A stretch of DNA of 64,000 nt from Gammaproteobacteria bacterium (GTDB lineage: Bacteria > Pseudomonadota > Gammaproteobacteria > GCA-001735895): assembly GCA_050298595.1 (NCBI GenBank), contig JBNKUM010000107.1, positions 1-64,000 on the forward strand, written 5' to 3'. Positions 1 to 64,000 of the stretch are shown piece after piece; positions within the stretch are counted from its first letter, which is position 1, and each line of letters begins with the position of its first letter. The position numbers were made by a program, and so were the translations under genes. Below the pieces are notes generated by a model. It was not told the origin of the DNA, did not search any database, and was given only the letters and a program-made list of their open reading frames with translations.

Positions 1-19
1 ACCACATAGGAATGTGAAA

Positions 20-547
20 ATGGATAAAATCTATCTAACCGCATTGATGGTGCTTCTACATTCGTCAGTTGCTTTCGCAAAGGATTGCGAAATCCCATAT
101 TCTGATAATCCATATTTAAATCATTCCATAAACCCTGGTGCTTCCTTTAAGTGGAATCCTGATTTGAGTTATGCGATTAATCCCAATGTCACCTATTCAA
201 TAAATCCAAATTTAACAGAAGAGTATAACCCTGATTTAACTCACTCAATTAATCCAGTTGAGACTGTCAAACTGAATCCATATATTAGCAAGTGGAATGG
301 ATATAATGTTTGCACACCGAATGGAGAGCTTGTTGGTGCCAGCGTTATAGCTAATAAAGATGTTATGGTTATTTTTACCGGCATGGATTGGATTGGTAAT
401 TTCATAACTAATAAAAATAGCGGTTATAATTTTTTCAACCTGGAAAAAGAATGGAAAGGATTTCTTGTCCCCACGAAATCAGACGGTTATGCTTTTTTTA
501 ATCATGAAAACAAATGGGTGTTTTCACTAATAAAGAAAAATCTTTAA
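20..547 (+). CDS. Secreted hypothetical protein with eight Asn-Pro motifs at exact 8-aa spacing
   Basis: ORF 14..547; AGGA at 8-11 favours ATG at 20; signal peptide ending AFA; NP every 8 residues; 10-bp hairpin 542-565 over the stop. Confidence 0.75.
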   Translation: MDKIYLTALMVLLHSSVAFAKDCEIPYSDNPYLNHSINPGASFKWNPDLSYAINPNVTYSINPNLTEEYNPDLTHSINPVETVKLNPYISKWNGYNVCTPNGELVGASVIANKDVMVIFTGMDWIGNFITNKNSGYNFFNLEKEWKGFLVPTKSDGYAFFNHENKWVFSLIKKNL

Positions 548-816
548 CCAGCGACCTGGTTAAAGTGCGGAATAAAATTACTAAGCCCACTCAGTCCCAT
601 CTCTCACCATGGCATTAAGCATGTTGATCAGTTTTCTCATACAGTCAGTAATTGCTACTTTTATATGTTTAACCAGAGCCATCAATCGCTTCTACGTAAA
701 TTTGTTCGCAATTGACCACTCGTATTAGAGGCTAGTAAACAACAGATTATTGTATCTATACCCCTGAGGATTTTGATCTTTAAGCGCAGACTGAAATCAG
801 TACTATACCGATACGC

Positions 817-981
817 CCGCTGGATTTCATTGGCAAGCTGGCCGCCCTGGTACCCAAGGCAAGGGTAATCCACCTCAAAACCACAAGATGCTGAAACATT
901 TGCAGGCCAAGGGTGAATTACCATATCGCCGGATCTGTTACCGGATACACGGGCCTCGCACAATGCGGACTGGTTTTATAG
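817..981 (+). pseudogene. Internally deleted ISCR/IS91-family (rolling-circle) transposase remnant
   Basis: 817-876 reads PLDFIGKLAALVPKARVIHL, like the ISCR motif PLDFIARLAALVPKPRVNL; ~929-980 reads PDLLPDTRASHNADWF, like the ISCR C-terminus; an oriIS-type end follows. Confidence 0.7.
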
Positions 982-1208
982 AACCGAATCTGAGCACAAC
1001 TATCCAGGTAAATTATGGTAACCGGTAAAACAGGTTACCCGGCGGCCTGCTGCCTATTGGAGCGAGCCAGGCGCAGAGTGGCCAAAAAGCACAGCATCAG
1101 ATGGAAAACTCAGGAGGATGGAACCAATTGAGATCGAGCAGAAGGGTGTTTTGGGTGAATTTTTACTCCGGCTCCACGGCTTGATAGCGTTTATTCTTCT
1201 TATACTTA
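977..1208 (+). mobile_element. ISCR-like 3'/oriIS end, copy 1 of a direct repeat
   Basis: Near-identical to 5011-5254; ends GCGTTTATTCTTCTTATAC (1187-1205), resembling the ISCR oriIS GCGTTT-N3-TTCCTATAC. Confidence 0.75.
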
Positions 1209-1656
1209 CGAATCTGACTGTTAGATAGGTAACATTTTACCAGGTCGCATTGGCTCTATTCTGGATATGGTAGAGCCGTCTTGTCTGAGGGAAAGGTTCG
1301 GATTCCAGGTTAAATCGAGTGAACAGTGCGTTCACGCACATTTTAGCCCTGCCCTGGGCGTAAACAAGGAAATAAGCGGAATGTTAGGCTATAAATTAAA
1401 TAAAAATGGGTCAGAGATGGACGGCACTTGACTTAAGGCAGAAAACTCTGACATTCCATCATTTTAATCGAGAGGTGAAAAAGGCTGTGAGGCACAAGCT
1501 ATCCAGGCCTAAGCTGGAGTCTTATCTGTTTAATTTATGGCTTTTACCTCATGATTTCGTTTTGGGTCAGAGAGTAATTGTTTCTAAATATTAGAGAATT
1601 TTTATTTTCTTACTCAGTTTTTTTAAAGTGAAACCTGCCGTAGCACTAAGGGATAT

Positions 1657-4600
1657 ATGTTAATAACTCTTCTCAGTACCTCCTGCCTGATTCTGCTCGT
1701 CCTGTTGATAATCCAGCAGCGTAAGAACCGGTTGCTGCAGAGTGACAGGCAGGTATTCCGAGCCCTGGCCGAGAATAGTCCAGATCTAATCTTTATCTAC
1801 GACCGCCAGGGCCGTCGCGTCTACGTCAATCCAGTCTTCACCAGGCTTTTCGGCGTGTTGGTAGAAGACATAGTCGGCAAATCGCCAGCCGATAGCCCAG
1901 TCCTCGATTCCGCACAGAACCGTAAACTGGTTGATAGCATCCGCCACGGATTCGAGACCGGCGAATCGAGCGAGATCGATGTTATCTTTGAAGATCAGCA
2001 GGGGCTGGCACACAATTACAGCATGCTACTGATACCCGAATGCGATGGCGAAGGGCAAGTCAATACCGTGCTGGGCCTGAATCGCGATATTACCGCCATC
2101 CGCGAAGTAGAGCGGACTGTGTCGAACCTCGTCACCCAGCTGCCCGGCTTTGTTTTCAAATTCCGCAGATCGGCCGATGGTTTTATGAGCTATCCCTTCG
2201 CCAGCCCTCGCGTCGAGGAATTCTTTGGCCTCAGGCCCGAGGATATAGTGCAGGACGCCACCCCGCTGCATGCCATGACCCATCCCGAGGATGCCCCTCG
2301 CGTGTTAGAGTCTATCCTCGAGTCGGCGCGTACAATGTCCAGTTCGCACGTGGAATATCGCCTACTCCGGCCGGGATATCCCGAGCGCTGGGTGGAGGTT
2401 ACCGCCACTCCCGAAGCGGAAGCCGATGGTGGCGTTCTCTGGTACGGTTTCTTCCTCGACATCACCGAGCGCAAGCGTGCCGAACAGGACCTGAAGCAGG
2501 CACTGGAATCTATCGATGGGATTATCAACGCGATTCCAGATTTACTGTTCGAATTTGACCTGAACGGAACCTACCTCAACGTTTGGGCACACAACCCGAC
2601 ACTCCTGGTTGCGCAAAAGGAAATACTGCTGGGTAATACCGTCCGCGATGTACTCCTCCCCGATGATGCGGAAATCACCATGTCCGCCATTGATGAAGCT
2701 GACCGCAAGGGCTCTTCCTTCGGCAAGGTCATTCGTATAGAGCTTCCTCAGGGTACAAGCTGGTTTGAACTTTCCGTTTCAAGAAAGCCCGGTTCCAGCG
2801 ACACCGACAGGCGCTTCATCGCGTTGTCCCGCGATATCACCGAACGCAGGCGTATGGAATTACTACTGGCTACCCGCGAGCGCGAGTTGCGTAGCCTCAT
2901 GGAACATCTTCCCGCCAACATCGCCCGCTATACGCTGGGCGCTCGTAACCTCTACGCGAATCCGATGCTCGAGCGCACCCTTGATACGCCTAAAGAGGAC
3001 TTACTGGGCAGGACACCGATGGAGGCCTTTCCAGACGGGCGTTACAGCGAATACCAGCAACGAATTCTCGCCACGGCCGCCAGCGGCAACAGCGATGAAA
3101 TGGAAATGGTGATACCGAAAGGGGGCGACGAGGTGGAGTATCACCAGGTCCGCTTTGTCGCTGAACGTGACGAGAAGGATAAAGTCGTCAGTGTACTGTC
3201 GATCGGTACCGATATCAGCGAACGCAAGCAAGCGGAGCTGGCGCTTGCCGCCCGCGAGCGCGAGTTGCGTACGCTACTGGAGAGCATCCCCGATAACATC
3301 GCCCGATATACGCCGGATGCTCGTCGCATCTACATTAATCCGGTGCTGGAGCGTACCTACGACAAGCCTAAGGAGTACTTCCTGGGCAGGACGCCAATGG
3401 AGTGTTTCCCGGATGGGCGCTACTGCGAATACCAGCGGCGAGTGATCGCCACAGCCGCCACCGGTAGTAACTATGAAATGGAAATGGCAATGCCAATGGC
3501 GAACGGCGAAGTTGAGTATCACTTCATTCGATTTGTCCCCGAACGTAACGAGAAGGACGAGGTCATCAGTGTGCTGGCGATCGGTACCGATATCACCGAA
3601 CGCAAACGAGCGGAGCTTGCGCTTGCTGCCCGCGAACGCGAGTTCCGCAGCCTGGCAGAGAGTCTGCCGGACAATATTATCCGCTACGACCGGAAAGGTG
3701 TGACAGTTTACGTCAACCCGGTGCTCGAACGAACTCTGGGAGAAAGCGCCACTGCGATGATCGGGGCCACTCCGCGCGAACATCATCCAGACGGATCATA
3801 TGAGGATTACGCGCAATTGCTCGATGTAGTGCTCGCCAGCGGTGAAGCGGGAGAGCTCGAAAAGCAGCATCTCGACCAGAACGGGGGAGAGCACCTGAGC
3901 CAGATACGTATGGTTCCCGAGTTTGACGACGACGGCGAAGTGGTGGGCGTACTTGCCATCGGCCGCGACATCACCGAGACTAGACGCGCAGAGGAAAAGT
4001 TGCGGCTGGCCGCCAGCGTCTTCACCAGCACCAGTGAAGGCATCATCGTCAGCGATACCGATAATCGGATCCTCGACGTGAATGAGGCGTTTACTCGAAT
4101 TACCGGATATACGCGGGAGGAGGTGATCGGCGAGAATCCGAGCCTGCTAAGTTACGGACGCCAGGCTCCAGAGTTCTATGCCGAAATGTGGCGAACTCTG
4201 CAGCAAACCGGCCATTGGGCGGGCGAAATATGGAATCAACGCAGTGATGGCGAGGAGTATGCCGTATGGCTAACGATCTCCGTGGTAAATGACGATCAGG
4301 GCAAGCTTAGCCATTACGTTGCTGTGTTTGCCGACATCACGCTGATCAAGGAACAGGAGCGGCAGCTTCAGCGCATTGCCCACCACGACGCCCTGACAGG
4401 TCTGCCCAATCGCCTGCTGTTTCTGGATCGGCTGAAGCAGGCAGTAGCTCAGGCGCGGCGCAGCGGCGGCTTGCTTGCCGTGTGCTATGGCGACCTGGAT
4501 GGCTTCAAGCCGGTGAACGACCGTTATGGGCATGAAGCCGGGGACAATGTGCTGGTTACGATCGGCAAACGAATGCAGGAATGCGTGCGCGTTGGCGATA

Positions 4601-4881
4601 CGGTGGGGCGCATAGGCGGTGACGAGTTCGTGATTCTACTGATGGACCTGGAAGGCGTTGAGGAATGCAGGATGGTCCTGACTCGGCTGCTCAACACAAT
4701 AGCACAACCGATCCAGCTCGGTGGGCATTCGGTTTCGGTCTCTGCGAGTCTTGGTGTTGCATTGTTTCCGCAAGACGATGCCGATCCAGATTTACTGCTT
4801 CGGCATGCCGATCAGGCGATGTACCAGGCCAAGCGGGGTGGCAAGAGTAGTTATCGCTTGTTTGATCCAGACCAGCCGTAG
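1657..4881 (+). CDS. Multi-PAS diguanylate cyclase (N-terminal TM helix, 7 PAS/PAC, GGDEF)
   Basis: Repeated PAC ends (DITERK), HDALTGLPNR, GDLDGFKPVND, intact GGDEF with RxxD I-site (RVGD); visibly more GC-rich than the core genes. Confidence 0.95.
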   Translation: MLITLLSTSCLILLVLLIIQQRKNRLLQSDRQVFRALAENSPDLIFIYDRQGRRVYVNPVFTRLFGVLVEDIVGKSPADSPVLDSAQNRKLVDSIRHGFETGESSEIDVIFEDQQGLAHNYSMLLIPECDGEGQVNTVLGLNRDITAIREVERTVSNLVTQLPGFVFKFRRSADGFMSYPFASPRVEEFFGLRPEDIVQDATPLHAMTHPEDAPRVLESILESARTMSSSHVEYRLLRPGYPERWVEVTATPEAEADGGVLWYGFFLDITERKRAEQDLKQALESIDGIINAIPDLLFEFDLNGTYLNVWAHNPTLLVAQKEILLGNTVRDVLLPDDAEITMSAIDEADRKGSSFGKVIRIELPQGTSWFELSVSRKPGSSDTDRRFIALSRDITERRRMELLLATRERELRSLMEHLPANIARYTLGARNLYANPMLERTLDTPKEDLLGRTPMEAFPDGRYSEYQQRILATAASGNSDEMEMVIPKGGDEVEYHQVRFVAERDEKDKVVSVLSIGTDISERKQAELALAARERELRTLLESIPDNIARYTPDARRIYINPVLERTYDKPKEYFLGRTPMECFPDGRYCEYQRRVIATAATGSNYEMEMAMPMANGEVEYHFIRFVPERNEKDEVISVLAIGTDITERKRAELALAAREREFRSLAESLPDNIIRYDRKGVTVYVNPVLERTLGESATAMIGATPREHHPDGSYEDYAQLLDVVLASGEAGELEKQHLDQNGGEHLSQIRMVPEFDDDGEVVGVLAIGRDITETRRAEEKLRLAASVFTSTSEGIIVSDTDNRILDVNEAFTRITGYTREEVIGENPSLLSYGRQAPEFYAEMWRTLQQTGHWAGEIWNQRSDGEEYAVWLTISVVNDDQGKLSHYVAVFADITLIKEQERQLQRIAHHDALTGLPNRLLFLDRLKQAVAQARRSGGLLAVCYGDLDGFKPVNDRYGHEAGDNVLVTIGKRMQECVRVGDTVGRIGGDEFVILLMDLEGVEECRMVLTRLLNTIAQPIQLGGHSVSVSASLGVALFPQDDADPDLLLRHADQAMYQAKRGGKSSYRLFDPDQP
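2873..3628 (+). repeat. Tandem intragenic duplication of a PAS-PAC module (378-nt period)
   Basis: cccgcgagcgcgagttgcgta at 2873 and 3251; protein repeats RERELRSLMEHLPANIARY / RERELRTLLESIPDNIARY. Confidence 0.85.
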
Positions 4882-5010
4882 TCGGGGGAATGAGGCTGAA
4901 TTGAGCAGCGCGGCGTTGGTGGTCGAGTCCTACATCGACTTACCGATCAATAGCGAACTCTTGCCCATATCGCATTGTGCAGAGCCCCCTTATTTTGCTT
5001 ATTTTGTTTG

Positions 5011-5254
5011 TATAGAACCGAATCTGAGTACAACTATCCAGGTAAATTATGGTAACCGGTAAAACAGGTTACCTGGCGGCCTGCTGCCTATTGGAACGAG
5101 CCAGGGGCAGAGTGGCCAAAAAGCACAGCATCAGATGGAAAACTCAGGAGGATGGAATCAATTGAGATCGAGCAGAAGAGTGTTTTGGGTGAATTTCTAC
5201 TCCGGCTCCAGGGCTTGATAGGTAAGGGTGTTGCGTTAATTCTTCTTATACTTA
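5011..5254 (+). mobile_element. ISCR-like 3'/oriIS end, copy 2 of a direct repeat
   Basis: Matches 977-1208 with about 9 substitutions and a 12-nt indel (counted by eye); ends GCGTTAATTCTTCTTATAC (5233-5251). Confidence 0.75.
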
Positions 5255-5524
5255 AAGCGTTGGCTTTGTAACGGATGACGAATTGAAACAGTTGTTTGGA
5301 AATAAGTTTGACAGGTTTTCGAGCGATATAAAAAGTTACCTTGAAAAGTTTGCAGAACAAAACTGTAAGGTTAATTCAGGACCTCTACAGCGTGAACCAG
5401 TTACACAGCAAACGGTTTAGATAGATAAAAAGCCTCTTTTCAAAAACAGCCGTTTAGTGGTATTAACTGGTAATTTCCGTAAATTACTATATATAAGTCA
5501 TTACTTGTCATTGGTTGATCTAAG

Positions 5525-5959
5525 ATGAACAATAATAAAGATTCAGAATTTGATCCATCGATTCTCCCCTTTTTTGAAATTGCAGAGTTTAATGGTTCAG
5601 CAGCTCAGCTCGATTTTTTCAATTTTGTAGTTGAAATTGTCTCAGACCAAATTTTTTTAATGCACAAAGATTCACAGATTCTTTATGTAAATGAGTCTGC
5701 ATGTAAATCTCTGGGCTATACACAGGATGAACTCCTGGGGAAATTTGTGTGGGAGTGGGATCCCAATGTTAGCGAAGAAATGTGGCCAGGACTTTGGGCT
5801 GAAACTGTGGAAAAAAAACATCTACATTTCCAAACTGAGCATCGAACAAAATCAGGAGAAACCTTTGCAGTAGATATACATTCATATTATTACGAAAGGG
5901 GTGGGGAACAGTTTGTAGTAGCTATATGTAATGAGATAAGTGACGATAACTCTGATTAG
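5525..5959 (+). CDS. Stand-alone PAS-domain protein
   Basis: ILYVNESACKSLGYTQDELLG and TEHRTKSGETFAVDI PAS/PAC motifs; no output domain. Confidence 0.8.
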   Translation: MNNNKDSEFDPSILPFFEIAEFNGSAAQLDFFNFVVEIVSDQIFLMHKDSQILYVNESACKSLGYTQDELLGKFVWEWDPNVSEEMWPGLWAETVEKKHLHFQTEHRTKSGETFAVDIHSYYYERGGEQFVVAICNEISDDNSD

Positions 5960-6012
5960 TTGGTAGGCCAATTGGTATGGTACTTATCTAATCCTAAAAA
6001 CTAAAATAATTC

Positions 6013-6101
6013 GTCATTGCGAGGAGCGCGCGAGGTGGCAATCTAAATAGTATGACGTCACTTTTAGAAGATTGCCACGTCGTTCAACTCCTCGAAAAGA
6101 C
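6013..6101. repeat. Long imperfect palindromic element (RPE/REP-like)
   Basis: GTCATTGCGAGGAG..GTGGCAATCT pairs with AGATTGCCAC..CTCCTCGAAAAGAC. Confidence 0.7.
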
Positions 6102-6119
6102 AGGATCATTTTAATGGTT

Positions 6120-6286
6120 AAAGGGGTCGCTACCCTTTATTTAATCATCGCCAAGCTTTCTAGGTCTGCCATGTGGTCGATACTGCAATACCCTTCCAAT
6201 TTGTTTTTCCAGTTTCTGGATAAATCGATTAGCACCACATGGCAATCCCTTTTCAATATTACGCCGAATGATCGATAGATCATCAA
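6120..6286 (-). pseudogene. C-terminal fragment of a Y1/RAYT-type HUH transposase with terminal hairpin
   Basis: IRRNIEKGLPCGANRFIQKLEKQIGRVLQYRPHGRPRK resembles RAYT C-termini; followed by AAAGGGTAGCGACCCCTTT hairpin. Confidence 0.6.
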
Positions 6287-6317
6287 AATAATAAAAATGG
6301 TGGTGCCCCCTTATTCC

Positions 6318-6628
6318 ATGCAAATGGTAGAACAGAAATTATTTCGAGAGGATTTATACTGTCGTTTAAATGTCATTGAAATAACTATGCCCCCATTAAG
6401 GTGTAGAGGAAAAGATATTTTTGAGCTTGCTGAAATAATACTGAATACCACTTCTAAACGATTTCAAAGAACAAAGTATACTTTTAGTGATAATGCGAAA
6501 AACTGTTACAGGAGTATCACTGGCCCGGAAACGTACGCGAACTGGAAAATGTCATTGAACGCGCCATTATATTGAGTAACGATCAAGTTATTCGTTTTCA
6601 GGAGCTGGGAATTCCAAGAAGCAATTAA
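6318..6628 (+). pseudogene. Fragment of a sigma54-dependent activator (AAA+ C-terminal part), frameshifted
   Basis: [20 protein letters not shown] in one frame; [17 protein letters not shown] in another after the A-run at ~6498-6502; no Walker A, GAFTGA or HTH. Confidence 0.85.
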
Positions 6629-6892
6629 ATGAATAGATTAGCTGTATTAATCGGGACCTGGTGAGTAGGGATTACTCATCATGAGATGAAAGAGAATTTT
6701 TAATTTAAATCTGCCCCTGATTACCAGGATAGGAATGATTGGCTGACAGCGGCGTTCGGCAGCACTATTGTAACTATCCGAACGCCGAGATACGTCGCCT
6801 CAAAGGTGCAGTTCAGCTCGTCCAACTATTAACTCCAGGGTGAAATGCGCACTACAGCATGAGCTACAGGGTTTTCTGAGTTTCTTTCTACC

Positions 6893-9800
6893 TTAACGTT
6901 TACTATTACCCAGGCAGTAAGCGCAATTATCAAAATCGAGTGCATGCGCTTCATCCAGATCATGAAACCCTATTCGTGAGGAAAGCGGAATATCTCGTGC
7001 CAGGCGAACACACGGCTCTATGTGTAACTCACGGCTCTTTACATTCCCGTAATAGGGGAAGTCAAAACTATGTTTCAAATGTTTTGCATCGGCTCCATAG
7101 CCAGCCAACAATGTCACTTCCGGTAGCTGCTCGCCACCCTCTTTCACACAAAGGCATGGCTCGAAACCGAACAACCAGGCATCTTCCTGGCAGGCAAAGC
7201 CAATCCGATGTTTCTCCAATATACGCTTCACTCGCCAACAGTCGGCACGGTGGTAATATTTACTATCAATCGCCGCGAGCCAATGGAAACCCTCATTAGC
7301 GCTACGTTTTTTCGCCAATGGCCAGGGAACGAAATTGACATCGCAATGGACACCATTGCTCCGTCGCTCACCCTCGATTACAACCACATCACCACTACCG
7401 CCACGTTGCAACAACGGCATAGTAAAGGAGAGGGTAAGGTCATCGATTACCCTGGTAGCCGCCTCTTTACCTTCCATCTGAATATGGTCGTCTGGGCTAA
7501 AGTAACCATGGGCAACAATGGTGGCACCAGGAGCTTCACTCTCGGTCGACAAAGACTTTATGTAAGGTGTTACACCGAATTCCATGGCGTTTCCAGCCAG
7601 TCCTGTCGTTGTATCCACCACTGCCACAGATCTTGGGCCGGGTTCGGCGTCGTTCGGTACGGTCCACTGGAACGTGTTTGAACCGACACGGCTTGCTACC
7701 ACTTCCACACCATTGATATACAAGAGGCAGGCATCTGTAAAATTTAGCCCCGTGATTGTCAAAACTTCTCCGGCTTCCACCGCCAACCTGGATAACGCGG
7801 TGATCTTTGCTTTTACCGCAAAATTGACGATGTTACCTGCCTTGTCAAAGTCGTACTTTATTTTAAGCTCACCATTTCCAGCGCTCATTTCAGGAACAGT
7901 AAACATCCGTGTATTTTCATCCACCAGTGTGGAGTCGACATCTAAACCTCTGTAAAATAGTATTCCATGTAAGTTGAAATATCCTTTCAATATGATCTCT
8001 TCACCTGGCAATGCCTGTGCAGGAGATGCACTTGTATCAATATATGGTGCCACTCCGTACGTAGCTGGATTGCTACGTCGACCATCTTTACTTTGCACCA
8101 CAACTTCTTTTTTCCCAACATCAGTATGCACTTCAAAATTTAAGGTCTGTGTATTCACTACCTCTGTGTCGACCTCGCTCCCATTTTGCAACACTTTGTC
8201 ATCATAATTAAAACCCGCGCCAAGTACTTCAACATTTAGTCCATTCACCTGCACCGTCGGTCTAAGTGCGGTGATAATCGAATTAACCGTAAAGTGTTCT
8301 GTATTACTGTAAATATCGTTGTTCCCGCTGTCAGTGCACATAAGCACGACATCATATTCACCGCCCTGAATATCATTAGGGACCTGAACTTCAATGATTC
8401 CGTTATCATGCGACAGTTCGTTAAGATTTGGTGAGGTGTAGGTGTTGCAAAATCTTAAAAAATTACTTACACCCCCATCACCAACATAGACATGCACATC
8501 AACATTCGTTCCAGGTGCAGCTTCTGCTGGTGAAATCGATCGAATGTAAGGTGCGATTACAAAATCGGTGTCCGTACCCATTACCCCTTCAGCCGATTCT
8601 GCACGTAGCTTTACCAGTCCCACATTTGGCGCAGAGTTATTAACACCAGTATGTGGCACCGTAAATGTTACGGTATTGCCGTTCCCGGACATTTCCAGCT
8701 TCTCGTCGAAACCTGAACCACTAATATGCAACGTCCAGCCACCACTAAAGTAGCCGCTTAATGTAACTTCTTTACCTACAATTTGGGATGTCTTGCTGAC
8801 GCTTGAGATATAGGGTGCCGCTTTAAATGTCAGATCAGTACTGTATTTCCCGAATTTATTCAGGAATATTTTTTTAAGGCCGGGGGGGAAATTATATGGA
8901 TAGGTAAATGTGAGCGTTTTCCCATCTGGCTGTGCATTTACCTGACTGACAGTCAAATCAGGGTGTGAACCGTCATAGGCCCTGATAATGACGTCACAAC
9001 CATTGAGATTGTGTCCTGTAAGCGTAATAGTACCTCCAGCAACACCGCCTTCAGGAGAAATGCCCTCCAGCAATGGCGTAGCGATAAGCCCTTCGCGCTC
9101 AGCCACGTCAATAATCCATGGGGCATATCGATCCAGCATCTGAGTGGCATGCTCGCCTATATTCACATCCCATTGATTAAACGCTGCGGCACCATCACAG
9201 GGTTCAAAATTGGTAATGTTGAAATCGCCAGGTGAAATAGCACCGTCAATAGCGCACCCCACCGGCCAGGCTGCAGATTTCTTCATCGCTGTACTGCTAA
9301 AATTGTGCCGCTGAAATACGTTATAACAACTCACACCTTGTAGAGAGCGCAGTACAGGAAAGTAATCTGTTCTCTCCTTCGTTGGTCTTTTTGTGACGCT
9401 TTTCCAGTAATACTCACTGTCCTTACGCCACAAATGTTTTTTTGTTTTCACATGCCATTCACGTATTAGCTTCTTCTCATCCTTGTGCCCCTCATTGACA
9501 CGCGGATCGATACTCACTAACACCACTTTGGATGACTCATTCGTCATCCGACTGGCAAGATGATAGGCAAGCAGTGCACCGCGCCCAAAACCAGCGAACA
9601 AAAGTATTGGCCGATCCACGCCCATCTTGTCGTAAACCAGGAGGATGCGATTTATTACATGCTCGCTTAGCTCCTCTTCGACTCGTTTCTTGCGTTCTTC
9701 AGAATAGAGCCAATTGTTATTTGGATTTAGAACGTCAACGATAATCGCATCGGCTTCCTGTGTACCTAATGAGGTGAAATGATTGTAATCCTTGTAGAGA

Positions 9801-10135
9801 AGTCCAGCTGTACTGATGAGTTCTTTTCGGGCAATTGCATAATCACCTGTCCAAATATTACTACCTGTGTTGGTAATCCGTTTTGCCCCTGTAAGACGTA
9901 GACCAAATAACAAGTCAACATCATCACCCACCATTGCAGGTGATGGCGTTTGCTGATCGGCAATTAACATAAACAGGCAACCTGGCTTGATCTGAGACTC
10001 ACGAATCAGTTGCAGCGTATCCTTTAGGCACCATAGGTTTGCCTTTGCTATTGCCTCACCCAATACCGCATAGGTTGGTCTTTGCCCTCTGCGTTCAGCA
10101 TTTTCAATTTTGACCTTAAAATCATCTTTGCTCAT
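6893..10135 (-). CDS. Large protein: alpha/beta-hydrolase-like N-domain, 7 IPT/TIG repeats, two Ada-like Cys/His metal-binding domains
   Basis: AGGAGG 6 nt before ATG 10135; LFAGFGRGALLA elbow; seven P-x-I-x-S-x-S-P...G...G-x-N/Y-F repeats; YHRADC..FEPCLC and LHIEPC..FDNCAYC. Confidence 0.8.
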   Translation of the reverse strand: MSKDDFKVKIENAERRGQRPTYAVLGEAIAKANLWCLKDTLQLIRESQIKPGCLFMLIADQQTPSPAMVGDDVDLLFGLRLTGAKRITNTGSNIWTGDYAIARKELISTAGLLYKDYNHFTSLGTQEADAIIVDVLNPNNNWLYSEERKKRVEEELSEHVINRILLVYDKMGVDRPILLFAGFGRGALLAYHLASRMTNESSKVVLVSIDPRVNEGHKDEKKLIREWHVKTKKHLWRKDSEYYWKSVTKRPTKERTDYFPVLRSLQGVSCYNVFQRHNFSSTAMKKSAAWPVGCAIDGAISPGDFNITNFEPCDGAAAFNQWDVNIGEHATQMLDRYAPWIIDVAEREGLIATPLLEGISPEGGVAGGTITLTGHNLNGCDVIIRAYDGSHPDLTVSQVNAQPDGKTLTFTYPYNFPPGLKKIFLNKFGKYSTDLTFKAAPYISSVSKTSQIVGKEVTLSGYFSGGWTLHISGSGFDEKLEMSGNGNTVTFTVPHTGVNNSAPNVGLVKLRAESAEGVMGTDTDFVIAPYIRSISPAEAAPGTNVDVHVYVGDGGVSNFLRFCNTYTSPNLNELSHDNGIIEVQVPNDIQGGEYDVVLMCTDSGNNDIYSNTEHFTVNSIITALRPTVQVNGLNVEVLGAGFNYDDKVLQNGSEVDTEVVNTQTLNFEVHTDVGKKEVVVQSKDGRRSNPATYGVAPYIDTSASPAQALPGEEIILKGYFNLHGILFYRGLDVDSTLVDENTRMFTVPEMSAGNGELKIKYDFDKAGNIVNFAVKAKITALSRLAVEAGEVLTITGLNFTDACLLYINGVEVVASRVGSNTFQWTVPNDAEPGPRSVAVVDTTTGLAGNAMEFGVTPYIKSLSTESEAPGATIVAHGYFSPDDHIQMEGKEAATRVIDDLTLSFTMPLLQRGGSGDVVVIEGERRSNGVHCDVNFVPWPLAKKRSANEGFHWLAAIDSKYYHRADCWRVKRILEKHRIGFACQEDAWLFGFEPCLCVKEGGEQLPEVTLLAGYGADAKHLKHSFDFPYYGNVKSRELHIEPCVRLARDIPLSSRIGFHDLDEAHALDFDNCAYCLGNSKR

Positions 10136-10566
10136 GACACACCTCCTGTGTAATATCAGTTTATGTGGTATTGCATGACTGTCTGGCATGCTTTCGCACT
10201 GTCAGATGGGACTTTTGATCTCTTCCTCGTGTATCCGTGAAATGACTGGATTGGAATAGCTATCCCGTAGCCATTCAGCGGCGGAAATTAAGTAATAAAA
10301 ATTGAAAACGATGACACATGCTTAAATCGCCATATCCTTTATCAGGCTGTATAGAGCATAAGGAAAGAGTTATCTAAAAAGATAGTCCCTATGTATAGGA
10401 AGGATAGGTGCAGCACGGCAGAATATCAAGGCAGAAAACCAGAGTCATGGGTCCACTCGCAACGCCAGTCTACCTGGCCGCTACCAACTCAATGCAGGCA
10501 GAGACCGCATATTTTTTATCTACTTCGAATTACTGAAACCAGGTTTAGGTTTTCTGTTTGAAGACG

Positions 10567-11521
10567 TTACTCCGACACTCTGTTGCGGCCAGCATACTTG
10601 GCCCGGTAGAGGGCGGCATCGGCCTGTTCCACCAGGAATTCAGTAGATGATTTTTTCGAAGGAATGCAGGCTGCCATACCCAGGCTGATGGTCACCACCC
10701 GACTGACCGGTGAAGTGGGATGATGGATGGTTAGCGACTCGCAAGTGGCGTGCAGTTTCTCAGTCATGGTCACCGCGAGCTCTGCACCCGGCATCAGAAA
10801 GACCATTTCCTCGCCACCATAACGAGCGGCCAGGTCACTTGCGCGCCCAGCCGATAGTAAGAACACAGCAGCAACCGCAGACAGACAGTGGTCGCCTTCC
10901 TGGTGGCCTAGTGAATTGTTGAACAGCTTAAACGCATCAATATCAGCCATCACCAGACCAAGGCTGGTGTGCTCGCGGGATGCGCGACGCCATTACTTAT
11001 CCAGCACGGAATTTAAGCGGCGACGGTTGGCTAATCTGGTTAGTGTATCCATGAATGACAGCTCGGAGAGATGCTCATTCAGTAAGCAGCGTGCTACGAA
11101 GTGAATGACCGCGGCCAAAGGCTGTAGATCTGACCTTGTCCAGCCTGTACTTGGTAAAAGCAATCAGGTCGGCACGCGCCACCCAGAAGAAGCCACGATT
11201 ACAGGTCATCCAGAGGTAGCCGATGCTGTCCTCCAGAATAAGCTGGATGCTACCGTTCCACAGCCCGTCAACCGGGCGGATACTCGACAAGCTGTCATTA
11301 TGCAGGCGGGTGATGCCTTCTCCATTGCTGCCTATTCATAGATCGTCATCTGCGTCTTCATACAGTGTCTGGATCCGGTTCGACATCAGGACATCGGCCA
11401 TGGTCAGGGTCAAAAAAGTTCCGTGGCGATAGCGGAACAGGCCCTGTCCCGTTGTTCCAAACCAAAGCGTGCCGCTATGATCTTGCAGGATGGTGGATAT
11501 GGTGTCGCGCGGCGCCCCCAC
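10567..11521 (-). pseudogene. Decayed beta-propeller sensor / GGEEF-type diguanylate cyclase
   Basis: QDHSGTLWFGT, EDADDDL*IGSNG, EDSIGYLWMTCNRG propeller repeats; DTLTRLANRRR..DK*WRR; ARYGGEEM; in-frame stops at ~11336 and ~10993; 5' truncated. Confidence 0.85.
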
Positions 11522-11540
11522 ATAAAAATGAGGAGATAAT

Positions 11541-11617
11541 TGGTGGGCCCGGGAGGACTCGAACCTCCGACCAATGGATTATGAGTCCACTGCTCTAACC
11601 AACTGAGCTACAGGCCC
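11541..11617 (-). tRNA. ileX: tRNA-Ile2 (CAT anticodon, lysidine type)
   Basis: GGGCCTGTAGCTCAGTTGGTTAGAGCAGTGGACTCATAATCCATTGGTCGGAGGTTCGAGTCCTCCCGGGCCCACCA; cloverleaf with encoded CCA; lies downstream of rpoD, as ileX does. Confidence 0.92.
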
Positions 11618-11895
11618 TTATAAGGGGTAGTCAAAAGAATAATAAGGGTCGTTGATCAGGCCGTTTAGGCTTTTTACAGCGACTATTTGTTTCTTTCTAA
11701 TTTCGTGCTAATCCTTCGTCCATGAAGTTGCGATCCTGCCGGGCTTCCTTCCCCGGCGTTCGTACCGTTGCGATATGCTATATCAGTCGGCACTCACCCT
11801 GCGTCAACCTAATACATGAGCAGGATAAAATTGTTGAATTCGTGGATAGCTCAAAGGGGCTAATCAGAATTAAGGATGCGAATTGTAACCGAATA

Positions 11896-13746
11896 TTAAT
11901 CCGCGTCAATAAAACTTCTTAATTGCTCTGATCGACTTGGATGACGTAGCTTACGCAATGCCTTGGCTTCGATCTGACGAATACGTTCACGGGTTACGTC
12001 GAACTGTTTTCCAACTTCTTCCAGCGTGTGATCGGTGTTCATGTCGATACCGAAGCGCATGCGTAATACCTTGGCTTCTCTCGGTGTCAGGCTGGACAGG
12101 ATTTCACGGGTTGATTCAGATAGTCCGGCATTAGTCGCAGTATCGGCAGGCAACAGCACATTGGTGTCTTCGATGAAATCACCCAGATGCGAATCTTCGT
12201 CATCACCGATTGGGGTTTCCATGGAGATAGGCTCTTTGGAGATCTTGAGTACCTTACGCACCTTGTCTTCCGGCAAGTCCATGCGTTCTGCCAGTTCTTC
12301 AGGCAGGGGTTCGCGCCCCAGTTCCTGTAGCATCTGGCGTGAGATGCGGTTGAGCTTGTTAATCGTTTCGATCATGTGTACCGGTATACGAATGGTACGT
12401 GCCTGATCGGCGATTGAACGGGTGATTGCCTGACGTATCCACCAGGTGGCATAGGTGGAGAATTTGTAACCACGACGGTATTCAAACTTGTCTACTGCCT
12501 TCATCAGGCCGATGTTGCCTTCCTGGATCAGATCGAGGAATTGCAGGCCACGGTTGGTGTATTTTTTGGCGATAGAAATAACCAGACGCAGGTTGGCCTC
12601 GATCATTTCTTTTTTGGCACGACGCGCCTTGGCTTCGCCTATGGACATCTTACGGTTGATTTCCTTGATGTCATGAATCTTCAGGCGTGATGTCTTTTCA
12701 ATAGACAGCAGGCGTTTCTGGTGGCGTGTAACTTCGTCACGTACTTCTTCCAGACCTGCTGCGTAATCTTTTCCGGTCGCAATATGTTCAGCTAACCACC
12801 CCAGATTGGTTTCATTCTGTTTGAATGAATTGATGAAGTCTTTACGAGGCATACGTGCCTGATTAACACAGATATCCAGTATTGCGCGTTCGTTAGAGCG
12901 AATACGGGTGATGATGTCTCTCAGGTTGTTTCCCAGTTCATCAACGAATGAAGGCAATAACTTAATTTCCATTAGCAGCTTAACGGTTTCGTCGAGTTGC
13001 TTGTTCCATTTTTTCTCATCGCCTGATTCAGCGACTTCCATGGTTTTGGCGAAGCTTTTTTCGATCGCGCTAAAACGCTCTTCGGCTTCGACTGGATCAA
13101 GCCCAGTATCCGGTTCTACTGCGTCATCATCATCATCGTCGTCATCATCATCGTCGTTATCATTACTATCGTTGGAGTCATCGTTACTGCTTTGAGTCTG
13201 GGTCGGCATAGGGATGGCGTTGGGATCTTCGTTAGGGTCAACGTATCCAACAATGAGATCAGTAAGTTTGGTTTTTTCATCACGTACTTCCTGATAACGT
13301 TCCAGGATAATTTCCATGGTGTCAGGATAGCGTGCCAGTGCAGACATGGCCTGGTTGAGGCCATCTTCGATACGACGGGCAATCTTGATTTCGCCTTCTC
13401 GAGTTAACAGTTCAACAGTACCCATTTCGCGCATATACATACGCACAGGATCAGTAGTACGACCGAATTCGCTGTCCAGAGAGGCGAGAGCGGCGGCAGC
13501 TTCTTCTACTGCATCCTCATCGGGTTCGTTTTCTGCATCGTTAAGAATGTGATCGGAATCTTCTGCTGGCGCGCTTTCATGGACTTTGATGCCCATGTCA
13601 TTGATCATGCGAATGATGTCTTCTATCTGTTCGGGGTCTACGATTCCGTCAGGTAGGTGGTCATTGACCTCGGCATAAGTCAAATAACCTTGCTCTTTGC
13701 CTTTGGCAATGAGCTCTTTTAAGCTGGACTGCTGATTTTTATCCAT
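11896..13746 (-). CDS. rpoD: RNA polymerase sigma factor RpoD
   Basis: [63 protein letters not shown]. Confidence 0.99.
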
Positions 13747-13833
13747 GGTGACCTGTAGAAGATGAAAGAAAAACGTTCAAATGAACTAGCCAGTATATAA
13801 GGTTTTGTGGATTTTTCCAAAATTAATAATGAT

Positions 13834-15558
13834 TTATTGCCTTTTGGTAAGTAATAAATATTCCTGTAACTCAACTTCGTTTAATTCATTGCCTGAGTTT
13901 AGTTTGTTTTGTAGCTTCTTGAAGCGATTGTTTCGATATTGTTGACGGAGTTGTTTGATTGCATCGTTGAACATAGGTTCCATGTCGCTTTCTTCATTTT
14001 GCATCGCTGGAGTCATAGCGGCGATTTTGTAAAGATGAGATTCATGCTGGTGGCCGGAGAAGCGTGCTAACAGGTTTTGCGTGCTGATGCCGGGGTGTTC
14101 GTGCACCTGATCAAGGATCAGCAACAATAGATCGATGCCTGGGATATCGGATTCACAAAGATCTTCCAGATTACCTGCTGATTGTGCGAGGTCTGGTTTT
14201 TGCAGCAGCAGATTTATTGCCAGGCGAGTTGGGGTCCAGTGCTGTTCGGGTACTATCTGTTTTGGTGTGGTCTCCTGCGTGGAATTGCCCATGATTTTTA
14301 ACAGCCTGGAGTCGAGTTCGATGGAAAGTCTTTTTTCAACTTCGCGTAGGATTTCATCTTTAAGGCTTTGTAGTGGTATTTTTTCAAAGTAGGGGCGCAG
14401 CATGTCGATAAATTGCGAGCGGCCCTCAGGGCTGTGAACTTCGCCTTTTGAAAGCAGTTCATGGAATAGAAATTCGGTGAGTGTAGATGCCTGCTGAGCC
14501 TGTTGTTGAAAGTCTTCCAGACCAAATTCTTTGATGTAGGTGTCAGGATCGTGGCCTTCAGGTAAAAACAGGAAGCGCGCCATGCGGCCTTCCTTGAGAG
14601 AGGCCAGGCAGTTTTCAAGAGCACGCCATGCGGCTTTTCTACCCGCCTGATCGGCATCGAAACAGAAGATCAGTTTTTTGGCGATACGGAATAACTTTTC
14701 AATCTGATCATGATTGATGGCTGTGCCCAGAGTAGCGACAGCATTGCCAACGCCATGTTCGGCGAGAGAAACAACATCCATATAGCCTTCGGTGATGAAT
14801 ATCTGTTCGATATGGGTGTTGTTGAGTTTGAGTTCGTACAGTCCGTAGATCTCTTCACCTTTATGAAATACCGGTGATTCGGGTGAGTTGAGATATTTCG
14901 GGTTATCCTCGGGGTTTATCACACGACCACCAAAGGCGATAGTGCGCCCTCTGCGATCACGGATAGGGAACATCAGGCGGTGCCTGAATCGATCGTAGAT
15001 TTTATCCTGTTCGTTTTTGATCAGCATGCCTGATTCAATCAGGTTGTTGGTATCACCTTTCAGGTTGTTCCAGCCGGGTGGGGCGAATCCGATGGCATAT
15101 TGTTTGGCCGTTTTTCCGCTGATGCCACGTTGTTGCAGGTATTCTATTGCCTGCTGATTTTGCTTGAGTTGTGACTGGTAGTATTGCGAGCAATTTTCCA
15201 GCGTGTTAAACAGTGATTCGGCTTCGGCTTTATTTTGCTGGCTGGTGTGGTGTCCTTTCTCGTACGGGATTTCCACACCAATATGTTGTGCCAGGGTTTC
15301 TATCGCTTCGACAAATTCCATGTGGTCATAATCCATCAAAAAACTGATGGCGTTGCCGTGTTGCTGGCAACCGAAGCAATGATAGAACTGTTTGTTCTGG
15401 CTTACCGAGAAGGAGGGGGATTTTTCGTTATGAAATGGACAGCAGGCCCAGTATTCGCGCCCCTTTTTTTTTAAAGGGACGCGGGCATCGATGATTTCGA
15501 CGATATCTATCCTGTTGAGCAGGTCATCAATGAAGCTGCGTGGTATTTTCCCCGACAT
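13834..15558 (-). CDS. dnaG: DNA primase
   Basis: CPFHNEKSPSF zinc ribbon, KYLNSPE, EGYMDV, Toprim FDADQAG. Confidence 0.99.
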   Translation of the reverse strand: MSGKIPRSFIDDLLNRIDIVEIIDARVPLKKKGREYWACCPFHNEKSPSFSVSQNKQFYHCFGCQQHGNAISFLMDYDHMEFVEAIETLAQHIGVEIPYEKGHHTSQQNKAEAESLFNTLENCSQYYQSQLKQNQQAIEYLQQRGISGKTAKQYAIGFAPPGWNNLKGDTNNLIESGMLIKNEQDKIYDRFRHRLMFPIRDRRGRTIAFGGRVINPEDNPKYLNSPESPVFHKGEEIYGLYELKLNNTHIEQIFITEGYMDVVSLAEHGVGNAVATLGTAINHDQIEKLFRIAKKLIFCFDADQAGRKAAWRALENCLASLKEGRMARFLFLPEGHDPDTYIKEFGLEDFQQQAQQASTLTEFLFHELLSKGEVHSPEGRSQFIDMLRPYFEKIPLQSLKDEILREVEKRLSIELDSRLLKIMGNSTQETTPKQIVPEQHWTPTRLAINLLLQKPDLAQSAGNLEDLCESDIPGIDLLLLILDQVHEHPGISTQNLLARFSGHQHESHLYKIAAMTPAMQNEESDMEPMFNDAIKQLRQQYRNNRFKKLQNKLNSGNELNEVELQEYLLLTKRQ

Positions 15559-15595
15559 GTTTTAACTGGCCTGCTTCAATACAGCTGCTCCTGCA

Positions 15596-18500
15596 TCAGG
15601 CTGCATCCTGCTGCAGGGTATCCATCAGGGAGTTGATATCCTCTGCTTTAGGTTTTACCAGCCAGAACATGCGCTGATAGCGGATGAAGTTATCCAGAAT
15701 ATACTGTCCCCAGGCGCTGCCAGTCAGCGCTACATGTTTCTCGATCATTTCCTGCAGGTGAGTGCGGTAGTTCTCCATGTTTTCAGCGGATATACGGTGG
15801 ATGTCTATCAATTCATTGTTGATGCAATCAACGAACCCCTTATCCAGATCGAGCACATAGGCGAAGCCACCTGTCATACCTGCGCCAAAGTTGATGCCTG
15901 CTTTTCCAAGTACCGTGATGATGCCGCCGGTCATATATTCACAACCGTGATCACCGATGCCTTCCACTACTGCCTGTGCACCAGAGTTACGAACGCCAAA
16001 GCGTTCACCGGCAGTACCGGCAGCAAAAAGTTCTCCACCGGTTGCGCCATACAGGCAGGTGTTACCCATAATCGTTGTGTCCTGGCTTTTGAACTTACTG
16101 TTAGCGGGTGGTGTGATTACAACCTGGCCGCCAGCCATGCCTTTACAGACATAGTCGTTAGCATCGCCTTTCAGGGTCATGTGCAGGCCTTTTGAGTTCC
16201 ATACACCAAAGCTTTGTCCAGCAGATCCAGTGAGATTCAGCTGGATAGGGTTGTCGCCCATGCCCTCATCACCATGCGCCAGTGCTATCTCACCCGACAG
16301 ACGTGCGCCTATCGAACGATTAATGTTCTGCAGGTGATAGCTGAATTCGCCTCCCGTTTTGTTTTGAATAGCGGGCAGGCAGTCCTTTACCATCTGTTCG
16401 GCGAGCTCGCCTTTATCAAAGGGGATGTTTTGCGGTTCGATGCAATACTGCGGCAGGTCTTTGGAAAGACCGCCATCATCCAGAAGAGGTTGCAGGTTAA
16501 GCTTGCTCTGGCTGCAGGTTTTACCTTCGATGACTTCCAGTAAGTCGGTGCGACCAATTATGTCAGCTAGTTTGCTGACACCGATTGAAGCGAGAATATT
16601 TCGAACATCCTGCGCGATGAAGCGGAAGTAGTTTTTCACCTTTTCTACATTGCCGTTGAAGTGTAGCTCACGCAGGATCGCATTTTGTGTCGCGACACCG
16701 GTAGCGCAGTTGTTCAGATGACAGATACGCAGGAATTTGCAGCCCATGGCAACCATGGGGCCGGTGCCGAAGCCAAAGCTTTCTGCACCCAGGATAGCGG
16801 CTTTAACCACATCCAGGCCAGTCTTCAAGCCGCCATCTGTTTGAACTCGAACCTTGTCGCGCAGCTTATTGGCGCGTAATACCTGGTGTGTTTCAGTGAG
16901 CCCCAGCTCCCAGGGAGAGCCTGCATATTTGACCGAAGTCAGCGGACTGGCACCCGTTCCGCCATCGTAACCAGCAATTGTAATCAGGTCGGCATAGGCC
17001 TTGGCTACGCCTGCGGCTATGGTGCCGACACCGGCTTCTGCAACCAGTTTGACCGATACCAGTGCTTTAGGGTTAACCTGTTTCAGGTCAAAGATTAACT
17101 GCGCCAGATCTTCGATTGAGTAAATGTCGTGGTGCGGTGGTGGCGAAATCAGGGTGACTCCGGGTTTGGAGTGGCGTAGTGTGGCAATCAGTTTATTGAC
17201 CTTTTTACCGGGCAGTTGGCCTCCCTCACCGGGTTTGGCACCCTGAGCAACCTTGATCTGTAAAACCTCAGCATTCACCAGGTAGTGTGGCGTTACGCCA
17301 AAACGCCCGGAAGCGATTTGCTTGATCTTGGACATTTTATCGGTGCCATAGCGGGCCTTGTCTTCACCACCTTCGCCGGAGTTGGAACGTCCGCCTAGCT
17401 GATTCATGGCCTGGGCCAGGGTTTCGTGCGCTTCAGGAGATAGAGCACCCAATGACATGCCAGCAGAGTCGAATCGCATCAGGATGTCATGTAACGGCTC
17501 TACCTGATCGATATCGATGGGTTGTGCCGACTTCAGGCGCAGCATGTCACGCAATGCTACAGCGGGGCGGTTGTTGACGGTATCAGCGTAAATTTTCCAG
17601 TCTGCGTAATTGCCACTGCCTACTGCTTTTTGCAGGGTTTGTACGACATCCGGGTTGTAGGCATGATATTCACCGCCGTGTACATACTTAAGCAGGCCGC
17701 CCTGGGTAATGCTTTTGCGAGGGTTCCATGCCAGTTTATTGATGGCTTTTGCGTCCGCTTCGAGATCGTCAAAATCGATACCATTGATGCGACAGGTAGT
17801 GCCGGTGAAACACAGGTCAACCACCTCTTTATGCATACCGACAATTTCAAACAACTGTGAGCCGCGGTAACTGGCGATGGTGGAAATTCCCATCTTGGAA
17901 ATGATTTTATACAGCCCTTTGTTAATCCCTTTACGATAGTTGGTGCCAATTTGATGATGTTCCATATCGCGAATTTCACCTGATTTCACCATGCCCAACA
18001 GGCTGGCATAGGCGAGATAGGGGTATATGGCTGTGGCGCCATAACCGACTAATACTGCCATGTGGTGTGGATCGCGCGCGCTTCCGGTTTCTACCACGAT
18101 GTTTACATCACAGCGTAGTCCTTCCTGACAGAGGCGGTGGTGAACCGCGCCCGTAGCAAGTGCTGCGTGAATGATTATTTCATTTCTGGGTACTTCATGA
18201 TCGGTCAGTACCAGAATGATCTTGCCATCACGGCCAGCCTGTACCGCCTGATCTGTTAGATTGATAATCGCCTGCTTCAGGCTGATTTGAGCGGGGTCGT
18301 AACTCATACGGATACGCTGATGCTCGAATTGTGTCTGCCTGGTTGGATCTAGCAGTTTGTGAAATTTGTGATCGGACAGAATTGGGGAGTTGACTACCAG
18401 TCGATTGGCGAATTCTGGGGATTCTTCAAACAGGTTTTGTTCCTGGCCGAAACAGGTTTCCAGCGACATGACGATTTTTTCGCGCAAAGGGTCAATGGGC

Positions 18501-20068
18501 GGGTTGGTAACCTGGGCAAATGATTGACGGAAACTGTCATACACCGAGCGCACATGGTGAGATAACACGGGAAGAGGTGTGTCATCACCCATGGACCCGG
18601 TTGCTTCCTGACCGTCTGAGGCTAATACGCGTAGCACCTGGTCCTTTTCTTCGAAGCTGACCTGAAACAGTTTTTCAAATCGATCCAGCGTCTGCTGATC
18701 CATCGATTCTTCCGACAGAGGGGCATGTTGAGGATCTGCTGACAGGTACTTTAGTCCATTTTTAAGCCATTCCTCATAAGGGTGGCGCTCCTGTAACATT
18801 TCATCGATATCTTCAGATAGTAATACCCTGGCACTTTCGGTATCAACCGCAAACATTTGTCCGGGCATTAGACGGCCCTTGGCGACAACATCTTCGGGTT
18901 TGTAATCCCATACACCAACCTCTGAGGCGAGGGTGATGTGACGATCACTGGTACGTACCCATCGCGCGGGACGCAGTCCATTACGATCAGTAACACAGCA
19001 GGCATAGCGACCTTCGGTGAGAACGATTCCTGCTGGGCCATCCCAGGGGTCCATGTGCATAGAGTTATACTCGTAGAAGGCTTTTAGAGCGGAATCCATA
19101 TAATCCACGTTCTGCCAGGCAGGTGGCACCAGCAGACGCATGGCGCGGAATACGTCTATGCCACCAGCCAGTAAAACATCTAGCATATTATCCATAGAGC
19201 TTGAATCTGAACCTGTCATATTCACCAAAGGACGTACCTCAGCCATATCAGGGATCAGCTTAGACTTGAGTTTATGTGCACGAGCATTAGCCCAGTTACG
19301 GTTGCCCTGTATGGTGTTGATTTCACCATTATGGGCGAGGTAACGAAAGGGCTGGGCCAGTTTCCAGCGAGGCCAGGTATTGGTTGAAAAGCGCTGATGA
19401 AATACACAGATCGAGCTCTTCATCTCTGGGTCGTTGAGATCCTGATAAAACACCGGCAGATTCGCGGGCATAACCAGCCCTTTGTAGGACATGACGCGTG
19501 ATGACATGCTGGGGATGTAGAAATGGCTGTCGTTTTCATCGTGTGCTTTTTCGATAGTGCGTCGGGCAATAAATAATGAACGTTCGAAATCGGCGACACT
19601 GCTATCTTCAGGGGCATTGATAAAGGCCTGAAAAATGGCGGGTTGGCTATTTAAGGCTTCTTCACCACAGGCTGATGAGTCGGTAGGTACTTCACGCCAT
19701 CCGGCTAGTGCTAATCCCTGTTTGGAGACCTTTTCTGTGAAGAGTGTTTTTTCGTTTTCGATTACGGAAGCGTCGGGTTTCATGAAGACCATAGCAACGG
19801 CGTATTGGTCGCTTAACTCGATGCCGAGTTGCTGTGCTTTACTGCGTAAAAAAGAATCAGGTTTCTTTAATAATAACCCGCAGCCATCACCAGTTTTACC
19901 ATCTGCGGCTATAGCGCCTCTATGCGTCAGGCGAGCCAGCGCTGAAATCGATGTACTTATCAGCCAGTGGCTAGGCTTATCGTCTATATTGGCAATCAAT
20001 CCAAATCCGCAGCTATCTTTCTCGAAACTGGGGTTATATAGGCCTTTTAAACGTGATAGTTCGCTCAT
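15596..20068 (-). CDS. gltB: Glutamate synthase large subunit
   Basis: [44 protein letters not shown]; start taken at ATG 20068. Confidence 0.99.
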
Positions 20069-20243
20069 AATACTAACCGGTTGGTGAATTCTGAATATTT
20101 TGACGGGATGCAATGATCTTGTGCATCAAATCCAGGCAAAAAGGCTGATCATTATACTCGTCTAAACCTGGGGTATTCAATATTTACCAGAAAACTCCAG
20201 TTGCCATGCGGTGGTGACAATTTTGGGTGCGAGTTACAGGAAG

Positions 20244-21035
20244 TTAGACTTCAGATTTTATCTGACTGAATTTTCTGGGCCAGGGTTTTAATTGTTGTAG
20301 TTTGTCCGGCAGCCTGCTGCGTGCCTGTAGCGCCGTTTCCCTATTTTTGAAGCTGCCATATAGCAGGCGGAAGTAGGTTTTTCCTTTTATCTGACTTCGA
20401 TAATAAGCAGATTTCTGGCAGATATTATGCTCCTTGCAGAAGTCGAAAACTGCTTGCCGAGTGGACGTTGATACTACTTGCAGGCTATAGGCATCATCCT
20501 TTTGACTACGTATCCACTGTGTACCGAGGAGCCCCTGATCTCTATCAAAGAGCACGGGTTTGCCCAGGAATTGATTGGCTGCGTACCTATAGTCTGTAGT
20601 AGAGGGCAGGGTGACATCAACGCTATCGATATCCTCCATTGGGCGCGGTTTGATATGAAGGATGGATTGCTGGCTTGGCGCTTTTATATATGTGTTGGCT
20701 ATTTGAGGCACTAGGACAACACTTAGTAAAGTCAGACTGAGTAATTCAACCAGCTGCGGATTGGGTTTAAAACCACTATCCGGCTTTTGCATCTGTTGAA
20801 CCGTCTGTATGCAGCGTCGTTTTATCTGTTCTGCATCCCCACGAGCTTGCCACCAGATGGAAAATATCCGATACCAGCCAAAAGGAGGACGGTTATTTAT
20901 GCCAGCAAGGTTTAGTGCTCGATGAAGGTATTCGTAGATGCAGACAGGGCTGCATTTATTGCTAGTATTGGCATTAACGTTTGAATCCGTCAGGGCCTGT
21001 ATGATGAGTTTTTGCCAACTCTGTTGGGCGTCCAT
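20244..21035 (-). CDS. SPOR-domain (DamX-like) membrane protein
   Basis: C-terminal YSLQV..YFRLLYGSFKNRETALQARSRLP..PWPRKF; one TM; located between aroB and gltB. Confidence 0.8.
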   Translation of the reverse strand: MDAQQSWQKLIIQALTDSNVNANTSNKCSPVCIYEYLHRALNLAGINNRPPFGWYRIFSIWWQARGDAEQIKRRCIQTVQQMQKPDSGFKPNPQLVELLSLTLLSVVLVPQIANTYIKAPSQQSILHIKPRPMEDIDSVDVTLPSTTDYRYAANQFLGKPVLFDRDQGLLGTQWIRSQKDDAYSLQVVSTSTRQAVFDFCKEHNICQKSAYYRSQIKGKTYFRLLYGSFKNRETALQARSRLPDKLQQLKPWPRKFSQIKSEV

Positions 21036-21041
21036 TGAAGT

Positions 21042-22130
21042 TTAGCACTGTTGGAGGGTTTGATTTAACAGGTCGGTATCATAATCACCACTGATCATGG
21101 CCTTGCCGAGGTCATTGAGTAGCACGAGTTTGATAATACCCTGATCAACCTTCTTGTCAATCGACATAATGTTCATGTACTGATCTATAGTCATATCCTG
21201 AGGGGGGCGTACCGGTAGATTAGCCTGTTTCAGGAGTCTGGTGGTGCGGGATTGAACCTCTTTATTGATCCAGCCATGTCTTAGCGATAGATCCACCGCC
21301 ATTACCATCCCCGCCGCGACGGCTTCACCATGTAACCAGTTACCGTAACCCATGGCTGATTCGATGGCGTGACCAAAAGTGTGTCCGAGGTTGAGTATGG
21401 CCCTGATCCCTGATTCTTTTTCATCGATTGCGACAACATCAGCTTTAGTCTGGCAGGAGACAAGGATTGCCTGGCTGAGCAGTGCCACATCTTTTTGCAT
21501 GAGCCCCGCAATATTTTCTTCAAGCCAGTTGAAAAACTCCGCGTCATGAATCAATCCGTATTTGATGACTTCTGCCATACCTGCACTGAGTTCTCGATCA
21601 GGGAGTGTCATCAGCGTGTTGGTGTCGGCTATGACACATTGCGGTTGATAGAATGCACCAATCATATTCTTACCACGAGGATGGTTTACCCCGGTTTTAC
21701 CGCCAACGGATGAGTCGACCTGAGATAATAAGGTGGTCGGTATCTGTATAAAATTGACGCCACGTTGATATATCGCAGCGGCAAAGCCAGTTATGTCACC
21801 AATCACTCCACCACCCAGGGCAATTAAGGTGGTCTTTCTATCGTGCCTTTTGTCAATTAGAACATCGATAATGCGTTCTACGTTTGCTAGCGTTTTATAT
21901 TGTTCTCCATCTTCCAGGATTACTGTATCAAAACGGATCTGTTGTTTATTCAAGGTAGTTTCGACCTTGTGCAGATAAAGAGGGGCAACCGTTGTATTTG
22001 TTACGATCAGGGCGCTATTGCCGAGTATATGATCGCTTATAAGGGAGTGGCTATCCAGTAGTTGGTTACCGATAAAAATCGGATAACTGCGATCACCCAG
22101 GTCTACATTAAGTTGATGGAGTGCTGTCAT
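21042..22130 (-). CDS. aroB: 3-dehydroquinate synthase
   Basis: GGGVIGD, PTTLLSQVDSSVGGKTG, LNLGHTFGH. Confidence 0.99.
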   Translation of the reverse strand: MTALHQLNVDLGDRSYPIFIGNQLLDSHSLISDHILGNSALIVTNTTVAPLYLHKVETTLNKQQIRFDTVILEDGEQYKTLANVERIIDVLIDKRHDRKTTLIALGGGVIGDITGFAAAIYQRGVNFIQIPTTLLSQVDSSVGGKTGVNHPRGKNMIGAFYQPQCVIADTNTLMTLPDRELSAGMAEVIKYGLIHDAEFFNWLEENIAGLMQKDVALLSQAILVSCQTKADVVAIDEKESGIRAILNLGHTFGHAIESAMGYGNWLHGEAVAAGMVMAVDLSLRHGWINKEVQSRTTRLLKQANLPVRPPQDMTIDQYMNIMSIDKKVDQGIIKLVLLNDLGKAMISGDYDTDLLNQTLQQC

Positions 22131-22654
22131 GGTTGAGTTAGGAAGTCCGGTAATTTAGGTATGATTTCATTTGCAACGCGACGCGCATATTTACGGTCAG
22201 TCTGTATACGTAGGTCGGCAAGTTCCATGTATAGAGGTTTTCTTTCATTGAGTAACTTTTCTAACCGTTCACGAGGGTTCTCTGTGCGTAACAGGGGTCT
22301 TTTCTTATCGTGCTTTAATCTTTCCATCTGCTGATTGACCGAAGTATCCAGGAAGATGATAAAACCAGCAGATTTTAATAGTTCACGATTTTCTGGACGT
22401 GTCACCGATCCGCCTCCGGTGGCTAATACCAGGTTGGATCTTTCGGTTAGCTCTTTAATGGCTTTGGTTTCACGCAATCGAAAACCTTCCTCACCTTCCA
22501 CATCAAAGATGCAGGGGATATCTACCCCGGTTTTTTCTTCGATGTAGTAATCGCTATCAAAGAATTCACGGTGTAAGCGGTTAGCGAGCAGCTGGCCAAT
22601 GGTTGATTTTCCGGAACCCATGGGTCCAATCAGAATGATGTTGTTAGAGCTCAT
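22127..22654 (-). CDS. aroK: Shikimate kinase
   Basis: GPMGSGKSTIG, LATGGG, RPLL; start at ATG 22654. Confidence 0.98.
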   Translation of the reverse strand: MSSNNIILIGPMGSGKSTIGQLLANRLHREFFDSDYYIEEKTGVDIPCIFDVEGEEGFRLRETKAIKELTERSNLVLATGGGSVTRPENRELLKSAGFIIFLDTSVNQQMERLKHDKKRPLLRTENPRERLEKLLNERKPLYMELADLRIQTDRKYARRVANEIIPKLPDFLTQP

Positions 22655-22707
22655 GGGGTTTTTGATTGCAAATCCAGCGCGAATTTTAGATTTGCGGGTA
22701 ATGAAAT

Positions 22708-22743
22708 ACAAGCTCCCAAAGTATATATACTCTGGGAGCTTGT
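22708..22743 (-). terminator. Long hairpin after pilQ
   Basis: ACAAGCTCCCAAAGTATA/TATACTCTGGGAGCTTGT with one mismatch; weak U-tract. Confidence 0.55.
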
Positions 22744-22747
22744 TAAA

Positions 22748-24904
22748 TCATCTGATATCGAGGTTTGCACTCTGCAAAATTTTGGGGGTTACGAAGATCA
22801 GCAATTCAGAACGCTCATCTCTGTTTGAAGTAGTTTTAAACAGGTTGCCTATCAGAGGAAGGTCGCTGAAGAAAGGTACTCTTGTGACCTGGGTGGCTTG
22901 AGTGGTTTCATAAATACCACCTAGAACAACCGTTTGACCGTTATCTACTAACAACTGCGATTGTACTTCACGAGTGTCTATGGTGGGAGCTGAGAGGGCC
23001 CCGCTGAATTGAATATTTTCGCCACGAGAATCCTTATGCACTTCCAGGTCCATAATAATTCGATCATCTGGAGTGATCTGAGGTGTGGTTTCCAGTGAAA
23101 GTACAGCTTTTCTAAATTTAAGAGTTGCGGTGCCATCTTCAATTGTCAGGTATGGAATCTCTACGCCCTGCTCAATTCTAGCGGTATGTGAATCGGCAGT
23201 AATTACGCGTGGGCTGGATACAACTTCACCGCGTCCCTCGGTTTGGGCTGCGGATAACTCGAGCTCAAGTAAGGTACCTAAGGGCAATTTCGCTAGAGCT
23301 AAAGCGATAGATCCAGCGGGATTTTGTACGGGCATGTTGACATTCAAGGAGTCCGGAACAGTTAATGTGTCATTATTTATTAAATCGGCAGCCCCGTTTA
23401 GATTGCCTGTAGTGATCGCCCCGTCTCCGGTTGTCCCATTACGATAGCTATCGTTGCTGACACCAAAGCGCACCCCAAGCTCTTTACTGAAGTCATCGTT
23501 CGCTATGACAACCCTGGTTTCAATTAATACCTGTCGTACAGGAATGTCGAGCTCAGCAAGTAATTGTCGAACACTGGCTAGACTGCTGTTGGTATCTTTC
23601 ACTAATAGTGTGTTAGTACGAGCATCCACACTGACCGAGCCTCGTGAAGAAAGGATGGAATTGTTTTTCAGGTTGAGTAATTCAGCGATATCAGCAGCTT
23701 TAGCATAATTAACCTTGATAAATTCGGTACGTAATTGCTCTAACTCTTCAACTTGCTTACGAGCTTCGAGCTCAAGTTTTTCCCTTGCTGCTATCTCGTC
23801 GGTCGGAGCAACCAGAATGACGTTTCCAGCACGACGTTGAGCCAGTCCTTTTGTTTTCAGAATGATATCCATAGCCTGATCCCAGGGAACGTTTTTCAGT
23901 CGTAATGTGAGGTTTCCTTCAACTGAATCACTGACTACCAGATTCAGTCCAGTGAAATCAGCTAACAGCTGTAGTACTGAGCGGACTTCAATATCCTGAA
24001 AGTTGAGCGATAGTCTTTCACCGGTAAACCCAAACTTGTCTTTCTTGCGTTTCTCTTCTTCAGCTTTGGATATGGGTGCAACTTCTATGGTGTAGACCTG
24101 ATCTGTCTGGTAGGCCAGGTGTTCAAAATCACCGTTTGCTGTAATCGACATTTTGATCGATGAGCCATCCTGTACGGTATCGATAAAACTGATGGGTGTT
24201 GCGAAATCACTCACGTCAAGTCGACGTTGAAGTTCAGCTGGAAGCTGTGCACTGATAAATTCGACATTTATAGTTTCGTTATCACGATATACATCGGTGG
24301 AGATAGATGTACTGGTTAAATCGATAATAACTCGACCTTCACCGTTAGCACCACGTTTGAAATCTATATTGGTAATGCCCTTGGCCAGGGGGGCAATATT
24401 TTTACTCTCCGATATGGCTACAGGAGTAGTGCTTGCTTTTTTTGACGTTGCGAAAGCAGTGGCGGATTCGGAGTTATTTCCAGCCAGAGTCATGATCATT
24501 TGATTTCCGCTGACAGAAGTCGTGTAGTCTGTAGGGTTGCTAAGGTTTATAACCACGCGAGTTCTGCCTTTAGATGCTGCAGTCAGAATGGTTTGCAAAG
24601 TTCCAACACCTACACGAAATGAACGTTGCTTAAGCTGGTTTTCTGTATCAGAGAAATCAAGAGCAATTCGTGCGGGCTCATCAATGGTAAAAGACCTTGG
24701 TTCAATGGCGTCTTCATCAAAGGTGAACACCACTTGCACAGCGTTGCCTGTCATGACGGAATAATCTAGACCGACAAGATTTCTTGCCTGCGCCTGGCCC
24801 AGATTAAAAAGAATAACCAGAGCAAAAAGTAGTTTAGGTGTTTTCACGGATTTCAGAATTTTGAATGAGTTAAAAAATTTCATTGATGTATCCCCGTTAT
24901 TCAA
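22748..24904 (-). CDS. pilQ: Type IV pilus secretin
   Basis: AMIN domains, LSLNFQDIEVRSVLQLLADF, secretin C-terminus VPFFSDLPLIGNLFK..ELLIFVTPKI. Confidence 0.98.
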   Translation of the reverse strand: MNNGDTSMKFFNSFKILKSVKTPKLLFALVILFNLGQAQARNLVGLDYSVMTGNAVQVVFTFDEDAIEPRSFTIDEPARIALDFSDTENQLKQRSFRVGVGTLQTILTAASKGRTRVVINLSNPTDYTTSVSGNQMIMTLAGNNSESATAFATSKKASTTPVAISESKNIAPLAKGITNIDFKRGANGEGRVIIDLTSTSISTDVYRDNETINVEFISAQLPAELQRRLDVSDFATPISFIDTVQDGSSIKMSITANGDFEHLAYQTDQVYTIEVAPISKAEEEKRKKDKFGFTGERLSLNFQDIEVRSVLQLLADFTGLNLVVSDSVEGNLTLRLKNVPWDQAMDIILKTKGLAQRRAGNVILVAPTDEIAAREKLELEARKQVEELEQLRTEFIKVNYAKAADIAELLNLKNNSILSSRGSVSVDARTNTLLVKDTNSSLASVRQLLAELDIPVRQVLIETRVVIANDDFSKELGVRFGVSNDSYRNGTTGDGAITTGNLNGAADLINNDTLTVPDSLNVNMPVQNPAGSIALALAKLPLGTLLELELSAAQTEGRGEVVSSPRVITADSHTARIEQGVEIPYLTIEDGTATLKFRKAVLSLETTPQITPDDRIIMDLEVHKDSRGENIQFSGALSAPTIDTREVQSQLLVDNGQTVVLGGIYETTQATQVTRVPFFSDLPLIGNLFKTTSNRDERSELLIFVTPKILQSANLDIR

Positions 24905-25439
24905 TCAGCGCAATCGCTGCTGAACGTTCGATATAATTTCCCAGACCGTCTGGAACAATTTCTGTCAATTTTATTTCAACATCGCTTAGTGAAATAAGTC
25001 GACCATGGTTTTGCCCCATATAGTTGCCTACAAGGACACGGTGAATGGTGTTGTCTGGCGCGAAAATAAGGCCCCATTTTGTACCATCTTTGGTAACAGT
25101 CCCTTTAAATCTTAAGGTGTCTAATGGAAAGTCTTCAAGTGGCTCTCTGGGACGGTCTATATCGGGGCGTGGGCCGGTTGCATCAGCACTTATCGAGTCA
25201 TCAACCTGTTCAGGTCGTCTGAAGTCGACAAGCTTAAAAGGGTCGCGTAAATTTTGAGAGGTGTACTCAAAATTCTGATAGGGAACAAATGGCGGGATAG
25301 GTTCAACTCGGCCTGGTGGTTTCGCCTTTATTTGATCGACGAATTGTTGCAAATCACTCATACCCTGATTACAGGCACTGGTGCCAAAAATGACTAGCAG
25401 GGTGAAGCCAGCTTGTGCTGTTTTTCTGAAAGAGATCAT
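24897..25439 (-). CDS. pilP: Type IV pilus lipoprotein PilP
   Basis: Lipobox TSAC, LRDPF, REPLEDFPLD, GNYMGQNHG. Confidence 0.97.
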   Translation of the reverse strand: MISFRKTAQAGFTLLVIFGTSACNQGMSDLQQFVDQIKAKPPGRVEPIPPFVPYQNFEYTSQNLRDPFKLVDFRRPEQVDDSISADATGPRPDIDRPREPLEDFPLDTLRFKGTVTKDGTKWGLIFAPDNTIHRVLVGNYMGQNHGRLISLSDVEIKLTEIVPDGLGNYIERSAAIALIE

Positions 25440-26047
25440 TATTGTTCATCCTCTCTCAGGTAGCGATATGTTTTTGCAGTAGCTGTCATTTGCAGTTTAT
25501 CATCAGCCGGCTGCTGTTTAGTTCCCTTCTTCTGTTCCAGTTTTAAGTCATGCATGGTTACAATACGTGGCAATGCAGCCACACCGCTAATAAATGAGGC
25601 AAGATTGTGATAAGTCCCTGAAACCTCAAGTTCGATAGGTAGCTCAGCATAAAACCCCTTTTTTTCCTCGGCGCTTGGCTTGAATTTTTTAATTTCCAGT
25701 CCATTAGCAAGGGCAGTCTGACTAACGTCAACCAATAGTGATTCAACATCAGTTTTTTCCGGTAGTTGACGAAGTATGGCCTGGAATGATGCCTGCATTT
25801 CAGCAAGTTGCTCTTTATATAGATCCAGCTTCGCGGCCTGGTCAGCTTTTACACTGAACTCTGATTTTAATTCAATTTCTTTTTTTTCCACCTTTTTTAA
25901 ACTATCTAGCTGTTTGGTAGTATCAAAATATATTCCAGCAGCAATGATTAGCACAAAAATGATTGCTAGAAAACCATACTTGATTGTGTTGGAAGCATTG
26001 CCGAGATTATTAAAATCTAAATTATTTAACTCGTCTCTAATACTCAT
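25439..26047 (-). CDS. pilO: Type IV pilus protein PilO
   Basis: LRQLP, FYAELPI, LPRIVT; operon position. Confidence 0.97.
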   Translation of the reverse strand: MSIRDELNNLDFNNLGNASNTIKYGFLAIIFVLIIAAGIYFDTTKQLDSLKKVEKKEIELKSEFSVKADQAAKLDLYKEQLAEMQASFQAILRQLPEKTDVESLLVDVSQTALANGLEIKKFKPSAEEKKGFYAELPIELEVSGTYHNLASFISGVAALPRIVTMHDLKLEQKKGTKQQPADDKLQMTATAKTYRYLREDEQ

Positions 26048-26622
26048 TTTAGAGCTCCTTTTTTCGCTTCTTCTTCAGCGCTGGGAGATGTCTGTTTAAC
26101 ACTTAGTATGAAGGAGCTGATACGAGTTACCTTTTTATCTTCGATTTGAATCACGTCAAGATTAGGATCTTTTAACCAATCTGATGAATTCAGGTTGCGC
26201 ATATAACTTGAAACACGGGCATTAGATTCAGCTTCTCCGGTTAACTTCAGGCTGTTATTGCTCTGTACAAGAGTTTTCAGATAGACGCCATTGGGGACGG
26301 TGGTAACAAGATCGGTAAACAGGTGAACAATAGAGGGTCTACTGGCTTGCAGGTCCTGAATTACCTCCATCCGTTCTACCAGGCTTTTACGTACTTTCTG
26401 TAGTTCACGGATTTCCGCAATCTCATTATCCAGTTTGGATATTTCACTGGACAAAAACTGGTTGCGACTTTTTTGATAGTCAATTTTTGCGTTCATTTGA
26501 AAGTGAATCAGCCCTACAATGGCTGCACCTAGTGCTATGCTAAGAACTAGCATCGTCATGAATTGCTTTTGCCGTTCCTGTCGTAATTCTTCGCGCCAGG
26601 GTAGTAAATTTATGCGCGTCAT
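26044..26622 (-). CDS. pilN: Type IV pilus protein PilN
   Basis: RINLLPWREE; AESNARVSSYMRNL. Confidence 0.98.
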   Translation of the reverse strand: MTRINLLPWREELRQERQKQFMTMLVLSIALGAAIVGLIHFQMNAKIDYQKSRNQFLSSEISKLDNEIAEIRELQKVRKSLVERMEVIQDLQASRPSIVHLFTDLVTTVPNGVYLKTLVQSNNSLKLTGEAESNARVSSYMRNLNSSDWLKDPNLDVIQIEDKKVTRISSFILSVKQTSPSAEEEAKKGALK

Positions 26623-27686
26623 AAGTGTTCAGCTCCCCTGATGGCGAGCCCTGCGGCTATTAGAAAAGATGGACCATCAGCTTGAAGATTGGCTTTGTTA
26701 ATTTTGCTGCTAGTGGACATATTTTGAAAAGGGTTCGCTATCGTGGTTGGAACGCCGATATGTGATTCGGTTAATTCGGCTAAATCGGGCAAAGAGGCAC
26801 TCCCGCCGCCGAGTATTAATTGATCAATGTTGCCGATTGAACCACCTGCTGAATAGAAAAATTGCAAAAATCGACTGACCTGTTGTGCTGTGGTTTCTTT
26901 AAAAGGTTCTAGCACTTCAGGTTCGTAATTATCTGGTAGACCACCCTGGCGTTTAGCAAGACCTGCTTCATCGTAGGAAAGACCGTAGCGGCGCATAATC
27001 TCTTCTGTGAGTTGTTTGCCACCAAAGTTCTGTTCGCGAGTATATATCAATTGATGATTATGGATGACACTCAAGCTGGTCATTGTGGCTCCAATATCAA
27101 CAATACCCACAGTTTGATCATTTCCCTGATCGGGTAAGCTGGCAGACAGGATCTGGAATACGGTTTCTATGGTGTAGGCTTCTATATCAACAATCTTTGG
27201 TGTTAAACCGGCCAGTTCGACTGCTGCGATGCGGTTATCAACATTCTCGCTACGGCAGGCAGCAAGAAGAACGTCTACGGTCTCAGAATTGTCTTCAGTT
27301 TCACCTAATATCTGGAAGTCGAGATTTACTTCTTCAAGGGGGTAAGGAATGTATTGATCAGCTTCTAGCTGGATCTGGCCTTCCATTTCCTCATCATCTA
27401 AATTTGCAGGCATGGTAATTTTTTTGGTGATCACAGAGGAACCAGCGACGGCAATTGCACAATATTTTGATTTTACTTTTGACTTGTGCAGCGCACGCTT
27501 TACACTCTCACCGACAGCTTCAACTTCGGCTACGTTTTTATCCAACATGCTATTCGCTGGAAGAGGCTCAACAGCGATTCCTTCGATTCGATAGCTCGAT
27601 CCAGACTTGCTGAGCTCAAGCAACTTGACCGATGTGGAGCTGATATCGATACCGACTAAAGGCGGCTTTTTGGGTGTTAAAAACAC
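26619..27686 (-). CDS. pilM: Type IV pilus protein PilM
   Basis: GIDISSTSVKLLELS, YIPYPLEEV, VDIGA actin-like fold. Confidence 0.98.
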   Translation of the reverse strand: MFLTPKKPPLVGIDISSTSVKLLELSKSGSSYRIEGIAVEPLPANSMLDKNVAEVEAVGESVKRALHKSKVKSKYCAIAVAGSSVITKKITMPANLDDEEMEGQIQLEADQYIPYPLEEVNLDFQILGETEDNSETVDVLLAACRSENVDNRIAAVELAGLTPKIVDIEAYTIETVFQILSASLPDQGNDQTVGIVDIGATMTSLSVIHNHQLIYTREQNFGGKQLTEEIMRRYGLSYDEAGLAKRQGGLPDNYEPEVLEPFKETTAQQVSRFLQFFYSAGGSIGNIDQLILGGGSASLPDLAELTESHIGVPTTIANPFQNMSTSSKINKANLQADGPSFLIAAGLAIRGAEHL

Positions 27687-27858
27687 AGGAGTACCTCGGT
27701 TGTGACTGTGTTCAAGAATGTTAATAATAAATCACATTAACATCTACTTGTAAGTGCATATTTTGTTAAATTATTCTTAAACCATGTCAAAGTCTAGTAG
27801 AAGATTTTCTTCTTGTCGATATTTTTCATGTGATAGCTTATAAATATACCGTAACTTT

Positions 27859-30333
27859 ATGAAAATTATAGTAAAAGTTTTAGCGGCAATGTTTGCCGCA
27901 GGTTTGCTCCTGTTTATCGCAGGAATCCTGTTTATATTTTTGGTGTTAGTGCCTGAGTTGCCCCCAATAGATAATCTGGAGGATGCCGAGCTTCAGGTGC
28001 CACTGCGTATCTTCGATAAAAATGAATTCTTACTAGCTGAATATGGTGAGCATAGACGAATTCCTGTCAAATATGAGGATATCCCAAAAAAAATTGAGCA
28101 GGCATTTCTGGCAGCCGAGGATGATCAGTTTTGGGAGCATGCTGGAGTCGACCCTCTGGCCTTGATGGCTGCTGCATTCGAGCTGGTTACTACGGGTAAC
28201 AAGTCTCGCGGCGGAAGTACCATAACCATGCAGGTTGCTCGGAATTTCTTTCTAAGTACTGAAAAAACCTATAGTCGTAAGCTGAATGAGATCTTACTGG
28301 CGCTTAAAATTGAAAAGGATCTGGATAAAAAAACCATTCTGGAGTTATATCTAAATAAAATTTATCTGGGTAAGCGAGCTTATGGCGTAGTAGCAGCAGC
28401 TCAGGTCTATTATGGTAAAACTCTGGAAGAATTAACATTAGCTCAAACTGCAATGATAGCGGGCCTGCCAAAGGCTCCTTCACGTTATAACCCGATTATC
28501 AATCCTGATAGAGCGCTAATTCGTCGTGACCATATCATACGTCGCATGAGTCAATTGGGTTTCATCAATGAGGAAGAATATCAGACGGCAAGAGCTGAAC
28601 CGGTCACTGCAGAGTTACATAATCTGGAGATCAGTGCTGACGCGCGTTATGTTACCGAGATGGTTCGAGCTGATGTGTATGAAACCTATGGTGAGGATGC
28701 ATATAAAGCAGGCTTGAAGGTTTATACCACTATAGATGATCGTTTGCAGCGAACTGCGAATACTGCATTGCGTGATGCATTGCTCGCCTATGACCGGCGG
28801 CATGGGTATCGAGGAGTTGAAGGTAAAATTGATCTGGCTTTAGTGAATCAGGATCCATTTGAAGAGGGACTTGTTGAGGCTGCTACAATTGGGAATCTTA
28901 CCCGAGCTGTAGTTAAAGCTGTTGAAGATGACAAAATACAGGTTTATCTACCTGATTTTCGTCAGGTTGATATTCCTTTTGCGGAGGCTATTGACTGGGC
29001 ACGACCTTTTGTAAATGAAAACGCAACAGGGCACGCGCTGAAAAAACCGGCGGATGTGTTAAATGCTGGAGACCTGATCTGGGTTGAGCAGAAAGAGAGT
29101 GGCTGGTGGTTAGCTGAAGTGCCAAAGGTTCAGGGAGCTTTAGTCTCAATTAATCCATCAAATGGCGCTATCCAGTCGCTGGTTGGTGGTTTCGATTATT
29201 TCCACCATAAATTCAATCGCGCTTTTCAGGCAAAGCGTCAACCAGGATCTAACTTTAAGCCTTTTATCTATTCAGCCGCTCTGGAAAAGGGATTGACTGC
29301 AGCCAGTATTATTAATGATGCCCCAGTGGTTTTCGATGATGACTCACTGGAAGCAACCTGGCGACCTGAAAATTATTCAGGCAAGTTTTATGGCCCTACC
29401 CGGTTGAGGGAGGCGTTAGTAAAATCACGTAATCTTGTTTCTATCAGGATACTTCAGTCCATAGGTCTGCGCTATGCAACAGCTTATGCTCAAAGATTTG
29501 GATTTGAAAAGAAGGATATGCCCTATGATTTATCTCTGGCTCTGGGTAGTGGCGCTTTTTCACCCCTTGAAATAGTGCGCTCTTATGCGGTTTTTGCAAA
29601 TGGAGGGTATCTGGTTAAGCCTTACTATATTGATCGGATAGAGTCCAGTGATGGTGAAGTGTTGTTTCAGCAGCAGCCATTAGTCGTTTGCCAGGACTGT
29701 AAAGTTGTTGCGGCTGAAGACAGGCTGGAAACTGAAACAGCTGAAGATCAAACACCGCAGCAGCCTTCTGAGATTCAGGAGCAGGCTGTAGAAGAAGCGT
29801 TGCCAGTAATTGAATATGCACCTCGAGTAATTACTGCGCAGAATGCCTTTATCATGAGAAACATCCTTAGAGAGGTTGTACAGCGGGGCACTGCAGTCCG
29901 TGCGAAAGTGTTAGGCAGGATGGATATCGCTGGTAAAACAGGCACTACGAATGATCAGAAAGATGCCTGGTTCAGTGGGTTTAACGATCAGGTAGTGACT
30001 ACTGCATGGGTTGGTTTTGACGACCAGAAGCCGTTGGGTGTTCGAGAGACTGGTGGTAGAGCCGCCTTACCCATGTGGATTGACTACATGCGTGAAGCCT
30101 TGAAAGGTTTGCCGGTGAATCCTGAAGAGCAGCCAGAAAATATTGTAACCGTACGAGTGGATTCAGATACAGGAGAACGTGCGACGGAGAATTCCAGGAG
30201 GACATATTTTGAGATCTTTACAGTAGGTACTGAACCTAAAGAATATGCTGCCGGGTCGATGAATAGTGCTGGAGCTAACCCTGTATCTCAGGGAAGCGTT
30301 CAGGAAGAGAATGTTGAAAATGAGATATTCTAG
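27859..30333 (+). CDS. mrcA: Penicillin-binding protein 1A
   Basis: AAED, GGSTITMQVARN, RKLNE; QPGSNFKP, KSRN, GKTGT; divergent from pilM. Confidence 0.98.
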   Translation: MKIIVKVLAAMFAAGLLLFIAGILFIFLVLVPELPPIDNLEDAELQVPLRIFDKNEFLLAEYGEHRRIPVKYEDIPKKIEQAFLAAEDDQFWEHAGVDPLALMAAAFELVTTGNKSRGGSTITMQVARNFFLSTEKTYSRKLNEILLALKIEKDLDKKTILELYLNKIYLGKRAYGVVAAAQVYYGKTLEELTLAQTAMIAGLPKAPSRYNPIINPDRALIRRDHIIRRMSQLGFINEEEYQTARAEPVTAELHNLEISADARYVTEMVRADVYETYGEDAYKAGLKVYTTIDDRLQRTANTALRDALLAYDRRHGYRGVEGKIDLALVNQDPFEEGLVEAATIGNLTRAVVKAVEDDKIQVYLPDFRQVDIPFAEAIDWARPFVNENATGHALKKPADVLNAGDLIWVEQKESGWWLAEVPKVQGALVSINPSNGAIQSLVGGFDYFHHKFNRAFQAKRQPGSNFKPFIYSAALEKGLTAASIINDAPVVFDDDSLEATWRPENYSGKFYGPTRLREALVKSRNLVSIRILQSIGLRYATAYAQRFGFEKKDMPYDLSLALGSGAFSPLEIVRSYAVFANGGYLVKPYYIDRIESSDGEVLFQQQPLVVCQDCKVVAAEDRLETETAEDQTPQQPSEIQEQAVEEALPVIEYAPRVITAQNAFIMRNILREVVQRGTAVRAKVLGRMDIAGKTGTTNDQKDAWFSGFNDQVVTTAWVGFDDQKPLGVRETGGRAALPMWIDYMREALKGLPVNPEEQPENIVTVRVDSDTGERATENSRRTYFEIFTVGTEPKEYAAGSMNSAGANPVSQGSVQEENVENEIF

Positions 30334-30492
30334 GAGCCTGTCGGATTTAGGGTGAATCTACTGTGGAAAAGGTATTTTGGTCAGGTTTTCGGATCATTTT
30401 CGTTAAATAGGCTCGCTATTCGTCTCAAAAGATCGAAATGTTTGACTCAAAATGCCATTCCCTCGCAACAATCACCTTACCCCGTCAGGCTC
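30334..30492. mobile_element. MITE-like palindromic element (IS5-like ends)
   Basis: GAGCCTGTCGG..CCGTCAGGCTC ends flanked by CTAG/CTGG; imperfect self-complementarity throughout. Confidence 0.65.
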
Positions 30493-30504
30493 CTGGAAAA
30501 ATGT

Positions 30505-30538
30505 AAAATAAATTGCCGCTCAATAAGCGGCAATTTTT
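30505..30538. terminator. Bidirectional intrinsic terminator between mrcA and hemE
   Basis: AAATTGCCGCT-caata-AGCGGCAATTT with A/T tracts on both sides. Confidence 0.8.
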
Positions 30539-30546
30539 CAGGATGT

Positions 30547-31617
30547 TTATGCGCGAATAGCTCGACCAAACTCATGTACGGCGTCAACTAGCACCTTGAG
30601 GTTGTCAGGGTTGACTGTCTGATGAATGCCATGGCCAAGATTAAAAACATGCCCATTGTTAGGTCCAAACTTCTCAATCAACTGTTTTACCTGAGCGCGT
30701 ATTTCATCAGGCTCAGCATATAAGACATTGGGGTCTAGATTGCCCTGTAATGCCACCTTGCTACCCACTCTCTGACGTGCCTCATCGATTGAAATAGTCC
30801 AGTCAAGACCAACAGCATCGCATCCTGTGGCCGCTGTTAATTCAATCCATTGCCCGCCGCCTTTGGTGAATAAGGTTACCGGGATGGTTTTTCCATCCTG
30901 TTTGGTATTCAACTGTTCAACGATTTGCTGCATATAGCGCAATGAAAATTCCTGATAGGCTTCAGGGGTTAATACACCGCCCCAGGTATCGAAAATCATA
31001 AGCGATTGCGCGCCTGCTTCAATTTGAGCATTTAGATAGCTAACCACGGATTGTGCAGTAATATCCAGAACCCTGTGCAGTGATTTTGGTGCTCCATAAA
31101 GCATCCCTTTTGAATGGTGATAATCCTTTGAGCTGCCGCCTTCAATCATATAAGTGGCCAGAGTCCAGGGGCTGCCGCTGAATCCAATGAGCGGTACCTG
31201 TCCATCGAGTTCGTTACGGATTAAGGTAACCGCATCAGTAACGTAACGCAGGGAGTCGGCGGGGTCGGGTACAAATAATTGATCGATGTCGGCCTGAATA
31301 CGGATAGGGCGCTCAAACTTGGGGCCTTCACCTTCGCTAAAATATAGACCGAGATTCATTGCGTCCGGGATAGTCAAGATGTCGGAAAACAAAATAGCGG
31401 CGTCTAGCTCAAACCTGCGTAGCGGCTGTAGAGTCACTTCGCAGGCAAGCTCGGGTGTTTTGCATAAATCGAGAAAGCTTCCGGCCTGTTTTCGAGTTGC
31501 TTTGTATTCTGGCAGGTAGCGTCCAGCCTGACGCATAATCCAGACGGGGGTAGTATCGACATCCTGTTTGAGTAAGGCTTTCAGGTAACGATCATTTTTT
31601 AGTTCAGGAAATCCCAT
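30547..31617 (-). CDS. hemE: Uroporphyrinogen decarboxylase
   Basis: [29 protein letters not shown]. Confidence 0.99.
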
Positions 31618-31620
31618 TTT

Positions 31621-33039
<1,419 letters not shown>

Positions 33040-33055
33040 TTAATTGACCTGAGGG

Positions 33056-33514
33056 TTAATTTGCACTTAGCATGTTTTTGATTTGCTGACTGACTAACCC
33101 CATATCGGCGCGGCCAGTTAATTTGGGTTTTAGAATTCCCATTACCTGACCCATTTGCTTCATTTCAGTAGCACCAGTTTGAGCGATTGCATCCGAGATC
33201 ATTTGTGTGACCTCAGCTTCTGATAAGGCAGCAGGTAGATATTGCTGAATCAATTCCAGTTCAGATTGTTCAATAGCAATCAGATCGTCACGCCCGGCTT
33301 TTTCAAACTGGCTGATTGATTCACGGCGTTGCTTGACCATTTTGTCCAGCACCGCAGTGACTCTGGCATCATCCAGTTCTATGCGTTCGTCAACTTCAAT
33401 CTGTTTTATTGCTGATAACATCAATCTGATTACAGCCAGACGCGGCTTATCAGCACTTTTCATGCTGGCTTTCATGTCCGATTGAAGTTGTTGCTTGAGA
33501 GCGCAGTCGGTCAT
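33056..33514 (-). CDS. yqeY: GatB/YqeY domain protein
   Basis: KMVKQRRESISQF, MGQVMGILKPKLTGRADMG; follows rpsU. Confidence 0.95.
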   Translation of the reverse strand: MTDCALKQQLQSDMKASMKSADKPRLAVIRLMLSAIKQIEVDERIELDDARVTAVLDKMVKQRRESISQFEKAGRDDLIAIEQSELELIQQYLPAALSEAEVTQMISDAIAQTGATEMKQMGQVMGILKPKLTGRADMGLVSQQIKNMLSAN

Positions 33515-33525
33515 ACTAGGGCCTC

Positions 33526-33741
33526 CTAGTACATGCGTCTTCTGTTACCGACCTCTTTACTCAGGCGTTTGAAGTTGCGTTTTACTGCAGCTGCAGCTTT
33601 GCGTTTACGTACAGAAGTAGGTTTTTCGTAGTTCTGTCTACGACGTGTTTCGGTAAGAACACCAGCTTTTTCACAAGAGCGCTTGAATCGACGAAGCGCA
33701 AAATCAAAAGGTTCGTTGTCCTTTACTTTTACTGAAGGCAT
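33526..33741 (-). CDS. rpsU: 30S ribosomal protein S21
   Basis: [23 protein letters not shown]. Confidence 0.99.
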
Positions 33742-33870
33742 ATTAAGAATATCCAGGTTTATTAAATATTGGGTGTAAATCGTTACACCGACGTTTCGAG
33801 CCGGGCAATTATAAGGAGGCAGTTTGAAATATCAATTGTTGCATAGCGAAAACAGAGAGAAATCAGCTAA

Positions 33871-34890
33871 ATGAAGGTTTTAGGCATAGAAAGTTCCTGC
33901 GATGAGACAGGAATCGCAATTTTTGACACGACGAACGGTAGTTTAGAGCAGCGTTTGTATAGTCAGATAGAGCGACATCGGGAGTATGGTGGGGTCGTTC
34001 CTGAGCTGGCGTCGCGTGATCATGTTGCCAAAGCGGCACCTATGATTGATGAGATTCTGCGTAATTCAGGCGGGGTGGAGTCCATTGATGGTATCGCCTA
34101 TACCCGAGGCCCCGGTTTGATGGGGGCTTTGATGGTTGGAGCCTGTGTGGCACGTGGTTTGGCCTGGGCGATTAATAAGCCGGTATTAGGAGTGCATCAT
34201 ATGGAAGGGCATTTGCTGGCTCCTATGCTGTCCGAGCAAAAACCTGAATTCCCATTTGTCGCGCTACTGGTTTCGGGTGGGCACACCATGTTGGTGGATG
34301 TGCAGGGGGTTGGTCGTTATCGGGTGCTGGGTGAGTCGCTGGATGATGCTGTGGGCGAAGCCTTTGATAAAACCGCCAAGCTGCTGGGGTTGCCTTATCC
34401 GGGTGGGCCTGAGCTGGCTGAGCTTGCAGGCACGGTGCAAAGCAGTGACCTAAGGTTCCCGCGCCCAATGGTAGACAGGCCGGGGCTGGATTTCAGTTTT
34501 AGTGGTCTGAAAACCTTTGCCTTAAATACCATGCATAGCATGTCTCCATTAGATGATAAGTCTCGGGCGGAAATTGCCTTTGCTTTTGAGTCAGCTGTAG
34601 TGGATACCTTAAAGATCAAATGCAAAAGGGCCTTGAAGCAAACAGGCTATAAAACTCTGGTAGTGGCTGGAGGCGTTGGGGCTAATCATAGGTTGCGAAC
34701 CGGGCTGCAGCATTTGCTTGCTGATTTATCGGGGGCGGTTTTTTTTCCTGAGATGCAATATTGTACCGATAATGGTGCAATGATTGCTTATGCTGGGGGG
34801 CTGCGACTGGCGGCGGGTCTGGTCGATGAAGATGTGTATGATGTTTTGCCGCGCTGGTCGTTGGAGCAACTGCCTGCATTGCCGAACTGA
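33871..34890 (+). CDS. tsaD: tRNA t6A threonylcarbamoyltransferase TsaD
   Basis: [35 protein letters not shown]. Confidence 0.99.
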
Positions 34891-34896
34891 TCGCTG

Positions 34897-35484
34897 CTAT
34901 TTTTCCTGGCCCTGCATTATGCGCAGTATGTTCTGTTTATGGCGAAGCACAAGAATCAGCGATAGCAATGCAAGGAGTATGCTAATGTCCACCTGTGCTG
35001 TCAGGGATGTATAGATGAGTGGCATTAGTGCAAAAGCAATGATTGCGGCCAGCGAGGATAATTTAAATAATCTGGCGACAATTAACCAGATACCCACTAC
35101 GATCAGGCCGCTGACCCAGTGAAAAGCGAGAATAAAACCAATCGCAGTAGCAACACCTTTACCGCCACTAAAGCGGTAATAAATCGGGTAGCAGTGGCCG
35201 ATAAATGCGCTTAGTCCAGTGAGGGCAACCCAAAGCGTATCGGTTAAAAAATACTGTGCCAGTAGTACTGGAATAAAGCCTTTGAGCAGATCGATAAAAA
35301 GAGTTAATGCTGCCGCTTTTTTGCCAGCAATGCGCATCACATTGGTCGCGCCCGGATTATTGGAGCCCTCGCTACGTGGATCTGGAAAGCCCATGATGTG
35401 GCTTAGCGTAATGGCGGATGAGAATGATCCCAGCAAATAGGCTGAAATGACAAAGCAGAAGTTTAACAGGTGAAAGTTTTGCAA
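34897..35484 (-). CDS. plsY: Glycerol-3-phosphate acyltransferase PlsY
   Basis: AYLLGS, GSNNPGATNVMR, GGKGVAT, RHKQNI. Confidence 0.97.
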   Translation of the reverse strand: MQNFHLLNFCFVISAYLLGSFSSAITLSHIMGFPDPRSEGSNNPGATNVMRIAGKKAAALTLFIDLLKGFIPVLLAQYFLTDTLWVALTGLSAFIGHCYPIYYRFSGGKGVATAIGFILAFHWVSGLIVVGIWLIVARLFKLSSLAAIIAFALMPLIYTSLTAQVDISILLALLSLILVLRHKQNILRIMQGQEK

Positions 35485-35564
35485 GTTGCTGATGGTGTGC
35501 TTTTTATCGTGGGCATGACTTTATCAGGATATTCAAATGCTGAACAGATTTTTAAGAGCAGAGC

Positions 35565-36356
35565 TTGATGACTACAGAATTATTTATAAGTCGTAGTGGG
35601 CAGGGGCCGGCCCTTGTATTACTGCATGGCTGGGGGATGAATGGGGGAATTTTTAACCCGTTACTGGATTATCTGAATGATGATTTTGAAGTGCTGTGCG
35701 TGGATTTACCTGGGCATGGAAAATCCGCTTTGGCCCATACGGATTTTGATCATCAGGTGGAACAGCTGGCGCGCATATTGCCGGATTCGATATTGCTGGG
35801 CTGGTCAATGGGAGGGCTGTATGCCACAGCGCTTGCACAGTGCTATCCTGAAAAATTCAGCCGTATAGTGCTAGTCGCTTCTAACCCTTGTTTTGTGCAG
35901 CAGGATGATTGGCGTAGTGCCGTGCCTCAACAGGTTTTTGATGAATTCTCCAGCTCGCTGTCAGGTGACTGGAAGGCGACTATCAAGCGCTTTATTGGTT
36001 TGCAATTGCATGGCGCTGAGCAGGCGCGACATTTAATACGTCACGTGACAGCTCTTTTGGTTGAGGGTGGTGCGCCGCAGCCTGAGGCGCTCAGTAATGG
36101 TCTGGAGTTGCTGCTCAATCATGATGCGCGAGACGCTTTGAAGAACCTCGTTCAGCCAGTGATGATGGTGCTGGGGAGGCGTGATACGCTGGTACCTATA
36201 AGCTTGTTACAACAAATACATCGGGTAAATCCATCGATTCGTGTAGAATGCTTCCCCCATTCGGCGCATGTGCCGTTTGTTTCTCATCCACAGCAATTTG
36301 CAGATTTATTACGTGAATTTACTCAATCCTCCACGTCTGGACAAAATAGCGGTTAA
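35565..36356 (+). CDS. bioH: Pimeloyl-ACP methyl ester esterase
   Basis: LLHGWG, DLPGHG, GWSMGG, SAHVPFVSHP; overlaps bioC. Confidence 0.9.
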   Translation: MMTTELFISRSGQGPALVLLHGWGMNGGIFNPLLDYLNDDFEVLCVDLPGHGKSALAHTDFDHQVEQLARILPDSILLGWSMGGLYATALAQCYPEKFSRIVLVASNPCFVQQDDWRSAVPQQVFDEFSSSLSGDWKATIKRFIGLQLHGAEQARHLIRHVTALLVEGGAPQPEALSNGLELLLNHDARDALKNLVQPVMMVLGRRDTLVPISLLQQIHRVNPSIRVECFPHSAHVPFVSHPQQFADLLREFTQSSTSGQNSG

Positions 36357-37119
36357 AAAATCTTTTAACCGAGGCGCTGCCGATTACGATAAGTGTGCGG
36401 TATTGCAGGCTGAAGTGCTCAGGCGCTTACTGGAAAGACTGGAATATATCAAGCTTCAGCCCGAGTGGGTTATCGATCTTGGTTGTGGCACCGGCCAGGC
36501 TATTAAACCGTTGAATAAAAAGTATCGTAGTGCTCGGGTAATTGCGCTGGATATGGCGGATGCTATGCTGCAGCGCGCGCGCAAAAACCATGGCCTGTTC
36601 GATCGTAAATACCTGCTCAATGCAGATATGGAAGCGCTGCCATTCAAGACGCAAAGTGTAGATATGATCTTCTCCAGTCTGGCCTTGCAGTGGAGTAATG
36701 ATTTGCATGCTACCTTTAAGGAGTTTAAGCGTGTTGGTCGATCTGGCGGGGTGGTTCTATTTGCCACGCTTGGCGCTAATACTCTGAGGGAATTGCGTGA
36801 GAGCTGGAAGCTGGTGGATCCCATGCCACGTGTGCATCTGTTTATGGATATGCATGATGTAGGCGATGCGATGTTGGCAGCAGGGTTATCACAACCTGTG
36901 GTAGATATGGAAGAAATCACGCTTGAGTACGATAAATTCCCGGATTTGATGCGTGATTTAAAAGGTATCGGTGCGACCAATGCCGATCGTAACCGCAGCC
37001 GGGGTTTGATGACACCAGCCAAGTTAAGGCGTTTACAGCAGGCATACGAGCAGGTGGCTTTTAAGAGAGATCGATATCAGGCCACTTATGAAGTTGTGTA
37101 TGGTCATGCCTGGTTTTAA
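36313..37119 (+). CDS. bioC: Malonyl-ACP O-methyltransferase
   Basis: IDLGCGTG, SSLALQW, FMDMHDVGD, ATYEVVYGHAW; likely GTG start at 36313. Confidence 0.93.
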   Translation: MNLLNPPRLDKIAVKKSFNRGAADYDKCAVLQAEVLRRLLERLEYIKLQPEWVIDLGCGTGQAIKPLNKKYRSARVIALDMADAMLQRARKNHGLFDRKYLLNADMEALPFKTQSVDMIFSSLALQWSNDLHATFKEFKRVGRSGGVVLFATLGANTLRELRESWKLVDPMPRVHLFMDMHDVGDAMLAAGLSQPVVDMEEITLEYDKFPDLMRDLKGIGATNADRNRSRGLMTPAKLRRLQQAYEQVAFKRDRYQATYEVVYGHAWF

Positions 37120-37529
37120 CAGGTTTGTTGTTCATTAAAGTTGTCGTGCTCCTGGTGTCTGGTTGGTAACAGACCCTGGTCAAAATAGAAGCTTCTCCAG
37201 TTTCTCGCTCTCAATCAGTTCGCTGTCATATCCTTTCATAACACCCTTTTCACTCATATAACCTTCAGAGTATCGACCTAAATAAAGCAACTTTAGGTCG
37301 ACGTTATGGTTATAAACATTAAGTAAATTATGGTTTTAACTAAATAAATTAAATACCCATACAAAAACAGCATATATTTTATGTGTTTATATTATAAAGC
37401 CGCGGTGCGAATGGAAATTTTAACTTGATATAAGTTAGAGTCGTCATTAGACTCGGGGTTTTTTCAATGATGTAATATTGAAAAATAGTTTGAAAATATA
37501 CCAATTGTTTTTAACTTTGGTGTTATTTT

Positions 37530-38024
37530 ATGATTCTTGAAAACGCAGATGTCGATGAAAGTCGCTGCGAATTTTTAATAAGACCCAACAGATCATTGAC
37601 GGCAAAAGGGATGGTTTTTTTTGTGGTGTTGGTTGGATTGGGCGTTTTTCTGGTAGCCATAAGATTTGTGCTACTGGGAGCATGGGTGATATTACCGTTT
37701 GCGGTACTCGAAGTTTGTTTCCTGGCAGCTGGATTCTGGTTGTATGAAAGGGCAAGCCGCTATCGTGAAACAGTTAAACTCTCCAGAAATAGCTTTTTGA
37801 TTACACAGGATGGTGTGCATGTGCGTCGAAGTTGGCGTTTCAATCCACACTGGGTTCAGGTGAATCTTGAGCTGGATTCCAATGGCTGGTATCCAAGCAA
37901 GCTACTAATAAGATCGCATGGTGAACAGGTTGAGATAGGTGCCTGTTTAACCAATCAGGAGAGAGAAGAACTATCTATAGCAATAAAACAATCAATGCCG
38001 CGTGTTTTATATCAAGCGGTATGA
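37530..38024 (+). CDS. DUF2244-type integral membrane protein
   Basis: RPNRSL, GAWVILPFAVLE, VEIGACLTNQER; commonly found next to cox genes. Confidence 0.85.
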   Translation: MILENADVDESRCEFLIRPNRSLTAKGMVFFVVLVGLGVFLVAIRFVLLGAWVILPFAVLEVCFLAAGFWLYERASRYRETVKLSRNSFLITQDGVHVRRSWRFNPHWVQVNLELDSNGWYPSKLLIRSHGEQVEIGACLTNQEREELSIAIKQSMPRVLYQAV

Positions 38025-38064
38025 ATAAAGAACAAGTTTAACAATAACCGGGGGGAGTATCTAG

Positions 38065-39189
38065 ATGACTCAGCTAGTAAAAGTCTTCAAAAGAAGATGG
38101 TTGCTGATCGTATCCATGTTTTTTTCACTACCAGCAAGTGCTGCTCGAGAGTATAACCTGCCAGAGCCAGCGTCAACTATGGCGCGCGAAATCTTCAATT
38201 TACATACCATGACGGCTACCATAGCCACCATCATCATGGTTATAGTAACCGGCATTATCGTTTATGCGCTGATCAAATTTCGTAAATCTGCCGGTTATGA
38301 GGCAGATCAGGAATTTAATCATACCTGGTTTGGGCGCTGGTCATGGGTGCTGGTCCCCGCCATAGTACTGGGGATCGATTTTAGTGTTGCAGGCCCTGCT
38401 TCAAAAACACTTGCTAACGTTGAGTCTTATGATGAGGCTGCCGTGACAGTCAAGGTCACGGGTTCACAATGGAAATGGACCTACGAGTATATGGATGACG
38501 GTATCAAGATTGTCAGTAATCTAAAAAGAGAGCTTACCGTAGATGATGAGCATTATTTAAGGGATGTAGACAATCGGCTGGTACTCCCGAGTAATCAAAG
38601 AATCCGCTTTTTACATACAGCAACCGATGTATTACATGCCTGGTGGGTTCCTGCTCTGGCCTATAAAAAGGATTCAATCCCCGGGTATATCAATGAAACC
38701 TGGGCATTCATTGATCAAGAGGGTGTATTCCGCGGGCAGTGTGCAGAAAATTGCGGTACAGGTCATGCCTTTATGCCTATTGTTGTGGAGGTGGTCAGTC
38801 CCGATAAATTTGATGAGTGGAAGAATGGACAGAAAGTAGCAATGGCCGCTGCTGCAGCTGAGGCTTCTGCAGATAAAACCTGGTCGAAAGATGAACTGTA
38901 TCAGCGTGGAGAGAAGCTCTACAACACTACCTGTTCTGCCTGCCATATGCCTACAGGTCTGGGCATACCCGGTGTATTCCCTGCATTAAAAGGTAGTCCC
39001 GTTGCTACCGGGGATGTTGCTAAACATTTGAATACTGTATTGAAAGGTGTTGCAGGAACCGCAATGGCGGCCTGGGGCGCGCAATTGAATGATCTTGAGC
39101 TGGCATCGATTATTACCTATGAGCGAAATGCCTGGGGTAATGAAACTGGTGATGCCGTACAACCCGCTGACGTTAAAGCAGCTCGATAA
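38065..39189 (+). CDS. coxB: Cytochrome c oxidase subunit II with fused cytochrome c
   Basis: QWKWTYEY, DVLHAWW, CuA motif CAENCGTGHAFM, C-terminal CSACH. Confidence 0.97.
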   Translation: MTQLVKVFKRRWLLIVSMFFSLPASAAREYNLPEPASTMAREIFNLHTMTATIATIIMVIVTGIIVYALIKFRKSAGYEADQEFNHTWFGRWSWVLVPAIVLGIDFSVAGPASKTLANVESYDEAAVTVKVTGSQWKWTYEYMDDGIKIVSNLKRELTVDDEHYLRDVDNRLVLPSNQRIRFLHTATDVLHAWWVPALAYKKDSIPGYINETWAFIDQEGVFRGQCAENCGTGHAFMPIVVEVVSPDKFDEWKNGQKVAMAAAAAEASADKTWSKDELYQRGEKLYNTTCSACHMPTGLGIPGVFPALKGSPVATGDVAKHLNTVLKGVAGTAMAAWGAQLNDLELASIITYERNAWGNETGDAVQPADVKAAR

Positions 39190-39209
39190 TATAGATAACT
39201 GGGAGATAA

Positions 39210-40814
39210 ATGATGAGTGAAGTTACTACACACGATGATCATCATGATCATAGGCCTTCGGGTATAGGTCGCTGGTTGTTCAGTACCAACCATAAAGATA
39301 TTGGTACGATGTACCTGATCTTCGCGCTGGTTATGCTGTTTCTGGGTGGCGCTAGTGCAATGATATTGCGTATGGAATTGTTTATACCTGGCATCCAGAT
39401 CGTTCAGCCAGATGTGTATAACAATCTGCTGACCAATCATGCATTGATAATGGTATTCGGTATGGTTATGCCTGCAGGTGCCGGTATGGCGAACTGGATG
39501 ATTCCGATGATGATCGGAGCGCCCGATATGGCGTTACCACGTATGAATAACCTGAGCTTCTGGTTGTTACCAATGGCCGCGACCATGTTGGTACTGTCAT
39601 TTGTGGTTTCCTTTTTTCCTGGAGCCGGTACACCGATTAATACGGGTTGGACCCTGTATCCGCCTTTATCTGTGCAAACAGGCATAGGCATGGACTTCCT
39701 GATTTTTACCGTGCACCTTCTGGGTATTTCATCCATCATGGCGGCAATAAATATTGTTACTACCATCGTTAATATGCGTGCACCGGGCATGACCTGGTTC
39801 AAGTTGCCGTTGTTTGTATGGTCCTGGTTGTTTACCGGTTTATTGCTGATCATGATCATGCCTGTACTGGCCGGTGCAGTAACCATGCTATTGTTTGACC
39901 GTCATTTCGGTACTTCATTCTTTGATGCGGCAGGCGGTGGTGATCCAGTACTATTCCAGCATATGTTCTGGTTCTTTGGGCATCCTGAGGTTTATGTACT
40001 GTTGTTACCTTCAATCGGGGTACTGGGTCTGATTATACCTACCTTCTCTCGTAAGCCCCTGTTTGCTTATAAGCCACTGGTCTGGTTTATGGCAATCCTG
40101 ACTGCGCTGGGCATGGTGGTCTGGGCACATCACCAGTACACCGTGGGTATGTCACTGACAGCGACCACCTATTTCATGATTGGCACGATTTTGATATCTA
40201 TACCCGTAGGCATGATGCTGATGAGTTTTATCTTTACCATGTGGCGCGGGGCAATGACTTTCGAAACCCCAATGCTGTTTGGTATTGCGATTATCCTGAT
40301 GTTCTCATTTGCGGGAGTAACTGGCGTAATGCTGGCAGTGGTGCCAGCTGATCTTCAATATCATGACACCTACTTTGTCGTGGCACATTTTCACTATGCC
40401 TTGATACCAGGCTCGGTATTTGGGCTGTATGCGGCGGTTTTTTACTGGTTACCGAAGTGGACAGGTCATATGTATGACGAGAAACTGGGAAAGATATTCT
40501 TCTGGTGGACCACGTTGTCGTTTAACCTGACCTTCTTCCCACAGCATTTTGCAGGTCTGGCTGGTATGCCTCGACGTATTGTTGATTACAGTCCTCAGTT
40601 TGCTGATTTGAATTTCATATCCAGTGTTGGCGGTATGCTATTTGGGCTGTCTCACCTGTTGTTCCTGTATATCATTATCAAAACAGTTAAAGGTGGGGAA
40701 AAGGCGCCGGATAAGCCATGGGAAGGTTCACAGATTGGTACATCCGGTCTGGAGTGGACGTTATCGTCCCCACCACCTTTCCACAGTTTTAACACGCCGC
40801 CAACGGTAAAATAG
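39210..40814 (+). CDS. coxA: Cytochrome c oxidase subunit I, A1 type (K-channel residues substituted)
   Basis: NHKDIG, APDMALPRMNN, GHPEVY, WAHH, HDTY, AHFHY, GMPRR. Confidence 0.97.
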   Translation: MMSEVTTHDDHHDHRPSGIGRWLFSTNHKDIGTMYLIFALVMLFLGGASAMILRMELFIPGIQIVQPDVYNNLLTNHALIMVFGMVMPAGAGMANWMIPMMIGAPDMALPRMNNLSFWLLPMAATMLVLSFVVSFFPGAGTPINTGWTLYPPLSVQTGIGMDFLIFTVHLLGISSIMAAINIVTTIVNMRAPGMTWFKLPLFVWSWLFTGLLLIMIMPVLAGAVTMLLFDRHFGTSFFDAAGGGDPVLFQHMFWFFGHPEVYVLLLPSIGVLGLIIPTFSRKPLFAYKPLVWFMAILTALGMVVWAHHQYTVGMSLTATTYFMIGTILISIPVGMMLMSFIFTMWRGAMTFETPMLFGIAIILMFSFAGVTGVMLAVVPADLQYHDTYFVVAHFHYALIPGSVFGLYAAVFYWLPKWTGHMYDEKLGKIFFWWTTLSFNLTFFPQHFAGLAGMPRRIVDYSPQFADLNFISSVGGMLFGLSHLLFLYIIIKTVKGGEKAPDKPWEGSQIGTSGLEWTLSSPPPFHSFNTPPTVK

Positions 40815-40872
40815 TAATCATTGTGCGAGCAGTCTGTAATCACAGGCTGCTCACTTGATTTCACATGATGTT

Positions 40873-41013
40873 ATGGCAAAAAAAGATATGACAATCGAAG
40901 AAAAACGTTTACGACGCAATAACCTGATCGTTGCTGCTATTTTAACGGCAATTGCATTGACCGGCATTCTGGTACCTTTGCTTTATTACACAGGAATAAC
41001 AGTACCTCAATGA
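40873..41013 (+). CDS. 46-aa single-TM small protein in the cox operon (absent from ORF track)
   Basis: MAKKDMTIEEKRLRRNNLIVAAILTAIALTGILVPLLYYTGITVPQ*; stop overlaps the ctaG start (ATGA). Confidence 0.7.
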   Translation: MAKKDMTIEEKRLRRNNLIVAAILTAIALTGILVPLLYYTGITVPQ

Positions 41014-41552
41014 ATACTGGGCAGAAACGCAAGGGTAAAAAAACATCCTGGTTACTGGGTGCTATTGGTGTAGGTATGTTTGGCTTCGGCTTTGCACTGG
41101 TACCCCTTTATAATCTGTTATGTTCCGTTTCTGGTGTCAATGGCATTGCCACCGCCGCAACCAAATCGGAAATGGTAATGATGCAGGTGGATAATTCGAG
41201 ATTGGTTACAGTTGAGTTTGATTCGACGATCAATGAGAACCTGCCGTGGAAAATAGAAAGGCCATCAAAGAAGTTGAAAGTACATCCGGGCGAGATTCAT
41301 AACATTAGCTACCGGGCGACTAACCTGTCAAATAAAACCATTAAGGTACAGGCGATACCGGGGATTACACCGTGGCAGGCCACTGAATTTTTTAACAAGA
41401 TACAGTGCTTTTGTTTTGACACACAAACCCTGGGGCCTGGGGAAAGTCAGGATATGAACCTGCAATTTATTGTAGATAGAGATTTACCTGAACAATATAA
41501 AACAATCACCCTGTCTTATACGTTCATGAATACTGATCGCTCTAAAATTTAA
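41010..41552 (+). CDS. ctaG: Cytochrome c oxidase assembly protein CtaG/Cox11
   Basis: FALVPLYNLLC, KIQCFCF, ITLSYTF. Confidence 0.96.
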   Translation: MNTGQKRKGKKTSWLLGAIGVGMFGFGFALVPLYNLLCSVSGVNGIATAATKSEMVMMQVDNSRLVTVEFDSTINENLPWKIERPSKKLKVHPGEIHNISYRATNLSNKTIKVQAIPGITPWQATEFFNKIQCFCFDTQTLGPGESQDMNLQFIVDRDLPEQYKTITLSYTFMNTDRSKI

Positions 41553-41582
41553 TAAGAAAACTACTCACACCAGAGGAAAGAT

Positions 41583-42452
41583 ATGACAACTAACGACAGT
41601 TATTTTATTCCGGAGCCAAGTCGCTGGCCGATCATTTCAGCGACTGGCGTATTCGTTTTATTGTTTGGCTTTATCCTGTTTATCAATGATATTGGAGCGG
41701 GCTCGACGATTATTGTGGGTGGTCTGTTGATGGTTGCCTATATGTTCTTTGGCTGGTTTGGTGCCGTCATTGATGAAAACCTGAAAGGCAATTATGGCCC
41801 GCAGGTGAGCACCTCGTTTCGGCATGGCATGTTCTGGTTTATTACTTCGGAAGTTTTTTTCTTCCTGACTTTTTTTGGTTGTTTATATTATCTACGTAAC
41901 GTCGCTGTTCCCTACCTGGGTGGGGAAGGGCAACTGGGTAAATCCAATTTATTGTGGGATGGTTTTCAGGCGACATGGCCGCTAATAAATTTGCCTGATG
42001 CAACCAACTACACCCCCGCCAAAGAGGCAATGGGCGCAGGTGGAATACCACTGTGGAATACCATCATCCTGTTATCTTCTGGCGCCACCCTGACCTGGGC
42101 GCACTGGGGTCTAAAGAAAGATAGTAAGAATCAGTTGGTATTAGGACTCATGCTGACTGTAGCACTGGGCCTGTTGTTCTTCAGTTTGCAGGCCTACGAG
42201 TATGCGCATGCTTACACAGAAATGAATTTAAGACTGACATCGGGTATTTATGGCTCGATGTTTTACATGCTGACGGGCTTTCATGGCATGCACGTAACGA
42301 TCGGCACGATCATGTTGATTGTGATTACAATCCGTTCTATGAAGAATCATTTTACCGAAGAAAATCACTTTGCGTTTGAGGCTGTTGCCTGGTACTGGCA
42401 TTTTGTTGATGTGGTATGGATCGGCCTGTATTTCTTTGTGTACTGGTTATAA
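41583..42452 (+). CDS. coxC: Cytochrome c oxidase subunit III
   Basis: FITSEVFFF, LTGFHGMHV, WYWHFVDVVW. Confidence 0.97.
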   Translation: MTTNDSYFIPEPSRWPIISATGVFVLLFGFILFINDIGAGSTIIVGGLLMVAYMFFGWFGAVIDENLKGNYGPQVSTSFRHGMFWFITSEVFFFLTFFGCLYYLRNVAVPYLGGEGQLGKSNLLWDGFQATWPLINLPDATNYTPAKEAMGAGGIPLWNTIILLSSGATLTWAHWGLKKDSKNQLVLGLMLTVALGLLFFSLQAYEYAHAYTEMNLRLTSGIYGSMFYMLTGFHGMHVTIGTIMLIVITIRSMKNHFTEENHFAFEAVAWYWHFVDVVWIGLYFFVYWL

Positions 42453-42522
42453 GGTCGAAAAAATGATGAATTTGCGTCTTGCTTATGTTCAGGCGCTTTT
42501 TCTATATCATAGAACTGTGTGA

Positions 42523-42723
42523 TTAGAAGTTATTAGGCTGCAGGTTCCCGCTGTAATAACCAATGAGCAGAAGGCAGATCAGGCAGATAGACAGGGCAAC
42601 CCGGATAGTGAGGGACGTGACAATTCTATTGGATTTGCCATTATCCCTGGCAAGGAAAATGACGCCGCTAAATAAGCTGATCAGAATCAGAATAAGGTTG
42701 ATGATGATTAGTATCTTAAACAT
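42523..42723 (-). CDS. Twin-TM small protein (DUF2909/HIG1-like)
   Basis: SLFSGVIFLARD..SLTIRVALS; usual position between coxC and SURF1. Confidence 0.85.
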   Translation of the reverse strand: MFKILIIINLILILISLFSGVIFLARDNGKSNRIVTSLTIRVALSICLICLLLIGYYSGNLQPNNF

Positions 42724-42795
42724 GGGAACCTGTGCGGGTATTTATAAGCCGCTCATTTTAACATACTGTAATAAAACAAGGGCCTGTTAAAGCGA

Positions 42796-43530
42796 GTGAG
42801 TATGAAATACCAGTTTAGATTTAACCCGTTGATGATCTTTCTGACATTGGTGTTTTTTTCGGTTTTTTCAGCACTATCGGTGTGGCAGGTGAACCGGGTG
42901 TATGAAAAACAGCATGTGCAGGATTTAATAGCTCATGCTAATGCGGGTAATCCGTTACATATTCAGGCGCATGAGAATGAGCAGCAATTGCTGCAACATC
43001 GTCATTATAAAGCGACAGCTAAAGGCCGCTTTTTGCATGAACAATGCCTCTTTGTGGAAAATGTAATTTTTAAGGGTGAGCCAGGATTGTATGTGTATTG
43101 TCCTTTCAGGATTGAAAGTGATAGCAAAGTATTACTGGTGAATATGGGCTGGATAAAAAAGTTATATAACCGGCTGCAGTTACCACCTTATCAGGTGAGC
43201 AGTGATGTGGTTTCTATTGAGGGTGTAATAGCAGATCCACGTTCTAAGCCAGTGGTGACCACGGGGTTAGATAAACCGAATATTGAGCTGGATAACTTGT
43301 GGGCTTATTTTGATTTCGACAGCCTGCGCAAACAAACCGGATTTGATTTCTATCCGATAGAATTTCGGTTAACGAGCGATATCGATACGATGTTGCAAAG
43401 AGACTGGCCACAGTACGAAGCAAAGATCGGCATGCATATAGGTTATGCGATTCACTGGGCCGCTTTTGCATTAGTGACTCTGGGATTATTTTTGAAATTT
43501 AATATTAAGAAAACTGAATTAAATGACTGA
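42796..43530 (+). CDS. SURF1-family protein
   Basis: LSVWQVNR, LLVNMGWI, MHIGYAIHWAAFA. Confidence 0.9.
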   Translation: MSMKYQFRFNPLMIFLTLVFFSVFSALSVWQVNRVYEKQHVQDLIAHANAGNPLHIQAHENEQQLLQHRHYKATAKGRFLHEQCLFVENVIFKGEPGLYVYCPFRIESDSKVLLVNMGWIKKLYNRLQLPPYQVSSDVVSIEGVIADPRSKPVVTTGLDKPNIELDNLWAYFDFDSLRKQTGFDFYPIEFRLTSDIDTMLQRDWPQYEAKIGMHIGYAIHWAAFALVTLGLFLKFNIKKTELND

Positions 43531-44131
43531 ACAGGTAAAAAAGACAAGTTACATGCCGCTGTGGATATTAATCGCGTTATGCGGTTTTCCCTATATTGGC
43601 GGTACTTTGTATTACCAGTATCAAGATCGCCTGCCACAGGCTGGTACTACAAATTATGGGGAGTTGATATCTCCAGTCAAAGAACTCAAAAACATCAATT
43701 TGACCATGTTGGACGGTAGTGAAAAACCAGTCACTGATTATCGTAAGAAATGGTTGATGGTCTATGTGCTGGATGTAGATTGTGGCGAGGATTGTCAGAA
43801 GAACCTTTATTTTATGCGCCAGATTAGAAGAGCGATGGCTGAAGATCGTTACCGGATTAATCGCTTACTCGTGCTGGATAAGCAGGAGTTATTCACAACT
43901 GACTTGCAGGCGTTTTTGAAGGATTACGAGGGAATGGATGTGGCGACGGTTAACAATGAATCGAAAACAGATTTTTATTCGATCTTACAGGATGCTTCCG
44001 GTAAGACCTTTAGAAAAATAATGCTTATCGATCCTATGGGTAATTTCATGATGGAATATGATTCTCAGCCTGACCCTGAATTAGTGCTGAAAGATGTGAA
44101 AAGATTATTAACTATCTCCAGAATTGGATGA
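43523..44131 (+). CDS. Cox-cluster thioredoxin-fold (SCO-like) membrane protein
   Basis: TNYGELISP, CGEDCQKNLYFMRQ, LIDPMGNFMM. Confidence 0.8.
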   Translation: MTEQVKKTSYMPLWILIALCGFPYIGGTLYYQYQDRLPQAGTTNYGELISPVKELKNINLTMLDGSEKPVTDYRKKWLMVYVLDVDCGEDCQKNLYFMRQIRRAMAEDRYRINRLLVLDKQELFTTDLQAFLKDYEGMDVATVNNESKTDFYSILQDASGKTFRKIMLIDPMGNFMMEYDSQPDPELVLKDVKRLLTISRIG

Positions 44132-44149
44132 ATAGCTTAGAGGCAGATT

Positions 44150-45070
44150 ATGATATTGGACAAGGTTAAAGAAAGTACTCAGTATTTCCCACATATACGG
44201 GATTATTATCGTTTATGTAAGCCAAAAGTGGTTTACCTGATCCTGTTTACTGCCGCTGCCGGCATGCTGTTATCCAGCTCAGCTATGGTACCCATAGACA
44301 CGCTATTCTTTGGTTTGCTGGGTATTGGTCTCGGGGCAGCTTCTGGTGCCGCTATTAATCACTGGGTGGATCAGCGTATCGATGTCATTATGGCACGTAC
44401 GCGTAATCGCCCCTTGCCGCAGGGTAATGTCAGCTCAAGATCGGCATTGATTTTTGCCGTCAGTCTGGGAGTGCTGTCCATGGTGGTGCTGATTGCGTTT
44501 GTTAATGTCATGACTGCTGTGCTGACTTTCATTGCACTCAACGGTTATGCCGTGGTGTATACCATGTTTCTCAAGCACTCTACGCCGCATAATATTGTAC
44601 TGGGCGGCGCGGCCGGTGCTGCTCCTCCTGTATTGGGCTGGACTGCGGTTACTAATGAATTAACCGTAGATGCGCTGTTGCTATTTCTGATTATCTTTAT
44701 CTGGACCCCACCACACTTCTGGGCCCTGGCCATCAAGCGTCGTGATGAATATCGTGCAGCTGGTGTACCGATGTTACCCGTGACTCATGGCATTGCTTTC
44801 ACCAAGTTACATATCGTTCTATATACATTGATGCTGCTGGTAGTTACTTTGCTACCTTTCGTCATTCATATGAGTGGTCATCTGTATCTGGCGGGGGCGG
44901 TAGGACTCGGTCTGGGATTTATCTACTATGCAATCAAGCTGTATCGTTGTGAATCAGATGAATATGCAATGAAGACATTTGGCTATTCTATCTTTTATCT
45001 GAGTGCGTTATTTGCGATATTAATAACCGATCACTATCTAAGAGAATTTATTCGCGCCTATTTTTTATAG
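44150..45070 (+). CDS. cyoE: Protoheme IX farnesyltransferase (heme O synthase)
   Basis: LCKPKVV, IDVIMARTRNRPLP, NIVLGG, WTPPHFWAL. Confidence 0.97.
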   Translation: MILDKVKESTQYFPHIRDYYRLCKPKVVYLILFTAAAGMLLSSSAMVPIDTLFFGLLGIGLGAASGAAINHWVDQRIDVIMARTRNRPLPQGNVSSRSALIFAVSLGVLSMVVLIAFVNVMTAVLTFIALNGYAVVYTMFLKHSTPHNIVLGGAAGAAPPVLGWTAVTNELTVDALLLFLIIFIWTPPHFWALAIKRRDEYRAAGVPMLPVTHGIAFTKLHIVLYTLMLLVVTLLPFVIHMSGHLYLAGAVGLGLGFIYYAIKLYRCESDEYAMKTFGYSIFYLSALFAILITDHYLREFIRAYFL

Positions 45071-46398
45071 ATAGCACGCAATACGATCACCAGGAATACT
45101 ACGCCGCCGATAATCGCTATCAGGCCACCCAGCCCCATCAGGCCCATGCCGGCCTTTTGGGCCAGGGAATCCAGCCCCTGTGCGGCACCGGCAGTTTTAC
45201 GTTGAACCCCATACCCACCTGACCATGCCAGACCAATGATATGCATCATTTGGCCAGTGGCATAAATGATCGGCTGAGCATTCACCCATTTGCCGACAGG
45301 TGCCTTATAACCAAAGACAGGCAGTAGCAGATAGGACATGCCCATAAAGGCCAGGGTCACCCCTACAATCGATCCGTGGTAATGCGCGGGGATTACAACG
45401 TTTACTCCTTTTATCATAAAACCCAGTACGCCTCCACTGGCGAACAGGACGACAGAGCTGACGAAAGCAATTCTCAGGGGCTTTTGTTCGGGGCTCAGCG
45501 GCAGCCTGTTAAATATCTTAAATGCGATCAGCAGTCCAAGAGGCAGGCTGGTCAAACCACCGAAACGCATCAGTTCAGTAAAATTAATGCGGTGCTCTGG
45601 CGATAAGACAGGAAAGCTGAGATAGATGACAGGGGTTAATAGTACGGGTAAAAAACATAGCAAAAATAAGGCTGTATAGTGCCCATTTTTCAATGGGTAG
45701 CTATTTCCAGCTGCACTGCTTAACCATAGCCATGAAACCAGCAATAAAATGGTATGCGAAAATTGTAGAGTGTGCCCACTGCCCCAGAAAAGATATTCGT
45801 AATAGCTGTGCTCATTCCCCGTCTTTGGCAGTGCCTGGTAGGAATAAAGCTGGGCTAACAGGGTAATAATCAGCGTGACAACGCTGAGAAAAATAGCAAA
45901 TTTCATGACGCCCTGAGTATTTGTCAGGTCAGGGAGTTTATTAAATACTAAAGACCGTATAGATACGACGGCAATACCACAACCAACCATGACCAGACCT
46001 GAAAGGAATAAGCTGTCATTCAAAACCGGAATGTAATTATTGATGATGGGGTGAGCCTGTCCTGAAAAAGGTGTTATGACAATCATCAGGGTGCCAGCCA
46101 GTGCCAGCAATAGCGCGCTCAAGTCCAGAAATCGAGCCGGTCTTTGATTGCTTAAGCTCCAGAAGATTGCGGTAAAGGAAATAAACCAGATTAAAACCGA
46201 TAGGTCGACATGCACCACAAGAGCGGTATGGAAGAAATCAATCCAGGGGATGAAATCGGATATTGCAGGGGTTCGGGAAAGTACCAGTAATAGAGAAAAT
46301 ATGCCTGATGCGAGTAATGAAAAGATGCCGAGGAAAAACCAGCCTTTGGAAATATTTATTTGTCCAGGGCTGAACTGGTCGAGATAGAAAGAGTTCAA
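45058..46398 (-). CDS. Heme-copper oxidase subunit I-like membrane protein with incomplete binuclear site
   Basis: About 12 TM; LVVHVD, FWGSGHTLQF, PAHYHG, GVQRK; no HH pair, no cross-link Tyr. Confidence 0.75.
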   Translation of the reverse strand: MNSFYLDQFSPGQINISKGWFFLGIFSLLASGIFSLLLVLSRTPAISDFIPWIDFFHTALVVHVDLSVLIWFISFTAIFWSLSNQRPARFLDLSALLLALAGTLMIVITPFSGQAHPIINNYIPVLNDSLFLSGLVMVGCGIAVVSIRSLVFNKLPDLTNTQGVMKFAIFLSVVTLIITLLAQLYSYQALPKTGNEHSYYEYLFWGSGHTLQFSHTILLLVSWLWLSSAAGNSYPLKNGHYTALFLLCFLPVLLTPVIYLSFPVLSPEHRINFTELMRFGGLTSLPLGLLIAFKIFNRLPLSPEQKPLRIAFVSSVVLFASGGVLGFMIKGVNVVIPAHYHGSIVGVTLAFMGMSYLLLPVFGYKAPVGKWVNAQPIIYATGQMMHIIGLAWSGGYGVQRKTAGAAQGLDSLAQKAGMGLMGLGGLIAIIGGVVFLVIVLRAIYKK

Positions 46399-46420
46399 GT
46401 GAGCCCCTAAGAATAGCTGT

Positions 46421-46452
46421 AAAATTCCGCTAATGATAAATCATTAGCGGAA
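46421..46452 (-). terminator. Intrinsic terminator of rpoH
   Basis: 12-bp stem TTCCGCTAATGA/TCATTAGCGGAA followed by TTTT on the minus strand. Confidence 0.7.
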
Positions 46453-46470
46453 GATGTAGTAGGGCTGTTG

Positions 46471-47337
46471 TCACTGGAAACTGGATTTGATGCGCTTAAA
46501 CGCGTTAGCTTCTATCTGACGGATACGTTCGGCAGAAACACCATATTCATCAGCCAGTTCATGCAAGGTGGCCTTGGTATCATGCAGCCATCGACGGCTA
46601 ACTATATCTCGACTTCTGTCATCAAGATCTTCCAGAGCCTGCATGAGTTGATCGGTGTTATGCTCCTGACTATCCTTATGCTCCAGTAAAAGCTCTGGAG
46701 TTGGGGCTGGTGAAGCCAGAGTTAGTGCAGGAGATGCATAAGCATGATCTTCATCATCATCAATGTTTAAATCGAAAGCCATGTCCTGGCTATTTAGTCG
46801 ATTCTCCATTTCCAGCACATTTTCCGGGGTAACGCCCAGAGTATTGGCAACGTCTAATACTTCTTCATGCTTGAACCAGCCCAGGCGTTTTTTCTGGCTG
46901 CGCAGTTTAAAGAACAGCTTACGCTGAGCTTTGGTAGTAGCAACCTTAACAATGCGCCAGTTCTTTAGAATAAATTCGTGGATTTCAGCCTTAATCCAGT
47001 GCACAGCGAAAGAAACGAGGCGTACACCAATACTAGGATCAAACCGTTTAACTGCTTTCATCAGTCCGATATTGCCTTCCTGAATCAGGTCTGCCAGGGC
47101 CAGACCGTAACCAGCATAATTATTGGCTATTTTGATAACAAAGCGTAGATGGGGTAAAACCAGGCTCTGAGCGGCTGAAATATCACCAGTTTCCTGCAAC
47201 CGTTCAGCCAGTTCGTATTCTTGCTCGGCGGTTAATATAGGAATACTGTGCGTAGCAGAGATATACGCTTCCAGACTGGAAGGTGTCCCCTTTAGCACTG
47301 GTAAAGTATTCATTGTCATCGCTAATTCTGTACCCAT
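46471..47337 (-). CDS. rpoH: Heat-shock sigma factor RpoH
   Basis: RLVSFAVHWIKAEIHEF; RpoH box VATTKAQRKLFFKLR. Confidence 0.99.
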   Translation of the reverse strand: MGTELAMTMNTLPVLKGTPSSLEAYISATHSIPILTAEQEYELAERLQETGDISAAQSLVLPHLRFVIKIANNYAGYGLALADLIQEGNIGLMKAVKRFDPSIGVRLVSFAVHWIKAEIHEFILKNWRIVKVATTKAQRKLFFKLRSQKKRLGWFKHEEVLDVANTLGVTPENVLEMENRLNSQDMAFDLNIDDDEDHAYASPALTLASPAPTPELLLEHKDSQEHNTDQLMQALEDLDDRSRDIVSRRWLHDTKATLHELADEYGVSAERIRQIEANAFKRIKSSFQ

Positions 47338-47356
47338 AATTTCCTCACAAATATTA

Positions 47357-47383
47357 TTAGCACTCGGCTAATTTGAGTGCCAA
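47357..47383. promoter_or_regulatory. CIRCE element (HrcA operator) upstream of rpoH
   Basis: TTAGCACTC-GGCTAATTT-GAGTGCCAA, one mismatch to TTAGCACTC-N9-GAGTGCTAA. Confidence 0.9.
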
Positions 47384-47386
47384 ATA

Positions 47387-47413
47387 TTAGAACATACTTA
47401 TCGCTATGAGTTC
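47387..47413 (-). promoter_or_regulatory. Sigma-E (RpoE)-type promoter of rpoH
   Basis: GAACTC-N16-TCTAA on the minus strand versus consensus GAACTT-N16-TCT(G/A)A. Confidence 0.7.
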
Positions 47414-47467
47414 AACATGCAGGTTAAAAAGATGTGGTCTGCGAATTTGTGAAATAATTCCGAGTGG

Positions 47468-48673
47468 TTAACTGGTAAGTACTTTAAGTATTGATTCAGA
47501 CAGGTAGGCAATGTTACCGGAGTTGATTCCCGCAAGATTGATTCGAGTTGAGCTAACGATATAGATACCAAAATCATTGCGCAGGCTGGTTAACTGATCA
47601 GGAGTGATGCCGAGAAAAGAAAACATACCTTTTTGTTGTACGATATGACTAAAATCCATACCTGCTTCATTATTTTGAATGCTGTCGGTAAGTAAGCTAC
47701 GCATTTTCTGGATACGTTGTCTTACTTCATTTACCTCATTAACCCAGTCAGCTCTTAGTGCTTCATCACCTAGAATCATAGATACCAGCAATGCACCGTG
47801 GGCCGGAGGCATTGAATAGGTCTGACGCGCAACCGCCATGGCCTGGCTGAGCACAATGGGTGCCTGGTCTGCGCTATTACAGATAAAAGTAGTTGAGCCT
47901 GTGCGTTCACGGTACAGGCCAAAATTCTTCGAGCAGGATGAAGCTATGATAACTTCGGGTAGTTTGGCTGCCATCAGGCGAAGTCCATAGGCATCTTCTT
48001 CAATACCGTCGCCCAATCCCTGATAGGCAATATCGATAAAAGGAATGAAGCCCTTTTCCAGCGCAAGATCAGTCAAAATTTGCCATTGAGCATGGCTAAG
48101 ATCAGCACCCGTTGGATTATGGCAGCATCCGTGCAGTAATACGATATCTCCGGCTGGCACCTGTTTTAGTGTATCCAGCATGATGTCAAAATTGATCTGT
48201 TTTAACTCGAGGTTGTAATAGGGGTATTCCTCAATCTTGAAACCGGCACTACCTAGTAGAGGGATATGATTAGGCCAGGTTGGTGTTCCGACCCATAGCT
48301 TTGCATCTGGATTGGCGCGACGAATAACTTCGGCGCCAATACGTAATCCTCCAGAGCCGCCTGGTGTCTGAATGCTGCAAACACGTCCTGAGGTAACGGC
48401 ATTGTGTTCACTGCTCAGTAATAAATCGATAATTCGCTGATTGTAGTCCTGATCGCCGGCGATACCCTGATAGGTTTTGCTGGTCTCAATCTCCATAAGA
48501 CGACTTTCAGCCTGCTGTACCGCCTGCATAACGGGTGTCTGCCCCTGGTCATCCATATAAACGCCAACACCCAGATCAATTTTCTGTTCACGGGGGTCTT
48601 TTCGGTACGCTGCCATTAATCCAAGGATAGGGTCATCGGGCAAAGCGTTAAGGTGATCGAACATGCTTGGCAT
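47468..48673 (-). CDS. Aspartate/aromatic amino acid aminotransferase (AspC/TyrB family)
   Basis: DPILGL, LHGCCHNPTGAD, SCSKNFGLYRERTG. Confidence 0.96.
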   Translation of the reverse strand: MPSMFDHLNALPDDPILGLMAAYRKDPREQKIDLGVGVYMDDQGQTPVMQAVQQAESRLMEIETSKTYQGIAGDQDYNQRIIDLLLSSEHNAVTSGRVCSIQTPGGSGGLRIGAEVIRRANPDAKLWVGTPTWPNHIPLLGSAGFKIEEYPYYNLELKQINFDIMLDTLKQVPAGDIVLLHGCCHNPTGADLSHAQWQILTDLALEKGFIPFIDIAYQGLGDGIEEDAYGLRLMAAKLPEVIIASSCSKNFGLYRERTGSTTFICNSADQAPIVLSQAMAVARQTYSMPPAHGALLVSMILGDEALRADWVNEVNEVRQRIQKMRSLLTDSIQNNEAGMDFSHIVQQKGMFSFLGITPDQLTSLRNDFGIYIVSSTRINLAGINSGNIAYLSESILKVLTS

Positions 48674-48791
48674 CCTTAATTATCAGGGTTGAAAAAGAAG
48701 ATAGTGGATATAGTACCTAAATTTAAGCGAAACGCATTAGATTCTTACCTGTAGCGCACACAGGTTTTAAGGGTTTTTATTTATGCGGGTA

Positions 48792-49619
48792 TTAGAAATT
48801 TATCGCTTCATTCTGTCGCTTGATATTCACCAGGTTGGTCAGACGTGAAACCAGATTCTCTTCTGTAATGGGTTTGGTAATGAAGTCATTGGTGCCAGCG
48901 CCAAAAATCCCGGTGAAATCGGTTTGTTCATCCTCTGAGGGTTCCACGGTCATGAGCAAGATGGGTAAGGTTAGGTAGTCGTATTTGAGCTCATTTCTGA
49001 TGCTTCTAATCAGTTCGAAGCCGGACATATTACGATCCAGTAACAGGTCGGTAATCAAAATGTCATAGCTGCATTTGTTATTGTTGTCGAAGTCCATGCG
49101 TAATTCATTTAGCGCACTCTCACCATCTTCCAGGTGTAAATAATCAAAGTTGTTCTTCTGTAGAATGAATGTGGTTATAGCCGAAGAGGTTGCGCTTTGA
49201 TCTACATATAGAACCCTGGCATCGATGGTGTTATCTTTATTGAGAAAATCACAGATAAAATTCACCAGTGCTTTATGTCCTTCAGCCTTATTAAAATAGG
49301 CTGTGATTGCGTTAATGTCTTCGTCGTCTGGCTCGACTATATGGGTAGGCGTATCACCGGATACCACAAATATCGGCGTGTTCTTGTTTTTGTATTGCTT
49401 ACGAATGTCTGTTATCAACTGATAACCATCCATATCAGGAAGCGATAGGCCGGTAGTGATGATTTCAAATTCGAAGCGTTTACAGGCGGTTATTGCCTCC
49501 TTACCGGTGCCGCAGGCAATGATGTCTATGTCTGGCAGGCTGGCGAGTAACTCTTTAAAAAGAATGGTTCGGGTTGAATCCGATGAATCGACGATAAGTA
49601 GACGTTTTTTTAAGGGCAT
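48792..49619 (-). CDS. Tandem receiver-domain response regulator without output domain
   Basis: Two REC folds: LLIVD..ITTGLSLPDMDG (Asp replaced by Gly) and VLYVD..ILITDLLL..DFITKP. Confidence 0.85.
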   Translation of the reverse strand: MPLKKRLLIVDSSDSTRTILFKELLASLPDIDIIACGTGKEAITACKRFEFEIITTGLSLPDMDGYQLITDIRKQYKNKNTPIFVVSGDTPTHIVEPDDEDINAITAYFNKAEGHKALVNFICDFLNKDNTIDARVLYVDQSATSSAITTFILQKNNFDYLHLEDGESALNELRMDFDNNNKCSYDILITDLLLDRNMSGFELIRSIRNELKYDYLTLPILLMTVEPSEDEQTDFTGIFGAGTNDFITKPITEENLVSRLTNLVNIKRQNEAINF

Positions 49620-49623
49620 ATTT

Positions 49624-50572
49624 TTATTTTGGTTCTATTTCATTTAAGTGCCGGGCAACAGCCATCCATGAGCCGCCAAGTCCGAGAAGCGTGCTACTGC
49701 TAATGAGAAGCATAAAGTCAGTAAAGCTAAAAGTTATTAAACTAAATTCAGACTGGTATAACAGGTTCAGCTTATTGAAGGGGCCGGATAGCGCAATTGC
49801 ACTGAGCTCTACCAGTATCCATGAAAGCAGGCCTCCAAAAAGGCCATACCATACGCCGCCATAAAGAAAAGGACGACGTATAAAAGAATCCGTGGCACCG
49901 ATTAACTTGGTCACTATAATTTCCTGATAACGATTCTGAATATCCAGTCGAATTGTGTTGCCTATGATAAGTAGCACAGCAAAACTGAAAAGCAAGCTAA
50001 TGATGATGACAACACGTTTGGCAAGGTCGATCAGGGTGTATAAACGCTCAAGCCATTCGGTGTCGAGTTTAGCGATATCCACCTCGGGCCGGGCTTGCAG
50101 TTTGGCGAGCAGGGTTTTGATGTTGAAGGTGTCTATATTATGAATCGGCTGCACAATAATGCTGTGAGGAAGTGGGTTTTCCTTAAGCTGGTTAATACTC
50201 TCTCCAAACCCTGAAGACTGCTTAAACTGTTGTAATGCATCCTCCCGAGAGATAAACAGCGTGTCGGCGATTTGCGGTTCATTCTTTAGTTGAGTGTTAA
50301 AATCTCTCGCCTGTTGCGCAGTAACAGACAGTTCTAAATACAGGGTGATCTGGGTAGTGGAGCGAAAATCACCGGCAATATTGTCAATATTTTTCAGGAA
50401 CAGGTAAAAACCGCCGGGCAGGGTAAGCGTAATGCCAATCACAGTGACGGTCATCAAGGTCGAGCTTGGGCTGCGATAAATCTTGCCGAGACTAAAGACC
50501 ATGGACTGTAAATGATGCAGTAACCAGGCATAGCTGCGGTTAATGAATGCAGGATTATGCTGGTGGCGGTTC

Positions 50573-50580
<8 letters not shown>
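49624..50580 (-). CDS. ftsX: Cell division permease FtsX
   Basis: ENPLPHS, IGNTIRLDI, KLIGATDSFIRRPFLY. Confidence 0.98.
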
Positions 50581-51253
<673 letters not shown>

Positions 51254-51295
51254 TAAGTCTGCAATTACTTTGACAAAGTGTGGTTATTTTAACCT

Positions 51296-52285
51296 TTATT
51301 GATCTCTGGCTAAAAGGGCTTTGGTGAATTCGTCGGCATTAAATTCACGCAAATCAGCTGCCGTCTCCCCAACGCCGATAAAACGAATCGGCAGTTTCAT
51401 TTTTTCGGCGATACTGAAAACGATACCACCTTTGGCCGTGCCATCCAGTTTGCTCAGTACAATACCATCAATGCCGATTGTATCATTAAAGCTTTTAGCC
51501 TGCGCCAGAGCATTCTGGCCAGTGCCGGAATCTAGCACCAGCAAAGTTTCATGCGGAGCACTGGGGTCCAGCTTGCCCATCACGCGTTTGATTTTTTCCA
51601 GCTCACTCATCAGGTTATTCTGGGTGTGTAGACGACCGGCGGTATCCGCGATAAGAACATCGATACCTCGGGACTGTGCTGCCTGTAAAGCATCAAAAAT
51701 AACTGATGCGGCATCAGCACCGCTACCCTGACTGATGACGGGTATGTTCAGACGCTGCCCCCAGCTTTGCAGTTGTTCAACCGCTGCTGCACGGAAGGTA
51801 TCGCCTGCGGCCAGCATTACGTTCAGGCCCTGGTCGCTGAATTTCTGCGCCAGTTTACCTATTGTTGTGGTCTTGCCAGCACCGTTAATTCCAGTCATTA
51901 ATATTACAAAAGGCTTATGCTCAGGATTGATGCGCAGAGGATGGTTACTGACTTGCAATATTTCCTGCATCGCCTGATCCAGAGCTTTAAATACCGCATT
52001 ATCGTCGGTGATTTCGTTACGACCTAAAGACAGGGTGATCTTTTGAATAATTTGCTGGGTAGCTTCCATACCCACATCTGACATCAATAACTGGTCTTCC
52101 AACTGCTCCATCAGGTCATCATCAATACGTTTCTTACCAAGAAATATATCCGCGATTCCAGTAGTCAGACTGGAACGAGTCTTACCCAGCTTGCTTTTCA
52201 GGCTGGAGAAAAGGCCCTGTTTTTTTTCAGGTGGGGTTGTTTCCTCAGCGGTTTTGGCGGGATTGTTTTTTTTGAAACCGAACAT
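51296..52285 (-). CDS. ftsY: SRP receptor FtsY
   Basis: GINGAGKTTTIGKLA, DTFRAAA, DTAGR, KLDGTAKGG. Confidence 0.99.
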   Translation of the reverse strand: MFGFKKNNPAKTAEETTPPEKKQGLFSSLKSKLGKTRSSLTTGIADIFLGKKRIDDDLMEQLEDQLLMSDVGMEATQQIIQKITLSLGRNEITDDNAVFKALDQAMQEILQVSNHPLRINPEHKPFVILMTGINGAGKTTTIGKLAQKFSDQGLNVMLAAGDTFRAAAVEQLQSWGQRLNIPVISQGSGADAASVIFDALQAAQSRGIDVLIADTAGRLHTQNNLMSELEKIKRVMGKLDPSAPHETLLVLDSGTGQNALAQAKSFNDTIGIDGIVLSKLDGTAKGGIVFSIAEKMKLPIRFIGVGETAADLREFNADEFTKALLARDQ

Positions 52286-52324
52286 AAATTAGTGTGTCAT
52301 AAGAACTCAGAGGCATTATGCTAG

Positions 52325-52384
52325 GGCCTGTTATCACTATTATCAAGTCATCCTTGATAATAGTGATATTAGTGATAACAGGCT
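52325..52384. repeat. Nested inverted repeat, probable collapsed MITE
   Basis: GCCTGTTATCACTA..TAGTGATAACAGGC ends after CTAG, plus an inner perfect 15-bp IR (52333-52367). Confidence 0.6.
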
Positions 52385-52435
52385 TTGAGACTACATCCCG
52401 CGCCCTGAAGTAAAAAATAACCGATAAGAGAGACT

Positions 52436-53761
52436 ATGAAAAAAATTCTACTTTTTGCAATGTGCTGTTTTACGCTGTTGCCTGTGCAGGCTAAAACGAT
52501 AGAGTATAAGCTGGATAACGGTATGAAGCTGATTGTTCGGGAAGACCACCGCGCACCGGTTGTGGTATCTCAGATCTGGTACAGAATTGGTTCTACCTAT
52601 GAGCACGATGGCATCACCGGGGTATCACATGTACTGGAACATATGATGTTCAAAGGCACCAAAAACCTGAAGCCGGGTGAATTTTCCGAGATTATTGCCA
52701 GTAATGGTGGCAGCGAGAATGCATTTACCTCACGCGATTACACTGCCTATTTTCAACGCATTGCCAGTGATCGGCTGGAAATCTGCCTGAAGCTGGAAGC
52801 TGATCGTATGCGCAATGTGATTTTTCTCCCAGAAGAATACAAAAAAGAAGTGGCTGTGGTGCAGGAAGAGCGTCGCGGGCGCGTAGATAACCAGCCCAAA
52901 TCCAAGCTGTTTGAACAGTTTTATGCCACAGCATTCCTGAATAGTCCCGTACGTATACCCACCATAGGCTGGATGGGTGATCTGGATAATCTGGATATGC
53001 AGGATGCAGCCAACTGGTATAAACAATGGTATGCCCCTAATAATGCGACCCTGGTTATCGTCGGCGATGTAGATAGTAATGAAACCATTGCGCTGGTAGA
53101 AAAATACTTTGGCCAGATTGAGCCCTCCAATATCAAGCCTCCCAAACCGCGCATGGAAGTTAAACAGGAAGGTGAAAGACGTATCACCCTGTATGGTCAA
53201 ACCTCAACACCTTATCTGCTTATGGGCTATAAAGCACCGGTATTGAAAGACCTGCAAGATCCCTATGATGCTTATGCGCTGGATGTGTTGAGTGGTATTC
53301 TGGATGGCGGTAATAGTGCCAGAGTCGCTAAGAATATAATCCGAGGAGAGGAGCTGGCAGTAGAAGCAGGCACTTCTTACGATCAATTTGATCGACTGGC
53401 AGGTCTGTTTCTGTTTGCGGGCACGCCAAATAAGGGGGTGTCACCAGAGAAACTGGAACAGGCATTTAAGAAAGAAATAACCGACCTTAAAAATAATCCG
53501 GTAACTGCGCAGGAACTGGAGCGGGTTAAGGCTCAGGTGATAGCTGGCAAGGTTTATGAACGAGACTCCATGTTCTACCTTGGGATGCAGATAGGCATGC
53601 TGGATAGTGCGGGTTATGACTGGAATTTACTTGATCAATATGTAGATAACATTCGCAAAATCAAAGCTGAAGATATTAAACGTGTCGCAAATAAGTATTT
53701 TGACAGCACGCAGTTGACCGTTGCCACCCTCTGGCCCGAGAAGGAAGCTACTGAAAAATGA
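52436..53761 (+). CDS. M16 family zinc peptidase, catalytic subunit
   Basis: Signal peptide; HVLEHMMFKGT (HxxEH), ENAFTS, EERR. Confidence 0.95.
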   Translation: MKKILLFAMCCFTLLPVQAKTIEYKLDNGMKLIVREDHRAPVVVSQIWYRIGSTYEHDGITGVSHVLEHMMFKGTKNLKPGEFSEIIASNGGSENAFTSRDYTAYFQRIASDRLEICLKLEADRMRNVIFLPEEYKKEVAVVQEERRGRVDNQPKSKLFEQFYATAFLNSPVRIPTIGWMGDLDNLDMQDAANWYKQWYAPNNATLVIVGDVDSNETIALVEKYFGQIEPSNIKPPKPRMEVKQEGERRITLYGQTSTPYLLMGYKAPVLKDLQDPYDAYALDVLSGILDGGNSARVAKNIIRGEELAVEAGTSYDQFDRLAGLFLFAGTPNKGVSPEKLEQAFKKEITDLKNNPVTAQELERVKAQVIAGKVYERDSMFYLGMQIGMLDSAGYDWNLLDQYVDNIRKIKAEDIKRVANKYFDSTQLTVATLWPEKEATEK

Positions 53762-55074
53762 AAAAAAATCTATTTATAACTTTTATTTTGTCAACCCTGT
53801 TTGTTTTTACGGCGCCGCAGGCTTTGGCGCTGAATATTAAAAACTGGAATACCCAGAACGGGGCAAGGGTTTTATTTGTAGAAAGCCATGATTTACCGAT
53901 GATAGATGTCAGAGTGACGTTCAAAGCTGGTAGTTCGCGTGATGGCAAATTATCCGGTGTTTCTCGCCTGGTCAATGCCTTGCTGGTAGATGGGACAGGG
54001 AGATACAGCGCTGAAGATATCGCTGAAACCTTTGAATCCACTGGTGCACAACTGGGGCATGATTCATTACGCGATATGGCTTTTGTAAGCCTGCGTAGCC
54101 TGTCTGAGCAGGCGATGCTGGATAAAACCATAGACCTGTTTGCGCGCGTTATTGCATTGCCTTCATTTCCACAGGATGCTATTGAACGTGACCGAAAATC
54201 AATGCTGATTAGTTTGGCCGAGCGTAAAAAAGATATCAGTAGTGTGGTTGAGGATGCGTTTTTTGAGCATGTGTATCAGGGACATCCTTATCGTCAGGGC
54301 CCTCAGGGAAGCGAAGAAACCCTACGTGCAATAACGCAACAGAATTTGAAGGATTTTCATGCACAGTATTACGTAGCCAACAATGCAACATTGGCGATAG
54401 TGGGTGATTTAACGCTACAACAGGCAAAGCAACTCGCAGAACAGATGACGACTTATCTTAAGCCCGGTAAAGTAGCAGAAGAGATACCTCCTATCATGCC
54501 GAGCGAGCAGAAGCAGATAGAAACTATAAAAATTCCTTTTAAAGCAACCCAGACTCACATCCAGCAAGGGATGCCCGTACTAACGCGTAAAGATCCGGAT
54601 TATTTTGCTCTGTATGTAGGAAATCATATCCTTGGCGGTAGCGGCTTTAGTTCACGTCTGATGCAGGAAATCCGAGAAAACAGAGGCCTGGTTTATAGTG
54701 TTTATAGCTATTTTATGCCGATGGAAAGCAATGGACCGTTTGAAATGTCCTTACAAACCAGTACCGTAAATGCTGAGCAGGCTGCTGAATTACTCAACAA
54801 ACTGTTGCAGGATTTCATCAAAAACGGACCGGATGAAAAAGAACTGGAGCATGCAAAGAATAATATTACAGGTGGTTTCCCGCTTAAGATCGACAGCAAT
54901 AAAAAGATTGTTGAGTATCTGTCACTGATTGGATTTTATGATTTGCCGCTAGATTATCTGAACAGCTTTAATGATAGAGTGAATGCAATAACCCGTGAAA
55001 CGATCAAAGATGCTTTCAAGCGGCGAGTTAACCCTGCGAATATGACGCGTATTATTGTTGGTGAACAGTCATAA
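53758..55074 (+). CDS. M16 family peptidase, non-catalytic partner
   Basis: No HxxEH; GGSGFSSRLMQEIRENRGLVYSV. Confidence 0.93.
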   Translation: MKKNLFITFILSTLFVFTAPQALALNIKNWNTQNGARVLFVESHDLPMIDVRVTFKAGSSRDGKLSGVSRLVNALLVDGTGRYSAEDIAETFESTGAQLGHDSLRDMAFVSLRSLSEQAMLDKTIDLFARVIALPSFPQDAIERDRKSMLISLAERKKDISSVVEDAFFEHVYQGHPYRQGPQGSEETLRAITQQNLKDFHAQYYVANNATLAIVGDLTLQQAKQLAEQMTTYLKPGKVAEEIPPIMPSEQKQIETIKIPFKATQTHIQQGMPVLTRKDPDYFALYVGNHILGGSGFSSRLMQEIRENRGLVYSVYSYFMPMESNGPFEMSLQTSTVNAEQAAELLNKLLQDFIKNGPDEKELEHAKNNITGGFPLKIDSNKKIVEYLSLIGFYDLPLDYLNSFNDRVNAITRETIKDAFKRRVNPANMTRIIVGEQS

Positions 55075-55658
55075 AACGTACGGCTAAAAATAAAGGACTC
55101 ACCTCAATCCGCATTATTGCAGGCCATTGGCGAGGGAGCCGTATTGCTGTTCTAGATAGAGAAGGGCTAAGACCAACCCCTGATCGTATCAGGGAAACCG
55201 TGTTTAACTGGCTATCTGGCAATATTCGTGGCGCGAATGTGCTGGATTGCTGTGCTGGGGCAGGAGGCTTAGGTCTAGAAGCCGCTTCACGTGCGGCGAA
55301 TCAGGTCACTCTGGTAGAGCTTGATCGCAAGGCTGCAGCTCATTTGACTCAGCAATACCAGCGCCTGAATGCAGAGAATGTGTCAGTACAATGTATCGAT
55401 ATACTGGACTACCTGAAAAACACACAGAAAAAGTATGACCTTGTATTCATTGATCCACCTTATGCTAGCCCTGAATTGCGCGATTCCATCCTGCGGTTAT
55501 TGATAGAAAACGAATTGATGAATGACGGCTGCCTGTTGTATCTGGAGTGGCCAAAGACGCAGCAAATGCAATTAAATCATGAGAATTTGATCTGGATTAA
55601 GCAAAAAAATGCAGGTCAGATTGAGTACGCTATAGCGCAATGGCGGCTAAGTCGCTAG
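55071..55658 (+). CDS. rsmD: 16S rRNA m2G966 methyltransferase (start uncertain)
   Basis: IRIIAGHWRG..LRPTPDRIRETVFNWL in frame from 55107, upstream of the first GTG (55200); AGAGGLGLEAASR; FIDPPY. Confidence 0.9.
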   Translation: MKRTAKNKGLTSIRIIAGHWRGSRIAVLDREGLRPTPDRIRETVFNWLSGNIRGANVLDCCAGAGGLGLEAASRAANQVTLVELDRKAAAHLTQQYQRLNAENVSVQCIDILDYLKNTQKKYDLVFIDPPYASPELRDSILRLLIENELMNDGCLLYLEWPKTQQMQLNHENLIWIKQKNAGQIEYAIAQWRLSR

Positions 55659-55677
55659 AATTCCCCCTCTTTTAAAT

Positions 55678-56181
55678 ATGGCTAAAAGATTGAGTAATTC
55701 TACTATAGCGATTTATCCTGGCACTTTTGATCCGGTGACCTGTGGGCATGCGGATATTGGTCTTCGCGCATTGAAAATGTTCAATGAGGTTGTGATTGGG
55801 GTGGCGGATAATCCGCAGAAGCAGCCTTTTTTTACACTACAAGAGCGTATAGATATGCTAGAAACAGTATTTAAGGGTGAAGATCGTATTACAGTAAAAC
55901 CATTTTCTGGATTATTGATCGATTTTGCAAAAGAGTGTGAGTCTCAAATCATCATACGTGGATTGCGTGCGATATCTGACTTTGAATTTGAGGTGCAACT
56001 GGCGGGTATGAACCGCTCATTGGCACCTGGTATAGAAACTGTATTTTTAACTGCGGCTGAGAAATTTGCTTTTGTGTCTTCCAGCCTGGTACGCGAGATT
56101 GCTCGCCTGAAAGGTGATGTTTCAGAGTTTATACACCCTGAAATACATCAACGATTAAAAGATAAACTTGACTTAACTTAA
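55678..56181 (+). CDS. coaD: Phosphopantetheine adenylyltransferase
   Basis: YPGTFDPVTCGH, IRGLRAISDFEFE, SSSLVRE. Confidence 0.99.
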   Translation: MAKRLSNSTIAIYPGTFDPVTCGHADIGLRALKMFNEVVIGVADNPQKQPFFTLQERIDMLETVFKGEDRITVKPFSGLLIDFAKECESQIIIRGLRAISDFEFEVQLAGMNRSLAPGIETVFLTAAEKFAFVSSSLVREIARLKGDVSEFIHPEIHQRLKDKLDLT

Positions 56182-56188
56182 GGAGTAA

Positions 56189-56440
<252 letters not shown>

Positions 56441-56446
56441 TCTCCC

Positions 56447-56656
56447 TTGCCTCTGGCCCTGCTACCTTTACGACGTATCACTGGTTTTCACCTTGATGAA
56501 CTGGATGATTGGGTTGCAGAGCTGGAGTGTGGTCATACCCGGCATGTACGACATGATCCGCCCTGGCAGAACAGGCAATGGGTGGTCAGCACAAATACTC
56601 GCGAAGAGCGTGTCGGGCAATTTCTAAATTGCAGGAAGTGTCTGGAAACAGAATAA
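56447..56656 (+). CDS. DUF3565-type small Cys/His protein
   Basis: GFHLDE..WVAELECGHTRHVRHDPPWQNRQWV..CRKC. Confidence 0.8.
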   Translation: MPLALLPLRRITGFHLDELDDWVAELECGHTRHVRHDPPWQNRQWVVSTNTREERVGQFLNCRKCLETE

Positions 56657-56663
56657 AACCTCA

Positions 56664-58829
56664 CTAGCTAGTCAGTTTTCGGTAAATATCCGAAACCTTA
56701 TAGGGCAGTTTTCTTATATCATCAATGACTACATAGTTCGCATGCCCATACATATGGGGCAGGTAGTCGCGCGCTTCTTCATCGATGGTAATGCAGAATG
56801 GATGTACACCCTCCAGACGTGCTTCCAGTAACGCCATGCGGGTATCTTCAATACCATACTCTCCATGATAACTATCGTAATCATCGGGTTTACCATCGGA
56901 TATTGTAATCAGCAGGCGAGTGCGCGCCTGTACCTCACTGAAAAGGTGTGTCAGATGACGTATGGTTACCCCCATACGTGTATAGTCCTGAGGTTGTATG
57001 GCTGCAATGCGGGCCTTGACCTCTCCATCATAGCGGTCTGTGAAAGATTTGATTCGATAGAGTTCGCAACGTTTTCGTGTCATCCCCGAAAAGCCATAGA
57101 TTGCATAACGGTCGCCAAGCGATTGTAAGGCTTCACAAAGCAGAATCAGCGCTTCGCGCTGTGCAGTATTGATCCAGCCCCTGGTTGATCCACTCATATC
57201 GATCATGAATATCACCGCAATATTACGTTCTGCCCGATGAGCTTTGGTATAGATACGTGAAGATAGCTCCATGCCACTACGCACATCAGCCAGCGAATTA
57301 ACCAGAGCATCTATATCCAGATTTTCACCGTCTGGCTGCTTTTTCATTACCCGATTCTCATCGCGCATAGCTTCAAAGGTCCTGCGCAGAGACCGACTCA
57401 GGCCTTTATATTTATTCAGGGTGTCTGCAACAAAATTACTTTTATGGTCTGGCTTGATGTCTTTTTCTCTTAAGGCACACCAGTTTTTTCGATGAGCCTG
57501 TCGGGTGCAATCCCACTCATCATAGAGAAAAGCACCGTCTTCATGGTAAGTACCTTTCCATACTTCGTCTGGATCGGCTTCCTTTTGTTGCTGGGCTCTC
57601 CAGGCATGATAAGCGCCAGGTCCGGCGGCCTGAAGATATTCTTCCGGCAGTTCACCGTGATCCTGAATGATTGAATCGATCAGGCTGGATATTTCATCGT
57701 TGAGTGGCACGCTGATGCCATCCAGTTCAATCTGGTAATTAACACCCTGCTCTAAATCGGTATCAGGTAAAGCAATCTTGTCAAACCTCGGCCCGGCAGC
57801 TTGTTGCTCAGGGTCTTTATCAATCGCCTGTTCAGCTGGCGACTGCCTGCCCATTTCATCGGCTGTTTTAGCAAGCAACAACTGAAACAGATCTTTTTCC
57901 TTCAGGCGTCTTGCCTCGCGAACAGATTCAACCTGCTGTGGTTTTAGCACTCCCTGATAGATCGGAACGAAGGCAGGTAGTTCGAAACATGATGAGATTA
58001 AATCGATACTCAGCATTGCATCAGCAGATGGACTGCGCAGTTGTTGTAATAAAGGTGCCGGGTAAATCGCATCAGGGCTAATGTCTAAAAGGCCTTGCAT
58101 CTGACGGTGAAGACCGGGAAAGTCGCGTTGAATGCAGGCATCCAGGCGTATGGTTTCCAGCTGATGGAAGGTTTGCAGGGCTTGTTGCGGATCATTGTAA
58201 GCTGACAGTGTACTGTGCAGATTGATACGCCAGGTACCGTACCAGGTCTGCGCCCATTGATGCACAGCTATAGCTTTGTAGATGGTAAAATTGATTTTCT
58301 GGTCATCAGATTCACAGATAACACTGGGTAGATGCAAGGTTTCAGTATCGGTGAATAATTCATCGTGTGGCTGGGTTTTAAGTTTTCGTCCATTCAAACC
58401 ATGCAGAAAATTCTCCAGCACAGTATTGACCTCATCAAATGTGGTACCTTTTTGCATAAGCTGGTACTGCTCAATAAAGTGTTGCAGATTCTTAATAACC
58501 TGCATGGCGGGATACAGCCCTGATGAATAATAGCTATCGAGGGTGGATTGTAACCATTGCTCGGTGCCCTTTTGGCCGATAGTGCTGAGGGCCGTATGGG
58601 CTCTTACTGCGAACTGATAGGCCAGCTCGGGTTGGGTCTTGGCAATATTAGTCACCCAGTTGAGCAAATATTGTTGCCATTGAGTTTGTTGCGACAGAAT
58701 ACTTTGAGCCACTTCTTCAACCGTCCAGCTGTCGAAGAAATAGGGTTCGAGTATCTGTGTTAACTCTTGCTGAGTGAAGGTTTTATGCACGCAGAATATT
58801 GAAAAAACTGAATTATAACAGGGCTGCAA
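56664..58829 (-). CDS. CbbO/NorD-family VWA adaptor protein
   Basis: YDEWD, LDIDALV, MIDMSGST (MIDAS), YTRMG, SDGKPDD; start uncertain (GTG 58790 possible). Confidence 0.88.
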   Translation of the reverse strand: MQPCYNSVFSIFCVHKTFTQQELTQILEPYFFDSWTVEEVAQSILSQQTQWQQYLLNWVTNIAKTQPELAYQFAVRAHTALSTIGQKGTEQWLQSTLDSYYSSGLYPAMQVIKNLQHFIEQYQLMQKGTTFDEVNTVLENFLHGLNGRKLKTQPHDELFTDTETLHLPSVICESDDQKINFTIYKAIAVHQWAQTWYGTWRINLHSTLSAYNDPQQALQTFHQLETIRLDACIQRDFPGLHRQMQGLLDISPDAIYPAPLLQQLRSPSADAMLSIDLISSCFELPAFVPIYQGVLKPQQVESVREARRLKEKDLFQLLLAKTADEMGRQSPAEQAIDKDPEQQAAGPRFDKIALPDTDLEQGVNYQIELDGISVPLNDEISSLIDSIIQDHGELPEEYLQAAGPGAYHAWRAQQQKEADPDEVWKGTYHEDGAFLYDEWDCTRQAHRKNWCALREKDIKPDHKSNFVADTLNKYKGLSRSLRRTFEAMRDENRVMKKQPDGENLDIDALVNSLADVRSGMELSSRIYTKAHRAERNIAVIFMIDMSGSTRGWINTAQREALILLCEALQSLGDRYAIYGFSGMTRKRCELYRIKSFTDRYDGEVKARIAAIQPQDYTRMGVTIRHLTHLFSEVQARTRLLITISDGKPDDYDSYHGEYGIEDTRMALLEARLEGVHPFCITIDEEARDYLPHMYGHANYVVIDDIRKLPYKVSDIYRKLTS

Positions 58830-59300
58830 AAGCTATTGCTATAATGTGAAAGGGGTTTTATCAGGGTTAAAAATACCAATTGCTTCGTGTCGAAAGCTCT
58901 TGTTCGCAAAGTAAATTTCAAAGACAGGTCATTGACGTTGAGGCTGTCGTTCTAGCTTTCGGTATATGTGCCGCTGTTGTGCCAATAGTACGCATTTAAG
59001 GTCAATTAATGAATAACTATCTACTGATAGTGGTCATCCATATTCAGAACTTGTCGCTCACTTGCCTGGGTGCTGATTACGATCATTTCGAATTTCTCAT
59101 AAGTATGTGCCTGCATAAACTTGATCTAACCTGTCACTATTTATTCAGGTGTTGGGATCGATTTTAATAAAATGTCCCAATTTTGGATTGAATACTATCG
59201 GGCTATATGTTACGTTTAAAAAAAATTAAGGAATAACAAAATGACAGGGTCGTCACCTCCCGAATATGTGATAAGTTCTTTATCTGCATTCATATTAAAA

Positions 59301-59327
59301 TTGATTACCATCAACAGTACTGTTGAT
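59301..59327. promoter_or_regulatory. Perfect FNR-type box overlapping an 18-bp perfect palindrome
   Basis: TTGAT-TACC-ATCAA at 59301-59314; ATCAACAGTACTGTTGAT at 59310-59327. Confidence 0.55.
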
Positions 59328-59406
59328 ATCGCTACGCGAATACAGTTCCCAAAATGGTATGGAATAGTACCTGAAACACAGTTGTATCATGGATAGAGTA
59401 AAATAA

Positions 59407-60384
59407 ATGTCAGTGCGTTCATCTCAAAATAGACAATATCCAGACTATGCTCGAAATGGAATGTTCGTGCTGTTTCTCGTGCTTTGTTTATGGTCGTTAT
59501 CAATTCAGGCTGCACAGGTTATGCTGATCGTTGGATACGATGGTGAAAATTGGTATCCCTATATTTCTGAGCTTTCTAAGAAGAATTCGATATCATCAAC
59601 TAGTTGGAAAAAGTTGAGTCATATTCAGGACCCTGTAGTCATAACCAGACAGTCAAAAACAGGGGTATACTTTGTCAAAACTGATCGAGGCGATGTGGTT
59701 GTTTATGCCGAATCTCCTGAGGTGGAGATGAAGGCGATCTATCAAAATCAAGCCAAAGAAAATAACTTCACCCATTTACGAGCTCATGATAATGGGTTGC
59801 TAATGGTTGAGTTGAAGAATGGTAGAAGTCGCGAAACTCAGATAATAAATATCGATAGCAAAAATCTGGTGAATGACTCTCAACTTGCTATAAAACCTCA
59901 CGTTATCAATAATCAGCTATCATCACAATTCCACCCTTTACTTGCAGGAGATACATTATTTTATGCGCATGTAAGCTGCAGGGTTAACTGTGACCCTGTC
60001 ATTCAGGAAGTATGGAAAAAGAATATGGTCACGGGAAAGGCTGAACAAATTACCTTGCTCAATGCCACTACCTATCTGCATTCTGTTGATCACGATTTGC
60101 AGTTTGGGTATCTCTGCTCGAATAAGAAAGGGTACTATCACCTTGGCCGCATTAATTTGGGTACAGGAGATGTTCAATGGTTGACCAGTGGGCAGAATAC
60201 ATACAGCTACCCTTCAATCTCTGAAGACAATGATCTGTATTTTATAGAGCGGACATTTTCTGGTACAGGGTTAATGAAGCTCAGTGATTCAGATTTACAG
60301 AAACCTGAGGACGCCACATTTAAGATTGTAGAGCTACCAGTTCAAATAAAGAAAATACGTTATCTGGAAATATCAAACTTATGA
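59407..60384 (+). CDS. Secreted TolB-like beta-propeller protein
   Basis: Signal peptide (IQA); SQFHP, QEVWKKNMVTGKAEQIT, SNKKGYYHL, WLTSGQNTYSYPSIS resemble PD40 blades. Confidence 0.65.
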   Translation: MSVRSSQNRQYPDYARNGMFVLFLVLCLWSLSIQAAQVMLIVGYDGENWYPYISELSKKNSISSTSWKKLSHIQDPVVITRQSKTGVYFVKTDRGDVVVYAESPEVEMKAIYQNQAKENNFTHLRAHDNGLLMVELKNGRSRETQIINIDSKNLVNDSQLAIKPHVINNQLSSQFHPLLAGDTLFYAHVSCRVNCDPVIQEVWKKNMVTGKAEQITLLNATTYLHSVDHDLQFGYLCSNKKGYYHLGRINLGTGDVQWLTSGQNTYSYPSISEDNDLYFIERTFSGTGLMKLSDSDLQKPEDATFKIVELPVQIKKIRYLEISNL

Positions 60385-61574
60385 AGGATCATATGCAGCA
60401 TTTTTTTCACAGAATTAAAACTATGCACCAGTTGTTTTTCGCATTGGTGTTTTGCTTGTTAATTCCTGTACATGCGGATCAAAAACCAGAAGAACCAATC
60501 ACATCAAAAACTAAAAATCTGGGTCAATGGGTTGAACTGCTGGACACTGATAAACAAAGTTTTAATCCAACCAGAAAAGAGCGATTTACTATTCCCTTCA
60601 AAGTAAATACTGCAAAAGTTAATAAGATTGAGATTGAAATCAGAACGCATGAAAATGATCTAATTAAACATCTTGAGTTAGTCAATTTCGAAAAAGATAA
60701 AGACCAGTACCAACTGGAGTGGGACGGTACGGATCAACAAAACATGGTTGTTCCCGATGAGGCTTATCGGTTGGTTTTCCGGGTAACTGACCGACTAGGC
60801 AAGCAGACGGTTTATGATTCTGTAAGCGATAGCGGTGGTGAAGAAGTTTATGATTTTGAGAAAAAGATAGTTGATAAAGGTATCGAATACACGCTCCCGG
60901 TTGCCAGCCGAGTTCTTATTCGATCAGGTATTAAAAATGGCCCTATGCTAAGTACCATTATCGACTGGGAACCCCGGTCACGAGGCTTTCATGTTGAGCG
61001 TTGGAGCGGCAGAGATGCTGACAATGTTCTTTCGATTGATCAGTTTCCTCAGGTTGCCTATTTAATTTTGGGTTATCAATTACCAGATCATTCAGTAATT
61101 ACTTTTGGTAATAAAAGCCTGTCTTATCGGAAATACCGAGAAAAAAAGAAATTACCTGTGGTTAAAGCAGATTATGAAAATCGATTGCTGGAACGTAATA
61201 ATAAATTAATACGCACGGAGTATTATACCCCGGTATTACAACAGAAAAGCCCACGTATCAGCGTGCTATTGAATAAAAAAGGAACAGAGTCTTCGGTTTC
61301 TAAAATCAATGAATTCGAGGAAATTATTACCGAAGTTAAACTCAATGCTCTGGATGAGGTTTATCTGGATCAGGAACGCTATGAAATCACCTTTTTTGTT
61401 GACAATGAATTTATTGCAGAAGAAGAACAGGGGTTTGTTCCCTTTAACTGGCGCTGGTCTCCTTCTCGATATGGATTAACACCTGGAGATCATATGTTCA
61501 CGATCAATGTATCTGGATATAGTGGTCAGGTAGGTGTAAAGCATATCCCGTTCAGTATTAAAAAGGTTGAATAA
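60381..61574 (+). CDS. Secreted FlgD-Ig-like domain protein
   Basis: Signal peptide (VHA); SFNP..IEIRT..LEWDGTDQQNMVVPDEAY; second WSG module; C-terminal Ig-like part. Confidence 0.7.
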   Translation: MKDHMQHFFHRIKTMHQLFFALVFCLLIPVHADQKPEEPITSKTKNLGQWVELLDTDKQSFNPTRKERFTIPFKVNTAKVNKIEIEIRTHENDLIKHLELVNFEKDKDQYQLEWDGTDQQNMVVPDEAYRLVFRVTDRLGKQTVYDSVSDSGGEEVYDFEKKIVDKGIEYTLPVASRVLIRSGIKNGPMLSTIIDWEPRSRGFHVERWSGRDADNVLSIDQFPQVAYLILGYQLPDHSVITFGNKSLSYRKYREKKKLPVVKADYENRLLERNNKLIRTEYYTPVLQQKSPRISVLLNKKGTESSVSKINEFEEIITEVKLNALDEVYLDQERYEITFFVDNEFIAEEEQGFVPFNWRWSPSRYGLTPGDHMFTINVSGYSGQVGVKHIPFSIKKVE

Positions 61575-61643
61575 ACGTCAGGCGTAATAGGCACAAAAGA
61601 AACTAGATAAGGAAGAGCTCAGCTCGAAACCCAGGAGAAAACC

Positions 61644-64000
61644 ATGAAGGTTGTGAAGATGAAAACAGGACTTGTCCAGTACCTCATTCCTAAAGTGCTT
61701 TATATTATAGGATTATGTTTACTATTACTGAGTCAGCAGGCTGCGGCTCAATCAGTAGTAGGAAACTTTGCGCCTGATTGTAGTCAGGCTACCGTCTCTC
61801 CGAACATTGTCTGGCCACCTAATGAACATATGGTTCCTCTATCAATTCAGGGTATTACCGATCCAGAAAATCAACCAGTAACTCTTTCTACGCAATGTAT
61901 CATTCAGGATGAACCGCCTGGTTTATTAGGTTGGATATTTGGTTATTACGACGGCGATGGGTTAGGTACATCAACGCCTGAAGTCAGGGCAGAACGCTTT
62001 AACTGGTTCATTGACTGGGATGAATTTAAAATCGTTAAAACCAATGGACGGATTTACGATGTGGTTTTTGAAGCGACTGATAGTGAAGGAGCTAAATGTA
62101 CCGGCAAGGTGAGCGTGTCGGTACCCAAAAGAGAAAATGTAGCTGCAGAGGATACAGGATACAGATTCCCTTCCTTACCCGATGGCGTTAATTGTGACGC
62201 CATCGCATTTAATAATCCCCCAGTTATTCTTTCTCAGGCAGTGATCGATGCACAGGTTAATAAGCCTTATCAATATGCAGTAACAGGACATGACCCTGAT
62301 CAACAGGATGTGCTGACCTATAGCTTGACCTCATTTCCAGACGGAATGGCTATCAATGCTCAAACCGGCCTTATTGAATGGACACCGGTATCTGGACAGG
62401 AAGAAGTCCACACGGTCACTGTACAAGTGACAGACATAGGTAACCTGTCGGCACAACAAAATTTCGAGATTACGGTGGAGCCAGCAGCAGATGAACTGTC
62501 AGCCAAGATCGTAGCGAACCCGGTTTCAGGGCTGTCTCCTTTGACGGTGCGCTTCAGCCCTGATGTTACCAATAATAATATCGTCATTACCGGTTATGCC
62601 TGGGATTTTAATGGGGACGGAGTAACGGATCGATCCGATAGTTTTGGCGCGCCTCAAACCTACACTTATACCGGTAATCCGGGGGAGAGTTTTACAGCAA
62701 CTCTTACTGTCTCCTCAAACTCTGGCGAGCCTTTAGTGGCGACACAGGTGATCAGTATTGAAAATAATCCACCCTCTCTTAGTGTGGCAAGCAGTGTCAC
62801 CAATGGGCATGCGCCCCTGCTGGTGAGTTATACAGTAACCGCAACCGATCCTCAGGGGATTACCGAAGTCGCTCTGGATTATGATGGGGACGGTGTTTAT
62901 GACGAAATCATGGATGTGACTGGTGCTTCTGGACCATGGAGCTTTGAGCATACCTATCAGGATGAAGGAACCTACCAATCAGTGGTCAAGGTAACCGATG
63001 CATTAGGCGCGGAAACAGTTGCGAAAAATAACGCGATCACCGTTGATGTTAACAATCCGCAGGATCCCCTGGTCAGTCTTACCGGTACCTCTTTAACAGG
63101 AAATGCGCCGCTTAGTGGTACTCTGACAGCAACGGCTGAATTGTTTGATGGAAGTCAGGTAACTCAGTGGCAATGGGATCTTGATGGTGATGGCACATTT
63201 GAAACAGCGGGTGGAACAGACTTGTCAGATTCGGTTAACTTCACCTACAGCCAGGTCAACAATATCTACCCGGTAGTTCAGGTCACTACCGATAGCGATC
63301 GAACTGCCAGAGCATCCATACTGGTGACAGTAAATTCTTCTGCAGTCCCGACCTTATCGATTCCTGATAGCGATGACACCTTGAACTCAGATGCTGGCGG
63401 AACCGCTAACTTTAGTATCAGTGTGCCTTTTGAAACAGAGCTTGCGGTATGGATTGAAAATGCATCCGGAAGTCTTATACAGACGATTCAGCCGGCTCTG
63501 TTATCGACGGCTGGGACATACAATTTTAGCTGGAATGGATTGAACACGCTGGGTGAAATAGTATCCGAAGGCGACTACTACGTAGTACTAAGCTATACCG
63601 CCTTTAATGAAACGCAAGAGATAGATTTAAGAGCGAGTACTGGTGGTCAGTTAAGCTATTACCGGCGCACCACCGCAAACCCCAGGACGTTTGACCGCCT
63701 GGAAGGCCCGCTTCGTATTGATTATGCCGTCGACGACCCTGCCGAGGTAAGTTTCTTCTGGCAGGTATCGTTCGGTGAGAAGTTGATGACATTAATGGAG
63801 CATGAACGAATGGGCCGTGGAGCATACAGTTTATACTGGAATGGCGAATACCCTTCAGGACAGAAAATTCCATCTAACCTGACGGCATTAATGCCTGGTA
63901 TTGTGCGTTATGCCTTGCCCAGTAATGTCATCTTTGTGAAGGAAGATCCACGCATCGAAGAGTTTAACCTGAAATCTACCATTATCCATGATCCGCGTCG
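61644..64000 (+). CDS. Large secreted Ig-repeat protein (WPPN domain, cadherin/He_PIG, 3 PKD, FlgD-like); truncated by window end and absent from ORF track
   Basis: AGGAG then ATG 61644; frame reads open to 64000 (read by eye); VWPPNEHM, DPDQQDVLTYSL..GMAINAQTGLIEWTP, WDFNGDG, DYDGDG, WDLDGDG, FSWNG..EGDYY. Confidence 0.88.
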   Translation, partial: MKVVKMKTGLVQYLIPKVLYIIGLCLLLLSQQAAAQSVVGNFAPDCSQATVSPNIVWPPNEHMVPLSIQGITDPENQPVTLSTQCIIQDEPPGLLGWIFGYYDGDGLGTSTPEVRAERFNWFIDWDEFKIVKTNGRIYDVVFEATDSEGAKCTGKVSVSVPKRENVAAEDTGYRFPSLPDGVNCDAIAFNNPPVILSQAVIDAQVNKPYQYAVTGHDPDQQDVLTYSLTSFPDGMAINAQTGLIEWTPVSGQEEVHTVTVQVTDIGNLSAQQNFEITVEPAADELSAKIVANPVSGLSPLTVRFSPDVTNNNIVITGYAWDFNGDGVTDRSDSFGAPQTYTYTGNPGESFTATLTVSSNSGEPLVATQVISIENNPPSLSVASSVTNGHAPLLVSYTVTATDPQGITEVALDYDGDGVYDEIMDVTGASGPWSFEHTYQDEGTYQSVVKVTDALGAETVAKNNAITVDVNNPQDPLVSLTGTSLTGNAPLSGTLTATAELFDGSQVTQWQWDLDGDGTFETAGGTDLSDSVNFTYSQVNNIYPVVQVTTDSDRTARASILVTVNSSAVPTLSIPDSDDTLNSDAGGTANFSISVPFETELAVWIENASGSLIQTIQPALLSTAGTYNFSWNGLNTLGEIVSEGDYYVVLSYTAFNETQEIDLRASTGGQLSYYRRTTANPRTFDRLEGPLRIDYAVDDPAEVSFFWQVSFGEKLMTLMEHERMGRGAYSLYWNGEYPSGQKIPSNLTALMPGIVRYALPSNVIFVKEDPRIEEFNLKSTIIHDPR

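Follow-up and report, generated by a model that had tools for sequence, protein, structure and literature searches.

The window, i.e., the whole 64,000-nucleotide stretch of contig JBNKUM010000107.1 analysed here, contains a cytochrome c oxidase cluster in which every gene is an open frame (Table 1). The cluster begins with a gene for a DUF2244 membrane protein, which is found upstream of coxB in many loci, in those that lack the K proton pathway (K-less) and in canonical ones alike. It continues with the genes for subunits II and I, the CuB insertion factor, subunit III, a SURF1 assembly factor, a PA0111-family thioredoxin-like protein and haem O synthase. The PA0111-family gene takes a Sco-like place within the cluster. 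Haem A synthase, CtaA, is encoded outside the cluster in the same genome (G000:C8, 376 bits). CoxB is composed of two transmembrane helices, a CuA domain and a C-terminal mono-haem cytochrome c domain, and it scored 176.5 bits against TIGR02866, above the cut-off. The CuA ligand pattern (H, C-x-E-x-C, H, M) is complete in the window CoxB, as HAWW...CAENCGTGHAFM, and a single CxxCH motif was detected in all 28 K-less CoxB genes (28/28). The A1 assignment proposed in the first-pass annotation was upheld by GHPEVY at CoxA residues 257-262.

Table 1. Genes, motifs and substituted residues of the oxidase cluster, in window coordinates; substitutions are named by R. sphaeroides residue numbers.
Feature	Coordinates	Strand	Evidence or remark
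DUF2244 membrane protein, first cluster gene	37530..38024	+	Pfam PF10003, E 3.3e-36
coxB, subunit II, 374 aa	38065..39189	+	Pfam COX2, COX2_TM, Cytochrome_CBB3
E101R, CoxB R91	38335-38337	+	CGC; within clade signature WFGxWSW
CuA motif CAENCGTGHAFM in coxB	38740-38775	+	read from window sequence
CSACH (haem c CxxCH) in coxB	38932-38946	+	
coxA, subunit I, 534 aa, A1-type (GHPEVY)	39210..40814	+	Pfam COX1, 482 bits (cut-off 34.8)
S299G, CoxA G273	40026-40028	+	GGT
HHM to HHQ, CoxA Q309	40134-40136	+	
T359V, CoxA V333	40206-40208	+	GTA
K362M, CoxA M336	40215-40217	+	ATG
W366F, CoxA F340	40227-40229	+	helix face shared with K362M
Y437F, CoxA F411	40440-40442	+	fixed in clade
H456F, CoxA F430	40497-40499	+	fixed in clade
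Q508H, CoxA H482	40653-40655	+	fixed in clade
ctaG/cox11, CuB insertion factor	41010..41552	+	Pfam PF04442, E 5.3e-47
coxC, subunit III	41583..42452	+	Pfam COX3, E 2.8e-58
SURF1 assembly factor	42796..43530	+	Pfam PF02104, E 1.7e-28
PA0111-family thioredoxin-like protein	43523..44131	+	NCBIfam NF058629, E 5.4e-15, under cut-off; Pfam AhpC-TSA weak
cyoE/ctaB, haem O synthase	44150..45070	+	Pfam UbiA, E 1.2e-68
Divergent COX1-like membrane protein, 446 aa, convergent with cyoE	45058..46398	-	Pfam COX1, 41.4 bits only

Residue positions were set by phmmer/HMMER alignment to PDB chains (P. denitrificans 1ar1 and R. sphaeroides 1m56) and are given in R. sphaeroides numbering unless stated; P. denitrificans (Pd) K354, Thr-351 and subunit II Glu-78 follow the scheme of Degli Esposti et al. 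CoxA residues 192-503 aligned with residues 210-521 of P. denitrificans 1ar1_A without a gap (phmmer, E 8.7e-157), and GRWSW of CoxB paired with E(I/V)(A/I)W of 1ar1_B and 1m56_B. The first-pass annotation had described a coordinated loss of the K channel over two genes, comprising T359V, K362M, S299G and E101R of subunit II, and had noted HHQ besides; the ungapped alignments to solved oxidases place all of these changes at the codons of Table 1, and, together with clade-wide counts, they bear out the coordinated loss. The K proton pathway, i.e., K362, T359, S299 and subunit II E101, is absent from the window enzyme. Further changes, absent from that annotation, are W366F and the fixed Y437F, H456F and Q508H. 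The residues that had been listed as intact (D132, N121, N139, E286, Y288, the His ligands, H411/D412, R481/R482 and CuA) were likewise recovered by alignment: all six His ligands (H102, H284, H333, H334, H419 and H421) are present in the window CoxA, and its D pathway, as defined by the residues in Table 2 of PMC12901375 (Y33, N121, D132, N139, N207, G283 and E286), is complete.

We compared these positions in a database set of the 120 nearest clusters (66-93% identity) and in a related-locus set of 110 loci, which gave 105 full-length CoxA after five with cut or split genes were left out. K362, T359 and W366 are missing from every one of the 120 clusters, and all 120 have E286, Y288, D132, N139, N207, H419, H421, R481 and R482; Y33, N121, H102, H284, H333, H334, H411 and D412 are present in the window and in at least 117 of the 120. 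Taken by group, the His ligands are found in 118-120 of the 120 relatives, the misses being gaps in fragments, and the D-pathway residues in 117-120. The 105 CoxA genes split into 29 without Lys-362 and Thr-359 and 76 with both, the latter also having S299, S/N365 and W366. Our phylogenetic analysis revealed that the 29 K-less CoxA constitute a single clade (SH-aLRT 100) on a stem of 0.48 changes per site. A 50%-identity representative library was used for outgroups only; its matches (34-62% identity, many of odd length) are unable to delimit the clade. Lys is present in seven of the nine outgroup rows in which the helix VIII motif was found, which makes the loss of K a derived state.

The subunit II column of E101 follows the same division, with Glu in 76/76 canonical CoxB and in 0/26 K-less CoxB, where the states are R (11), N (5), T (4), H (3) and Q (3). 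The replacement of S299 by Gly, also claimed at first, stands for the window but not as a clade-wide change: position 299 is G in 13, S in 13 and A in 3 of the 29 K-less loci, and G49/A41/S29/T1 in the 120 clusters. Lys occurs at 363, one residue after 362, in 11/120 relatives and Asn in 4/120, and some members may on this account have partial K-like function. Between the K-less clade and the canonical enzymes we counted 21 fixed differences in CoxA, including Y437F, H456F, Q508H and M335Q; CoxC has one fixed difference only, M92F. Gln adjoins the CuB ligand H334 in all K-less CoxA (29/29). HHQ was rejected as a marker of K loss, as it also occurs in 3 of the 76 K-bearing canonical genes, all from Methylococcaceae.

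The K pathway is held essential in A-type oxidases, since the model enzymes come almost to a halt when this one Lys is changed to Met. The phenotype of engineered K362M would suggest lost function, and the CoxA score against NCBIfam TIGR02891 (643.4 bits) is slightly under the equivalog cut-off of 670.75, both of which fit a decaying or non-functional relic. However, the genes of the cluster are open, the assembly genes and CtaA are retained, the catalytic residues are kept in 120/120 relatives and the clade is present in approximately 3% of the sampled genomes of the class. Statistical comparison of coxA sequences gave a dN/dS of 0.016 at a dS of 0.74 for one K-less pair and of 0.013-0.037 for five further K-less pairs in which dS is saturated, similar to the 0.009-0.031 of three canonical pairs; selection is purifying, with no sign of relaxation in these pairs. 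The earlier claim of selection instead of decay is therefore borne out by a large monophyletic clade, dN/dS of about 0.016-0.04 and invariant catalytic and D-channel residues, and we regard a relic as extremely improbable. Judged from these sequence data, the genes very probably belong to a genuine clade of oxidases that is under selection and lacks the canonical K pathway.

The named carriers are mostly sulfur oxidisers at oxic-anoxic interfaces, i.e., Sedimenticola, Thiodiazotropha, Thioalkalivibrio sulfidiphilus, Thiohalophilus, Thiohalobacter, Thiothrix and Inmirania; culturable, non-acidophilic carriers include Sedimenticola thiotaurini, Thioalkalivibrio sulfidiphilus, Inmirania thermothiophila and Aestuariirhabdus. 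In the window's genus the K-less cluster was found in seven genomes, the canonical one in five and both in none. A site between bioC and rpoH holds the oxidase cluster in all six genomes of the genus whose flanks were read (6/6), and the internal gene order at this site differs between K-less and canonical clusters. The flanks of a K-less genome (G007) are 80% identical to those of a canonical one (G011) and only 69-70% identical to those of two other K-less genomes (G000 and G004). Oxidase type is thus uncoupled from the flanking genes in this genus, and K-less and canonical clusters are exchangeable at one chromosomal site. One further genome, G273, carries both types, and their roles may therefore differ rather than be equivalent. 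The window's own genome encodes CtaA, two ccoNO sets and cytochrome bd, and no other A-type oxidase, from which it follows that haem A would be made only for the K-less enzyme.

Expression has been reported for a genus of this group: transcripts of Ca. T. endoloripes, a lucinid clam symbiont, indicate very high oxidase expression. All 30 Thiodiazotropha loci that were fetched are K-less, and a search of 45 Thiodiazotropha genomes gave no match at the 55-65% identity typical of canonical enzymes. The expressed Ca. T. endoloripes enzyme is presumably K-less, as judged by genus, and a K-less oxidase would then rank with the most highly expressed genes in lucinid clam symbionts.

We propose that the cluster product would be a caa3-type (A1) cytochrome c oxidase, from a monophyletic gammaproteobacterial group that probably abandoned the canonical K pathway, with V359, M362 and F366 on helix VIII and with Glu-101 replaced inside the Trp-rich WFGxWSW. 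O2 would most likely still be reduced to water, and the proton or protons that normally pass through K during reduction of haem a3-CuB would arrive via D (D132 to E286), so that the D pathway would carry all eight protons. We infer an active O2 reductase and, likewise, proton routing through D; a working caa3 (A1) oxidase with the K pathway abandoned in both subunits, and with all protons for the reduction of O2 to water supplied via D, has in our judgement a slightly better than even chance. According to a review, at least one of the eight protons uses K and D could carry seven, and in canonical enzymes the engineered K319M/K362M change stops the reduction of haem a3 (PMC12901375). Supply through D only should therefore depend on compensating changes, and a search for a compensating residue found none. 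The window CoxA has no polar residue at the C-family-like KC positions (A286, L290, F293 and G301), and no Lys is located in any of its membrane helices. A differential scan of helices VI-IX detected no newly fixed polar residue beyond P. denitrificans states, save Q335; the new polar states Y336 and S341 of the clade are those of P. denitrificans. Q335 is on helix VII, past the CuB histidines and towards the outer side by helix direction. The fixed changes off the K face (Q335, F437, F456 and H508) could mark a different route or coupling.

Variability at the former K sites favours a path that was abandoned over one that was re-engineered. S299 is invariant in the canonical enzymes, despite their being the more diverse set, and has 1.38 bits (88th percentile) in the K-less clade; subunit II E101, invariant in canonical enzymes, has 2.27 bits (87th percentile). 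A water chain in or near the old K region might nevertheless replace K, lined by G/A/S299, S294, T352, S356 and S/N365 and with an entrance that passes the polar side chain at position 101 of subunit II, in likeness to the Lys-free K-analogue of the B-family, in which T312 and S309 replace K and T (Table 2, PMC12901375). Several observations would suit such a chain: only small residues (G, A, S or T) occur at position 299 in the 120 clusters, 117 of these have N or S at 365, all 26 K-less CoxB have a polar or charged residue (R, N, T, H or Q) at 101, S294 is present in 26/29 and Lys occurs at 363 in 11/120; S294 and S/N365, however, are also found in canonical enzymes. The same 120 clusters are hydrophobic at 359 (V/I/A), 362 (M/I/L/V) and 366 (F/Y/L), the K sites vary without new fixed states and the differential scan detected no newly fixed polar residue on helices VI-IX beyond the P. 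denitrificans states and Q335; we consider a cryptic replacement path unlikely.

The enzyme may also have changed its job, scavenging O2 slowly or without pumping, acting like a peroxidase, or serving as an oxidase tuned to NO or sulfide (tolerance or turnover) in sulfidic, micro-oxic habitats; for such a job, proton supply in the reductive phase would be unimportant or different. K362M enzymes keep peroxide-driven activity, the named carriers are mostly sulfur oxidisers of oxic-anoxic interfaces, one genome retains both types and the Gln beside the CuB ligand H334 is invariant (29/29), although HHQ also occurs in the K-bearing Methylococcaceae enzymes. The active site is nevertheless that of an O2 reductase, i.e., the cross-link Tyr, E286, three CuB His and CuA. 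NO reductases of the haem-copper superfamily have, by contrast, lost the Tyr cofactor and have an altered active site (PMC11214002), whereas the window enzyme has the Tyr-288 motif, the three CuB His, CuA and the D-channel. Furthermore, the K-less cluster replaces the canonical one at one locus and encodes the sole haem-A enzyme of the window's genome, and expression as high as that in Thiodiazotropha is what a main respiratory oxidase would show. Released constraint at the K sites, exchange at the same site and expression in genus-mates together favour a normal, D-fed O2 reductase over a change of substrate, which we judge quite improbable.

A stronger form of the D-fed reading is that the clade would be a natural D-only A1 oxidase, fully active, proton-pumping and dominant in some symbionts, with K erased and Y437-H456 changed to Phe-Phe; based on the sequences, we rate this as possible, with somewhat less than an even chance. 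One school assigns the hydrogen-bonded pair Y437-H456 to the N-side of the H pathway. If the stronger form is true, neither K nor the Y437-H456 link of the H pathway would be needed for turnover or pumping in enzymes approximately 60% identical to canonical ones, and sister species with either type at one locus would be a ready comparative system for the proton-routing dispute.

The closest canonical relatives are the gammaproteobacterial A1 caa3 oxidases (Pseudomonas, Shewanella, Vibrio, Marinobacter and Methylococcus; coxB-coxA-ctaG-coxC), whose CoxA is 55-65% identical to that of the window, and in the tree the K-less clade sits with or within these ordinary A1 enzymes. Both share the gene set of DUF2244, coxBA, ctaG, coxC, SURF1, PA0111-like and cyoE and match in the D-channel, E286, Y288 and all ligands; as in the window, subunit II of most canonical enzymes carries a single fused haem c. 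In contrast, canonical enzymes have K362, T359, W366 and subunit II E101, of which the K-less clade has none, and K-less subunit II has a small insertion, LG(I/V)D, after TM2. The enzymes described in the Shewanella and Pseudomonas A-type papers are K-bearing. The best bacterial structural relatives are the P. denitrificans and R. sphaeroides aa3 oxidases (1AR1 and 1M56/2GSM; E 8.7e-157 and 5.4e-156), with which the window CoxA aligns colinearly and matches in all catalytic residues; these depend on K362/K354 (PMC12901375), whereas Met is natural and conserved in the window clade, and they are without the fused cytochrome c of the window enzyme.

Loss of the K-channel in A-family oxidases is already catalogued in print, as a 'modified' K-channel (Degli Esposti et al., bioRxiv 2020; Front Microbiol 2021), with examples in the rus-operon aa3 of Acidithiobacillus, Acidiferrobacter and Acidihalobacter and also in Thioclava, Alicyclobacillus and Thermaerobacter. 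In these oxidases Lys-354 is changed to I, V, M, L or F and Glu-78 of subunit II is replaced; like the window enzyme, they have no compensating C-family-type residues and keep the D-channel. With M and R at these two positions, and with non-polar residues at the positions of Pd G304/M308/A311/G319, the window enzyme is 'modified' as these authors define it. However, the lineages they describe are A2 by evocell, have one or two extra N-terminal helices, branch deeply and keep Thr-351, whereas the window clade is A1, with Val at 351 and without additional N-terminal helices. The absence of an extra N-terminal helix follows from the alignment of CoxA residue 5 with residue 6 of the P. denitrificans chain. 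Table S1 of Degli Esposti et al. gives K-channel 'yes' for the proteobacterial A1 subtypes (a, a-II, (a)b and a-III), and the K-less proteobacterial A1 clade is absent from those tables of the catalogue that we compared. Our literature searches returned nothing specific on such a clade, nor an activity assay of any member. A precedent for taking all protons through a single input channel is the B-family ba3 of Thermus thermophilus (PMC12901375); it keeps the K-analogue and is without a D-channel, of which the window clade would be the reverse, in a different family.

The same Lys-to-Met change, with the rest of the pathway removed in two subunits, is in the K-less clade a conserved natural state at moderate divergence. 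The clade provides a natural test, in culturable bacteria, of the need for a K-channel, and permits a direct test of which changes let D or another route serve the reductive phase. To our knowledge, genome surveys file K-less genes as ordinary 'low-affinity aa3'. The K-less enzymes may have kinetics and coupling of their own, a point of importance for respiration models at sulfidic oxic-anoxic interfaces.

The 446-aa COX1-like protein encoded next to cyoE matched no family in NCBIfam and no chain in the PDB, and its being part of the oxidase system is uncertain. In the window's genus its gene is present in 6 of 7 K-less genomes and in 0 of 5 canonical genomes. A strict tie to K-less clusters was rejected by its distribution in a sister genus, where it occurs in five of seven genomes, four of them with a canonical oxidase and one with only a distant A-type match (41%).

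Residues of the window CoxA were placed by phmmer against PDB chains, in which CoxA 192-503 aligned without gaps to residues 210-521 of P. denitrificans (Pd) subunit I (E 8.7e-157); within this stretch, therefore, window residue n corresponds to Pd n+18 and to R. sphaeroides (Rs) n+26. In Rs numbering, V333 stands for T359, M336 for K362, G273 for S299, L274 for H300 and Q309 for M335. The first-pass annotation had described T359V, K362M, S299G and the change of HHM to HHQ by eye; this alignment confirmed all four, and the codon positions that the annotation gave for the changed residues were exact. It had also described E101R at the K-channel entry of subunit II, and R91 of the GRWSW motif does pair with E78 (Pd)/E101 (Rs) in chains 1ar1_B and 1m56_B. 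The D pathway is complete (Y33, N121, D132, N139, N207, G283 and E286), and Y288, the six His ligands, H411/D412, R481/R482 and the CuA motif are present, in agreement with the residues previously described as intact. No lysine was found in the membrane helices of the window CoxA.

The whole cytochrome oxidase cluster occupies 37530-46398 and is flanked by housekeeping genes, with rpoD, dnaG, gltBD, pilQ/M, aroB, mrcA, hemE, tsaD, plsY and bioHC upstream and rpoH as the downstream neighbour. The window's genome also encodes the haem A synthase CtaA, two ccoNO (cbb3) sets and cytochrome bd; no second A-type oxidase was found in it.

Members of the oxidase cluster, codons of three clade-specific CoxA residues and other genes of the window
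Feature	Coordinates	Strand	Length	Remarks
PAS/GGDEF protein gene	1657-4881	+	1074 aa	several PAS domains plus a GGDEF domain
IPT/TIG protein gene	6893-10189	-	1098 aa	sole match an IPT/TIG domain
bioH/bioC	35565-37119			reading frames taken from the first start codon
DUF2244 gene				first in the listed cluster
coxB			374 aa	CuA domain and one C-terminal haem c domain
coxA			534 aa
F411 (Y437F)	40440-40442			window CoxA
F430 (H456F)	40497-40499			window CoxA
H482 (Q508H)	40653-40655			window CoxA
ctaG				cluster member
coxC				cluster member
SURF1				cluster member
PA0111-family thioredoxin-like gene				cluster member
cyoE				cluster member
COX1-like gene	45058-46398	-	446 aa	divergent; opposite to the other cluster genes

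In the 120 highest-ranking database clusters (66-93% identical), position 362 was M in 96, I in 20, L in 3 and V in 1, position 359 was V in 107, I in 12 and A in 1, and position 366 was F in 103, Y in 14 and L in 3, with no K, T or W, respectively, in any of them; catalytic and D-pathway residues were retained. Named carriers include Sedimenticola thiotaurini, S. hydrogenitrophicus, Thioalkalivibrio sulfidiphilus, Inmirania thermothiophila, Aestuariirhabdus, Motiliproteus and Ca. Thiodiazotropha. From 110 loci, taken from the relatives' genomes and from species genomes, 105 full-length CoxA were obtained (five cut or split genes were left out, and a few genomes may be counted twice, the two sources overlapping); 29 lacked both K and T and 76 had both. 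In a quick IQ-TREE phylogeny of these CoxA with 11 outgroup rows, in which the trait columns, a handful of 529, were kept, the 29 K-less proteins formed one group (SH-aLRT 100), whose stem measures 0.48 changes per site and which is placed beside or within the canonical, K-bearing gammaproteobacterial enzymes, whose monophyly had a support of just 25%. Because Lys is kept in 7 of the 9 outgroup rows with a detectable helix VIII motif, the K-less state is derived. Alignment and phylogeny thus upheld the positions first read from the window and delimited the clade to which it belongs.

Subunit II changed in step with the loss of the K channel in subunit I. Residue 101 is Glu in all 76 canonical proteins and in none of the 26 informative rows of the K-less clade, where it is R (11), N (5), T (4), H (3) or Q (3), embedded in a conserved WFGxWSW motif that is followed by a small insertion. 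A subgroup of the clade, 11 of the 120 clusters (P0036, P0090-P0092, P0101, P0103, P0107, P0110, P0112, P0116 and P0118), has Lys at 363 (window CoxA 337; GLMKFNF), one past the lost Lys; the position-363 variant is also listed at loci L094, L095 and L169, and four further clusters have Asn there. L094 and L095, both with Lys-363, retain Val-359 and a non-Glu subunit II entry. Lys-363 may partly re-create the lost lysine.

The concerted changes had been interpreted as selected rather than decayed, a reading that the dN/dS values (Nei-Gojobori) uphold. For coxA, comparison with the nearest genome gave a dN/dS of 0.016 (dS 0.74), and five more distant pairs, in which dS was saturated, gave 0.013-0.037, near the 0.009-0.031 of canonical coxA in three pairs of the same genus (a fourth gave no estimate); coxB, coxC and ctaG gave 0.02-0.10. 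Of 400 genomes sampled evenly across the class, each with a completeness of 90% or more, 296 gave an A-type match reaching E 1e-60 and 13, the window's included, matched CoxA at an identity of at least 71%. Twenty sampled genes were fetched: all 12 at 71% or more were K-less and all 8 at 63-65% canonical. One genome (G273) carries both types together. Four genomes of the sample are flagged unpublished, none of them K-less.

Within the window's genus (14 genomes, its own among them), the K-less type is found in seven and the canonical type in five; two have no match and none has both. In all six genomes whose flanks were read (three K-less and three canonical), bioC and rpoH bracket the cluster; its internal order differs, in that the assembly genes open the canonical clusters and close the K-less ones. 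Over about 1000 residues of plsY, bioH, bioC and rpoH, the flanks of the K-less genome G007 are 80% identical to those of the canonical genome G011 and just 69-70% identical to those of K-less G000 and G004. Because the flanks of G007 are nearer to a canonical than to a K-less genome, oxidase type does not track the flanks, and the two clusters behave as exchangeable cassettes. Such exchange argues that both types fill the same cellular niche; kinetic identity does not follow from it.

Column-by-column comparison of the K-less and canonical groups revealed 21 CoxA positions fixed differently. Three of them (359, 362 and 366) share a single face of helix VIII, and the others include Q335, which adjoins the CuB ligand H334, Y437F, H456F and Q508H. 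Every one of the 29 clade members has F437, F456 and H508, where the canonical proteins have Y in 76/76, H in 76/76 and Q in 75/76; among the 120 clusters, Y437 occurs in none and H456 in one. The H456A mutant of R. sphaeroides is not known to have a phenotype. [quoted passage not shown] The new invariant His-508, on helix XII, may represent a relocation, and the paired Phe substitutions are not taken to mean that the H route is lost. Three Methylococcaceae loci (L045, L050 and L052, including Methylococcus capsulatus) are canonical, keep the K channel and have HHQ in place of HHM; the Gln thus has more than one origin and is not linked to loss of K.

Since, as the same review concludes (PMC12901375), K takes up one or more of the eight protons and D could carry seven, the simplest reading is that the single step normally served by K would have shifted to the intact D pathway. 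Against this, the engineered Lys-to-Met enzyme cannot re-route in this way, and no compensating change for the K loss was identified. The K362M enzyme retains peroxide-driven activity. As for a rebuilt K path, the column scan found no newly fixed polar residue on helices VI-IX beyond Pd-like states, Q335 excepted, and the positions of the C-family type 'KC' are non-polar in the window (A286, L290, F293 and G301). The canonical set, the more diverse of the two, shows no variation at S299, T359, K362, S365, W366 or subunit II E101; in the clade the same K-path sites vary (site entropy 1.38 bits at S299 and 2.27 bits at E101, both near the 88th percentile), and the fixed changes away from the K face are invariant. 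From these patterns the former K sites look like an abandoned path rather than a rebuilt one.

A-family oxidases without a K channel are already known as a kind from sequence catalogues, and the aa3 oxidase of the A. ferrooxidans rus operon has been purified in active form. Degli Esposti et al. (bioRxiv 2020; Front Microbiol 2021) describe such enzymes, lacking the K-channel Lys and with the subunit II Glu replaced, for example from acidophiles that oxidise iron, from Thioclava and from several further phyla. Under their criteria the window enzyme counts as 'modified', yet it falls outside every lineage listed in their tables, where the K-modified groups are assigned to A2, retain Thr-351 and in most cases have additional N-terminal helices, whereas proteobacterial A1 subtypes are scored K-channel 'yes'. 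The K-less clade is absent from their supplementary tables 1 and 3, and the figures and trees might mention it; our literature searches found no paper on it. Judged from its sequences, the clade is an independent, well-delimited and widespread A1 example in tractable bacteria, distinguished by its two-subunit signature and by the unusual, cassette-like exchange with the canonical form.

Petersen et al. 2016 (PMC6872982) report very high expression of an 'aa3' oxidase at the transcript level in Ca. Thiodiazotropha endoloripes, taken here as evidence of use. In the genus of the locus titled Ca. Thiodiazotropha, CoxA was matched in 38 of 45 genomes, with best matches all 71-77% identical (a few being short fragments), and no match in the canonical range (55-65%) was found in the 45. 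HHQ...PVGxM was read in all 30 loci fetched from this genus, which suggests that the expressed aa3 gene is itself K-less.

The COX1-like protein, encoded convergently with cyoE, matches COX1 only weakly (41.4 bits), matches nothing in NCBIfam or PDB and probably has 12 helices; its FWGSGH pairs with FWFFGH of CoxA in BLASTP. Relatives occur beside or near K-less cox clusters (loci L039, L042, L043, L086, L088 and L094; genomes G041-G043) and in five of seven sister-genus genomes, four of those with a canonical oxidase. Beside the K-less cox cluster of genome G002 (G002:C120:16990-17357) the gene is reduced to a pair of short fragments, of which one contains an in-frame TGA, and an intact copy, 48% identical, lies on another contig.

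Elsewhere in the window, the bioH and bioC frames overlap by 89 bases (36268-36356), and the real bioC start is probably further downstream. The PAS/GGDEF gene, with the IPT/TIG protein gene nearby, lies at the most GC-rich part of the window (GC 0.57 at 2001-4000).
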